Source of the DNA: Hemiscyllium ocellatum
Lineage: Eukaryota
NCBI RefSeq assembly: GCF_020745735.1
Contig: NC_083433.1
Location: 18,983,363 to 19,047,362 of the forward strand
Reading direction: 5' to 3'
DNA length: 64,000 bases
The position numbers and the translations under genes are program-made. The notes under the pieces are model-generated. The model saw only the letters and a list, made by a program, of their open reading frames with translations. It did not search any database and was not told where the DNA came from. This document shows positions 1 to 64,000 of this stretch, piece after piece. Each line of letters opens with the position of its first letter. Position 1 is the first letter of the stretch.

Positions 1-126
1 AGGTTGGGGTAAATGCAGGGGTATGGGTGGGTCGCGCTTCGGCGGGTCGGTGTGGACTTGTTGGGCCGAAGGGCCTGTTTCCACACTGTAAGTAATCTAA
101 TCTAATCTAATCTAATCTAATCTAAT
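1..126 (+). mobile_element. HE1-type SINE, 3' part with (TCTAA)n tail
   Basis: Same 3' sequence (ggacttgttgggccgaagggcctgtttccacactgtaagtaatctaa) as more than 10 other copies in the window; tandem TCTAA tail. Confidence 0.85.
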
Positions 127-918
127 AGGTTAAGTGGAAAAAAGGGACAGAGCGTCCTTGGATTTCCACAAAACATTGATAAGGTGCTACATCAAATGTT
201 ACTGTACAAGGTGAAAATGCATGAAGGTAACAGGGTCAAGGATTGATGAGTGAATAGGAAGCAGAGAATAGGGATAAATTAGTCTTTTTCAGCTTAGCAA
301 ACTGTAACCTGTGGAAGAAGGCGTTTGGTATGCTTTCCTTTATTGGTCAGAGTATTGAGTACAGGGTTGGGAGGTCATGTTGCAGCTATACAGGACATTG
401 GTTGGGCCACTTCTGGAATATTGCATGCAAGTTGTTGTGAAACTTGAAAGGGTTCAGAAACAATTTACAAGGTTGGAGGTTTTGAGCTATAGGGAGAGGC
501 TGGACAGGCTGGAGCTGTTTTCCCTGGAGTTTTGGAGACTGAGGGGTAACCTTACAGAGGTTTATAAAATCATGAGGAGCATGTAAAGGATATGTAGACA
601 ATGTATTTTCCCTGGAGTGGGGGAGTCCAGAACTATAGGGCATAGGTTTTGGGTGAGAGGGGAAAGATATAAGAGAGACCTAAGGGGCAACTGTTTCACG
701 CAGGGGGTGGTACATGTATGGAATGAGCTGCCAGAGGAATTGGTGGAGGTTAGTACACTGCAACATTTAAAAGGCATCTAGGTGGGTATATGAATCGGAA
801 GGATATGGGCCAGGTGCTGCAAGTGGGACTAGATTGGGTTGGGATATCTGGTCAGCATGGACGGGTTGGACTGAAGGGTCTGTTTCCATGCTGGACATCT
901 CTATGACTCTATGACTCT
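127..918 (+). mobile_element. CR1/HER1-like LINE, degenerate RT and 3' end
   Basis: ORF 377-586 LYRTLVGPLLEYC...LERVQK..FSLE..RLRG is the CR1 ORF2 C-terminus; ends in a (CTATGACT)n tail. Confidence 0.85.
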
Positions 919-1119
919 GTGAATGCCACAGGACTCAGTGCTGGGCCCTCAACTATTTACAATCTGTATCAGTGATATTGATGCAGGGACTGAATGTAAA
1001 TATTTTAAATCAACCTGTTATGGCACATCTCTGGAGCAGATAGGACTTTAACCAGATCCCCTGGCTCAAAGGTAGGGACATTATCACTGTACCATAAAAG
1101 CCATCAGAGACTACGGTAG

Positions 1120-1338
1120 TTAAATTTGATAATGGTATCAAGATAGATATTGTGGAATGAACTTCCAGAGGAAGTGGAGGATGTGGGTACAGATACGATT
1201 AAAAAACATTGAGATAAATCAATAAATAAGAAATGTTTGGAGGGATAAGGGCAGAGTGGGTTTGGGATTATGTTTGGCATGGACTGGTTGGACTGAAGGG
1301 TCTGTATCCTTGCTGTACAACTCTATGACTATGACTCT
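1120..1338 (+). mobile_element. CR1 LINE 3' fragment
   Basis: ggactgaagggtctgt...ctctatgactatgactct tail. Confidence 0.7.
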
Positions 1339-1382
1339 GTAGGTAGGAAAATAAAACTGAGATTTTGCAAAGGGATATAAAC

Positions 1383-1675
1383 AATGGTTAGCACTGCTGC
1401 CTCACAGTGCCAGAGATCCGGGTTCAATTCCTGCCTCAGGCGACTGTGTGGAGTTTGCACATTCTCCCCATGTCTGCGTGGGTTTCCTCCGGGTGCTCCG
1501 GTTTCCTCCCACAGTCCAAAGATGTGCGGGTCAGGATGAATTGGCCATGCTAAATTGCCCGTAGTGTTAGGTGAAGGGGTAAGTGTAGGGGTATGGGTGG
1601 GTTGCGCTTCGGCAGGTCAGTGTGGACTTGTTGGGCCGAAGGGCCTGTTTCCACACTGTAAGTAATCTAATCTAA
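1383..1675 (+). mobile_element. HE1-type SINE
   Basis: tRNA-like head (tggttagcactgctgcctcac...ggttcaattcc), conserved core, tctaatcta tail. Confidence 0.88.
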
Positions 1676-3114
1676 TAAATAAGTGGTTGGGTAGAAATTT
1701 GGAGTACAATGTGGGAAGATATGAACATGTCCAATTTGGCAGTAAGAACAGAAAAGCAATATGCTACTTACATTGAGAGAGATCACAGAACTCGGTGATA
1801 CTGAGGGATCTGGGTGACCCAGTATGGGGATTACTAAAGTAAATCTGCAACTGCAGAAAGTGATTAGGAAGGTGAATGGAATATTGGTGCTTATAGGAAG
1901 AGGAGTAGAATACAAAGTAGCAATGTCTTATTGCGGCTACACATGGCCATGGTGAGACCATGCCTGGAATCTTTGTACAGTTTTTGTCTCCTTATGAGAA
2001 AGGATGTTATTGCCATAGAAGTAATGCAAAGAATGTTCACTCAAAAAAGAAAACTCAATCCTAGGAATGAAGAGTTCACCTTATGAAGAAAGGCTGAACA
2101 GGCTGGGCTAATACCTATTGGTGTTTGGAAGAATGAGAACTTTGCTGTTGAAACATGGAAGATCCTGAGGGGACATTATAGCTTCGGTGGTTGATTATCC
2201 ACCCGATCAACAGCACAAGTACAGTACTGAGAAACAGCTTGCAGTCAGAGAAACATGAGAGAGACATGAAATTCTCTGACTGGGGGAGTAGCTGATTATG
2301 GATTCTGTTCCTCTCATGTAAAGAGATGACCTTACTCTGATTAGTCCATTATCATTTCTTGGGCATTTTGGGGGATTTTTGGAGAGGGGGGGGGATTTTG
2401 CCTGCCACCACACCCCTCACATATTTTCAGCTTTGTGAGGCACTCACTTGCTACTTTTGATGCACTTGAGAAAGGATCAGTGCTGTCCAAGTTTCTCCGA
2501 ACGCACCAGCCCTGACAAATAGGATTATCTGCCCAACCCTCTGCCAGACTCTGAGGAAGTGTCAGGACGTCATTGCAACTTCACATATTCCTGGCTCACA
2601 AGAGGAGCTGTTACTTTCAAAGCCAATAATTCCCACACAACATTCTGGAACAAAAAACAGGAATTGCAAGAAATACCCAGCAGGTCTGGCAGCATGTGTA
2701 AAGCAAGAGATAGCGTTAAAGTTTGATGTTGATGTCCTCTCATCAGATCAAAAAAACAGTATTTACAGCTTTCCTTCTTTCTGCTCTCATCGCCATGTAG
2801 CTGTTGTGTTTCTCAATCTCTGGAAACACTCATCAGCAGAATAGGAAGGATTTGAAGGGATACAGGCACTTGCTGGCAGGTGGGATTAGATTGGGTTGGG
2901 ATATCTGGTCGGCATGGATGAGTTGGACCAAAGGGTCTGTTTCCATGCTGTACATCTCTATGGACTCTATGAGCAGGCATTCAATTTCAGTCTGGCTTCT
3001 TGGAAGCCTGAATTACATCTTCCAGGGATGTTTCCAATCATCATGCTCTTCACCACCCTCAAAATGGCAGCACACAATTGGGGATGGATAACCAAATGTT
3101 GGTGTTGCCAGCAA

Positions 3115-3306
3115 NNNNNNNNNNNNNNNNNNNNNNNNNNNNNNNNNNNNNNNNNNNNNNNNNNNNNNNNNNNNNNNNNNNNNNNNNNNNNNNNNNNNNN
3201 NNNNNNNNNNNNNNNNNNNNNNNNNNNNNNNNNNNNNNNNNNNNNNNNNNNNNNNNNNNNNNNNNNNNNNNNNNNNNNNNNNNNNNNNNNNNNNNNNNNN
3301 NNNNNN
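3115..3306. other. assembly gap (192 N)
   Basis: Run of N. Confidence 0.99.
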
Positions 3307-3516
3307 TTTAATTTTAGCCACTTCCTCCGCACTCTCTTACCCATTTGGGGGCTAAATAGCCATTTCAACACCTCAGTGAGAACATCACCTCCCTCCAAAA
3401 TGTCTATCCAGATGATATGCACAAGTCTTGGAGTGGGGCTCGAACCTTTCTGATGTAGATTGGGGTACCACTATTTTGCAAATCTAGACATAACCTCAAT
3501 ATGAGAATAAATTTAA

Positions 3517-3814
3517 GGGCGGCACGGTGGCACAGTGGTTAGCACTGCTGCCTCACAGTGCCAGCCCCTGGGTTCAATTCCCGCCTCAGGCGACTGACTG
3601 TGTGGAGTTTGCACGTTCTCCCCGTGTCTGCGTGGGTTTCCTCCGGGTGCTCTGGTTTCCTCCCACAGTCACAAAGATGTGCGGGTCAGGTGAATTGGCC
3701 ATGCTAAATTGCCCGTAGTGTTAGGTAAGGGGTATATGTATGGGTGGGTTGCGGGTCGGTGTGGACTTGTTGGGCCGAAGGGCCTGTTTCCACACTGTAA
3801 GTAATCTAATCTAA
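3517..3814 (+). mobile_element. HE1-type SINE, full length
   Basis: gggcggcacggtggcacagtggttagc... head through gtaatctaatctaa tail. Confidence 0.92.
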
Positions 3815-4229
3815 ATCAGAACTCTGCTGCTCACTTTCCCTCTCTCAGCAACAATATTATTTTCTCCAAAGACAAAATGGGAAATTCCCATTGAGTTCAA
3901 AAACAATGCATCATGCTGACCAGCCAAGATTCAGGTTCAGTCCTGAGTATATTGCTAAGCTTGCTAAACTAGTGGGGGCCTTCTCTGTCAAAGAGATAGA
4001 ACCACCCCTTTCCTCCACCTCTTGTGACAAAAATCACAAAAATCTTCTATATCAAAGGGAGCAGTGCTTCCGTAGCCATTCCGGAATGAAATCAGGACTA
4101 TTTCTTCACAGGGTGTAGTCAGAACCTGGAACTCAAAACAGCTGGATTTTGAGGTGGAGAGGGACACTGAGAAGTGGATTGATTTGATAATTCCAAAGTG
4201 TGGGGGCCAGTTAGGATCAGGGGAGTGGA

Positions 4230-4540
4230 GATATACAACTATACAAATTCGGCCCCTTGAGCCCTTTCTGCCATTTGATAAGATCATGGCTGACCTGATT
4301 GTGGCCTCAACACTACTTTCCTGACTACCTCCAATAACCCGTGACTCCCTTGCTAATCAAGAATCGATTTGCCACTGCTTTCAATATATTCAATGTCTCC
4401 TCCTCTCCTGCTCTCTGGGGCAGGACATTCCACAGACTCATGACCACTGAGAGATAAATTCGCTTCTCAATTTTAAATAGGAGGCCCTTTATTTTTGAAC
4501 TGTGACCCCTAGCTCTAGTCTCTTCCACCAGCCCTCTTCT
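4230..4540 (-). mobile_element. old CR1/L2 3' fragment
   Basis: ORF 4325-4642 (-) RTRGHS.KIKG..F..E...LWN.LP..LNILK is the CR1 ORF2 C-terminus. Confidence 0.7.
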
Positions 4541-5741
4541 GTCTCTCAAATTAAAGGTTGGGGTGTAGGTGGGCGCTGTTTGTGGACTGTAGGAATTTAA
4601 ACAGATAGTGAGGTTCAAGGCCATTAAGGTATTTGAATGCAAGAGTGCTCCTGTATTAAATGTCTGACTTTAGGCCTCTGGGGACCAATATAGAGGACAG
4701 GATGTTTATTGATGAATCTCAGGAATGGGTTACGGGCATCAGAGGTTTGGATAGGATAAAATGTTGCTGCCAGGGAGCCTAGGTTCCTTGAGAAGGTGAG
4801 TTATTAAAGACCTCCCCCACTCTGCAAACAATTGGAAATTATTGAATACAGTGAGAATTTCTTCCATTGGTTTTGGATGAGATGTTAAGCCAAGGCTCTG
4901 TTTTTCCAGTTGGGACATATAAAAGAACTCATGGAATGATTTTGAAGAAAAAGAAGTTAATTTTGATTTGAGTTGATTTATTGTAGTCACATGTACCTAA
5001 GTACAGTGAAAAACTTTGTTTTGCGAGCAGTACAGGCAGATCGTGGCAAACAAGAACGTACAGATCATAGGGTGCTTAGACATAGTGAGGTAGATAAGGT
5101 TACACTGCACAGGAGGTACACAAAGCAAGATCAATATTAGCAAGATCACAGGTAAGCTTTCCTCGGTGCCTCAGCCAATATTGATCCTTCACAAAAACAG
5201 ATCACCTGGTCATGATCACTCTGCAGTTTGTGGGAGCTTTGCTGTGCATAGATTGGCGCTGAGTTTTTGAGGAATAGTCACTACGCTTCATTGGCTACAA
5301 AGCACTTTCAGACACCCAGTAGTCATGGGAGGTGCATCTAAATGCAAATTAGTCTTTTCTCATATGCTCTTAGTTTGTGAAAAGTCTTAAGAAAGTTACA
5401 TATTATCAAATGAACCATAACAGTTTTTTAAATAACATTTAAATTCATAATTACTGCTAAACATCCTCATTGATGCTGGAAAGTTGTTAAATGACAAATT
5501 TCTCATTTTGATAAAATTTTACCTTCAATTTTTTAAGTTTTAACATGATACTTGGCTTATATTATAATGCAAATGATCATTTATTTCATGAGCTGAAATG
5601 TTTAAATTAAAAAGGGAAAGGATTCAATGCTTTTAGTGTCCTGCTCTGTGTACTGTAAGAATACTTTAACATGATTGGCTACTTACCTTGTATGATGACG
5701 TCATTGTTGTTGACATCTTGGAGATCCTCTCTGCTGCAGAT

Positions 5742-5995
5742 AGGGGGAGATGGTGGTGTAATGTTAATGTCAATGGGCTATTCATACTGAATCCTAAAGG
5801 TAATGTTCTAGATACATGGGTTCAAATTGACAGATGGTGGAATTTAAAAATTCAATTGTAAAGGTTAATCTCAGTAATGATGACCAAAAAACTATCAATG
5901 ATAGTAGCAAAAAAACCCATCTGGCCCACTGAAGTCTTTTCGGGAGGAAAATCCACTGTCCTTAGCTAGTCTGACTTACAACATGTGACTCCAGG
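5742..5995 (+). mobile_element. second tRNA-derived SINE family
   Basis: ggggagatggtggtgta...atgggttcaaa...aaaacccatctgg...gtgactcc; related copies at 15772-16230, 46075-46215 and 63625-63835. Confidence 0.6.
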
Positions 5996-5999
5996 GTTA

Positions 6000-6530
6000 C
6001 AGTCACAGCAATGGTCAGCTCGGAAACAGACCCTTTGGTCCAACTCATCCATGCTAACTAAATATCCTAAATTAATTTGGTCCCATTCGCCAGCATTTGA
6101 CCCACATCCCTCAAAACCATTCCCTACTCATATACTTATCCAGATGCTTTGTAAATGCTGTAATTGTACCAACCTCCACCACTTCCTCTGGCAGCTCATT
6201 CCATACATGCACCACCTTCAGCGTGAAAAAATTGCCCCTTAGGTCTCTTTTAAATCTTTCCTCTCTCACCTTAAACCTATGCTCATTAGTTTTGGATTCC
6301 CCTATCCTGGGGAAAAGACCTTCACTATTCGCCCTATCCACGCCCCGTCATGATTTTATAAACCTCGATGAGGTCACTCCTCAGTCTCTGACACTCCAGG
6401 AAGAATAACCCCAGCCCATTCAGCCTCTCCCTTTGGCTCAAGCCCTCCAACCCAGGCAAGTATTTTCTGAACCCTTTCAAGTTTAACAACAACATCTTTC
6501 CTATAGCAGGGAGACCAGAACTGAGCTGAC
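6000..6530 (-). mobile_element. CR1/HER1 LINE 3' fragment
   Basis: ORF 6111-6341 (-) MDRANSEGLFPRIGESKTNEHRFKVR..FFTLKVVHVWNELP. Confidence 0.88.
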
Positions 6531-7789
6531 AATAACGTGGTTGCCTCTTCATTGCCCTCACGTCAGGAGTATTCAGGAAAAGGCAACAAAAGCTGCCTTG
6601 CCTCTGATGTCCACATCCTCTGAAATAAAGGGACAAACATTAATCTGCTGTTGGAGGAAGGAAAAACCATAGCATAGTGCTCATTGGATCTCTGCAGACA
6701 ATAGTAGCGTATGCCATAGCTTCACTACTGATCACAAGACCCAAACTGATATTTTTTTTGGAAGTTTTGTGCTTAATTCCTTCTGATATTAAATCCCGCC
6801 TTTGCCTCTGTCCTGACTCCCGGCTAACTAAAGAAATCAAGGATGGTATCTAATTGAAAGAAAAGGCATACATTGTTGCAGAGGTCAACAGACTGAGAAC
6901 TTTTTATAACCTGCAAAGGAGAAAAACTTATATGGGAGACATTATAATACAAAAGTAAACGAACAAAAAGTATAATACCAGGCAGTAAGAGCTTCTATGA
7001 ATATACAAAAAAGGACAGAGGGTAGCAAAAGAAAATGTTGGCCCTATAGAAGATGAGATTAAAAATAGTAGTAAATGAGGAAATAGCAGGGAATTCAATC
7101 AGCTATTTACTATCTGTCTTTGCATTAACGTAGACAAAAAAATAAACTAAAAGTGATAGAAAATCAAAGGACAGAAAGTGAATAAATAAAGGAATTATTA
7201 TCACTGGTGAAAACATACCAGGAAAATTGTTGGACTAAAGGCTATTGGGTTCCTTGTACCTGATGGCCTATATCCCAGGATGTTAAGGAAAGTACCTGAA
7301 GAGATATTGAATACATTGGTTGTAATCCTTCAAAATTTCCTATGTTCAGGGAAGGTCCCGGTGAATTGGAAAGTTACAAGTACAACACCTCTATTCAAGA
7401 AAGGAGGGAGACATAAAACGACAGGCCTGATAGCCTAACAGAATTACATAAATACTGGAATCTACATATTGAGGAAATTGTGGCAGTGTATTTAGAAAAT
7501 CATTATATAATACAGCAGAGTCAACAGGGCAAGTGCAAAGCAGGACGGTAAATTTGATGTCTGAGTTTTAATATCTGCTGGGCAAATGGATCTTCCTGAA
7601 TTATACAAAACGTATGTTTGCAGGATTCTGTGCTGAGTGATACTATAAGCCTACGTTCAACGGGGAAAGATTACAGTCTTAAGGCCTTTATACAGCAGTA
7701 GATTGATATAAATATAGCTGTAAATTGCATTTGGAGTGAGACTTCTTGCCACTTATTTGGCCAATTTGATCAACAACGCATGTATCCAA

Positions 7790-8110
7790 ATTGTGATGTA
7801 TAGAATGGCAGATGGAGGCCATTCTGCCCATTGAGTCTGCACCAGCACTCTGAAGGGCATCCCACCTTGAACCAGGCCAAAGCCTGTCCCTGTAACTCTG
7901 CATTTACTACAGTTAACTCACCTAGCCTGCACATCCCTGGATACAGTGGGGCAATTTAGCATGGCCAATCCATCTAACCTGCCTATCTTTGGACTGTGGG
8001 AGGAAATCAAGACACTCAGAGAAAACCCACATAGACATGAGGAGAATGTGCAAACTCCACACAGGGAGTCGCCCGGGGTTGGGTTCAAACCTGAGTCTCT
8101 GGTACTGTGA
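7790..8110 (-). mobile_element. divergent HE1-type SINE
   Basis: ggggcaatttagcatggccaat...tgcaaactccacacag, the reverse complement of the SINE core. Confidence 0.75.
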
Positions 8111-8119
8111 GGTAACATG

Positions 8120-8376
8120 CCTTGCCTTTAAATCAGAAGGTTGTAGCTTCAACTCCTGCTCAACCTGGGCCCCAAAATCAAGTCTGATCCTGCTGCACTA
8201 TTGATGGTGCTGTTTTCAGATGAGATGCTAAACTGAGGGCCCACTTGCCCTCAGCTAAGATCTCAGTGTTTCAGAGAAGAGCAGGGGAATTCTCCTGTGT
8301 TGTCCTGATCAACATTTATCCCTCAATCAAGAACAACCAAAATAAAACCAGACAATCTGACCATTGTCCCATTTAA
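8120..8376 (+). mobile_element. Deu-domain SINE (SacSINE1/AmnSINE-like), 5' part; 3' part resumes at about 10973-11040
   Basis: gctgcact..ggtgctgttttcagatgagatgctaaactgagg..gaagagcaggggaattctcc..atttatccctcaa resembles the Deu core as recalled; other copies at about 5160-5355 (+) and 16250-16590 (-). Confidence 0.65.
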
Positions 8377-8432
8377 CAAAGTTAAAAATCACACAACAGG
8401 AGGTTATAGTCCAACAGGTTTAACTGGAAGCA

Positions 8433-8467
8433 CACTAGCTTTCGGAGCAACGCTCCTTCATCAGGTG
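8433..8467 (-). ncRNA. minimal type-I hammerhead ribozyme (family B), core intact
   Basis: Minus strand CAC-CUGAUGA-A-GGAGC-GUU-GCUCC-GAAA-GCUA-GUG: stem I CAC/GUG, stem II GGAGC/GCUCC, palindromic AGCU stem III. Confidence 0.8.
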
Positions 8468-8859
8468 ATAATGGAGGGTTCAATCCTAACACACAGAATT
8501 TCTAGCAAAAATTTACAGTGTGATGTAACTGAAATTATACATTGAAAAAGTGATTGTCTGCTAAGCCTTTCATCTGTTAGAATACAGTGATAGTTTCACT
8601 TCTTTAATGTGTAAATCACAAAACCTTTTTTTTAAAAAAAAAGTTGCATTCTCGGGTTAGCTGTTAACAATGGTGATAGCTAGACAATATGTTGAAGGTG
8701 TTAGCCCCCTGTGTGCTCTGTCTATGCCATGATGTTTAGATTGATTCTGATCTAAAAAGCGAGATAATGGAGTTTTACACAAATTCATGCAGTTTTTGAG
8801 CAAAGTACAATGTAACTCTGCAAATACAAATTCACCCCACAAAATATATGTGTGCATGT

Positions 8860-9054
8860 GGGTCTTTGTCTGTCTGTGTCTGTCTGTCTGTCTGTCTGGG
8901 GTGGGGGTTGTGAGTGTGAGAAAGTGCATGTGTGTGTGTAGTGAGTGCAGAGTGTGTTAAGTCTGTGAGGGGGTGCATGTGTGAGTGTGGGAGTGTGTGT
9001 GGATGTCTGTGTGAGCGTCTGTGTGTATGTGTGTCCATGTGTATGTGTGTATAG

Positions 9055-9094
<40 letters not shown>

Positions 9095-9112
9095 GAGTAT
9101 CTGTGTGTGTAT
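8860..9112. repeat. (TCTG)n and (GT)n-rich microsatellite within the PLE 3' region
   Basis: tgtctgtctgtctg and a long gtgtgt run. Confidence 0.9.
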
Positions 9113-9697
9113 AGTGCAATGGTGGTCACCTGTAATGTAACATGAACCCAAGGTCCTGGTTGAGGCCCTCCCTATGGGTATCAAACGTAGCTATCAGCCT
9201 CTGCTTGGCCACTACATGCATTCTTGTAGAACTCTGAGTTCAAAAACTGCATGAATTTATGTAAAACTCTGTTTCTCACTTTTTAGATTAGAATCAATCT
9301 AAACATCATGGCATAGACAGAGAACACAGGGGACCAACACCTTCAACATATTGTCTCGCTATCACCATTGTTAACAGCTAACCTGAGAATGCAACTTTTT
9401 TAAAAAAAGGTTTTGTGATTTACACATTAAAGAAATGAAACTATCACTGTATTCTAACAGATGAAAGGCTTAACAAACAATCAATTTTTCAATGTATAAT
9501 TTCAGTTACATCACACTGTAAATGTTTGCTATAAATTCTGTGTGTTAGGATTGAGCCCTCCACAATCACCTGATGAAGGAGCGACGCTTCCAATTAGTGT
9601 GCTTCCAATTAAACCTGTTGGATTATAACCTGGTGTTGTGTGATTTTTAACTTTGTACACCCCAATCCAACACCAGCATCTCCAAATCATGCCCATT

Positions 9698-10972
9698 CAA
9701 CATGGCTTTGTGCATGGGAAATCATGTCTCATAAATTTGATTGAGTTTTTGAAGAAGTAACAAAGAGGATTGATCAAGTCCATATGACGTGATCTGTATG
9801 GACTTCAGTAAGGCATTTGGCAAGGTCCCCTATGGGAGACTGGTTAGCAAGGTTAGATCTCATGGAATACAGGGAGAACTAGCCATTTGGATACAGAACT
9901 GGCTCAAAGGTAGAAGACAGAGAGTGGTGGTGGATGGTTGTTTTTCAGACTGGAGGCCTGTGACCAGTGGTGTACCGCAAGGATCGGTGTTGGGTCCACT
10001 ACTTTTCATCATTTATATAAATTCTTTGGATGTAAGCATAAGAAGTATAGTTAGTAAGTTTGCAAATGACACCAAAATTGGCAGTGCAGTGGACAGCGAA
10101 GAAAATTAACTCAGATTACGACGGGATCTTGATCAGATGGGCCAATGGGCTGAGAAGTGGCAGATGGAGTTTAATTTGGATAAATGAGAAGTGCTGCATT
10201 TTGGGAAAGCAAATCTTAGCAGGACTTAAACACTTAATGGTAAGGTCCTAGGGAGTGTTTCTGAACAAAGAGACTTTGGAGTGCAGGTTCATAGTTCTTT
10301 GAAAGTGGAGTTGCAGGTAGATAGGATAGTGAAGGCGGAGTTTGATATGCTTTCCTTTATTGGTCAGAGTATTGAGTACAGGAGTTGGGAGTCATGTTGC
10401 AGCTGTACAGGACATTGGCGAGGCCACTTTGGAATATTGTGAACAATTCTGGTCTCCTTCCTATCGGAAGGATGTTGTGAAACTTGAAAGGGTTCAGAAA
10501 AAATTTACAAGGATGTTGCCAGGGTTGGAGGGTTTGAGCTTCAGGGAGAGGCTGAACAGACTGGAGCTGTTTTCCCTGGAGCGTCCGAGGATGAATGATG
10601 ACCTTATAGAGGTTTATAAAATCATGAGGGGCATGGATAGGATAAATAGACAAAGTCTCTTCCCTGGGGTGGGATAGTCCAGAACTAGAGGCCACAGGTT
10701 TAAGGTGAGAGGGGAAAGATATAAAAGGGACCTAAGGGGCAACCTTTTCACACAGAGGGTGGTACGTGTATGGAATGAGCTGCCAGAGGAAGTGGTGGAG
10801 GCTGGTACAATTGTAACATTTAAAAGGCATCTGGACGGGTATATGAATAGGAAGGGTTTGGAGGGATATGGGCCGGGTGCTGGCAGGTGGGACTAGATTG
10901 GGATACCTGGTCAGCATGGACAAATTAGCCTGAAGGGTCTGTTTCCCATGCTGTACATTGCTATGACTCTAT
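9698..10972 (+). mobile_element. 5'-truncated CR1/HER1 LINE (RT to 3' end), frameshifted
   Basis: [38 protein letters not shown] motifs; ctatgactctatg tail. Confidence 0.93.
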
Positions 10973-11068
10973 GCTGTTTAGTGGCAGCTTGCTGTACATA
11001 AATTGGCTGCCCTGATTCCAATCTTATGACGTCAATCAGGTGTAAAGTGACCTGAGGGAGCGTCCTCC

Positions 11069-11227
11069 AGTCATAGAGACAACACGGAAACGACCCTTTG
11101 GTCCAACTCCTCCATGCCGACCAGATATCCTAAACCAATCTGCTCCCATTTGCCAACATATGGCCCAAATTTCCCTAAACCCTTCTTGTCCAGATTTCTT
11201 GTAAATGTTATAATTGTACCAGCCTCA
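11069..11227 (-). mobile_element. CR1 3' fragment
   Basis: Reverse complement of the CR1 tail and the LVSMEELDQR segment. Confidence 0.7.
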
Positions 11228-11260
11228 GGAAACAAAAAGCTAACTCTGCTTTCTCTCTGC

Positions 11261-11536
11261 ACTTTGGAAACAGGCCCTTAACAGGTCCAACAAGTCCACA
11301 CCGACCCTCCGGCGAACAACCCACCCAGACCCACTCCCTTACATTTACCCCTGACTAATGCACCTAACACTCCAGGCAATTCCCCATGGCCAATCCACCC
11401 TGACCTGCACATCTCTGTTACTGTGGGAGGAAACCCACACAGACAGGGGGAGAATGTGCAAACTCCACACAGACAGTCACCCGAGGCTGGAATCGACCCT
11501 GGCGCTGTGAGGTAGCCATGCTAACCACCCTGCCAC
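11261..11536 (-). mobile_element. HE1-type SINE
   Basis: ggaaacaggccc..caagtccacaccgacc..tgcaaactccacacag..ctaaccac. Confidence 0.85.
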
Positions 11537-11539
11537 ATC

Positions 11540-13521
11540 GCCGCGACATTAACCGACTCAACCTGTCCACCCCTCCCACCCACTCCAACCTCTCACCCTC
11601 AGAACGTGCAGCCCTCCACTCCCTCCGCTCCAATCCCAACCTCACCATCAAACCGGCAGACAAGGGAGGCGCGGTAGTAGTTTAGCGCACCGACCTTTGT
11701 ACCGCTGAGGCCAAATGCCAGCTCGCGGACACCTCCTCTTATCGCCCCCTTGACCATGACCCCACCTCCCACCACCAAACCATCATCTCCCAGACCATCC
11801 ATAACCTCATCACCTCAGGGGATCTCCCACCCACTGCCTCCAACCTCATAGTCCCACAACCCCGCACCGCCCGTTTCTACCTCCTGCCCAAAATCCACAA
11901 ACCTGCCTGCCCCGGCCGACCCATTGTCTCAGCCTGCTCCTGCCCCACCGAACTCATCTCCCAATACCTCGACACGGTCCTGTCCCCTTTAGTCCAAGAA
12001 CTCCCCACCTACGTTCGGGACACCACCCACGCCTCCACCTCCTCCAGGATTTTCGCTTCCCCGGTCCCCAACGCCTTATTTTCACGATGGACATCCAGTC
12101 CCTGTACACCTCCATCCCCCATCACGAAGGACTCAAAGCCCTCCGCTTCTTCCTTTCCCGCCGCACCAACCAGTACCCTTCCACTGACACCCTCCTTCGA
12201 CTGACTGAACTGGTCCTCACCCTGAATAACTTCTCTTTTCAATCCTCCCACTTCCTCCAAACTAAAGGAGTTGCCATGGGCACCCGCATGGGCCCCAGCT
12301 ATGCCTGTCTCTTCGTAGGATATGTGGAACAGTCCATCTTCCGCAGCTACACTGGCACCACCCCCCACCTTTTCCTCCGCTACATCGATGACTGTATCGG
12401 CGCTGCCTCGTGCTCCCACGAGGAGGTTGAACAGTTCATCAACTTTACTAACACCTTCCATCCCGACCTCAAATTCACCTGGACTGTCTCAGACTCCTCC
12501 CTCCCCTTCCTAGACCTTTCCATTTCTATCTCAGGCGACCGACTCAACACAGACATCTACTATAAACCGACTGACTCCCACAGCTACCTGGACTACACCT
12601 CCTCCCACCCTGCCCCCTGTAAAAACGCCATTCCATATTCCCAATTCCTTCGTCTCCGCCGCATCTGCTCCCAGGAGGACCAGTTCCAACACCGCACAGC
12701 CCAGATGGCCTCCTTCTTCAAGGACAGCAAGACTCCCCCCAAACGTGATCGACGATGCCCTCCACCGCATCTCCTCCACTTCCCGCTCCTCCGCCCTTGA
12801 GCCCCGCCCCTCCAACCGCCACCAAGACAGAACCCCACTGGTTCTCACCTACCACCCCACCAACCTCCGTATACAACGTATCATCCGCCGTCATTTCCGC
12901 CACCTCCAAACGGACCCCACCACCAAGGATATATTTCCCTCCCCTCCCCTATCAGCGTTCCACAAAGACCACTCCCTTCGTGACTCCCTCGTCAGGTCCA
13001 CACCCCCCACCAACCCAACCTCCACTCCCGGCACCTTCCCCTGCAACCGCAGGAAATGTAAAACTTGCACCCACACCTCCTCCCTCACTTCCCTCCAAGG
13101 CCCCAAGGGATCCTTCCATATCCGCCACAAGTTCACCTGTACCTCCACACACATCATCTATTGCATCCACTGCACCCGATGTGGCCTCCTCTACATTGGG
13201 GAGACGGGTCGCTTACTTGCGGAACGCTTCAGAGAACACCTCAGGGACGCCCGGACCAACCAACCCAACCACCCCGTGGCTCAACACTTTAACTTTCCCT
13301 CCCACTCCACCGAGGACATGCAGGTCCTTGGACTCCTCCACCGGCAGAACATAACAACACGACAGCTGGAGGAGGAGCGCCTCATCTTCCGCCTGGGAAC
13401 CCTCCAACCACAAGGGATGAACTCAGATTTCTCCAGTTTCCTCATTCCCCCTCCCCCCACCTTGTCTCAGTCGGTTCCCTCAACTCAGCACCGCCCTCCC
13501 AACCTGCAATCCTCTTCCTGA
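11540..13521 (+). pseudogene. PLE RT/GIY-YIG endonuclease ORF, disrupted
   Basis: Pieces 12087-12800 and 12745-13521 are in different frames; in-frame TAG after GGAVVV near 11683. Confidence 0.88.
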
Positions 13522-13653
13522 CCTCTCCACCCCCACCCCACTCCGGCCTATCACCCTCACCTTGACCTCCTTCCACCTATCACATCTCCATCGCCCCTCC
13601 CCCAAGTCCCTCCTCCCTACCTTTTATCTTAGCCTGCCTGGCACACTCTCCTC

Positions 13654-13689
13654 ATTCCTGATGAAGGGCTTATGCCCGAAACGTCGAAT
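13654..13689 (+). ncRNA. minimal type-I hammerhead ribozyme (family A), intact
   Basis: AUUC-CUGAUGA-AGGGC-UUAU-GCCC-GAAAC-GUC-GAAU; stem I AUUC/GAAU, stem II GGGC/GCCC, ACGU palindrome; predicted cleavage after 13685. Confidence 0.88.
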
Positions 13690-13839
13690 TTCCTATTCCT
13701 TGGATGCTGCCTAACCTGCTGTGCTTTAACCAGCAACACATTTTCAACCCTGCCACATCTGCTGAGTTTCTCCAGCAATTTCTGCTTTTATTTCTGATTT
13801 TCAGCATCCACGGTGCTGTCGGATTTTTGTTTTGTCAGG

Positions 13840-14404
13840 TGTGAAGTGTGTTGGGTTTGTCCTGCAGCAGCGAAAGGTGCCAAGAGAAATGTACTTCCCT
13901 GTATAAATTATAATCCTCTGTGACTTGTAGAACTTCCTCAACCCCAGTTATTTGAAAGGGAAAGACTGAACAAGGCGCGCATTTATTTCTGACAGGTGTG
14001 GCCGACAGAGGAGGAAGGTGATATTTTGGATTGGGAGATTGTGAAGAAACATTTGGGATTTCCCTCCCCTCCCCCGGCCGCATGAATCATGAAAGAAATG
14101 AAAAGTTATAAATTGCAACTTCGCGTTGGAAAATCTGCGGGCGGTTGCATGGGGGCGCTCGAAGAAAAAGAAAAGAAAGTTTCGAAAAAGTCCTCACAAC
14201 TTTCGATTGCCAGGTTTCAGTGTCTAACTTCCCTCCCTGCGATAGAACTGGTTTCGGTGCTGACTCCAGCCTTCCTGGGGAGTCAGACTTGGTGACAGTG
14301 AGTGTCCCAGGCACAAGGACATCAGGAGTTAGAATAGAGGGGGACGTCTAACATTTGGAGTCTCTGCTGTCTGGTGCCTCTCAATACCTTTCGCCACAGA
14401 AGGC
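13840..14404 (+). promoter_or_regulatory. putative promoter/5' UTR of the B7-family gene
   Basis: Non-repetitive and locally CpG-rich; kB site GGGATTTCCC at 14055-14064, TATA-like TTATAAAT near 14107, GC box GCGGGCGG near 14137, GAAANNGAAA motifs near 14164; directly precedes exon 1. Confidence 0.55.
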
Positions 14405-14457
14405 ATGGTGGACTTTATCCCACCTCAGATGGACCCAGGACACAGGCCAACTTTCAG
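14405..14457 (+). CDS. B7-family gene exon 1 (MVDFIPPQMDPGHRPTF, phase 2)
   Basis: ggcATGg Kozak context, second ATG at 14429, donor CAG|GTACGA; short phase-2 first coding exon as in human ICOSLG and CD86. Confidence 0.6.
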
Positions 14458-15247
14458 GTACGATAATCAGTTATGAGAGTAAACCTATGCAAAATTCCTG
14501 TGTTCACTTTTTTCCCCCCAACTTTGTGTCTCCCTCGCTCGAAACCGTTTCAGGAGCACCGCTTCCCTCCCAAAAGCTGCATCTCAATGTCTGATCTGCA
14601 TTTTTGATGGATCAAGACGTGATTGCTAGGCGGCACTTCGACTGCAGGGGCCATCACACTCTGAATTCTCCCCGCCTCCTGGTCGATCAGGAGTTTTGTT
14701 TTTTCAATTAAAAAAAATAGGAGAGAGAATGTGGTCTTTGAAAAAGGCGTTGTAAACCGCCAACAGTGACTTTCATTAGGGGATTGGATTAACATTTGGA
14801 AGGGAGCTTTCAAAAAAGCCAGATCAACACTTTCTGCTGTTCAGAAGTGATCTGCCTGCAAAGTGAGTCAGAATGATTTGAAGGAACCAGTGTAGGACTG
14901 GGGTGGACAAAGTTTACAAAGAAAACAAATCACACAACACCAGGATGATGAAGGGTTTTGGGTGGGGAAGTCGTGGGATCGTGGTCAAAGCCTCAAATGT
15001 GTGGTAGAGAACAGGTGAATAGTGCTGGGGACTTCACAGAGAGTCAGCCACAGGATTACTTTGACATTTGTGGAAGAGAGCGGCAATGATTAACTGGGAA
15101 TAGGTCTTGGTGACTGACACAACAAACAAACGACAAAGTCAGGACCAAACTTTATCAAGGAGCCCCTTTGTTACTGTACATATGCTTCTTTCTTTATGTT
15201 GTGCCACCCATCAGTGGTAGACCTGTGAATAAGTGAAATACTACGTG

Positions 15248-15772
15248 TTTAGGGAGTTCTTCCTATCTGCTCTCCCTGCTATAGGAAAGATGTTGTGGAA
15301 CTTGAAAGGGTTCAGAAAAGAATTACAAGGATGTTGCCAGGGTTGGGGGATTTGAGCTATAGGGAGAGACTGAACAGACTGGGGCTGTTTTCCCTGGAGC
15401 GTCAGAGGCTGTGAGGTGACCTTATAGAGGTTTACAAAATTATGAGGGGCAGAGATAGCATAAATAGACAAAGTCTTTCCCCTGGGGTGGGGGGAGTCCA
15501 GAACTAGAAGGCATAGGTTTAGGGTGAGAGGGGAAAGGTATAAAAGAGACCTAAGGGGCAACTTTTTCACTCAGAGGGTGGTATGTGTACGGAAGGAGCT
15601 GCCAGAAGAAGTGGTGGAGGCTGGTACAATTGCAACATTTGGATGTGTATACGAATAGGAAGGGTTTGGAGGGATATGGGCCGGGTGCTGGCAGGTGGGA
15701 CCAGATTGGGTTGGGATATCTGGTCAGCATGGACGGGTTGGATCTAAGACTGTACATCTCTAAGACTCTATA
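15248..15772 (+). mobile_element. CR1/HER1 LINE 3' fragment
   Basis: High similarity to 10450-10970. Confidence 0.88.
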
Positions 15773-15939
15773 ATCAGTGATGCTGTGGTAATGTCATCGG
15801 CCTATTAATTGATAAACCTAAACTAAAACGCTGAGAATATGGGTCAAATCCCACCATGGCAGATAGTGATTTTGTTTTTAAAATCTTGAATTAAAAAGAT
15901 AGATCTTAAATGGTGTAAAAATCAATGTGTTTCACTAAT

Positions 15940-16079
15940 TCAGAAGTCACATGACACCAGGTTATAGTTCAAAAGCAGCTCTGAAAGTTTGTGATTTTAA
16001 ATAAATTTGTTGGACTATAACCTGGTGTCATGTGACTTCTGATCTTGTCCACCGCAGTCCAACATGGGCATCTCCATTA
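15940..16079. mobile_element. palindromic PLE-terminus insertion (family B-related) with tail, inside a SINE
   Basis: tcagaagtcacatgacaccaggttatagt / actataacctggtgtcatgtgacttctga inverted arms; 37-nt tail; TSD-like tg(t/g)ttcactaat at 15928-15939 and 16080-16091. Confidence 0.75.
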
Positions 16080-16874
16080 TGGTTCACTAATGACCTGGAG
16101 GGAAGGAAATCTGCCGTCGCTACTTGACCTGACCAATCCGTGACTCCAGATCCACAACGATGTGGTTGACTTCTGGGTCATAAGGAGTGGGCATAAATGC
16201 TGGTCCTGCCAGTGACACCCATATCCCATGAACAGGTAATAAACAAAATTGTACTTTTCACACCCGCTGGTTGTCTTAAAGTGCTTTACAGCCAATGAAA
16301 CACCTTCTGAAACATAGTCACTGCTATATTGTGAGAATCACAGTGGCTAAGTTGTGTTTGGCAAAGTCCCCCAAACAGCAACGTGGTAATCTGTTTATTA
16401 AAGGTTGAATTTTATCAGGGCACTGGGGAGAAACCATCTCTTCAAAATAGCACCTGAGAGGGCAGATCGGGCCTCTGCTAAACATTGCATTCAAATGCCA
16501 GTACCTCCAACAGTGCGGCACTCCTTATGAACTGCACTCAGTTATCAGCTGTGTTCCTTTGAACAGGGATACGAATCCAAAACCATGTGATTCACGGGCA
16601 AACATGCAACCAATGATCCCTAGCTGACATGAAGTGAGATAGATGTGTTCTTAACATAGCTGACAACATGGACTTGACGGGGTAAAGGGCTATGCTGTAG
16701 ACCTCTATGACTCAGCTGTGAACCTGTATCATGGGTGAGGTAAAAACAATGACTGCAGATGCTGGAAACCAGATTCTGGATCAGTGGTGCTGGGAGAGCA
16801 CAGCAGTTCCGGCAGCATCCATGTATCATGGGTGGTGTTCCCTTTCTAAGCAAAGGAACCAGAGTTGGAAATTA

Positions 16875-17118
16875 AAAATGAAAAGAACTGCAGATGTTAT
16901 AAAGCAGAAACAAAAACAGAAATTGCTGGAAAAGCTCAGCAGGTCTGGCAGCCTCTACTGGAGAGAAGTCATTGTTAACATTTGGGTCAAGTGACCCTTC
17001 TTCAAAACTTAGTCTGTTCTGAGGAAGGGTCACTCCATCCGAAATGTTAACTCTGATTTCTCTCCACAGATGCTGCCAGACCTGATGAGCTCTTCCAGCA
17101 ATTTCTGTTTTTGTTGCA
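16875..17118. mobile_element. palindromic PLE-terminus insertion (family C) with degenerate hammerhead
   Basis: Arms aaacagaaattgctggaaaagctcagcaggtctggcagc / gctgccagacctgatgagctcttccagcaatttctgttt; GTT-CTGAGGA..GAAA-TGTT-AAC at 17016-17051. Confidence 0.72.
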
Positions 17119-17854
17119 TACCTAGGCATTCCTCACTTACTTTAAGATCCCAACAGTTGATGTTTCCTCACTGTCTGGTTTCCTCTCACAGTCCAAAGGT
17201 GTGCAGTTTAGGTGGATTGGCCATGCAAAATTTCCCATAGTGTCCAGAGAAGAGCAGGCTAAGATTAGCCCTGGGAAAATGCAGGGTTACAGGGTGGGAA
17301 GATCTTTGGAAGGCCGGTGTGGACTCGATGGTTCGAATGGCCTACAACACATTGTGGTGTTGATCTGCTGCCAAAGACTTCAAACAAAAACGCTTATTTA
17401 ATCATTTGGGGAACAATATTAAAAACAACACCGCTCAGCCTGTTTCAAGTGAAAATTACGACCATAGACCTAAGAGTTATTAATAAATCCAAAAGGGAAT
17501 TCCAAGTGAAACATTTTTTTACGAAGGGGTTGGTTAGCACAATGGTTTACTTCATTTAGTGAACCCCATAATTTATTGTGAAATTCTGTGAAGCCCCAAC
17601 AGGCACTCCCTGCTACCTCCCAATGTCTATATTTTACAAAACAAAAATGAAAATGAAGTAGAGAGCCATCGAACAAATGATTATCTTTTATTACCAACAT
17701 GAGTTAGGAGTAGGAGTAGGCAACATGGTCTCTGGAGCCTCCTCTGCCATTCTGTATAATTTTAGCTGATCTGATAGACCTAGCTTCCCACCTACACTTG
17801 ATGGCCTTTTCCTCCCTTGTTTGTCAGGAATCTATCCACTTCTGCCTTAAAGGT

Positions 17855-18162
17855 TTAGATTACTTACAGTGTGGAAACAGGCCCTTCGGCCCAACAAGTC
17901 CACACCGACCCGTCGAAGCACAACCCACCCATACCCCTACATTTACCCCTTACCTAAACACTATGGGCAATTTAGCATGGCCAGTTCACCTGACCCGCAC
18001 ATCTTTGGACTGTGGGAGGAAACTGGAGCACCCGGAGGAAACCCGCGCAAACACGGGGAGAACGTGCAAACTCCACACAGTCTGTCGCCTGAGTCGGAAA
18101 TTGAACCCGGGTCTCAGGCGCTGTGAGGCAGCAGTGCTAACCACTGTGCCACCGTGCTGCCC
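17855..18162 (-). mobile_element. HE1-type SINE, full length
   Basis: Near-complete reverse complement of 3517-3814. Confidence 0.92.
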
Positions 18163-18402
18163 ACTAAGGTATACTTGCTCCACTTGCACTGCCTTTCAAG
18201 GAAGAGTGCTCCAAAAAATTGGTGAGAAAAAGATTGCACCCTATCTCTGTTTTAAATAGGAAACCCTCACATTTAAAAACAGCGTCCTAGTTCTAGGTTC
18301 CCCACAGCAATATGTCAAGGATCCCCAGATAGCGCCTTTCAAACACATGACCACTGCAATCTGGGAATTTGAGGGCAGCCATTGCTTGGGAACACCAAAT
18401 CT

Positions 18403-19133
18403 AAGATGGTGGCAGTGTAGGATGCTTCAGTCAGAGCTCATCCACTCTCTCCATTTCTTTCTCCTTTCTATGTCTTTCCTTCTGTCTCTTTTTGTTCCTA
18501 TCTGGGTGTTTCTTTTGTTCGTTCCTTCACTCATGGCTTCAGCATTGGAGAGGCGTTGTCTTGGCCCAATCCCTTGGTTCTGTCTCTTGGTGGCCTGTCG
18601 CGATCTCTTGGTGGCACAAGGTGGTCTTTTGGCCCAGCTTGGCGGTGTCTCGACCCGGTGTCTGGGCAGTCCGTGACGGTGTCTTGCCCTAGTCCCTCAG
18701 CCCCGGTGTGGCGGTTTCTCGGTGTGCAAGTGGGTCCTGCCTGGGCAGCAGGAGGAGATCAGGGAGGCAGCAGCTGTAGCAACAGCGATGGCATTATAGC
18801 CCAGTGTGAGAAGGGCTCGAGGTGAGGGCCGTTCCTGGTATCTGAGGTGACAGCATTGAGAACAGATAGCTGAGCTAAGTGGAGGGCTATCAAAGACTGT
18901 TGAACTTTTAACTTTATTCCTTGATTTTTCTAATTTATATTAAGAAGAGCTTTAATGTTAACTATTAATTTTTAAAAAATGTTTCTACTTATTTTATGAA
19001 TGTAATGCTTGTCTTTTTAATTTTGTTTATTTTGCTACTTTGACCCCAAGATAGCATCATGTGTGGCGGCATTATACACTTTTCACTGTACTCCTGTACA
19101 TGAGTACACATGACAATAAGATCTAAATCTAAG
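18403..19133 (+). mobile_element. non-autonomous LINE-tailed element (aagatgg start, TCTAAA tail)
   Basis: 3' end cttttcactgtactcc..acatgacaataagatctaaatcta is shared with inverted copies at about 4975, 31975 and 63866; aaatctaag at both ends. Confidence 0.45.
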
Positions 19134-19494
19134 TCTACAAGGGTTCCTCCAGGCCATTTACCATTCTGACTTGGAAATATCTCACCGTTCCTCTGTGTTG
19201 TTGGTTCAAAACCGCGGAACTCCCTCCCTAACAGCATTGTGGGGCCACCTATTAAGAATGAACTGCAGCAGTTCACGAAGGTTCAAAATACTTCATGACC
19301 ATCTTCTTAAGGGCAATATGGAGTAGGCAAAAATATGCTGGCCAGACAGTGATGCTCACACCTACTGAAGAAATGTTATAAAGGAAAAGGAAACACCTTT
19401 TTCACGTCCACCCAACCAAGATGCCTCAGGATTTGTCTTAATCACTGTCCATGTTAGCCATACCTCAATATGCAAAGCCAATCTTTGGTGGCTA

Positions 19495-19945
19495 TTGATA
19501 TGTTGCCAGGTTTGGAGGGTATGAGCAGTAGGGAGAGGCTGAATAGGCTGGGTCTATTTTCCTGGATGGTCAGTGGCTAACAAAATCATGAGGGCCATTG
19601 ATAGGGTAAACGGTCAAGGTCTTTTTCCCAGGATAGGTGAGTCCAAAACTAGATGGAACAGGTTTAAGTTGAGGGGGAAAGGATATTAAAGGAACCTAAG
19701 GAGCAACGTTTTCATGCAGAGGATGGTGCGTGTATCAAATGAGCTGCCGGAGGAAATGGTGGAACTGGTACAATTACAACATTCAAAAGGCAGCTGGATG
19801 GGTATATGGATAGGTAGGGTTTGGAGGGATATAGGTTAAATGCTGGCAAATGGGATTAGATTAGATTAGGATGTCTGGTCGGCATAGACAAATAGGACCA
19901 AATGGTCTATTTCCATGCTGTACAGCTCTATGGCTCTATGACTTT
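19495..19945 (+). mobile_element. CR1 3' fragment
   Basis: CR1 C-terminal segment with ctctatggctctatgact tail. Confidence 0.8.
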
Positions 19946-20159
19946 ATGTTGCAATTAAATTGCCTCTTCCTCTTCTGAACTCAAAATGTACGAATAATGA
20001 AAAGTATTTCAAGATACAAATGACCTGAAAATTTGTACGTAATACTTTCATTATGCTGGGGGATCCCTTAGGCTTCTGGGGACTCTGGCTGGAAAACAGA
20101 CTAGGCTAGATTATGAAACTGAATACTGCAGCGAGCTGTTGAATAATGCCAAATGAATG

Positions 20160-20535
20160 CAAAAGAGGAAATTGAAACACAGGGGGGCATGGCTGGTCTA
20201 GATCTGTCTGCGGAGAGTGAATTCTATGCCTGACAACTGGCATGTGAAGAGAATCCGTAACTCTGCATTTCAAAATTGACATGTTGACGTTGCTCTGCTC
20301 CCTTTTCTCTTTAAGAGCTCCAACTGTTGTAGAAACCTCTCTGCGCTGCTGTAATTGCAAGTGCACTTTAGGAAGGTGGGGGACTTCTGAAGTGATGTGG
20401 GAAGAGAGACAAGGAACCCCGGGACAAGGAACTCCTTTTTCTTTTTATTCCTGGTGACTATTTGGAAAACCCCTACAATTAATGACTGTTTCTGTTCCCA
20501 CTGAGGAACTATCTTTAAGTGGGGAATTCCCATGG
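20160..20535. promoter_or_regulatory. candidate intronic immune enhancer
   Basis: GAGGAA + GAAATTGAAAC (20165-20178); kB-consensus GGAAAACCCC (20464-20473) and GGGGAATTCCC (20521-20531) in apparently non-repeat DNA. Confidence 0.4.
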
Positions 20536-20950
20536 TCCGTAGAATGAAAAGAAATATCCTTTTTTTTTGGCGGACGAGTGACAAGAGTTTCATTATTAAA
20601 GGTGCTGATATTATTTTTCACGGATTAGTTCAACACATGACAAGGCCATTGAGTAATCTGGTCTGCACTGGCTCTTTCCAGCTGTCTTTAATTCCACTCC
20701 AGTTTTCGGTCCACATATCCCTGTGATTTTCTTTCTTTCAAAATTTATTTGGGGCAAAGCAATTGAAGGTGCCTCCACCACATTCCTGGGCAGTGCATTT
20801 CAAATCCTGAACATTTTACTCCTGCCACTCTTGGTTCTTTTGCCCTTTGCACAATATCCACACCCCTCTGCTTTTCCTGAAGCTCTAAACATTGATATCT
20901 GTTTCTCTTTGTGTACTCATGCAGAACCTCTCCTGATTTTAAACAAATAG

Positions 20951-21178
20951 TCAGTCATAGAGCAATACAGCACAGAGGCAGACCATTCAGTCCAATAGTC
21001 CAGACCAGCCATATTCTCAAACCAAGCTACTCCCACTTGCCTGTATTTGGCCCATATCTCTCCAAACATTTCTTATTCATGTATTTATCTAAGTCTCTTT
21101 TAAAAGTTGTAACTGTACCCACATTCACCACTTTCTCTGGAAGTTCATTCCTCACACATTTCACTCTCTGTGTAAACT
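20951..21178 (-). mobile_element. CR1 3' fragment abutting the truncated ERV env
   Basis: agtcatagag.. tail reverse complement, cccacttgcctgtatttggccc. Confidence 0.75.
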
Positions 21179-21723
21179 AATCGCCCCTGAAGTGTTTTTA
21201 GGGTGCGAGGCCAAGAACAGGGAGGAATGTGAGTCATAAGTAAAGGGGCCCGCATACCCTAGATAGGAACTACCCAAGTCCAGGGTATGCCTTATGGTCA
21301 CAAATGAAATAGGTACCATTATAAGTTCTCAAGTAATTGGTCTGAGTTCCAGTCCAAAGAGTTGTGAACTTGGCACTAGTAGTAGTCTTGTTGGGAACTT
21401 CAAGGGTCAGGATACTCCCAGTAGAAATGGATCAGCACACGGACGGGGTAAGAAGCAGAGAATGGGTACGTTTACTGGTCCCAGCATTCCACCCTGACGT
21501 GTGGCTGCTTTTCAAGCAGATGGTTCCAGTTGGGGTACCCTTTCCTGTGGTGTTAGTGAGGACCAGAGCTGGGGGGGTGTATGTCAGGGGTTGTGGTGAA
21601 GCCGGAACCAACCCTTACACTTTTCCATATCATAACCTGCGGACCCCCAAGGGAACCTGTTATTGGCGGCAGAATTGGCCCTGCCAGGGTCTCGCATAAA
21701 AGAGTTGTGAGATTCCCAGGCAA

Positions 21724-21911
21724 GGATCAGCAGGTCAGGCAGCATCTGAGGAGCAGGAGAGTTGACGTTTCGGGCATAAAATTCCTGAAGAAGGGCTCAT
21801 GCCCGAAACGTCGACTCTCCTGCTCCTCGGATGCTGCCTGACCTGCTGCGCTTTTCCAGCAACACATTTTCAGCTCTGATCTCCAACATCTGCAGTCCTC
21901 ACTTTCTCCTA
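21724..21911. mobile_element. palindromic PLE-hammerhead insertion (family A) in env
   Basis: Inverted arms; + strand CUGAAGA-AGGGC-UCAU-GCCC-GAAAC-GUC from 21785; TSD ga(t/c)tcccaggcaa at 21711-21723 and 21912-21924. Confidence 0.85.
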
Positions 21912-22198
21912 GACTCCCAGGCAAACCTACTTCCCCCGCAGGTAGACATATCGGAGGACCTGTTTTGTTCCAACCACGTTCAGCTATTTTAGATTCATTA
22001 AATGGGATGGGTCTCAGGGGTTTCCTCTCTTAGAGTGTATGGGGATAGGGCGCATACCCAGCAGCTAGACTGGTTAACCTTCTGTGTGTAAGTGTAAATC
22101 ATGTGAAGAAAAGTGTTGACATGAACTCCATTGTGATAGAGTCCATCATTCCATCTTCCCTGTACCCCTCATGCACAGTCAGTATGAACAAGGCAATG

Positions 22199-22381
22199 TC
22201 AAGATTAGAGTGGTGCTGGAAAAGCACAGCAGGTCAGGCAACATCCGAGGAGCAGGAAAATCGATGTCCTGATGAAGGGCTTTTTCCTGTTCCTCGGATG
22301 CTACCTGACCTGCTGTGCTTTTCCAGCACCACTCTAATCTTGACTCTGATCTCCAGCATCTGCAGCCCCCACTTTCGCCTT
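22199..22381. mobile_element. palindromic PLE-terminus insertion (family A variant) in env
   Basis: Arms 22199-22260 and 22282-22343; perfect 14-bp TSD TGAACAAGGCAATG at 22185-22198 and 22382-22395. Confidence 0.9.
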
Positions 22382-22436
22382 TGAACAAGGCAATGAGGAG
22401 CACAGAGACTGAAATGGCGATTGGTCTCTACATATA

Positions 22437-22740
22437 GGGCGGCATGGTGGCACAGTGGTTAGCACTGCTGCCTCACAGCACCAGGGACCTGGTTTCAATT
22501 CCCGCCTCAGGCGACTGTCTATGTGGAGTTTGCACGTTCTCCCCATGTCTGCGTGGGTTTCCTCCGGGTGCTCCGGTTTCCTCCCACAGTCCAAAGATGT
22601 GCGGGTCAGGTGAATTGGCCATACTAAATTGTTCGTAGTGTTAGGTGTAGGGGAATGGGTTTGTGGTGGTTGCGCTTCGACGGGTCGGTGTGGACTTGTT
22701 GGGCCGAAGGGCCTGTTTCCACACTGTAAGTAATCTAATA
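22437..22740 (+). mobile_element. HE1-type SINE inserted between ERV integrase and env
   Basis: Full head, core and tail. Confidence 0.92.
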
Positions 22741-22744
22741 TTGT

Positions 22745-25700
22745 GGATGGGGGGTGAGCTGATGCCTCTGGCGCTTTCTGCTTGTGTCCCCCTGGGGATG
22801 GCGCTCTCTTGCAGCAGGTTCCATGCGTCCACTCAGGTCTTTCCTTGACCTTGACAGCCATCCGGCTTACCAGGAGGACGAGGTACGGGCCTTTCCACCT
22901 GAGAGAAAGGAAGTTCTTTTCCAATGATTTTATCATGACATAGTCCCCAGGTTGGAAGGGATGCATTGGGTCTTCACTAGGTGCAGGAATGGCCTCCATT
23001 ACCCGATCATAGGTATGGGTAATCGTCTTACAGATGATTATGCTTTGACATAATCCAGAACAGCTTCCTGTGTCAAGATTAATGCTGTATCCACTGGAAA
23101 TTTTGGAGCTCATTCTTCACCCCCCCCACCCCACCCCTCAGGACCTCAAATGAGGTAAGTCCTGTGGTTCTGTTGACCTAGTTTCTTATGGTATGCAGGG
23201 CAAAGAGTAGAGCTTCTGGCTAAGGTAGACCCGTGTACTGGAAGATCTTTGTCAGAGTGGCTTTAAGGGTACCATTCATCCATTCCACCATGCCTGAGCA
23301 CTGGGGCTGATAGGGAATATGACATTTCTCCACGATGCCTAGTGCTTTAGTAAAACTGTCTGTGACTGCCACAGGAAAGTGAGTACCTCTGTCACTGTTA
23401 ATGCTCCCTGGAATTCTAAACTTAGGGATCACATCCTTCATGAGGCATTTGACCACTGTTCTAGCATCATCTTTCCTTGTGGGGAAGGCCTTTACTCATT
23501 TAGAAAACATGTCAGCAACAACCAACATGTACTTTAAACACTGTATAGCTGGCACGTGAATGAAATCATTCTGTAAATGATTAAAGGGTCGGTCTGGGAC
23601 TGGCAGATGATCATACCTGGCTAAAGGTTGAGCATTACTGTTCTGTAGACATATTAAATATTTTGATACTTGTGCTGCTGCTGCAAAGCCTGGTTCATAC
23701 TAAGTTTGTAGTACTGCATGGATCATCCCCCCTTCTCCTGCATGACCGACCCCATGAGCGGCTTGTGCAAGAACATGCAAGTAGGCTTTAGGACAAATGA
23801 ACCTTCCATCAGGATGCACCATTAGCCCTAAAGGGGATTCCTTCGTTCCTATGCACATCCAACTGTTGTTCTGAGCTTGTGGAGTGTGTTGCTGTGCAGT
23901 CTGCCTCCCCTCTATTAGATCTAAAACCTTTGTTGCTTTCCCTGTCTTTGGAGCTTGTAAAACCCATACAGTGGGAGGTAATGCTGCTCACCTAGCAGCT
24001 TGGTCAGCGCGAGCATTCCCTCAGGCGATTGGGTCATCAGTGGCGGTAAGGGAGGTGCACTTTATCTCCACTACAGTGGAGGGGAGCATAATGGCCTGTA
24101 AAAGATTGTTGATGAGCAGGGCATGCTGCAAGGGCCTTTCAGAAGAGGTAATAAATCCTCTGTTTCCCAGGGTTCCAAAATCATGTACCACTCCAAAGGC
24201 AGGTCTGGAGTTGGTGCAAATGGTAACAGAACCCTTGCCAGCAAGGACACAGGCTCTGGTAAGGGCAACCAGTTTGGCTGCTTGCGCAGAAGTTCCTTTG
24301 GTGATCGGAGGGTCAAAAAGAGGAGCCGTCTGTGAAAAGGATCATGTCTGGGTTGTCTAATGGAGTTCCAGAGAGGTTGGGATGCAGGGTGACAACTACT
24401 AGGATGACATGCAGACAATCACGATCCTCTGCCGGGGAATGCTGTATAACAGGGAGAAAGGTGGCAGGGTTTAAAGTGGGGGCATGGCGAAGCTTAAGAT
24501 TAGTGAGAGAAAACAGGACGACCTCATAGCCAGTTATCCTTGATGCCGTAAAATGCTGAGTCACTGCTGAATTGAGCAGCAGGGAAACCGAATGAGGAAC
24601 AAAAACCGAGCTAGGATAATCCGGCACAATAAGGGTGGACGTTTTTACCATTACAGCAGCAGCCACCACAGCCCAGATACAGGCCGGCATTCCCCTCACA
24701 ACAGGTGGTATCTATACAGGTTAATAGGCAACAGGACGTCGGAGATCCCCACGCAGTTGTATTAGAAAGCTGGACGCATATCCCTCCTTTTCGTTAACAT
24801 ACAGCTGAAAAGGCAGCGTGTAAGCGGGGAAGACCAGAGCAGGTGCTGAGGTTAAGCGCTGTTTAAGTTCCTTAAAAGCTTGGGCCATTTCAGGCGTTCG
24901 GTTCAGTGAGGTTTGGCGAGGATGTCCGACGGAGAGGCGCATCACTAACTCAATCGTCCGGTATCCAGTGTCTGCAGTAATTCACCATGCCCAAAAAAGG
25001 ACAACAGCTCAGTTTGTGTAAGGGGAGGAGAAGGGTTCATGATGGCTGCAGTGCTCTGAGACCGTGCACACGTTTGTAGCCCAAATATTGTGCTGTGTTT
25101 TGGCAGAGTTGCATTTTTTCAACAGGGACCTTATATCCGTCCTGAGCCAGATGGTGTTGCAATGCAACAGTATCACACACGAAGGCATCAAGAGGCCACT
25201 AATAAATCATTGGCGTACTGAACCAAGGTGTTTTTACATGGCACGTGGAGGTCCTTCAGGGTCCGGTGTACCGCAGACGCATATTCGGTGGGGCTCTCCG
25301 TGTATGCTTGGGGAAGCTGTGTCCATGTATACTGGCAGCTGCCCTAAGTAAAGGCAAAAAGGTACTGGCTTTCCAGTTTAAGGGAGAGAAAGGCCGAACC
25401 GAGGCCAATGGCAGAAAAACTATTGGTAGCAGCAGGGAGGCTAGCAAGGATGGCATTGGTGTCTGGGGAGCATGGTGGCACTGCTGCCTCACAGCGCCAG
25501 AGACCCTGGTTCAATTCCCGCCTCAGCGTGTGGAGTTTGCACATTCTCCCTGTGTCTGCGTGGGTTTCCTCCGGGTGCTCCAAAAATGTGCAGGTTAGAT
25601 GAATTGGCCGTGCTAAATTGCCCACAGTAACAGGTGAAGGGGTAAATGGGGTGGGTTGCTCTTTGGAGGGTCAGTGTGGACTTGTTGGGCCTGTTTTCCA

Positions 25701-25990
25701 CACTGAGAGTAATCTAAATCTAAACAATGGCATTGACTGCCCTCAACTCCTGCACAAATCTCCACCATCCCGGTTTTCCTGTATTAGGAACAGGGAGGAT
25801 AGGAGTGTTGCAGGGGCTAATGGTAGGCACCAGGAGGGAATCAATAACTGGTTTTATACCTTCGTTGGCAGCTGGTGACAAATTGTAGTGTCTGATAGAT
25901 GGTCTGATGCCCTGATGTTTCACAGTGACTGTATGAGGCGGAGTCATTGGAGTGCCGTGCCCATAATGATGGTGGCTCATTATTGAGCAC
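22745..25990 (-). pseudogene. pol: ERV pol (RT, tether, RNase H, integrase)
   Basis: PCNTPILPV..WRFVQELRAVN, SQYLFAFT, YTWTQLPQAYTESP, AFKELKQRLTSAPAL, LNPATFLP, LFTDGSSF, HGVGH zinc finger, SDRGTHF, PQCSGMVE..NGTLK, FQPGDYV..WKGPY. Confidence 0.92.
25465..25724 (+). mobile_element. HE1-type SINE inserted in ERV RT
   Basis: SINE core interrupts RT between RAVNAIV and PDTNAILASLP. Confidence 0.88.
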
Positions 25991-26299
25991 TAAGGGGCTG
26001 CCATAGGAGGGGCAGAGTTGCGGGGTCTGCAAGGTAAATGTCATATCTTTAGATGAGGGAAACTCCTCCTCTCCAAAACAGGAAATCCGCATGTGGTCGG
26101 GATCCGCAGGGTCCAGGGGTTTCAATTCCTTCAGCAGACTGCGGAGTCCGTGCACCATGGGCCCCAAATCCTTTGGGTACCACATGGCTTTAACAATGAT
26201 TGAAACCATGAGGAAATGGGGGGGGGGATTTATTTCGGAAAAGCGGTCTTTGTTCGGCATTGAGCTGAATGTCAGCGGTCATGGCGGCCTATAAAAGTG

Positions 26300-26630
26300 G
26301 GTAATTAGAATCAGGGAGTTCTAAGGTGATGCCCTGTGGAGAGCAATGAATGGAGGCATTCAGTTTGCAGACAGTCTAGGGGCCGAGAAGGGCCACCGGG
26401 CCGGAAAGGGAGACTATAAGAGTGTTGGGGGACCGTCGATGGACCAATGACAATAGGAACTTGGGGGAGGGGCGGGGCTAGAAAGACAAGGCAGTCCAGA
26501 GACACCCACAGTGGAAACTGTGTCAGAGCTGAGAGGAAGGGCCGCTGAAGGAGGCGCTAGGTAGCTCCAGAGCCCACCAAAACCGAGACAATATGTCCCC
26601 TCATCTCAACGTCCATCATGGGGTTTTCTG
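26300..26630 (-). pseudogene. pro: ERV protease, inactivated
   Basis: PMMDVEMRGHIVSVLVGSGAT* corresponds to LVD(S/T)GATYS with catalytic D changed to G and a stop. Confidence 0.7.
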
Positions 26631-26639
26631 ACAGGTAAT

Positions 26640-28485
26640 GGGAGCATTGTATTGAGATGGCCTGCAAAATCCTCCTTATGCAGCAGCTCGAGACATTAGG
26701 GGCGTGGGGAAAAGGGTCGTGAAGAGTACACATGGCCTGTGGAGGCTGTTGTTGCAGGGGAAGTTAGTGGTGCTGCTGTTGAGGGGTGGCTCACACCCAG
26801 TGGCCTATTTTCCCACATGCTCTGCATCTGACTCTGCTTTTATCCCTATGTTGCTGTCCCTTTCCCTGGCTTTGTCCCTGATTCCATGTTTGTGTGAATC
26901 GGGGAGGTAAGCCTCTTTTTCCTCTTTGTAATCGAAAAGACCCTGTCGATCCATACTGGTAAGGGCAGTGAGGAGGGGATCCCAGTTCGTCTCCTGCCAG
27001 TTGAGGTTATGGGATTTGAAGGTCTAGACGCGATGGGGCTCCGTGCAATTGGCAGAGGTCTGGACCACTGAACAATCCTTGTCTGAGAGAGGTATGCCTG
27101 CAGATGATTCCCTAAACTTCCTTAAAGTGAGCAAGGAAATCAAGTATAGGCTCATTCACTAATTGCAGACAGGGCATGACTACTCCAAAGTCTGCCTGTT
27201 GACATGCTGCTGTCATAATGGCAGGCTTAACGGTGTCCACAAGCCAATTTGCTTGTAAATCTGCATTAGTCTATGGCGCCTGGGGGAATTCAAGGGAGCT
27301 TTTTATGACTTCCCAATGGGTCCCATACACCAGATGTTTTAAAGTCTGGAAGTCCTGTGGCAGGCAATTATAAATACTGCAGATTTGGACTAGCCAATTA
27401 TAAAATGGCATTGGGCATTTGAGTGGATCAGAGGTGTCTTGGAGCATGCCGTGGACCTCAGTAAGGGTTCAAGGCTTCTCGGGCGTGTTGCCGATCATGA
27501 CCCGCGGTAACTGAATGGGGGGCTTCGTCGTCGAGCATTTGGCATGTCTTTTGGTGCTTGTGGAGAACATGGTGGAGTCGGATTCTTCCTGACCGTGTCC
27601 CCCCAGCGGCACCCACTTCGGCCCCTTGTTGTTGTTGAAGGAAAGAATTCTGAACGAGATCCTCTCAGCCTTGGAGGTGGGCCGGAGGATGAGTAGCAAC
27701 AAAAGCAACAATTTAAGACCATAAGACCATAAGACATAGGAGTGGAAGTAAGGCCATTCGGCCCATCGAGTGCACTCCACCATTCAATCATGGCTGATGG
27801 GCATTTCAACTCCACTTACCCGCATTCTCCCCGTAGCCCTTAATTCCTCGAGACAACAAGAATCTATCAATCTCTGCCTTGAAGACATTTAGTGTCCCGG
27901 CCTCCACTGCACTCTGCGGCAATGAATTCCACAGGCCCACCACTCTCTGGCTGAAGAAATGTCTCCGCATTTCTGTTCTGAATTGACCCCCTCTAATTTT
28001 AAGGCTGTGTCCACGGGTCCTAGTCTCCTCGCCTAATGGAAACAATTTCCTAGCGTCCACCCTTTCCAAACCATGTATTATCTTGTACGTCTCTATTAAG
28101 TCTCCCCTTAATCTTCTAAACTCCAATGAATACAATACAATTTCGTCCATGAGAGGGTCTGGGTCTAGGGTGCAGATGGGAACTTTAGGATACTGAGAGG
28201 TATAAGATGTTGGGGACCCAGAATACGAAATGTCGCCGAGCAGCTGACAGGGGTCTTTATTTTTAGGGGGCTGATGGCTTTTTGCAACTTCTTTAAATTT
28301 ATTTAAACGTCGGAGCATGTAATCAGTATTCCAGGAGGGATCGCCGTACCCACCCTTAATGTTTGTCCTCTAATAATCAATGTTTCCAATTTAAAGCAAC
28401 CTCCATAAGGCCAGTTCCAGTGGGACCACCCACATAAGTCGGAATTGAAAGCAATAACATATCTACTGTCCCCGTCTCCTTCCAA
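26640..28485 (-). pseudogene. gag: ERV gag, disrupted
   Basis: MA-like WNWPYGGCF; capsid KP*TLTEV..DP.K.P..FYNWL..IY..LPQDF; MHR-like CLQLVNEPILDFLAHFKE. Confidence 0.75.
27715..28136 (-). mobile_element. young CR1 3' fragment inserted in gag
   Basis: Open LYSLEFRRLRGDLIETYKI..GKWS*; (ATAAGACC)n tail; 7-bp TSD ACAATTT at 27708-27714 and 28137-28143. Confidence 0.88.
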
Positions 28486-28946
28486 CCAATATCGGCTGGT
28501 GACCCTGGTGGCACCAGGGGGACTCCTACCTTATTTTTGCATCGAACATATTTGCTGTGGCACTGCTGCATCTTTACTGAGGGGACGAATAGACGTGGGC
28601 CGTCCTTCTCAGCAAGCCATGGTTTAACTTGTCCCCGAGGCCGGCCCACCATGTAGAAGTTGTTGACCCCATTGTTGCTTCCTCAGTTCCGAAGCACGGA
28701 TCTAGGGTCTGTGGAGAAATGAACAACAAACCTACAAAGACTGACAAACCAGCACTGGCGCCATTTTCAATCCCTCAAGGTCACCTTTAAAATGATTTCT
28801 GTCCCACAACACCGATCTTTCCAGTCACGCCTTGTCACAGCATCTCTCCCTAATTTGGGATATGCCTGTCGACTCAGGTTTGGATTACAGAGGCAGCCTT
28901 GTTCTAAAAACTACTGCAGGTTCGCTCAGAATTACATAATTAAAGG

Positions 28947-28964
28947 ATCCCGTCGACTACGCCA
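28947..28964 (-). promoter_or_regulatory. ERV primer binding site, tRNA-Ser
   Basis: TGGCGTAGTCGACGGGAT, 3 nt after the LTR end (..TTCAACA); 16/18 match to the complement of the vertebrate tRNA-Ser(AGA/TGA) 3' end, TGGCGTAGTCGGCAGGAT. Confidence 0.85.
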
Positions 28965-28967
28965 GAT

Positions 28968-29347
28968 TGTTGAAGAAAGTCCCTATACTCAAACCTTGAT
29001 TATGACAAACTTTGTTGCATGATATCATGGGGAGCACACCTTTCCTAAGCATGGTCCAGTGCTACTCCAAAGCACTCCAGATCACTCTGGATTTATATAG
29101 GTACAACAGATGCTGAGTTGAACCGCAAGCTAGTTACTAGAGGGCCTACGTGGCTATACACCAGTCCAAGGTCTTGCCTTGCATAGAACTGTACATTAAC
29201 GAGCTGTTGTTCTCAGACCTTGAGTCAATGCACACCACGTTCACACACTGACAATGTTTGCCTGAGTTGTGCTTTTGCTTAGCAGGTGTCTACAGAGAAA
29301 CAGTTCATGAGTTATGTGGGAAAAGCAGAAGTTACGTGGCTGTTACA
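28968..29347 (-). repeat. ERV 5' LTR (about 380 bp)
   Basis: TGT...ACA termini on the minus strand, TATATAAA (plus 29092-29099), AP-1 TGAGTCA at 29221, decayed polyA signal CAACAAAG; adjacent PBS. Outer boundary inferred. Confidence 0.72.
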
Positions 29348-30163
29348 GAATGTCCTAACCTGTCAAGGGCCACCGAGGGCAAGGGGCCAAGCCAAGTGAG
29401 AACAACACCATGACTCACTAAAAATGGCTGCAAACAGGCAGTCCAGCAAAAACAGCTTCCACAAACATTTATGTAACTGACAAACAAAAGTGGACCCCAG
29501 CACCAAAACTTTCATTTAAATTATGAATGTAGATTGTAAATACAATAGTTTAAATCCCGGCACTAATCCATGAGCCAATCCATTACTTAAAATTTGCCAA
29601 CCTGAAAATGGTCTAGTTATCTCGACTACAAGTAACATGTAAATCAAATCTCTTTGAATACAGAAGACTTTCTTACTTTCTCCTGTCTATCCACATAACT
29701 GTAAACTTTCATCTCCGGGTAAATTTCCTGTATACATTTCAAAGCTTTCAGATCCTTCTTCACTGTATTCCCTCAAATTTGATTTAGCACGCAAGCAGAA
29801 CAAGTGGTTTCTAACTTCGTCCCATTTGTAATCACTGCCTCTATTCATAAAGCTCCTAATCTCACGTGCCTCATGAATTACTATGTAAACCTATCCTGCC
29901 TTCCTGCCATGACATGTGCACAGATATCCAATTGTCACCCTGTTTTGAGACTGTACCTATCAGCTTCAATCATCTTCCTGTATTCTTCTCATAAAATGAA
30001 ACGCCTTCTGTCTTGAATTTCATTGGCAGTGTTATTTCACCCATTCCATCAGCTTCCCTGTGTCTTCTTAAAGCCCATTTTTGGGTTCCAAACAGTTTCT
30101 GAACCTTTCGAATTTTGTGTCATCTGCAAACTGCAGAACTGCACTTTGTATCTCCAACTTGGT

Positions 30164-30473
30164 GGGCGGCATGGTGGCACAGTGGTTAGCACTGCTGCCT
30201 CACAGCGCCAGAGACCCCGGTTCAATTCCTGACGCAGGCGACTGACTGTGTGGAGTCTGCACATTCTCCCTGTGTCTGCGTGGGTTTCCTCCGGGTGCTC
30301 CGGTTTCCTCCCACAGTCACAAAGATGTGCAGGGCAGGTGAATTGACCATGCTAAATTGCCCATGGTGTTAGGTAAAGGGGTAAATGTAGGGGAATGGGT
30401 GGGTTGCGCTTCGGCGGGTCAGTGTGGACTTGTTGGGCCGAAGGGCCTGTTTCCACACTGTAAGTAATCTAAA
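30164..30473 (+). mobile_element. HE1-type SINE, full length
   Basis: Head, core and tail. Confidence 0.92.
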
Positions 30474-30479
30474 CTTCTT

Positions 30480-30683
30480 CACACAGAGGAATGAGGTGGT
30501 AGAGGCTGGTACAGTTACAGCATTTAAGAGTCATCTGGATGGGTATGTGAATAGAAATGTTTAGAGGGATTTGGGCCAAGTGCTGGCAAATGGGACTAGA
30601 TTAATTTAGGATATCAGGTTGGCATGGACGAGTTGGACTGAAGAGTCTGTTTCTGTGCTGTACATCTCTGTGACTCTATGACT
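30480..30683 (+). mobile_element. CR1 3' fragment
   Basis: ctctgtgactctatgact tail. Confidence 0.75.
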
Positions 30684-32081
30684 AAGTCATTAATGTGTAT
30701 CAAAAACAAAAGTGGTCTTAGGACTATGTACTGGGGAGGAACACTATAAAAGAGCACAAGAAATAGAAGCAAGTTGAGATCATTCAGCCCATTGAGCCTG
30801 CTACGTTCTGGCCGATTGAGACTGACCTTGGGCTACAACTCAACTTTCCTGCCCGCTCTCCATATTTTTTGATGGCCTGGGAAAGTCTGTCTATCCCAGC
30901 CTTAAACATGTTCAGCGCCAAAGCATCCACCACCCTTTGGGTAACAAATCAAAATGATGTTTATTCAGCTTTTAAATTTACAATGCTCACTGAACTGCTG
31001 CGCACTACTGCAAACTATTTTTTCTCACTGTTGAAGATTTCTGTCTATGACATATCAATTCTGCCACACGGATGTTACATCCCGGGGTATAACGCCTTGC
31101 AAATATCAGGCTGTTTCTTGGCCTTATTGTTGGCACAGACTACAAGTGTAGGATAAAAGGATTAAGATTGCCGCCAATGACAACAGGCACAGGCCTGCTT
31201 GATGTGCTGCCTGCAGTCACAAGCCAGCTGTTCCTTGGGAACATTACAGCTATTAGCCGAGTAGGCCATTCGGTTCTTCAAAACTTGCTGACCCCATACC
31301 CTTAACTCCCTTGCCTATCAAAAGTTGAATTGATTCAGAGTTGAATAAGTTCAGTGTTCCAACCTCCATTGCTTTCTGAGGGAATGAGTTCTATACAGTA
31401 ACCATCCTCTGAGAGAAATACAATGCAGGAGCCATCGTAGGCAGGAGATTTTTTTTTTGCAATGGTGTTCTCTAGCTCTCATGTCCCTCACAAGAGGAGA
31501 CACCCGTCCTGTCAAATCCCCTCAGGATTCTGTCTGTTTCAATTAGATTACCTCCCTTCCTTCTAAAGAAAGACCAAGATGTCCAACACTATAAAATACA
31601 TCCTGCTGTGCCTGGATGAGTTGAGCAAACCTTTGGTGAACTGCTTTATATTGTGTCCTTGCTTAAATAATGAGTTCAAAGCTGCACACAGTGCTGTTTG
31701 CATGTGGTCTCACTAAGGCCTTGTACAGATGTAGTAAAGTGTCCCTAACCAGTATATTCCAATCCCCTTGCAAGAAACATCAGCAAGCTATATTTTCGTA
31801 ATCCTTTGCTGTACCTAAACTCTAACATTTAGTGGTTCATATATCAGGGCACTCAGATCCCTCAGTTCTACCAAGTTCTGCAATCTCTCTCCATTAAATA
31901 TTATTGCTGCGTTTCTATTCTTACTGCCAAAGTGGAAAAATTCACATACTCTCACATGATTTGAATTAGAATTAGATTTAGGTTTATTGTCATTCAAGTA
32001 CAGGAATACAGGAGTACAGTGAAAAGTTTACAATATCACCCTTAATGGTGCCATTTTAGGTACGCAGTACCTCGGTACAAA

Positions 32082-32369
32082 TTAGATTACTTACAGTGTG
32101 GAAACAGGCCCTTCGGCCCAACAAGTCCACACCGACCCACCAAAGCGCAACCCACCCCTACCCCTACATTTACCCCTTACCTAACACTACAAGCAGTTTA
32201 GCATGGCCAATTCACCTGAGCCGCACATCTTTGGACTGTGGGAGGAAACCCACGCAGACACGGGGAGAACGTGCAAACTCCACACAGTCAGTCGCCTGAG
32301 TCGGGAATTGAACCTGGGTCTCAGGCGCTGTGAGACAGCAGTGCTAACCACTGTGCCACCGTGCCGCCC
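32082..32369 (-). mobile_element. HE1-type SINE
   Basis: Reverse-complement head, core and tail; acaaat on both flanks. Confidence 0.92.
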
Positions 32370-32633
32370 ACAAATCTTAGACACAAAATAGAGAAATTTT
32401 TAAAAAGTTACATTACCTTACAGTGATTCTTAGTATAAGTTGAAAAATAAGAGATACTCCATCTGACAAATTTTTGCTGAGTCATTTAATTTATATTCCT
32501 TTGTAGCTTATTTACATGTTTTTGACACCACAGTAACCCACCAATCTTGATGGATTGGCAAGTTTAATGACCGTACATTCAGTCCCTTTGTCATCAATAG
32601 AAATTTTAAATTGCTGAAGCTCCTAGCATTGAT

Positions 32634-33722
32634 TTCTTTTTTATTTCAAAAATATACTTTATTCGTAAAATAATCATAAAATAATTTGGTCTGTACATTT
32701 GGTCATGCCGTACATATGTCAACATTTACATACACAGATCAGAAATTATCATTGTTATATACAGGTCTGTGCATTTCTCGCTCATACGCCCATATATTGA
32801 GCTGAGGCGTCAGCAGAGCCCAAACGACTCCATGGGCCCCCTGTTCTTCTTTAGACAGGCAGATGTTACACGGTGGTCTTTCCCCACCGCGCCTTGGCGG
32901 CAGCTGCCCCAAGCTTCAGCGCGTCCCTCAACACGTAGTCCTGGACCTTGGAATGTGCCAGTCTGCAACACTCAGTCGGGGTCAACTCCTTCAGCTGGAA
33001 GATCAACAGGTTTCAGACCGCCCAGAGAGCGTCCTTCACCGAGTTGATGATCCTCCAGGCGCAGTTGATGTTCGTCTCAGTGTGCGTCCCGGGGAACAGG
33101 CCGTAGAGCACGGAGTCCCGCGTCACGGCGCTGCTCGGGACGAACCTCGACAAATACCACTGCATTCCTCTCCAGACTTCCTCTGCATAGGCACATTCCA
33201 GAAGGAGGTGTGTGACAGTCTCTTCCCCCCCGCAGCCGCTTCGAGGGCAGTGTGCAGTGCGGCTGAGAGTCCGGGCGTGCATAAAGGATCTCACAGGCAG
33301 AGCCCTTCTCACCACCAGCCAAGCCATGTCTTGGTGCTAGTTGGACAGTTCTGGCGATGAGGCATTCTGCCAAATGGCTTTGACAGTCTGCTCAGGGAAC
33401 CGCTCGATAGGATCCATCCTCTCCTTTTCCCGAAGGGTCTCGAGGACACTACATGCTGACCACTTCCTGATGGATTTGTGGTCAAAGGTGTTTTCCTTCA
33501 TAAATTTCTCCACGAAGGACAGGTGATACGGAACGGTCCAACTACTCAGAGCATTCTGCGGCAGCGAGGCCAGGCCCATCCTTCGCAACACCGGGGACAG
33601 GTAGAACCTCAGTACGTAGTGACACTTGGTGTTTGCGTACCGGGGATCCACGCACAGCTTGATGCAGCCACACACAAAGGTGGCCATCAGGGTGAGGGTG
33701 ACATTGGGTGTATTTTTTCCCC
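32634..33722 (-). mobile_element. 5'-truncated L1/Tx1-clade LINE (ORF2 C-terminus and 3' UTR)
   Basis: WLVVRRALPV..CPRSGCGGEETVTHLLLEC zinc knuckle; AATAAA and A-rich end; perfect 18-bp TSD GAAGCTCCTAGCATTGAT at 32616-32633 and 33723-33740. Confidence 0.88.
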
Positions 33723-34169
33723 GAAGCTCCTAGCATTGATCACTTCACTCCCACGGCCTCCAGCTATTACATTGTGTAATATTCTTTGACGTAACTCCTT
33801 AACAAATGCCTTTTAGTTCAGCTAAGTATTTCCTGCTATGATTTCTGCAAAGCACTCTAGTAAATTAGTTAAACTTGATTTCCCATTTACAAAACCATTT
33901 GACTCTGCCTGATCCCATTATCATTTTCTAAACATTGTGTTCTCTCAGCATTTCTTTAGATGAAGATTTTAAGAAGGTTGCATTTATCGGTTCCAGGCTT
34001 GCTGGCTGGCTAGTCAGCAGAGTGCTTAGATTCTTCCACAGTGGGTCATGTGAAGGTGATTGGATCTGCCCTTCTCCACCCTTCCTCCTTCGTGCTATAT
34101 GCTCGCTCAGTCTCAGAGGAGACTGAAGCACTCCTGATTTGTGCACTCCCATTATAATGATGCCATTAT

Positions 34170-34650
34170 TAAACTGGAGACGGCTTAGCAAAGACTGTTG
34201 CCAGGAATGGAGGGTTTGATATATAACAATAAATTGGAAAGGCTGGGACTTTTTTGATAGGAGCATAAGAGATTGAAGGGGTGACCTTATTGAAGTTTAT
34301 AAAATCATGAGGGATGTAGATAATGGCAGTTACCTTTCCTCTAGGGTAGGAGATTTCAAGACTGGGGGCATATCTTTAAGACGAGAGGAGAAAGATGTTA
34401 TAAAGACATGAGGGACAACTTTTTTTACACAGAGAGTCAGCCACGCATGAAAAGCTCTGCCAGAGGATGTGGTAGATGCAGGGACAGTTACAATGTTTAA
34501 AAGACAGTTGGATAAGTCCATGAATGGGAACGTTTTGGTGGGTTGTGGACCAAACACAGACAGGTGGGACCAGCTCAGTTGGGAACATGATGGGCGTGGA
34601 CTGATTGGACTGAAGGGTCTGTTTCCATGCTGTATGACTCTATGACTCTA
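34170..34650 (+). mobile_element. CR1 3' fragment
   Basis: CR1 C-terminal segment and tgactctatgactcta tail. Confidence 0.82.
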
Positions 34651-35336
34651 TCTCCAGGTATCTGAATCCAGGGCCTATGCTTCCCATTGGCAATGGTGAA
34701 TGTTCCATGCAGAAAGGGACTTCGTCAGGGAATACTTAAAAGGTCTGTGTGGGCCCCCTCTGTTAGATTAACCAATGGTCTGTACACTATGATCTTGGAC
34801 AGGCAGCTATCATCCGTCCAGGCAACATAATCTGCCCATCACAAGTTGGCTGGTATGTCCTTGATGATGCTGGCTATTTCCACGACTCAAATATTTGTGA
34901 TTAGACCTTGCCAGGTGATCTTGAGGATGCGGCAGAGTTAATTCTGGAGGATGGACTCTAGAAAGCGAACATATCACCGGTATCACCATAGGACCCATGG
35001 CTCAGGCCCGTGCTGAAGGGTGATGTGGACTGTGGCTCGGTACACTTTGAGTTTGACCTGTGCCCATCTCCATACTTGTTTGTAATGCCCGCTGTTTGCT
35101 TTTGAAAGTCGATTCGCTACTTGGCATCATACAGCATGAAAACAGACCCTTGGGCCCAATTCATTCATGCCAGCCAGATTTCCTAAACAGAACGAGGTCC
35201 ATTTCCCTGCTTTTGGCCCACATCCCTCTAAACCTTTCCTATCCATGTATCTGTCCAAATGTCTTTTAAATGCTGTAATTGTACTTGCCGCTACCACTTC
35301 CGTATTTACACCAGTTCCTTGCCTCTGGTGGTATCG

Positions 35337-35507
35337 AGCTGAAAATGTGTCGCTGGAAAAGCGCAGCAGGTCAGGCATAAGCCTGAAGAAGGGCTTATGC
35401 CTGAAACGTCGAATCTCCTGTTCCTCGGATGCTGCCTGATCTGCTGCGCTTTTCCAGCAATACATTTTCAGCTCTGATCTCCCGCATCGGCAGACCTCAC
35501 TTTCTCC
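35337..35507. mobile_element. palindromic PLE-hammerhead insertion (family A)
   Basis: Arms 35337-35378 and 35432-35474 plus tail; CTGAAGA..GAAACGTC core in the loop; no clear TSD. Confidence 0.82.
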
Positions 35508-35729
35508 TCGAGGTCAATGAATGTGTCTGACAGTCCATTGATTTGCTATTAATGCTTCTCTTATATTTGTCTCAGTGCAGTGCAGCGTGCCCTGCTGAGT
35601 ATTTCCTGAGCTTTTCTGTACAATTTCCATTAGATACCCTATAGTTTTGTCAAGGGAGACCTCATGTGTGAGTTAACTCCTTGATTTTTTTGGCTTCGGA
35701 AAACCTTGTTTTACATCGATCTTACGTTA

Positions 35730-36316
35730 AAAAATGCACCAGGGATCAAATATCGACAAGTTCAGGGCTGCAAAACGCTGGTGCGGCCACACTTGGAATA
35801 TTGAGTACAGTTCTGGTCCCCATATTTCGGGAAGGATGTGGAAGCATTGGAACAGGTGCAGAGGAGATTGACCAGGATGTTGCCTGGTCTGGAGGGAAGG
35901 TCTTAGGAGGCAAGGCTGAGAGACTTGGGTCTGTTCTCATTGGAAAGAAGAAGACTAAGAGGGGATTTGATAGAGACATACAAGATGATCAGAGGATTAG
36001 ATTGGGTAGACAGTGAAAGTCTTTTTCCTAGATTGATGACAGCTTGTACGAGAGGGCACAACTACAAATTGTGGGGGTGTTAGATTTAAGACAGCTGTCA
36101 GAGGCAGGTTCTTTACGCAGAGAGTGGTAAGGGCGTGGAATGCCCTACTTGCTGATGTAGTCAACTCAGCCGCATTAGGGAGATTTAAACAAGCCTTAGA
36201 TAAGCACATGGATGATTTTGGGATAGTGTAGGGGGACGAGCTGAGAATAGTTCACAGGTCGGCACAACATCGAGGGCCGAAGGGCCTGTACTGTGCTGTA
36301 TTGTTCTATGTTCTAA
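35730..36316 (+). mobile_element. CR1 3' fragment (tgttctatgttcta tail subfamily)
   Basis: LVRPHLEY..W.PYFGKDVEALEQVQRRLTRMLPGL segment. Confidence 0.85.
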
Positions 36317-38631
36317 AGCATAATTTACACTTATTAATGATTCAATTTCATTGTAAGTATATACACAAGAATAAAGTGAGCACTGGTAGATAAATACTGA
36401 AAATGTAAGAAATAAAAGTGGGCCATTCAGTCCATCAAGCCAGCTCTGTCAATAAACAGATTCTGGCTGATAACCTACCTCTATGCCATTTTCCACTTTC
36501 TATTGATCTCTGGCTTGGACCTGCTCAGTGCCTGAGCTTCCACAGTCCTATGGCATATGAATTCTAAATATTTACAATCAGCTGAGAGAAGAAATCTCTA
36601 CTCATTCTAGTCTTAAATGGGACACTCCTGGTTTATTTCGCATCAGCCAGGAGAAGCATCCTATTCACATCTACCCTGTCATACCCTGTCATTATTAAAC
36701 TTTCTCAGTGACACATCTGCTCCACTTTAGATAAACTGTACACAGTGCTGTAGGTGCAGCCTCATCATGACTCAATACAATTGTCGCAAGATAATCCTTG
36801 TTCCTTTTACATCCTTGTTCCTGTACCTCCTTCCCATTTTGTTGAAGCCAACATTCAATTTACTTATTAACTTTCTTGCTTTATCTGTCTGCAATCTTTT
36901 TGTGGCTCATTATGAAAAGTGCCCAGGTTCATTTGATCAGGAATAATTCCCAACGTCTCATCATTTAAGAGAGAGATTCTGCGTTTCTGTTTATATTTCT
37001 ATCAAAGTGGATAATTTCACAATTATTCACTTTATATTCCACCCTGGCATGATCTTGCCCATTCACTCAGCCTGTCTAAATCCCTTGATGCGTCCTTTTT
37101 CTCTCCTCACAGCCCACACTTCCACCCGAGTATTTCTAGAGCTTTTCTGCACCATATCTTTTGGATAACCTATACTTTTGTCAAGGAAGACTTCACGTAC
37201 AAGTCAACCATGATGTTCTTGGCTTAAGAAAACCATGCTGGTTTCGTGTTTGCGGCAAATTTGGAAATATGCCAGTTGATTCCGATATGCAAATCATTGA
37301 TTGGAATTGTGAGCAGATGTGTTCAAAGCACTGATTCTTTTGGTACCCCACTGGTAACAACCGACCATCTTGAGAATAGCCTGTTTATTCCTTTCCTGTC
37401 TATTAACAATTCTCAATCCAGAGTAGTATACTACTCCCAATCCCATGTAGTTCGATTTTGCTTACTAACTTCCTGTTTGGCACTGAGGCAGATATTCCAT
37501 TGTCAAATCACCCTTTATTTACATGTGTACAATACACTAGCTGTAGCCAGCTAGCTCAGAGTCAGTCCCTGAATTGAGGAGATTCTGAATCCCCTGTTTA
37601 TGTGTTTTGCAACCTATTTTCCTAATTTTCAGAGATTTTATTACACAGCTTTGGAGCAGGTGGGACTTGAACCTGGGTCTCTTGGTTAAGAGGGTAAGGT
37701 CACTACCTCTGAATCACAAGAGGGCCCTTAATCGCCTGTTTATGTTGGTCAGCCAGGGCTACCCAGTTGGCCCAGGTTAACAAACCCAGTCAAGGAGGTC
37801 ATGGTAAATAAGGCCCCATGTGGTTCAAATCACTACAGGGACATATCAAGAGCCTTCTGAAAATCCAAACATACCACGTCCACTGTTTCTCCCTTAATTA
37901 TGCTACAAGTAACATCCTCAAACAACTCTAGCAAGTTTGTCAAATTCATTCATAAATCCATCCTTACTCCCCAATCACATTATTTTCTAACTAGTCAGTT
38001 ATCACATACTTTATAATAGATTTACTAACAGATTCTAACATTTCCCTACGACAGATGTTAAATAATAAGTCTGTAATTTTCCACTTATCTGTTCTTCTCT
38101 TCTTAAATAATGGGGTTAAAGTTGCTCCTTTCCAGTCTTTTTGCAGAGTCAAGAGAATTCTGAAAGATTGTCACCAATGCATCCATTATCTCTGTAGCTA
38201 GATCTTCCAATATGCAGGGATGTGGTTTGTACAGTCCAGGTATTTACCAACCTTTAACCCAATTAATCTTTTGATTACTACCTCATTATTAATACTAATT
38301 TCTTTCAGTTCCTCTTTTTCACAAGGCCTTAGTTTCCTTGTATAATGGGAAATTTTCTATATCTTCCTCTAGGAAAGTAGATGCAAAGTAATTGTTTAGT
38401 ATTTCAGAAAAAAGTCCCATTTTGTTGAGTCTTTTCATCTTGCATTCATCAGGACATTTTGCAAGAATACAAATCCAAGAGGTAAGCCAGTATTTTCAGT
38501 GAATGAGAGGAGGATGCTGATTGACAGGCAAATTGACTGTGATTGATAGAGCTGTGCCATGGAGAATGCACTCAATAATGCTGCTGAATGGTTAACAGCT
38601 AGGCTTTGTTTAAATTTTAAACTAAGCAAGG

Positions 38632-38890
38632 ACGGCATGGTGGCTCAGTGGTTAGCATAGCACAAGGGACCTGTGTTCAATTCCTGCCTCGGGTGACTGT
38701 CTGTGTGGGTTTCCTCCCACAATCGGAAGATGTGCACGACAGGTGAATTGGTCATGCTAAATTGCCCATAGTGTTAGGTGCATTAGACAGGGGTAAACAT
38801 AGGGGAATAGGGCTGGGTGGGTTACTCTTGGAGGGTCGGTGTGGACTTGTTGGGCCAAATGGCCTGTTTCCTTACTGTAGGGGATCTAAT
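38632..38890 (+). mobile_element. HE1-type SINE, divergent
   Basis: Head and core similarity. Confidence 0.78.
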
Positions 38891-39329
38891 GTTGGCTCTG
38901 GTAGGTCAGGGCATCCTGAGAAATGAACCAGTGAATGGTTGCCACCTATTTTGTTGAGTTGTAACAGGTGTGGTAAGCATATATGTTTCAACTGTCCATG
39001 AAGAACAGGTCCCTGTTTTTTAATATGTTGCTCCCAGGACATGCAAGTGTGCCACACTGTGAGTCAGACTGACAATCCCAAGTTGGTTGTCAATGTAATT
39101 CTTTGCAATTAATTTTTCTGCCATTTCCCTATTTTCCATCATAAATTCGCCTGCCTCTTCTGATAATGTCTTTGTCTTTGTTAATTTTTTTCATTTCCAC
39201 TTACCTTTAGAATATATTACAGTCTGGCTTTATGTTACTCGCTAGCTTATAATTATATTGTCTTTCTCCTTCCTTTATCCGTCTCTTGAACATCCTTTGT
39301 TGGATTTTAAATTCCTCCCCATGCTCAGG

Positions 39330-39625
39330 ATAGCATGGTGGCTCAGTGGTGAGCACTGCTGCCTCACAATGCCAGGGATCTGGATTTGATTCCAGATTCA
39401 GTGGCTCTCTGTGTGGAGTTTGCATGTTCTCCCCATTTCTGTCGGGTGCTCTGGTCTCCTCCACAGTCCAAAGATGTGTAGGTTAGGTGGACTGACTGTG
39501 CTAAATTACCCAGAATGCACAGGCTGGGTGGATCAGCCATGGGAAATGGAGGGCTGGGTATGGCTGGAATGTTCTTCAGAGGGACGGTATGGGCTGAATG
39601 GTCTGCTTCCACACTGTAGGGATTC
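39330..39625 (+). mobile_element. HE1-related SINE, divergent
   Basis: gcatggtggctcagtggtgagcactgctgcctcac..gtggagtttgcatgttctcc. Confidence 0.7.
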
Positions 39626-39784
39626 TAAGAATCTTATAAGCCATCTCCTTTGATCTAACACAGGCAATTAACTCCTTTATTAGTCATGATTAATTCAACA
39701 AGGAGCCTTGAAGGCATATATATTTATTATGAACCATGTCTCTTTTTATTTTGTTATGATTTATTCAAATTATCTGATTCAGTA

Positions 39785-42112
39785 TGTGAATGTACCTACT
39801 AAAGAAGTTGCGAAACCTGACCTACTCTTGGGAAATAAGGCAGGGCAAGTGACTGAGATATCAGTGCAGGAACACTTTCGATCCAGTGAGTGTAATTCTA
39901 TTAGTTTTAAAATAGTGATGGAAAAAGTTAGACCAGATCTAAAAGTTGAAGTTCTAAATTGGAGAAAGGCCAATTTTGACGGTATTAGGCAAGAACTTTC
40001 AAAAGTTGACTGGGAGCAGATGTTCGCAGGTAAAAGGATGGCTGGAAAATGGGAAGCCTTCAGAAATGAGATAACGAGAGTCCAGAGACAATATATTCCT
40101 GTCAGGGTGAAAGGAAAGGCTGGTAGGCGCAGAGAATGCTGGATGATGAGAGAAGTTGAGGTCTTGGTTAAGAAAAAGAAGGAAGCATATGTCAGGTATA
40201 GACAAGATAGATCGAGTGAATCCTTAGAACAGTATAAAGGCAATAGGAGTTCCCTGAAGAAGGAAATCCTGAGGGCAAAAAGGAGACATGAGATAGCTTT
40301 GGCAAATAGGGTTACGGAGAATCCAAAGGGTTTTTATTAATACAATAAGGACAAAAGGGTAACTAGGGAGAGAATAGGCTCCTCAAAGATCAGCAAGACA
40401 GCCTATGTGTAGAGCCGCAGGAGATGGGAAGATACAAAACAAGGACTTTGCATCAGTGTTTACTGTGGATAAGGACATGGAAGATAGAGAATGTAGGGAA
40501 ATAGATGGTGACATCTTAAAAAAATGTACATATTACAGAGGAGGAAATGCTGGATGTCTTGAAATGCATAAAAATGGATAAATCCCCAGGACCTAATCAG
40601 ATATACCCTAGAACTCCATGGGAAGCTAGGGCAGTGATTGCTGGGCCTCTTACTGAGATATTTGTATCATCGATAGTCACAGGTGAGGTGCTAGAAGACT
40701 GGAGGTTGGCAAAGGTGGTGCCACTGTTTAAGAAAGGAGGCAAGGAAAAGCCAGGGAACTATAGACCAGTGAGCCTGACCTCGGTGGTGGGCAAGTTGTT
40801 GGAGGGAATCCCGAGGGATAGGACTTACATGTATTTGGAAAGACAAGGACTGATTAGGGATAGTCAGCATGACCTTGTGCGTGGGAAATCATTTCTCCCA
40901 AATTTGATTGAATTTTATGAAGAAATAATGAAGAGGAATGATGAGGGCAGAATGGTAGACGTAATCTGTATGGATTTCAGTAAGGCGTTTGACAAGGTTC
41001 CCCAGGGGAGACTGGTTAGCAAGGTTAAATCTCATGGAATACAGGGAGACCTAGCCATTTGGATACAGAACTCGCTCAAAGGGAGAAGACAGAGGGTGGT
41101 GGTGGAGGGTTGTTTTTCAGACTGGAGACCTGTGACCAGTGGAGTACCACAAGGATCGGTGCTTTTTGTGATTCATATAAATGATTTGGATGTGAGCATA
41201 GGAGGTGTAGTTAGTAAGTTGACACCAAAATTGGAGGTATAGTGGACAGTGAGGAAGGTTACCTGAGAAAGTACAACGGGATCTTGATCAGACGGGCCAA
41301 TGGGCCGAAGAGTGACAGATGGAGTTTAATTTAGATAAATGAGAGGTGCTGCATTTTGGAAAGGCAAATCAGGGCAGGACTTATACACTTAATGATAATA
41401 GCCTGGGGAGTATGGCTGAACAAAGAGACCTTGGAGTGCAGGTTCATAGTTCCTTGAAAGTAGAGTTGTAGGTAGATAGGATAGTGAAGTAGGCAATTGG
41501 TATGCTTTGCTTTATTGGTCAGAGTATTGAGTATAGAAATTGGAAGGTTCATGTTTCGGCTGTACAGGACATTAGTTAGGCCTCTTTTGCAATATTGCAT
41601 GCATCTTCTTCCTAGCAGAAGGATGTTGTGAAACATGAAAGGATTCAGAAAAGATTTACAAGATGATGTCCGGGTTGGAGGATTTGAGCTATAGGGAGAG
41701 GCTGAACAGGCTGGGGATGTTTTCCCTGGAGCGTCGGAAGCTCAGGATTGTCCTTTTGGAGGTTTATAAAATCGTGAAGGGCATGGATAGGGTAAATAGA
41801 CAAAGTCTCTTCCCTGGGGTGGGGGAGTCCAGAACCAGAGGACATAGGTTTAGGGTGAGAGGGGAAAGATTTAAAAGGAACCCAAGGGGCAATTTTCTTC
41901 ACGCAGAAGGTGGTACGTGTATGGAATGTGCTGCCAGAGGAAGTGTTGGAGGCTGGTACAATTACAGCATTTAAAAGGCATCTGGATGGGTATATGAATA
42001 GGAAGGGTTTAGAGGGATAAATTGGACTAGATTAGATTGAGATATCTGGGTGAGATGGATGAATTGGACCGAAGGGTCTGTTTTCATGCTGTGCATCTCT
42101 ATGACTCTATGA
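39785..42112 (+). mobile_element. CR1/HER1 LINE, 2.3 kb, 5'-truncated ORF2 pseudogene
   Basis: [58 protein letters not shown]; stops and frameshifts; ctctatgactctatg tail. Confidence 0.95.
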
Positions 42113-43129
42113 TTCTAAGTGATAAGGTTACGATGACAAATCATGCTGTGAGTATAAAATTACTTACTGATAATTATTTGAGATCATCTTTTCCACTGTT
42201 CATTACAGTTTCTTTTGGATTTCCCTTGTGGCTTAAATCAAACATCACATGGAACTATAGGACTTAAGGGAGGAGTAGGCCATTCAGCCCTTTGAGTCTG
42301 CTTTACCATTCAATCACCTGATGGCTAATTTGGCTTTAATCTCAATTTCGCCATGTATCTGTCTAAAAATCAATCTCAAGACTGTTGAACTAAAAATATC
42401 GACTTCACACAAGTCTATATGGTCTGTGGTAATTGTCAAACTTTGCTGTACCCCTAATGTTCAAAATACATTTTTGACTTCTGCATTGAATTGTGTTATG
42501 AGTAAAATTCCAAAGTGTAGTGATTATAACAAGGTCAGCCAGGTGGACCTCCTGGGAAATGAGTTCCCTGCTTGGGACTGTTCAACTAGTCCAATCAGGG
42601 AGTCCTGGCTGACAGATATAAACAGGAGTGTCAGAGGTTCTGTTCACTGTCGGAGCTGGCTCTGAGGAAGCCTGATCAGTGTAAATAAAGGGGGACTTGG
42701 TGATGGGATACCAGTCTCTGTGGGGTTATTTTGCAAAGCAATAGTTACTTTCCTTTTCTCACCACCTATTAAAGCTGTCTGGTCAATGCCTCTCATAATA
42801 AAAGACCGCAAAGAAACAACTGATAAAGACAATTCATGAGTAAGGCAAAAGAAATGACTAGGACTGGACTGCAAATCAAGAATGCGTTTGAACATATCCT
42901 AAAAGATATTTGTCAGGAATTTTGTGTTTGGCTGCAACTCAAAACAAACCAGCTAATTGTTGCAGTCACAAATCGAGTTAAGCTGAGCTGTGACTTTTGT
43001 TCCTTGTTAATCTTTAAACAAAATACTTGAATTTCTTTGAGCTTTCTCCTGCTATGTCTCCTGCAACTTACTTCGTTGATGCAAATCCTGGTTGATCTGT
43101 GTAAATGGAGTTAAGGAGTTATAAAGTCA

Positions 43130-43295
43130 TAGAGTCATAATAAAAACAGACGTTTCAGTCCAACTCGTCTGTGCAAACCAGACATCCCAATCAGACCTAG
43201 CCCCATTTGCCAGCAAAAGACCCATATCCCTCTAAACCCTTCCTATTCATATACCCATCCAGATGCCTTTTAAATGTAATCACATCGCCTCCACT
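43130..43295 (-). mobile_element. CR1 3' fragment
   Basis: agtcatagagtcat tail reverse complement. Confidence 0.75.
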
Positions 43296-43394
43296 TGAAT
43301 CCATTTTCTTCTCATCAGAGGCAAATGTGCTACTAACTGAGCCATCGCCAACACCTATGCCCTTCTCAGTTGCAATTGTGCCACGTAGCATCAC

Positions 43395-43642
43395 TTCCCG
43401 CCTCAGGCGACTGACTGTGTGGAGTTTGCACATTCTCTTCGTGTCTGCGTGGGTTTGCTCCGGTTTCCTCCCACAGTCCAAAGATGTGCAGGTTAGGTGA
43501 ATTGGCCATGCTAAATTGCCCGTAGTGTTAGGTGCAGGGGTAAATGTAGGGGAATGGGTCTGGGTGGGTTGCGCTTGGGCGGGTCGGTGTGGACTTGTTG
43601 GGACGAAGGGCCTGTTTCCACACTGTAAGTAATCTAATCTAA
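43395..43642 (+). mobile_element. HE1-type SINE, 5'-truncated
   Basis: Core and gtaatctaatctaat tail. Confidence 0.88.
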
Positions 43643-43966
43643 TTATGAGGGCTTTGCACTTAATAATATTTGTGCAGTTCGGGTTGTGGATACCAGTTTC
43701 TTTTTAAAGACATCAATGAAAGGATTTCGGAGCATTTTTTAAACAAGGCATTTCTTGGCTATGTTACATATTAGCATTCATTGCAAGAGAATTCGTGTTC
43801 AGTTGATGTTGCATTTGCAGTGAAGTTACAACAGCAAACTGCAAAATAAGGGTGACAAAACCAGTACATCAAATTGTCAAGAAAACTGATTCATTTTTGA
43901 CACAAATCCATTGTCATTAATATTTCAAAATCTTTTGAAATAACAATTCTTTTTACTTTGTCTTAG

Positions 43967-44025
43967 GGGAGCCAGACTGGTGCCTGGGTTGTTTGAGTGT
44001 GGATTGCTTTTGTGTTGGGGAGCAG
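43967..44025 (+). CDS. B7-family gene exon 2, signal peptide (GARLVPGLFECGLLLCWGA)
   Basis: Strong acceptor ttctttttactttgtcttAG, donor CAG|GTAAAT; 59 nt, phase 2 to 1, joins exon 1 to the IgV exon in frame; PGLF resembles the ICOSL leader. Confidence 0.7.
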
Positions 44026-44429
44026 GTAAATTTAAATCTTCATTTCTTAGCAACAACTCACATATCCTTCCATGTTGCCTCCATATCACTGATGTTCTAC
44101 GGGCGTGATTCACTTTCATCTTTATCGATCTTCCGAAATGTGCACTATCCTTGTACAAGCTGCAGTAAACAATCTCTCCAAAGTCCGCATCGATTAATAG
44201 ATGGTAGGAAGTGTGCCTGGGTGCGGTTTTAATCTGAACCCATTTCTTTTCTCAGGGCTAAAGGGATCAAAGGGTGTGGGCAGGAACAAGGTACTGAGTT
44301 GGATGATCAGCTGTGATGGTATTGAATGACAGAGCAGGCTTCAAGGGTTTGCTTCTGCTTCTAACTCCGAAGAAGTTAAACTTTTTTTTTTGATCGCTTA
44401 CAATTCTTCAGCATCACCACAGGATCATC

Positions 44430-44743
44430 GAATCCCTACAGTGCGGAACGAGGCCATTTGATCTATCAAGTTTACATCAACCCTTCTAAGGGCTTTCCCC
44501 CCCAAACCCCTACTTTCTAACCCTGCATTCACCGTGGTTAATCTACCTAGCCTACCCATCCCTGGACACTATAGAAAATTTAGCATGGCCAATCCACCCT
44601 AACCTGCTTATCTTTGGAGGAAACCCATGCAGACACAGGAGGAATGTGCAAACGCCACACAGACGTTTGTCACCCAAGAGTGGAACCGAACCCAGGTCTC
44701 TGGCAATGTGAGGCTGTAGTGCTAACCACTGCGCTCCCATGCC
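44430..44743 (-). mobile_element. HE1-related SINE, divergent
   Basis: tttagcatggccaatcc..tgcaaacgccacacag..gctaaccactgcgc. Confidence 0.75.
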
Positions 44744-44759
44744 CACCTACAGATGCAGC

Positions 44760-44947
44760 TGAAAATGTGTTGCTGGAAAAGCGCAGCAGGTCAGGCAGCA
44801 TCCAAGGAACAGGAAATTCGACGTTTTGGGCATAAGCCCTTCATCAGAAAGCCCTTCCTGTTCCTTGGATGCTGCCCGACCTGCTGCGCTTTAACCAGCA
44901 ACACGTTTTCAGCTCTGATCTCCAGCATCTGCAGACCTCATTTTTTA
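44760..44947. mobile_element. palindromic PLE-hammerhead insertion (family A)
   Basis: Inverted arms plus tail; direct repeat CACCTACAGATGCAGC at 44744-44759 and 44948-44963; minus-strand core has GAAA changed to AAAA. Confidence 0.88.
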
Positions 44948-45174
44948 CACCTACAGATGCAGCCATATTAAAGAAGGATTGGAAGATTATAAACAGTGCT
45001 CTTCATTTCTCCTTTGTTCCCTAAGGATCCTCTTCGTTCTATCTGGTCTTGGTCACTTTTCATTTAAATCGCTTCTAATGCCTCCTGCTTATCAGCCTGT
45101 AATGTTCTCCTCATTATTTATTACTATCATCGGGACAACAGCATTTTCATGTGTTCCTTATTTTTATTCCCCAG

Positions 45175-45516
45175 TTTCCTTGTCAACTCTCACAGTCTCA
45201 GGAATTGTTGGGGAAAGTGCTCTGCTGCCCTGTGTGGATAGCACTATAAAAAACCATGCTCTTGATGAGATACGCGTGTACTGGCAGATGGCTGACCAGT
45301 TAGTCCATGCCTTTCACTCGGGGAAGGAACATGTTTCCCAGGACTACAGCAATAGAGCCAGACTTTTTACAAAGGAATTCAAGCAAGGCAACTTCTCCCT
45401 TCTCCTGTCTGACCTCCGAGTGAGTGACGAAGCTGAATACATCTGCGTAATTCAGATGAAACAGAAGACGGGGTACGATGTGGTTCTATCTGTTTCAGTC
45501 AGTTTGCAAATAGCAG
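45175..45516 (+). CDS. B7-family gene exon 3, IgV domain
   Basis: GESALLPC..VYWQ..YSNRARLF..GNFSLLLSDLRVSDEAEYIC..VSLQIA; acceptor ccccAG, donor G|GTAAAA; 342 nt, phase 1-1. Confidence 0.93.
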
Positions 45517-46229
45517 GTAAAATTTTTCTTTTTTGTTGAGCTGTGTTTTAAAAAGAGGAATGGATAAATGGCTCTTGAGATTTTCTTTGTTTTACATAAG
45601 AGTGAACTTCCTTAATAAGTGTGCTTAATGTGCTGTATATTCTATTTAATAGTTGCATCAATCTTTTTCCCTTAATAGCTCAGCTGTCTTTTGCACAAGG
45701 GTAGATCGTGCAGCACAGAACATCCGGTTGGATTTCTGGCCGTGATGTGCTAAGTTAGAATGAAAATCTGTAATACTCAGCAATTGTTTCCTTTAATTTT
45801 CATTCTGGAAAAGTACATTTCCTGTGTACTGCGCTGCAGTTTTGTGCTCAAGATGTTATAGTGGAACTTATGACTCAGTACCACAATAACCATACCACAG
45901 ATGACATTAAAGAGGCATATGACTGAATTTACAATTTATCCAGTGTTAAACTGTCATATTGTGAATAGCAGTATAGTGGATTCATGATCTGAATTCTTAC
46001 TTTCAAATGTCATCACATTTAACTGAATTTGAATTTGCTTGACCAAACTAGTCTGGAATTAAGTTAAATAGCTAGACTCATTAATGATGACCATGAAACT
46101 GCTGGATTCTTGTTAAAACCCCATTTGGTTCACAAATACATTTTTAGGGAAGGACTTTTCCATTCTTACCTAGTCTGAGCTACATATGACTCCTGACCCA
46201 CATCAATGTGGTTAATATGGAGTCCTAAT

Positions 46230-46575
46230 CTATTGCACGGAAACAGATGCTTCGGTCCAACCAGTCCATGACGAACATAATCCCACACTAAACTAGTCCC
46301 ACCTGCCTGCTCCTGGCCCCTATCCCTCCAAACTTTACCTAGTCATGTGCTTACCCAAATGTCCTTTAAATGTTGTAACTGTACCCACATCCACCACTTC
46401 CTCAGGAAGTTCATTCCACATGTGAACCCTCCACTGTGCAAAACATTTGACCTTCATGTCTTTTTAAAATCTCTCTCCTCTCACCTTAAAGTCTTGAAAT
46501 CCCCACATCCTAGGGGAAATAAAACTACCATTAATCCTATCTATACCCCTCATTATCTTATCAACTTTTATAACA
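46230..46575 (-). mobile_element. CR1 3' fragment
   Basis: ggaaacagatgcttcggtccaacc..cccacctgcc..aaatgttgtaactgtaccc. Confidence 0.8.
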
Positions 46576-47153
46576 TCTTGATTGATCTTTGTAGTGATCA
46601 AGCAGGCCACTGTTTTCTGGAAGGGGACTGACCAGCTTCTTCTCTAGGGCGATAGGAATGGACAATAGATCTTGCCAGTGATGCCCACCTCCCCTGAATG
46701 ATTTTTATTCAGAGAAACAAACTTGTGCCAGCCACTGTTGATGATTGCACTCTCCCCTTGATCTCGATTACGTCCATTCTCCTTTGTTGCCTGTTTTACA
46801 CCAGCTACAGTTGAGACTGACTGGTTTCAGCAGATTACGTTTCTCTCACTTCTAACAGTTAGGCCTCTCCTATCAAGTACAAGGCAATGAGGTGGGCCAG
46901 ACCACTACAACAGGGGTCACTTTGCTCTCAAATATCCCTTCATTTGGGCTCCGCTTGGTTCAAGTGCTAAACTCCGCTCAGTCCTGAATTAATAAACGAA
47001 TCAATCAGAAAACTTAGAGCTAATTCTGGTTAACACTTGTCACTTGGATTTGGAACTCTAGGATGGAGTCATGGTGCTCTACAGCACAAACAAAAAAGGC
47101 CCTTTGGCCCATCAAGTCTGTGCTTGTCAAAAACAAGTACCTAACTATTCTAA

Positions 47154-47366
47154 GCTGAAAATGTGTTGCTGGAAAAGCACAGCAGGTCAGGCAGCATCCA
47201 AGAAACAGGAAATTCGACGTTTCGGGCATGAGCCCTTCTTCAGGAAAGAAGGGCTTATGCCCGAAACATCGAATCTCCTGTTCCTTGGATGCTGCCTGAC
47301 CTGCTGCGCTTTTCCAGCAACACATTTTCAGCTCTGATCTCCAGCATCTGCAGACCTCACTTTCTC
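47154..47366. mobile_element. palindromic PLE-hammerhead insertion (family A)
   Basis: Intact minus-strand core UUC-CUGAAGA-AGGGC-UCAU-GCCC-GAAAC-GUC-GAA at 47213-47246; TSD acctaact(a/g)ttctaa at 47139-47153 and 47367-47381. Confidence 0.88.
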
Positions 47367-47743
47367 ACCTAACTGTTCTAATACCATTTTCCAGCACTTG
47401 GCTCATAGCCTGGTACGTCTTGACATTGCAGCTGCACATTGAAATACTGTTTTAAGTGTTATGAGGATTTCTGCCTCTACCACTCTTACAGTGGTAAGAT
47501 TCCAGATTCCCACCACACGGTGGGTGAAACCCCATCTAAACCTCCTGCCCCTTCCCTATAATCTGTGCTCCCTGATGTCCCCCCAGTACTCCCTGATGAA
47601 GGTACAAAGCACAGATGTTCATTCCAGATTTGCTGATAAGGATGCGCATTGTGTTCATCTCAGCTATGAGAGTGGATTCTATGACTCTTGAATTCTGTAA
47701 CTAACCTCTGTGCATTACTATCCTTTTTGGTTGGTGATTGTAG

Positions 47744-48037
47744 CTCACTATATGGAGCCGGTGTTGAGTGCACAATGTGAGCCGGGTCATGAAGCTCTTG
47801 TGAAGCTACATTGTTCCTCATGGGGTGGCTATCCAGAACCACTTGTATACTGGACTGACGACATCACGAACACCCTTCCTGAAAACAGTACAGTCAAGAA
47901 TGACATTATTTTTTCTCATGGAGGACTGTACAACGTTACCTCCGTCCTCTGGATCCAAGCTACATCATACTCGACATATACCTGCTCTATATACAATCCC
48001 AAACTCCAGAAGAACAAAACTGCAACCTTGCATTGGA
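47744..48037 (+). CDS. B7-family gene exon 4, IgC domain
   Basis: HYMEPVLSA..LHCSSWGGYPEPLVYW..GLYNVTSVL..YTCSIYNPKLQKN; acceptor tgtAG, donor A|GTAAGT; 294 nt, phase 1-1. Confidence 0.93.
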
Positions 48038-48629
48038 GTAAGTAAAATTAAACATTACATTCTTCTGCTTGGAAGGGAAAGAATTGAAAGATAACTTTTT
48101 GTGTGCTGAGTCCCTGAAACATTCAGATTCTGTTGCCTACCCAATGACAACTCAGCTGTCCTGAACTGTGAGGTTTGCAGCAACTTTCAAAGCTATTCAA
48201 CTCATCAAGAAGTATTACCTAGTCCTGCACCCTCCCAATACACACTGGAAGCTAAATTAATGGTCAGGGGCTCAAACCCTGTTGGATTTTTATCCCTCCC
48301 ACCATCATAAATATTGACGTCAATTGTAACTTCATCAACTACTTTCTGGCTGAGATCGGTTAATGTAGAACTAAATTGGAAGGTCCCAGATGAGATCCTA
48401 GTCAATATAAACCAACACTCCAGTGGGACTTTCCTGGCTTGTATAAGGTCATTGTAGCACTATGTTGTAACCAGTCTAAACTGCTTTCTATTGTCCATGG
48501 CATTTGTAGATATTTTGACAACATAATTATAAGTGAAGGTATTATTGGTTTAGTTAATTGCACTCCAGTAGCCTAACTTTAGAGCCAGATTTAAGGAAAG
48601 GTATAATTTCATTGGAGACAGTTCACTTC

Positions 48630-49030
48630 AGGATGATCCCTGGAATGGAGGGATTGCTTTCTGAGCAAAGGCTAAACGTATTGAGACTGTACTCACTGAA
48701 GTCTAGAAGAATGAGAGGTGATCTCATTGAAATATACACGAGTCTTCAGAGGCTTGACAGCACAAAATGTTAAGATGATTTTTCTCTCATGGCAGAGCCT
48801 ATGACTAGAGGGCATAGTCTCAGAGTAAAAAGGCCATCACTTTAAGAATGAGATGAGGAAGAATTTCTTCTCTCAGAGAGATGTGAGTCTTCAAGAGAGC
48901 TGTGGGGGCAAAGTCCTTGTATATAGACAAGGCTGAGATGGATTCTTTATCAGCATGGGAATCAAGGATTATGGGAAAAGACAGGAAAGTGGATATGAGT
49001 AATGTTGGATCAGCTATGGTCCTATTGAAT
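48630..49030 (+). mobile_element. old CR1 3' fragment
   Basis: RMIPGMEGL..LNVLRLYSL..RRMRGDLIEIY. Confidence 0.78.
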
Positions 49031-49662
49031 GGTAGCGAAGGCTTGAGAGTCTGAACATTCTAATCCTGTTCCTAGTTAGTCTGCTCCTGTTCCCAGATCT
49101 TAAGATCTAATTCACTGTGCAAAGATATAGGAATGGGCCATTTAGCACTTGAACCTGTTCCACTGCTACTTAGCGAGAACGTGACTGTTCAGATAGATGG
49201 CGAATGGTTTTTGCCATGGTCCATTTAACTCTCAGTGGCCTTGGCACGACAAGTTGCTGGGAGTGGGTGGTGGAGACAGTGCTCCCGAGAGGGCACGTGG
49301 GATGTTTGAACAGATGAGGCAATTGTGTATCGCCTTAACCAGATGGTCTGAAATATTATCAACTGAACAATACAACAAAAATGTGTCCTTCACCCAAGTT
49401 GCTTGAAATAATAGTGTAATAAATAATGGTGAGCGCTCTTAGCCTCCCTGTTGTTTCGATGATAAATTATGGCCTATTGTTTATGAGTTGGGGATACCGT
49501 GTAATTGCAAAGAAATTTTGAACTGTAGGTGTAAACCTTCCTTTGCTACTCGTTGCATGACTCATATCTCCAAACATTGCGCAGAAAAAATTGATAAGAA
49601 AGTGAATTGCCTCACGTTGTTTTACTTCAATGTCTCAGCAATTTTTTTTTGTATTTGGGCAG

Positions 49663-49809
49663 ATATTTCTGAAGGAGACCGTGAAGAGATCAGTATCAGT
49701 GACACGCACCACGGATGGATTACACCAGTGGTTTTAGTTACACTCATCCTTGTGGTTTCACTGGCATGTTACATTTTGCTGAAACATTTTCCCAGGTCGT
49801 CACTGATGA
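49663..49809 (+). CDS. B7-family gene exon 5, stalk and transmembrane
   Basis: ISEGDREEISISDTHH-GWITPVVLVTLILVVSLACYILL-KHFPR; acceptor gggcAG, donor A|GTAAGT; 147 nt, phase 1-1. Confidence 0.88.
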
Positions 49810-49854
49810 GTAAGTGACTTATTTCCTCCAGTTGACTGAACTGGCACTTAGGTG

Positions 49855-50121
49855 CGTCCTACCTGCCAATCTTCCTTCCCACCTATCTGTTTCACCCTCC
49901 TCTTTGACCTATCACCTTTACCCACCCCCACCTCCATCCACCTATTGTACTCTTAGCTACCTTTTCCCCAGCCCGACCCCCTCCCATTTATCTCTCCACC
50001 CCAGAGGCTCCCTGCCTCATTCCTGCTGAAGGGCTTTTGCCCGAAATGTCGATTTTCCTGTTCCTCGGAGGCTGCCTGACCTGCTGTGCTTTTCCAGCAC
50101 CACTCTAATCTTGACTTTCAC
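49855..50121 (+). mobile_element. PLE 3' pLTR fragment (family A variant), mutated hammerhead
   Basis: Similar to 13500-13746; perfect 14-bp TSD CTGGCACTTAGGTG at 49841-49854 and 50122-50135. Confidence 0.88.
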
Positions 50122-50505
50122 CTGGCACTTAGGTGGGCCAAGTGGAGTTCAATTCTGCATTGACTCTAATGAACGGAGTTTAGACCAAACTGATTGGGAC
50201 TGAATGGTTTCCAACCTGCACGTTATAAATACCTTTGACAAACTGTGTCAAATTGGATGTGCCCAGCAGTTGTGTACCTGTTAGAAGCACAAATATTTTT
50301 AAATTCTGAGAGATTACCGGAGGCAGGTATGAGAATTGTATAGTGGAGGTTGCTTTCTGGGATTGGTTTATGGTACATTTGTGGCCAGAGAAAAAGTTGA
50401 ATTATGGTACACCTATCCGCAGTCAGTGAAAGTTTGGATGATAATATTGAGGACAAAATGTAGAGCTATGTCCCATCTCTCTTAACTTTGCTAACATCAT
50501 TGTAT

Positions 50506-50825
50506 GCTGAAAATGTGTTGCTGGAACAGCGCAGCAGGTCAGGCAGCAGCCAAGGAGCAGGAGAATTGACGTTTTGGGCATGAGCCCTTCTTCAGGAATG
50601 AGGGGAGAGTGTGCCAAGCGGGCTAAGATAAAAGGTAGGGAGGAGAGACTTGGGGGAGGGGCGTTGGAAATGCGATAGGTGGAAGGAGGTTAAGGTGAGG
50701 GTGATAGGCCAGAGTGGGGGTGGGGGCGGAGAGGTCAGGAAGAAGATTGCAGGTTAGGAAGTTGGTGCTGAGTTTGAGGGATTAGAATGAGACAAGGTGG
50801 GGGGAGGGGAAATGAGGAAACTGTT
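50506..50825 (-). mobile_element. PLE 3' pLTR fragment (family A)
   Basis: Reverse complement of 13430-13746; hammerhead core with GAAA changed to AAAA. Confidence 0.85.
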
Positions 50826-51390
50826 TCATTGCATCCCTTTTTACTTCCTTAAAGAATATTAGTAACTTAGATAAATATCATTTCCCTTGCATGAAGCCAT
50901 CTTGACTCAGCCTGACTGCCTTAAGATAAAGTGGCTTCCGATAGCATTCTTAATGATGGATTCTTGCATTTCTAGCATCTCTGGGTAAGCCCTGTCCCAT
51001 CAGGAGGGCAAATCCCCCAAAGGTGGTTGTCCAGTGGTGTACAGTTGGGAAGGAAGAGCTCTGGGAGTCCCCATCATTGACTCAGGTCCAGATGAAATCT
51101 TATGGCATTGGGTCAAACATGAGCATGGAAACCTCCTGCTGATGACCACCTACTCCTGTCATCATACCCTTGTAATAACCTTTATATAAGTTCAGTCGTA
51201 GAGTTTCAGACCAACAGTTCTCAACCTTGAATGAAATGTGAAATTCTATTATGTTACTATCACTCTTACCAAAAGGATCTTTTATTATGAAAACATTGAA
51301 TAACTCTGCCTCATTAGGTTAAAAGTAGCCCTTTCATTGGTTGCTTACTCAACTATTATTTTAAGAAATGGTCTGGAATACATTATGAAC

Positions 51391-51553
51391 CAGCGAGTTT
51401 TGAGAAGAATTGCAGCTCAGGTTGAGGTTCTGGATGTAAGTTAGCTCGCTGAGCTGGAAGATTTGTTTTCAGACATTTTGTCACTATACCTAGTATGGTG
51501 ACGAAATTTCTGAAAATGAATCTTCCAGCTCAGTGAGCAAACCTACGTCCAGA
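51391..51553. mobile_element. palindromic PLE-terminus insertion (family D), tail on the left
   Basis: tctggatgtaagttagctcgctgagctggaagat / atcttccagctcagtgagcaaacctacgtccaga arms; ca(t/c)tatgaac at 51381-51390 and 51554-51563. Confidence 0.7.
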
Positions 51554-53619
51554 CACTATGAACTCTTATCCCATATGATCTTTGCCAATTTGATTCATTC
51601 AATCTGTATTAAGTTTAAAATTATTGTCGATAATTGAAATTCCTTTCTTAGAAGTTTCCTTTATTTCTTAATTCATACTCTGTTCAAGAGTATATCTGCT
51701 GTCAGAGATTAAATTAAATTTTGTCCATTTGTCTGCCCATTTCACCAGTCTGTCCATATCCTTTTGAAGTCCTCCACATTTCTCCTCATGTGTGAAAATA
51801 CTTTCAAGTTTTGTTTTGCTCGTCACAAAAAAACAACTTTACACCAAAGGTCTGGGTCATTAACATATGTCAGAAAGGCACCAATCTCTGGGCCACTCCA
51901 TTACCTGCAAAATAACAGTTTACCACTACTCTTTGTTTCTTGGCATTCAACCAATTTCAAAGCCAAGTTTCAACTGTATCTTTCATTCCATGAGCCCCAG
52001 CTTTGCTGACAAGTCTGTTGTGTGGTACTGCATCAAGTATTTCATCCACTTCAGATGATATGAAACTTGGTTCTGTATGTCCGAGATCGTTAATGTATAT
52101 CAAAAAGTGTAGCACTAACCCCTACAGAACACTATTGTACACATGGAAAGTTAACATAGACTCAGCCTTTTGTCCTATATCCTATTTTGTATTCACGTCT
52201 TCACTGTCTGTTTTAATTCCATGGGTTTAAGGAGAAGGAAATTAATTCCAGTGACTGAAGAGTTGGTAGTGTGTGCACACAGATTTAAAACAATTAACAA
52301 AACAACTACAGGTAACATGAAGATTTCTTTTACACACAGTAAGCTTCCTGGGACCTGGTTCTGTCTCAAAGAATGTTGGAAGCAGATTCATAGTAACTTT
52401 CACAAGCAAATTTGATAAATACTTGACAAGAATAACTTTGCAGGGCCACAGGGAAATAGCAGGTGATTGGATAACTCTGCCAAACGGCCAGCCCAAGACT
52501 CAATAAACTGAATGTCCTCCTCCATTGATGCTATGGTATCATAAGCACTGATGTGGACTGTTTTGGGCTGTACATTCTGTGGTAGTTTATGTGGGTGATA
52601 ATATCCTTTCCATTTCAACGGGCCTCCAAACTGTCAAGATTGAGGGCTAAGACCTGCTTCTGGAGAAGATTGATCCAACAGCCCAAGTATTGTCTTGGTG
52701 GGATTAAGTCAAATGCATTCATTACCTTTGAGGCTTCAGTTTTCTTCTGGCTGGTGGAGGGGGGGGGGGGGTTGGAAACCAGGCTTTTGCCCCAGATTTT
52801 CACAGGAACTCATTGATCATCCAGAAAGGAGACATATTGAAAAGGAATAGAAAGACTTTAAAGCCATCTGTTCTGCCTTCTAAAAACCATAGCCTTGGGT
52901 ATTTGCATGATCCAGTGATGCTGCTAGTAAATCCAGCTTAATGGGACCGGGCAATGGGAGGTATTGCTTTTCCTATAATTGAAATCTCCTTCAAATGTCA
53001 TCTGCGGGATAAAATAAATTGTCCTTTTTTCAGGAGTTCGTGTGGCTGCAGGACAATGTGAGTTAGCTTCCCTAAGTATCGTCAATCCTACATTAGGTGA
53101 GTGATCCCATTTTTGAGTGATTCTGATATTGACAATCTTCCTTCTTAAATAGAAATATTGGTTTATAAACACTCTGGAACACTGCGCTGGGACATGAACT
53201 CAGTATCTCCCTGAAAAAGTCATTTGAAAGGAATGGTGCCATGTGTAAATACACAGAATGGATGATGCTGAGTCATTGTGAACAATGAGGTCCCTGAGTT
53301 ATTTTAATTTCTGCCTGGGCGATAATAGTTGTCGACAATTAATCTCAGTGTCTCTGATTCCATGTGAACTTTGCCCAAACCTCTGGCTCGTTATTGGCTT
53401 GCACTTCAACCTGAGCTGGTTACCTTGGCAGCTTTTGTCTGTCATTACTTGCCATTGCCTTCCACTCTCAGGGTCAGGCTGAGGAGGCAGGACCCAAGCT
53501 CACTGTTTTAGTCAACTCGGACAAATGCAACTGGTCCCTGCAGCTTGGATTAAAGAATACAGTAATATTCTCACCCTGCTTATTGTCAACTCAGTTTAAC
53601 CATATCGATAAATATTAAT

Positions 53620-53728
53620 AATTTGGAGATGCCGGTGTTGGACTGGGGTGTACAAAGTTAAAAATCACACAACACCAGGTTTAATTGGAAGCACAAGCTT
53701 TCGGAGCGCCGTTCCTTCACCAGGTTCA
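53620..53728 (-). mobile_element. PLE terminus (family B) with tail
   Basis: Matches 9560-9690; 10-bp TSD AAATATTAAT at 53610-53619 and 53729-53738. Confidence 0.78.
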
Positions 53729-54057
53729 AAATATTAATGATCCATCATGAATATTATGAACCCGTACAAACTGGACTATGTCCTTTCCATGTCAACCTCA
53801 CACCGCCAATCTCCCAAATTCTGTGTGTACTGTCTGGGAGGAGTTAATACTATTTTTGTAACTTCATAATCTGTCCTTTTAGAGAACAATGTGAGTGGTG
53901 GAAGGATTTGTAGTCTGCCAGTCTATGACACAAGTACTCCTTTGATAAGGTAGTTAATGAAAACAATTTAAGGCTTGTAATATGGCCCGATTGCTTGTAC
54001 TGAATGCCACAGTTATAATCACACAGAGCACTGTGTTTGCAGGTAGAAAGCACATAC

Positions 54058-54400
54058 AGTCATAGAGTCACGCCAGTCCATGCTGAACATAATCCCAAAC
54101 TAAACTAGTCCCACCTGCCTGCTCCTGGTCCATATTTCACCAAACCTTTCCTCAACATGTACTTATCCAAATATCTTTTAAATGTTGTAGTTGGGTCCAC
54201 ATCCACCACAGTCTTCAGGAGATTCATCCCACATGCAAACCATCTTCTGGGTAAACAATTTGCCTCTCACGTCTTTTTCAAATCTTTTTCCTCTCACCTT
54301 AAAAATGTGCATCTTAGTCTTAAAATCCCCATGCTAGGGAAAAGACAACTACCATTAACCCTCATGATTTTATAAACTTCTATAAGATCACATTGTGCCT
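54058..54400 (-). mobile_element. CR1 3' fragment
   Basis: agtcatagagtca tail reverse complement and CR1 C-terminal segment. Confidence 0.8.
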
Positions 54401-56721
54401 GGTTCAGTTCGACAAAATGAGAGACAGCCCTTCTCTTCTTCATTTCCCTGGACAGTGTATTGACAATCAGAGTCAACCTACTTGGTTTAAAATTGGAAAC
54501 AAAAATGGAAGTTGCTGGAAAAGCTCAGCAGGTCTGGCAGCACCTGTGAACAGAAATCAGAGTGAACATTTGAGTCCGATGACCCTTCCTCAGTTCAGTT
54601 TAGGGGAACTTCGGGGGTGATTTCCAGTCTGTGAAACTTCAAAACCAGACAATTTGAGTTAGAAATCTTCAAGTTGTTTGCATCGAGACAGTTTAGGTCA
54701 TCGGAATTGTGAAAGGTACATGCCCTCAGATTCTGAAAGAAATCTGAAAGTTCAAGAAAAAGTAACAGGAAAACTTCAGTAAAGATTAAAGAAACTGAGC
54801 TGGGGTGATATTTCTCTTGGATTGAGTCTCTAATGAATGGTGTAGGGAGGAAGGTTGAATGCTTTGTGTTGATATTTATGTTAAGATCTTTCTCAGTCTT
54901 TTATATATTGGTTTGTTTGTTCACTTTACTTTGTGTAATAAACATATGTTCAGTTGTCAAAGAACATCATATGAATATATTTCAATGACTAAAATTTCTA
55001 ACAACTTTCAAAAAGTTAAATATATAATCTATTGAGCTACTTTTCATTCTGAAATTGGGTTAGAATCATGCCAGATCCACCTGATTCAAATATGTGCAAG
55101 ATGTTGACCCATACATTTGAACCAGGAGTGCCTGGCTAGTGGTTTGAATACTGTGGAATTTATTGGGCAAGTTACGACAAAGCTGGAAGCTCACCCTGAT
55201 GCAGTTCCAGGTTGGATTTATGGATGGTTTCTCTTTGCAGTGTGAGATCATGTTTCTTTAAGAACTTTAGAAAAAAAAAGTTTTATTTTCTCTTACCTGA
55301 ATCATTAAGTCACCTCAGCAATAGTTTGTTTTTCCAAAGTAGTTTTTAATAAACAGAAAAACACCTCCACATTGACGTAGAAGAGTTAAAGGAAGACCAG
55401 CAGAAACTGAGTTTCCAAACAAATGGGTTTTGATAAGATCTTTAAAAACAGGGAGAGGAGTAACATGACGCAGAAGTTTAAGGATGAGTCAAATAAAGGA
55501 TGCTGGTAGTTCTACTGTCGATGATGGAACATTTAGAGAATGATATAGAGGAAGCAGATGACATGTCTGGAAGGTATGGCTGGAGAAGGCTGTAAAGTAG
55601 GGGTGACCATGGGAGGCATTTGTGGGCAGGGTATTTAACGGTCAGTGAATTCAGAGCAGGGCAGTTATTGAAGATCAGTGAGGACAAGGGTTATGGGCAG
55701 AGGCGGCAAGACTATGGGCAGCAGAAGCTGGGGAATAGAGATACTGAGGGAGAAAGCCTGGGAGATTTGGATGAATTCAGTGCCAAAAGAGAAGCCATCA
55801 TGCATGTTTAAGCAACCATGAAAATTCTTCTGGCCTTCTCTTATTATTGATATGACCCCAGTTGATGTAATATTGGAAAACACAGATCCCAGAATGCAAC
55901 GTGGCTTGATAGATAAATTTACTGTTTGCAGTTGGTTATTGACTACAGGTACTCAGTTCCTCAGAAGTATGTCTGCTGTCTCAACTCTTTCATTTCTTAT
56001 TTAGCTGACTCTTTTTTCCATCCTGGACTGTTGAAATTATTTTAAGACCAATTTCTAGCTCTTATAGCTCAGAACCCCTTTCAGTGTCTGCACAAACTCT
56101 CAAAGCTTGGAGACTTCACAAACCAAAGCCCTTGTGCTAAGGGGAAAACTGCTTGGTTGAACTGAAAGATGTGATATACTTGTGTCAGCGTGAAACTGTA
56201 ACCTGATTTTTCTGAATTCGATTCAGATTAAACCATCAGTCGCTTCTGAGTTTGTTCGCTGACTCTCATAAACTCAGTTGTATAAACATTTCATCAATTA
56301 AGAACACAGATATCAGATCACTAAGTGATTTGCATTCTTGGAAAACATGCATTGAAGTCACTTTTCTGAATAACTTTTTAAAAAAAAATGGTTACTTTTT
56401 GCAGAGCTGGAGCCAAAGCCGAGATCTGTTTTGAAAAGTAAGACCATAAATAATGGAGTAGATATAGGTCGTTCAGCCCATTAAGTCTGCTGTGCCATTC
56501 AGTGAGGTTGTGACTGGTCTGATCATCCTCAACTCAACTTTCTTGCCTTGGAGTCATGAACACAGCCCAGCACACAAACCAGCCTTCCATTCATTGACTC
56601 CATCTATACTTCTCGCTACCTCAGGAAAACAACCAAAATAATCAAAGACCCCTCCCACCATGGTTATAGTCTCTTCCCGCTAGGTGTGCTTCTGTTGATT
56701 TTCTATGTTTGCTTTCTTTAG

Positions 56722-56816
56722 GCAGAAGAAGCCATATTCAGGATGACCAAGATGGTACCGAAACTGAACCATTTACCAAAGACTTAGAAGACCATAAAGG
56801 AGAGACTGAAACGTGA
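56722..56816 (+). CDS. B7-family gene exon 6, cytoplasmic tail (SRRSHIQDDQDGTETEPFTKDLEDHKGETET*)
   Basis: Acceptor tttgctttctttAG; phase 1 fits exon 5; followed by AT-rich UTR-like sequence. An extra small exon between 49810 and 56721 cannot be excluded. Confidence 0.68.
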
Positions 56817-57157
56817 ATTACTCTGTTGGCACTGAATGTAACTGTTGTAATATGTTCTTTATACGTCTTTGGATTATTTGTATATGTCTCATTTGGTTGC
56901 TTACGGTGATCACATTGTCAATAGTGACTCGAAAATGGTGAAATATGCTCTGAAGTCCACGCCTGTAAATGATACTTTGCTATCAATTGCGCAACACTTT
57001 CTTTTCCTTTTTCTCCTCTTCGAAGCTGAAATGTTGGACAGGTTACTCAGGTATTATATTGAAGTATTTACAATCAGTGGAACGACAGAGGAGCAGAAAG
57101 ATGCAGAAGGGGCATGTACAGAAATTGCTAAAAGTGGGCTGACACTTATGATCATGA

Positions 57158-57163
57158 ATTAAA
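57158..57163 (+). terminator. candidate polyadenylation signal (ATTAAA); AATAAA alternatives near 57685 and 58097
   Basis: Hexamer downstream of the stop codon; the true site is unknown. Confidence 0.3.
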
Positions 57164-59669
57164 AAGCTGCTGGGACAAGCCTTTAGCTGAAGAGGGCTGA
57201 AATACAGATAATTGATGTTATGTTGCTGACATAGTTAGACACAATTCTTTTCCTTAATACTTTGTTAAGATATGGGCATCGCTGACAAAGCCAGCATTTG
57301 CTGCCGTTTCCAGGTACATTGGAACTGAATGGTTTGCTGGCCGATTTGGAGGGAAATAGAGTCAACCACATTATGGTGGATCTGGAGTCACATATAGGTC
57401 AGACCAGCTAAGAGTGGCAAATTCCCTTCTCCGAAGGTGAACTAATGGGTTTCTAAAACAATGGATGATGGCATGATTGGTGCACTATTACAGCCTCAGT
57501 AATGGGACACATTAAACGTGTTCAACTTTGGGAATGTGCCTCAGGAAACCGATATTACCTTTGGAGGGCTGCAGTGAGTATTTACCAGGATGACATGAGG
57601 AGGGGAGAAGGGTTAAGCATTGAAATCAGAAGGCACAGATTAAGCTTGTAGCTCTTTGATCAAAATGTGATGTTCAGAAGAGGAATAAAATTAGTAGGAC
57701 AGAAAGAAAGGTAATTTCCTCTGAGGGAGGGTTGGGGGTTGGAGGGAGTGGAGTCCGGGACGAAGGGGCTTACTCTTAAAAAGTAGATTCAGACTATTCA
57801 AACTAATCTGGAGAAATACTTTGATATACAAAAACACGCTGGAAATCTAGAACATCTAATGATGCTGGAGAACAAATTGAAAAATTACGTTTTGAGATGT
57901 ATTGTCTGAAATATTAATTGAGAATATTATTGACTGAACATATTTCGGATTTATTTTGTAAAGAACCCTTTGCAGGGCAAAGGAGGTAAGCTACAGCAGG
58001 GAGAAGTGTTGCCTTTAGAAAGGACACTACTTCTCAATTGGAATGTTTGAGTCTAATAATTTCAGAGAAAGTTCACACGATTGAGTTGATGGATGAAATA
58101 AATGGATATGAACACAGACAATCAGAGGGCTGTCTTCTCTGGAGCAACAGCCTTTGCTGTCTCTGTCTTCTTTGCAATTTCGGAAACCTCTCATTATGAA
58201 GGTTGTGAGCTGAAAAACTGACTGGAAGGCCTCGCCGCTACATGTAGGGAGTTCCTTCACAGAAAGATCTTCATTGCCATAACACAAGTGTTCATAAAGG
58301 AGAATCTGGTGTGGGGCAGAAAGACTAAATGAATTACCGACACGCAGGTGCACTTCCAGCATCAAAAAGGTTATTGTTTTAAACTTAGCCAACAAAAACC
58401 TATCAACCATAATTTTCAAACTGCTACACACAAGATAGGATGGATGAATGATCCCTACCCCTAACTCATACCTGTGCTGGTTGCAACAGGGTTTGAACTT
58501 TACTGGACTGGAGAGACCCTCTGGCAGCCCAGGATCTTCTCCACTGAACATAGAGAAAGTTACCAGTATTTATAGTTTTTACTTTTAGCCTGCCTTTAGC
58601 TGGTAAAAACCAATCACACTATTAATTGATTAAATACACATTAATCATGTGACTGCATGATTAATCCACGACAGCTTTGGGTCATCTCATGACATTCACC
58701 AGACCCTCTTATCATTTATCCTTGGGCCTTCACAATACATCTTACTCAACCACATTCCAGGCGTTAGCTCCCATGGCAGTGACTCAATACTCCCCTGCTA
58801 ATTGCAAGCGTGTCTCCAGTCTGCCTTAGATTGAATGTCTACGGGCATGCAGTTAAATTCCTTAATGCCATGTTTTATATATAACTTGTAGCTACGATTA
58901 CTTGGGGGTCAGACCCTACCCTTCTATCCAATAATCAGTACCATACTTTTGTCCAGCCTGGTTTGGAGACGCCTCAGTATTTCTCAAGGATGTTCATTTC
59001 AAACTGTCTGTATACATGCAGCAATTGTATTTTCACTTCTTATTCAACAGGACTCTTCTGTATCGCATTTCACAAGACCCTTTGTGTACAATTAAACTGT
59101 TACATTGGACGTGCTTCTTCTATGAAGTCTACAATTGCTCTCGCTTATAGTTTAACTTCAAACATCTGACTATGGAAGCTCCTGTTTCAGCTAAAAATCT
59201 TCATCAGCCTATTTATGTCACTCAAGACCACTTTCAGCTATTTTATGCTGAGTCAGCCAAAGGCAGCCCTAACTCTAGAATCGACCAGTGCTGTCTCCAG
59301 ATAATAAAATCCAGCCATCCCCAATCCAGGAAGAAATCTCATTGCCGCAGGTTATGAGCAAAATGACTTCAACGACAGCCCAACAATTGGACAATGTCTT
59401 TTTGTGAACGCTGCTGGATTTGACCAAAGAAATTTTAAGATAATGCACTGCAGAGTTTTTTTTTATTACTCCCAGGCTTGGAGGTTGTGCGTTAGATTTC
59501 ATGGATATTTGTATATATTTTTGCAGATGGAGTCTTCTTATCTTTCCTTGATTAGGTTTTGATTTCAAAAACCCAGTTCTGTATTTGTTTCTGAACTTGG
59601 CTGACTTGTTTCCGACATGGAAATATTTGCAGACTGTTTATATATAATTGAAATATTACCTGTCTTTTT

Positions 59670-60490
59670 AAGTCCCCTCTCAGTCTTCTAAACTCAAGGG
59701 TATACAAGCTCAGTCGCTCCAGTCTTTCAGTGTAAGGTAGTCCCTCCATTCTAGGAATTGACCTCATGAACCTACGCTGCACTCCCTCAATAGCCAGAAT
59801 GTCTTTCCTCAAATTTGGAGACCAGAACTACACACAGTACTCCAGGTGTGGTCTCACCAGGGCCCTGTACAGCTGCAGAAGAACCTCTTTGCTTCTATAC
59901 TCAATCCCTCTTGTTATGAAGGCCAGCATGCTATTAGCCTTCTTTACTACCTGCTGTACCTGCATGCTTATCTTCATTGACTGGTGTACAAGAACAGAGC
60001 TGAAAATGTGTTGCTGGAAAAGTGCAGCAGGTCAGGCAGGATCCAAGGAACAGGAAATTCGACGTTTCGGGCATAAGCCCTTCATCAGGAAACATCGAAT
60101 TTCCTGTTCCTTGGATGCTGCCTGACCTGCTGTGCTTTTCCAGCAACACATTTTCAGCTCTGATCTCCAGCATCTGCAGACCTCACTTTCTCCCTGGTGT
60201 ACAAGAACGCCCAGATCTCTCTGTACTGCCCCTTTACCTAAATTGATTCCATTTAGGTAGTAATCTGCCTTCCTGTTCTTGCCACCAAAGTGGATAACAA
60301 TACATTTATCCACATTAAACTGCATCTGCCATGCATCTGACCACTCATCTAACTTGCCCAGGTCACCCTGTAATCTCCTAACATCCTCATCACATTTCAC
60401 CCAGCTTAGTATCATCAGCAAATTTGCTAATGTTATTGCTAATACCATCTTCTATATCATTAACATATATTGTAAAAAGCTGCGGTCCCA
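59670..60490 (-). mobile_element. CR1 RT/3' fragment interrupted by a PLE palindrome
   Basis: DVRRLQGDL..W...WQMQFNVDKC..IHFG..N; RKDILAIEGVQRRFMR. Confidence 0.85.
59996..60193. mobile_element. palindromic PLE-hammerhead insertion (family A)
   Basis: Intact minus-strand core UUC-CUGAUGA-AGGGC-UUAU-GCCC-GAAAC-GUC-GAA at 60058-60091; perfect 15-bp TSD CTGGTGTACAAGAAC at 59981-59995 and 60194-60208. Confidence 0.9.
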
Positions 60491-62009
60491 GTACTGATCC
60501 CTGCGGTACCCCACTGGTCACTGCCTGCCATTCCGAAATGGAGCCGTTTGTCACTTACTCTCATTTGTTCACTCTCATGGAATAGGACAGGTCAACAAAT
60601 ATGAAAATGTTCAATGTTATTGAATTTAGTCGGGTAGAAATGTGCCATTGTGGACCAGTGAAGGATGCTGTGTCAGATCACTGAAGATTGGCTTCAACAC
60701 GGCACTGTGCAATGATCAGATATTGCTGGGTTGTAAGCTTCACCTTCCATCCTGTTGGACCACTTGTCTATTTCGTGGCTTGATGAGGCTACTAGGAAAC
60801 TGAGTATAATTAATGAACAGTGATGCACTTTTACCTGAGACAGAGTCCTATCAGTAATAATTACCTGCCTATCAGTGCTGTGACATTTTGGCAGATGGAG
60901 AGGCAATTGGTGAGCAATTCTATTTGAGAGGGTAAGATTTGTCAGTGGGAGTATGGCTGTGTGTGAACTTCAGGAAGTGGAAGCAGAATAATAGGTCACA
61001 TTTAGACTCAGTCGCAGTATTCAAAGGACGGAATTGGCAATTCTGAGGAGGTGAACGGGCAAATGCTTGCAATTGTTCCATTGTCAGCCTCAGACGAATC
61101 CACCAGATAATGATGAATGTTCAGAATTGGCTGCCAGATCCATCAGTTGTTAAATGGGACAGGTGTGTGTGTGTGCGCGTGTGTGGGGGCAGGGGCCAGT
61201 TTTTCTCATAACCTTGAGAGGAGCAAACGTTTAGTGACACCCCAACTTTGAAAGTGGCAGTGGGTAATGAGCAGATCTTGACAGAACAATAGCTTGGGAG
61301 GAAGGGGGAATGGTAAAATGAACTAAAATGTAACCTTGCTGAGTCACAATGTTGTCATTTCTTGCCAGGTGACCAATTTGCCCTCAGTTCTGCTCAAATC
61401 ACTCAACCTCAATCTAGACTTCATGGTCAAAATTGGTCAGGCTAGGTCCCAGAGTTTCAATGAGTGTGATGTTGTGATTGGGCACACATGGCACTCCCAA
61501 TGGGTTGAGATGGTGCCCTCTGGCTCTTCTGTGCCCTCAGGGTCCTTGCTGCTCCAATTAGATATCACTTCCAGAGGCAGCTTCTTAACTGGTCTCTTTT
61601 GGGAAGCTTTCCTGCCTGCCCATGCCTGAGTTCATAACCAGGAAATCAGCCCAATGTTAATTGTGGCTCAAATAGGAAAATTCAGCCCCTAGAGTCAAAT
61701 CCGGTCTGAGTCTGTGAAGAAAACTGGGAAAATTCATTCACTTAAGTTTATAAATTATTTGAATGTTGCAGTACAATACTGAGGCATTAATTATTGATGC
61801 AATGTTTGGGAAGTTGCTAGCAAGTGTAAGTGATACAGATTTACTTTGTCCTCGTGTGAGGAATCATCTCTCACTGGGTTGATGGGTGGGGGAAAAGGTC
61901 CGCTGTACCAAATTTCCACACTTGTTACACTGGCCTAGATTTCCTCGAGATTCCAAGTTAGTAAGACTCAGTCTGTGTATATAGGCCTAGGCCTGCATCA
62001 TGGAAACCT

Positions 62010-62280
62010 ATAGTGCAGAACAAGGCCTTTCTGTCCATTAGGTCTGCACTGTCCCATCCTCTCCCTGTAACCCCACATTTACTCTGGCTAATCCTAACCT
62101 ACATATCCCTGGCAATTTAGCATAGCTAAGCCACCTATCCTGCATATATTTGGCAGGAAACAAGAGCACCTACGCAGGCAAAGGGAGAATGTGGAAACTC
62201 CACATAGTCATTAGAAGATGGAATCAAACTTGGGTCTCTGGCACTGTGAAGTAGCAGTGCTAACCATAGAGCCACCATGA
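62010..62280 (-). mobile_element. highly divergent HE1-related SINE
   Basis: ggcaatttagcatag..gaatgtggaaactccaca..ggcactgtgaagtagcagtgctaacca. Confidence 0.65.
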
Positions 62281-64000
62281 ATTAGGCAATGGCGCAGTGT
62301 AGGAGTGAAGCAGTTAGTGACACTGTTAGTGCCCAGCCTCCTCTTTTTCGGGATATGTTTACCATCAGTGTGACTCCATTAAAAAGAATCTGGTAACTGC
62401 AAAATAACTGAGGGTGGGGCCGGGGGTGGGGGTGGGGAGGGGGGAGGGGGAAGATGGGGAGAAGCAGCATACCAATTTATACACCACTAGTGTCCAAAGA
62501 AACTGACAGGAGCATAGTCAAACAAAGTCTGACACCAAGTCACACAAGGAGCTTTTGAGACAGATGACCAGAGATAGGTTTTAAGGAACATTTTAAAGGA
62601 GGGGGAGATCCTGTGAGGTGGAGTTCGAGAGTTTAGGGTCCTAGCAAGTGAAAACTCAGCCAAGAATGGTCAAACACTGGAAATCAGGGATGTGCAAGAG
62701 GCCAGAGTTGTAGGACTCCCAATTTTTCAGAGGTTTGATGGGCTGATTCCAGGGATAGGGAGGGACAAGACCTGGAGGGGATCTAAAAATGATAATGAGA
62801 GTTTTAAGATTGAGCCATCGCCAGACCAGGAACTAGTGTCTGTCAAAAACATGAGGTAAGCTTGCATGTTTAATTTTGAGACTCATTCACTGGGTATTCA
62901 GATTGCTGATCTCTGTCAGCTTGTAGATACCCATGGCTTCAGGAATCAGCAGATATTTTGACAGTGTAACATTCAAAGAGGTGGTTCTGTACTTGTCATT
63001 TCCATAATCCGATGCAAATAACTCATTGGGAGGTGAAATTTCAGTTGCTATTCCTTTTTGGTTGCACAGTCTCAAATTCAAATCTTTCCTCTTGATGAAT
63101 GTGAAATTTCAGAGCTGTTGTCACTTTCAAGGATTGAAAAAAAAATTAAATGCAAAATAAGAGTCTATTTCCGTACTGTATGACTATAAGTGCAATCAGT
63201 GTCATGGACTATTTCTGATTGGGACCCAGTGCCATCTACAGGTGATATTCGATTTCACATCCTGTAATCTGTACTGATTGACATTGCTCATGTCATGAAC
63301 ATGGTTCGCTCTGACTTAAAGATGACTAACTTGCTGGATAAATGGAAATCCGGGATGTGCAAGAGGCCGGAGTTGTAGGACTCCAATGTTTCAGAGGTTT
63401 GAAGGAAAAAAAACTCTCATTACAGGTTATACAGCAACATATTTACTGTTAAACTTTAAATGTCTGTATAACATTTCTAATAACTACATGAGGTATTTTG
63501 CAATTTTTGTCATTTCATAGCTGGACATCACAACTAGTTATTTAATCATTATTCCCTCAGCTACTTTCTTGCCATGTAATTCCCCTCAGCTAAAAAGATC
63601 ATATGTCTTAAACTGATCTGGAGGATGATAGTAGCAAAGTGGTCTAGAGGTATGGGTTCAAATTCAAATAATTAATAAACCTAGAACTGATAACTAATCT
63701 CTCTAATGCTGACCAGAGAACGGTCATTTATTACTGTTAGAAACCCACCTGATCCCGTTCAGGGAAAGGAAATTTGCTTACTTGGCTGCATGTTAACTAT
63801 CCTCTGAAATGGCTTGGTAAGCCACTCAATTCAGGCCTAATAAGGGGGGGGGGGGGGGGCAATTAGAATTAGGTTTATTGTCACATGTACAAAAATGAGT
63901 GCAGAGAAAAGTTCACAAGTCATCACTTATGGTGCCATCAAAGGTACAACGACACCTAGGTACAGATTCTTAAAATAACGGTAGGACCCTGGGAGTGCTG

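What the first reader, a model, noticed from the sequence alone, without database searches (positions are those of the whole stretch)
21182..29347. Decayed shark endogenous retrovirus with a tRNA-Ser primer, antisense in the B7 intron
The order LTR-PBS-gag-pro-pol-env is complete, with class-I features (tether LNPATFLP, GPY integrase tail, CXXC env). The PBS matches tRNA-Ser at 16 of 18 nt, whereas MLV uses Pro and the walleye epsilonretroviruses use His or Arg. Cartilaginous-fish ERVs are sparsely characterised, so this may be an undescribed lineage. Two SINEs, one CR1 and two PLE inserts plus many stops indicate old age. The antisense orientation fits the known bias for intronic ERVs.
Basis: partly seen in the sequence, partly recalled or inferred. 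Interest (0 to 1): 0.7.

Follow-up and report, generated by a model that had tools for sequence, protein, structure and literature searches.

The report
Ancient shark retrovirus fossil in intron
A broken retrovirus sits backwards in the first intron of a shark B7-family immune gene; it is one of dozens of equally decayed copies of a family that likely invaded carpet sharks about 70-150 million years ago, and it is likely a neutral fossil.

Summary
The provirus is real but incomplete. It reads 5' LTR (29463-28968, 496 bp, not 380), tRNA-Ser primer site, gag, pro, pol and the SU part of env; TM and the 3' LTR are missing. It lies antisense in the 29.5-kb first intron of a CD276/ICOSL-like gene. 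RT and tether match MLV, not Ty3. In pol trees it groups with sawshark, newt and mackerel ERVs, and grouping with gammaretroviruses is rejected (p-AU 7e-60). Its relatives carry a gamma-type env with no room for accessory genes: a described kind of epsilon-related class I ERV. The genome holds dozens of copies, all broken and about 18% apart. The Ser(AGA) primer site and a 5-bp target duplication are family traits. Seven LTR pairs differ by 0.145-0.205, giving roughly 70-150 My on a published carpet-shark rate. The same insertion appears in two other species about 6% diverged. The age is the most interesting result; a Ser primer alone is not new. A published Chiloscyllium ERV catalogue may already hold the family; I could not see its data. 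The scan's notes hold no earlier report of it.

The parts
28968..29463 (-). 5' LTR, 496 bp, TG...CA; the only LTR of this copy
   Evidence: Ends set from LTR pairs of paralogs; loose ends of other copies pile up at 29463/29464; 46 related matches in the genome
28947..28964 (-). Primer-binding site for tRNA-Ser(AGA), 16 of 18
   Evidence: Host tRNA-Ser(AGA) genes found at 4 loci; match counted; one paralog matches 18 of 18
26790..28672 (-). gag, broken by stops, frameshifts and a CR1 insert; Met-Gly start and one zinc knuckle
   Evidence: 39 relatives at E<=0.001, 14 of the 18 scanned carry a zinc knuckle; named ones from Chiloscyllium, Rhincodon, Pleurodeles, Thunnus, Lissotriton; zf-CCHC E 0.008 in the window
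27710..28136 (-). CR1-type LINE 3' end inserted in gag
   Evidence: 93% over 427 bp to the CR1 insert of L012; about 7-bp duplication at its ends
26300..26600 (-). Protease remnant, degenerate
   Evidence: Weak tblastn pieces to P0023; RVP E 0.049 in paralog L011 only
24920..25941 (-). Reverse transcriptase, broken; split by a SINE; YxDD box degenerate
   Evidence: MLV RT E 6e-11 against Ty3 RT E 0.74; 52-56% to sawshark P0021 in the first two pieces
25467..25717 (.). SINE in RT (likely the shark HE1 type; name from a table in PMC3747384, not compared by sequence)
   Evidence: 15 blastn hits in the window incl. itself; absent at this place in L011 and L012
24015..24963 (-). Connection/tether (LNPATFLP) and RNase H, with a short deletion
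   Evidence: E 2e-35 to XMRV/MLV chains, the only 4 hits; Pfam RT_RNaseH_2 and RNase_H
22793..23900 (-). Integrase with core and MLV-type C-terminal (GPY) domain, broken
   Evidence: rve E 1e-10, MLVIN_C E 3e-10
22437..22738 (.). SINE at the pol-env boundary
   Evidence: 84-90% to the five closest other copies in the window
21215..22435 (-). env SU remnant with CWVC; ends before TM
   Evidence: Colinear with env of L011, which goes on into a TLV_coat TM; weak hit to a lizard ERV protein, E 7e-5; no Pfam hit on the one SU stretch scanned
22199..22381 (.). Short hairpin insert, likely Penelope-derived, 14-bp duplication
   Evidence: Self-complementary, 19 hits in the window
21724..21911 (.). Second hairpin insert, likely Penelope-derived, about 14-bp duplication
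   Evidence: 87% to 13654-13752, beside an RT plus GIY-YIG element
21033..21197 (-). Old CR1 3' tail that directly follows the truncated env
   Evidence: tblastn E 3e-11 to the CR1 of L012
29467..29626 (-). Old CR1 RT fragment forming the 5' flank
   Evidence: tblastn E 3e-4; very high contig depth at 29416-29539
14458..43966 (+). Intron 1 of the CD276/ICOSL-like (B7 family) host gene; coding exons at 14405, 43967, 45174, 47740, 49660, 53036, 56718 (approximate starts)
   Evidence: P0004, 99% identical, maps exon by exon; GT and AG ends seen; V-set and C2-set domains

Best explanation
This is a defective copy of a multi-copy shark endogenous retrovirus family of class I, likely epsilon-related, that likely entered the germ line about 70-150 million years ago and has likely decayed neutrally since. 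Shown: the anatomy, the breaks, the family, its Ser(AGA) primer site and 5-bp target duplication, its place outside the gammaretroviruses, and the same insertion in two other species. Inferred: the virus primed reverse transcription on host tRNA-Ser, entered cells with a gamma-type Env, and spread in one burst, because copies differ from each other about as much as the two LTRs of one copy. This copy likely landed in an older CR1 in intron 1 and was tolerated because it faces away from the gene; five retroposons then inserted, and one deletion likely removed TM, the 3' LTR and about 0.7 kb of the CR1. It makes no virus and likely no protein.
For: Class I. Tree: 4 of 4 shark copies form a clade (100/100), inside a 99/98 group with Pristiophorus, Pleurodeles and Scomber ERVs, sister (100/99) to cyprinid, catfish, cichlid and frog ERVs; union with the BaEV-anchored group rejected, p-AU 7e-60 (same shape in 46, 48). 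Gag relatives come from the same host groups. Family: 46 LTR matches and 76 pol matches with only 40 candidates scored each. All 16 pol rows long enough for the tree carry 10-25 breaks. Window pol differs from 22 of 22 paralogs by 16.6-21.5%; 7 LTR pairs differ by 0.145-0.205. PBS at 14 or more of 18 in 8 of 12 loci. Target duplication 47 of 80 bases at 5 bp against 23-29% at 3, 4, 6, 7 bp. Contigs of organisms B and C lie at 93-98% on gag, PBS, LTR and flank.
Against: No named epsilonretrovirus, ZFERV, SSSV or CmiERV was available for the tree, so 'epsilon-related' rests on exclusion from the gamma group and on host company; the trees are midpoint-rooted. The date hangs on one borrowed rate: 0.5e-9 gives 177 My and Han's 2.2e-10 gives 403 My. 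This copy has no LTR pair and is dated through its family. No listed contig of B or C bridges the LTR-flank junction with 31 letters on both sides (29 in each of two). In B and C the LTR looks less diverged than the flank (p 0.03 and 0.05), which strict neutrality does not predict. The single-deletion story could be a chance meeting of two common CR1 scraps.
Confidence: 0.85

Rival explanations
1. The coding part is dead but the LTR has been co-opted as a regulatory element of the B7-family gene.
For: LTR differences to organism B are 14 of 514 against 36 of 673 in the flank (p 0.028), to organism C 19 of 527 against 44 of 716 (p 0.049), at equal CpG density. The LTR sits in a first intron.
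Against: The test is post hoc, uses overlapping contigs picked by length, and B and C are not independent. The window's LTR is no closer to its paralogs than average (0.232; range 0.178-0.284 over 23 LTRs). None of the seven annotated isoforms in the host cluster begins with sequence mapped to the element; the one candidate alternative first exon is at 16228, outside it.
Confidence: 0.08
2. The family is one already catalogued in Chiloscyllium (an ERV-EA or ERV-GA lineage of the anamniote env survey), so the finding is a known family in one more species. This is compatible with the best explanation and lowers novelty only.
For: That survey reports gamma-type-env ERVs in 6 cartilaginous fish, 3 with over 500 copies, and 46 orthologous groups in Chiloscyllium. 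The insertion is shared with two close relatives.
Against: Named Chiloscyllium and Rhincodon gag proteins are only 27-50% identical to the copies, too low to assign them to the family. The paper's main text has 0 hits for PBS or primer binding. Its supplements could not be seen.
Confidence: 0.4
3. It is a Ty3/gypsy LTR retrotransposon or a true gammaretrovirus.
For: GPY-type integrase tails also occur in gypsy elements (own knowledge); best structure-bank hits are MLV and XMRV.
Against: Ty3 RT scores E 0.74 against 6e-11 for MLV; tether and gamma-type TM are retroviral; the gamma union is rejected; no Gag_p30 or zf-H3C2 hit in 9 frames. The structure bank result reflects what has been solved.
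Confidence: 0.02

Closest known systems
Epsilon-related class I ERVs with gamma-type env in anamniotes (bioRxiv 10.1101/2021.11.23.469661; sections 7, 8 and passages read)
   Same: Non-gamma class I pol, gamma-type TM with ISD and CX6CC (in paralog L011), no accessory genes, cartilaginous-fish host, orthologous insertions between close species
   Different: That text gives no primer site and could give no date for its Chiloscyllium insertions; here Ser(AGA) primer, 5-bp target duplication and an LTR-pair date. Sequence identity to its lineages untested.
CmiERV lineages II and III of the elephant shark (PMC4422223; first 10,000 of 14,366 characters read)
   Same: Epsilon-clustering ERVs of a cartilaginous fish
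   Different: Their complete copies have LTR divergence 0.024-0.033, against 0.145-0.205 here: about six times more. Not compared by sequence.
Unnamed ERV pol proteins of Pristiophorus japonicus, Pleurodeles waltl and Scomber japonicus (P0011, P0021, P0012, P0068)
   Same: Nearest relatives in all three trees; 43-49% identity to the broken window pol
   Different: Separate lineages on long stems; the sawshark and mackerel copies keep long open frames, the shark family has none
XtERV-S of Xenopus tropicalis (PMC8278194; passages read)
   Same: tRNA-Ser(AGA/TGA) primer site, 5-bp target duplication, class I-like TM
   Different: Its gag and pol are class III (ERV-L-like, with dUTPase); this pol is class I
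Gammaretroviruses (BaEV as anchor; MLV and XMRV chains)
   Same: Tether, MLV-type integrase tail, CXXC in SU and CX6CC in TM, single zinc knuckle
   Different: Rejected as one clade; no Gag_p30 or zf-H3C2 match

Membership tests
Retroviridae (against Ty3/gypsy) | RT closer to retroviral than to gypsy RT | tested here: met
   MLV E 6e-11, foamy 3e-4, Ty3 0.74
Retroviridae (against Ty3/gypsy) | Tether between RT and RNase H; env after integrase | tested here: met
   TLV_coat E 5e-10 in colinear paralog L011
Retroviridae (against Ty3/gypsy) | Two LTRs, PBS, polypurine tract, target duplication | tested here: met
   Met by the family (7 LTR pairs); this copy keeps only the 5' LTR and PBS
Class I ERV | pol nearest gamma/epsilon-type pol, MLV-type integrase tail | tested here: met
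   no class III outgroup was in the tree
Gammaretrovirus | pol in one clade with gammaretroviruses | tested here: not met
   p-AU 7e-60
Gammaretrovirus | Gag_p30 capsid and zf-H3C2 integrase domain | tested here: inconclusive
   No hit in 9 broken frames nor Gag_p30 in 18 gag relatives; decay lowers sensitivity
Epsilonretrovirus (genus; WDSV, WEHV) | Accessory genes and a non-gamma-type env | tested here: not met
   Leader is under 300 bp; in L011 the TM runs up to the 3' LTR; TM is gamma-type. Defining feature from section 8 of the bioRxiv paper
Epsilonretrovirus (genus; WDSV, WEHV) | pol clade with WDSV and WEHV | not testable with these tools
Epsilon-related class I ERV with gamma-type env | Class I pol outside the gamma group, among fish and amphibian ERVs | tested here: met
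   anchors for the epsilon side are unnamed ERVs
Epsilon-related class I ERV with gamma-type env | CXXC in SU, ISD and CX6CC in TM, no accessory genes | tested here: met
   CWVC in the window; ISD and CX6CC read in L011
A lineage already catalogued in Chiloscyllium or Dfam/Repbase | Nucleotide identity to a catalogued entry | not testable with these tools
   Preprint supplements are closed and the journal version is not held

The most novel reading that the evidence does not exclude
An undescribed Cretaceous (100 My or older) lineage of epsilon-related retroviruses, marked by a Ser(AGA) primer, a 5-bp target duplication and a gamma-type env, that swept the ancestor of several carpet-shark families in one burst. 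Its insertions would be orthologous out to zebra and whale sharks, giving one of the oldest LTR-dated ERV families and a hard minimum age for a virus group shared by sharks, newts and mackerels.
Probability: 0.3. Interest if true: 0.55.

Novelty: new member of a known kind. Interest (0 to 1): 0.33.

Why it matters
Slow shark genomes keep proviruses readable for far longer than mammalian ones. A family whose LTR pairs are about six times more diverged than the dated elephant-shark ERVs gives a deep calibration point for epsilon-related retroviruses and their host jumps between sharks, bony fish and amphibians, and dozens of presence/absence markers for carpet-shark phylogeny. The single copy is otherwise an ordinary intronic fossil.

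Tried and rejected
No 3' LTR or TM found in the window, L013 or L014. The search for related loci in viral contigs: 18 pattern matches, none confirmed, so no named virus from there. Cluster look-ups of 10 pol proteins named only BaEV among viruses. No RNA holder listed: no evidence on expression either way. Whether the nested inserts and the 3' deletion are shared with organisms B and C stays open. Pfam gives no family for the gag middle or the one SU stretch scanned. blastn found no match of the 5' flank to the L012 CR1; only tblastn did, weakly. Han's rate of 2.2e-10 was rejected for dating because it gives about 400 My. Four papers were not held, so primers and target duplications of ZFERV, SSSV and teleost ERVs were not checked. 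Ten paper searches listed no paper describing an ERV family of this shark by title or abstract start; the library lacks most subscription journals. Two notes of the scan concern other elements.
Full report
Observation. The minus strand carries an LTR, a primer site, and broken gag, pro, pol and env. Pfam finds RT_RNaseH_2, RNase_H, rve, MLVIN_C and a weak zinc knuckle among 24 open stretches. Comparison with two paralogs that keep both LTRs (L011, L012) moves the LTR start to 29463 and its end to 28968, 496 bp. Loose ends of other copies pile up at the same place in public runs. Homology to L011 ends near 21215, before TM. The TM part of L011 finds a match in 15 of 21 other paralog loci but not in the window, and no second LTR lies in the window or the 20 kb before it.

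Host gene. The V-set exon matches P0004 at 99%, labelled CD276 antigen-like of Hemiscyllium ocellatum, with orthologs labelled ICOS ligand-like in Chiloscyllium. Its first coding exon ends at 14457 and the second starts at 43967. The provirus lies inside this 29.5-kb intron on the opposite strand. One annotated isoform has another first exon; the only fitting ATG-plus-donor before 44000 is at 16228, outside the element.

Primer site. A pattern for the tRNA end found 4 loci in the genome, all tRNA-Ser(AGA) by ARAGORN. The window matches the expected 18 bases at 16. Of 12 loci with a 5' LTR, 8 match at 14 or more without gaps and one at 18; the other 4 score 7-11. Ser priming is thus a family trait. 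It is not unique among anamniote ERVs: XtERV-S uses tRNA-Ser(AGA/TGA) (PMC8278194, passages), though that element is class III.

Class and kin. An RT piece scores E 6e-11 on MLV RT, 3e-4 on foamy RT and 0.74 on Ty3 RT. The connection and tether match only MLV and XMRV chains, E 2e-35. A profile search returned 414 proteins at E<=1e-60, of which 120 were listed; one cluster holds baboon endogenous virus and anchors the gammaretroviruses. I built one pol row per copy with X at each break; 16 of 23 were long enough. Trees of 135, 45 and 29 rows agree: the shark copies form one clade, joined with Pristiophorus, Pleurodeles and Scomber ERVs (99/98), sister to cyprinid, catfish, cichlid and frog ERVs (100/99). 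Holding them with the BaEV group is rejected, p-AU 7e-60. The models were LG+G4 or LG+CAT without mixture, rooted at the midpoint, and no named epsilonretrovirus was in the set. Gag gives the same company: Chiloscyllium, Rhincodon, Pleurodeles, Thunnus, Lissotriton among 10 looked up. Paralog L011 has a TM with ISD and CX6CC (TLV_coat E 5e-10) that runs up to the 3' LTR. This fits the epsilon-related class I ERVs with gamma-type env and no accessory genes of the anamniote env survey (bioRxiv 10.1101/2021.11.23.469661, section 8), and 'clade Mu' of PMC6001957 (passages). It does not meet the definition of the genus Epsilonretrovirus.

Family. The LTR query gave 46 matches (self, then 68-83%) from 40 of 118 candidates scored; the pol query gave 76 from 40 of 281. 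These are lower bounds. All 16 rows carry 10-25 breaks, the longest unbroken piece 269 residues. Of 28 LTR loci examined, 13 were solo, 7 were taken as provirus ends and 8 lacked a clear end. Over 13 solo LTRs and 3 proviruses the flanks agree at 47 of 80 bases in a 5-bp register and at 23-29% in the others; one solo LTR with a perfect 5-bp repeat was mis-tagged and left out, and one provirus end was off by a base. A 4-bp duplication is the usual class I value (recalled, with known exceptions); I could not check fish ERVs.

Age. Seven LTR pairs give K2P 0.145-0.205, mean 0.177, or 0.157 without CpG sites. Window pol differs from 22 paralogs by 16.6-21.5%, about the same, which implies near-identical copies at insertion and one burst (inference). 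Whale and zebra shark differ by dS 0.0612-0.111 over about 50 My (PMC13100897, passages), or 0.6-1.1e-9 per site per year. That gives a mean of 80-145 My, 71-128 My without CpG. The elephant-shark ERVs have LTR divergences of 0.024 and 0.033 (PMC4422223). The pedigree rate of 7e-10 per generation (PMC10587355, passages) would make the date older, not younger.

Orthology. A 1.85-kb probe over gag, LTR and flank is held at 16-20% of words by organism B (1 study) and organism C (4 studies). Laid contigs run at 93-98% over gag, PBS, LTR and flank, far above any paralog in the own genome. One contig in B and one in C cross the LTR-flank junction with 29 letters on the short side, just under the tool's 31-letter rule, and overlap their neighbours. 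Flank distance is about 0.06, so the family is roughly three times older than that split.

Later history. A CR1 end, two SINEs and two hairpin inserts interrupt the copy; three show clear target duplications. One hairpin matches sequence beside an RT plus GIY-YIG element at 87%, which supports the Penelope label. Both flanks are same-strand CR1 pieces about 0.7 kb apart in CR1 coordinates, consistent with insertion into an old CR1 and one later deletion; CR1 scraps are common, so this is inference.

Against a purely neutral reading, the LTR is less diverged from B and C than the flank (2.7 against 5.3%, 3.6 against 6.1%; p 0.028 and 0.049). The test is post hoc and the counts overlap, and the LTR is not closer to its paralogs than average. 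I give co-option 0.08.

Novelty. The kind is described. The survey above reports such ERVs in six cartilaginous fish and 46 orthologous groups in Chiloscyllium without a date; its supplements, which I could not see, bear directly on whether this family is already listed. What this work adds is the primer, the target duplication, the nearest relatives and a Cretaceous date. Verdict: new member of a known kind, interest 0.33.

Noticed in passing
window 29015-29492: LTR less diverged from organisms B and C than the adjacent flank; weak, post hoc hint of constraint.
   Followed up: partly
window 29104-29444 (X9 record 30, X18 record 22): A second LTR-like contig at about 89-90% in both B and C, closer than any paralog found in the own genome; it may be the partner 3' LTR kept in those species, or a paralog.
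   Followed up: no
window 16228-16237: Only ATG-AAC-AG|GT before 44000; candidate alternative first exon for the annotated isoform that begins Met-Asn-Arg.
   Followed up: partly
window 11686-13752: Penelope-type element with RT (E 9e-9) and GIY-YIG (E 3e-4), 0.7 kb before the first coding exon of the B7-family gene.
   Followed up: partly
window 39690-42031: Long CR1-type LINE remnant with an RT frame (E 1.5e-12) in the same intron.
   Followed up: partly
P0011, P0013, P0021 (Pristiophorus) and P0068, P0125, P0127, P0132 (Scomber): The nearest relatives keep long open pol frames and short terminal branches, so sister lineages were active recently in a sawshark and a mackerel.
   Followed up: partly
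P0269 (unnamed): An unnamed 283-residue protein hits gag in 15 of 23 copies at 37-50% (best ten shown), the closest gag relative; its source was not looked up.
   Followed up: no
L012:5524-6428: The integrase region of this paralog is inverted next to a large CR1 insert.
   Followed up: no
window 32806-33729: Minus-strand frames that look like a Tx1/L1-type LINE remnant (label recalled, not tested).
   Followed up: no
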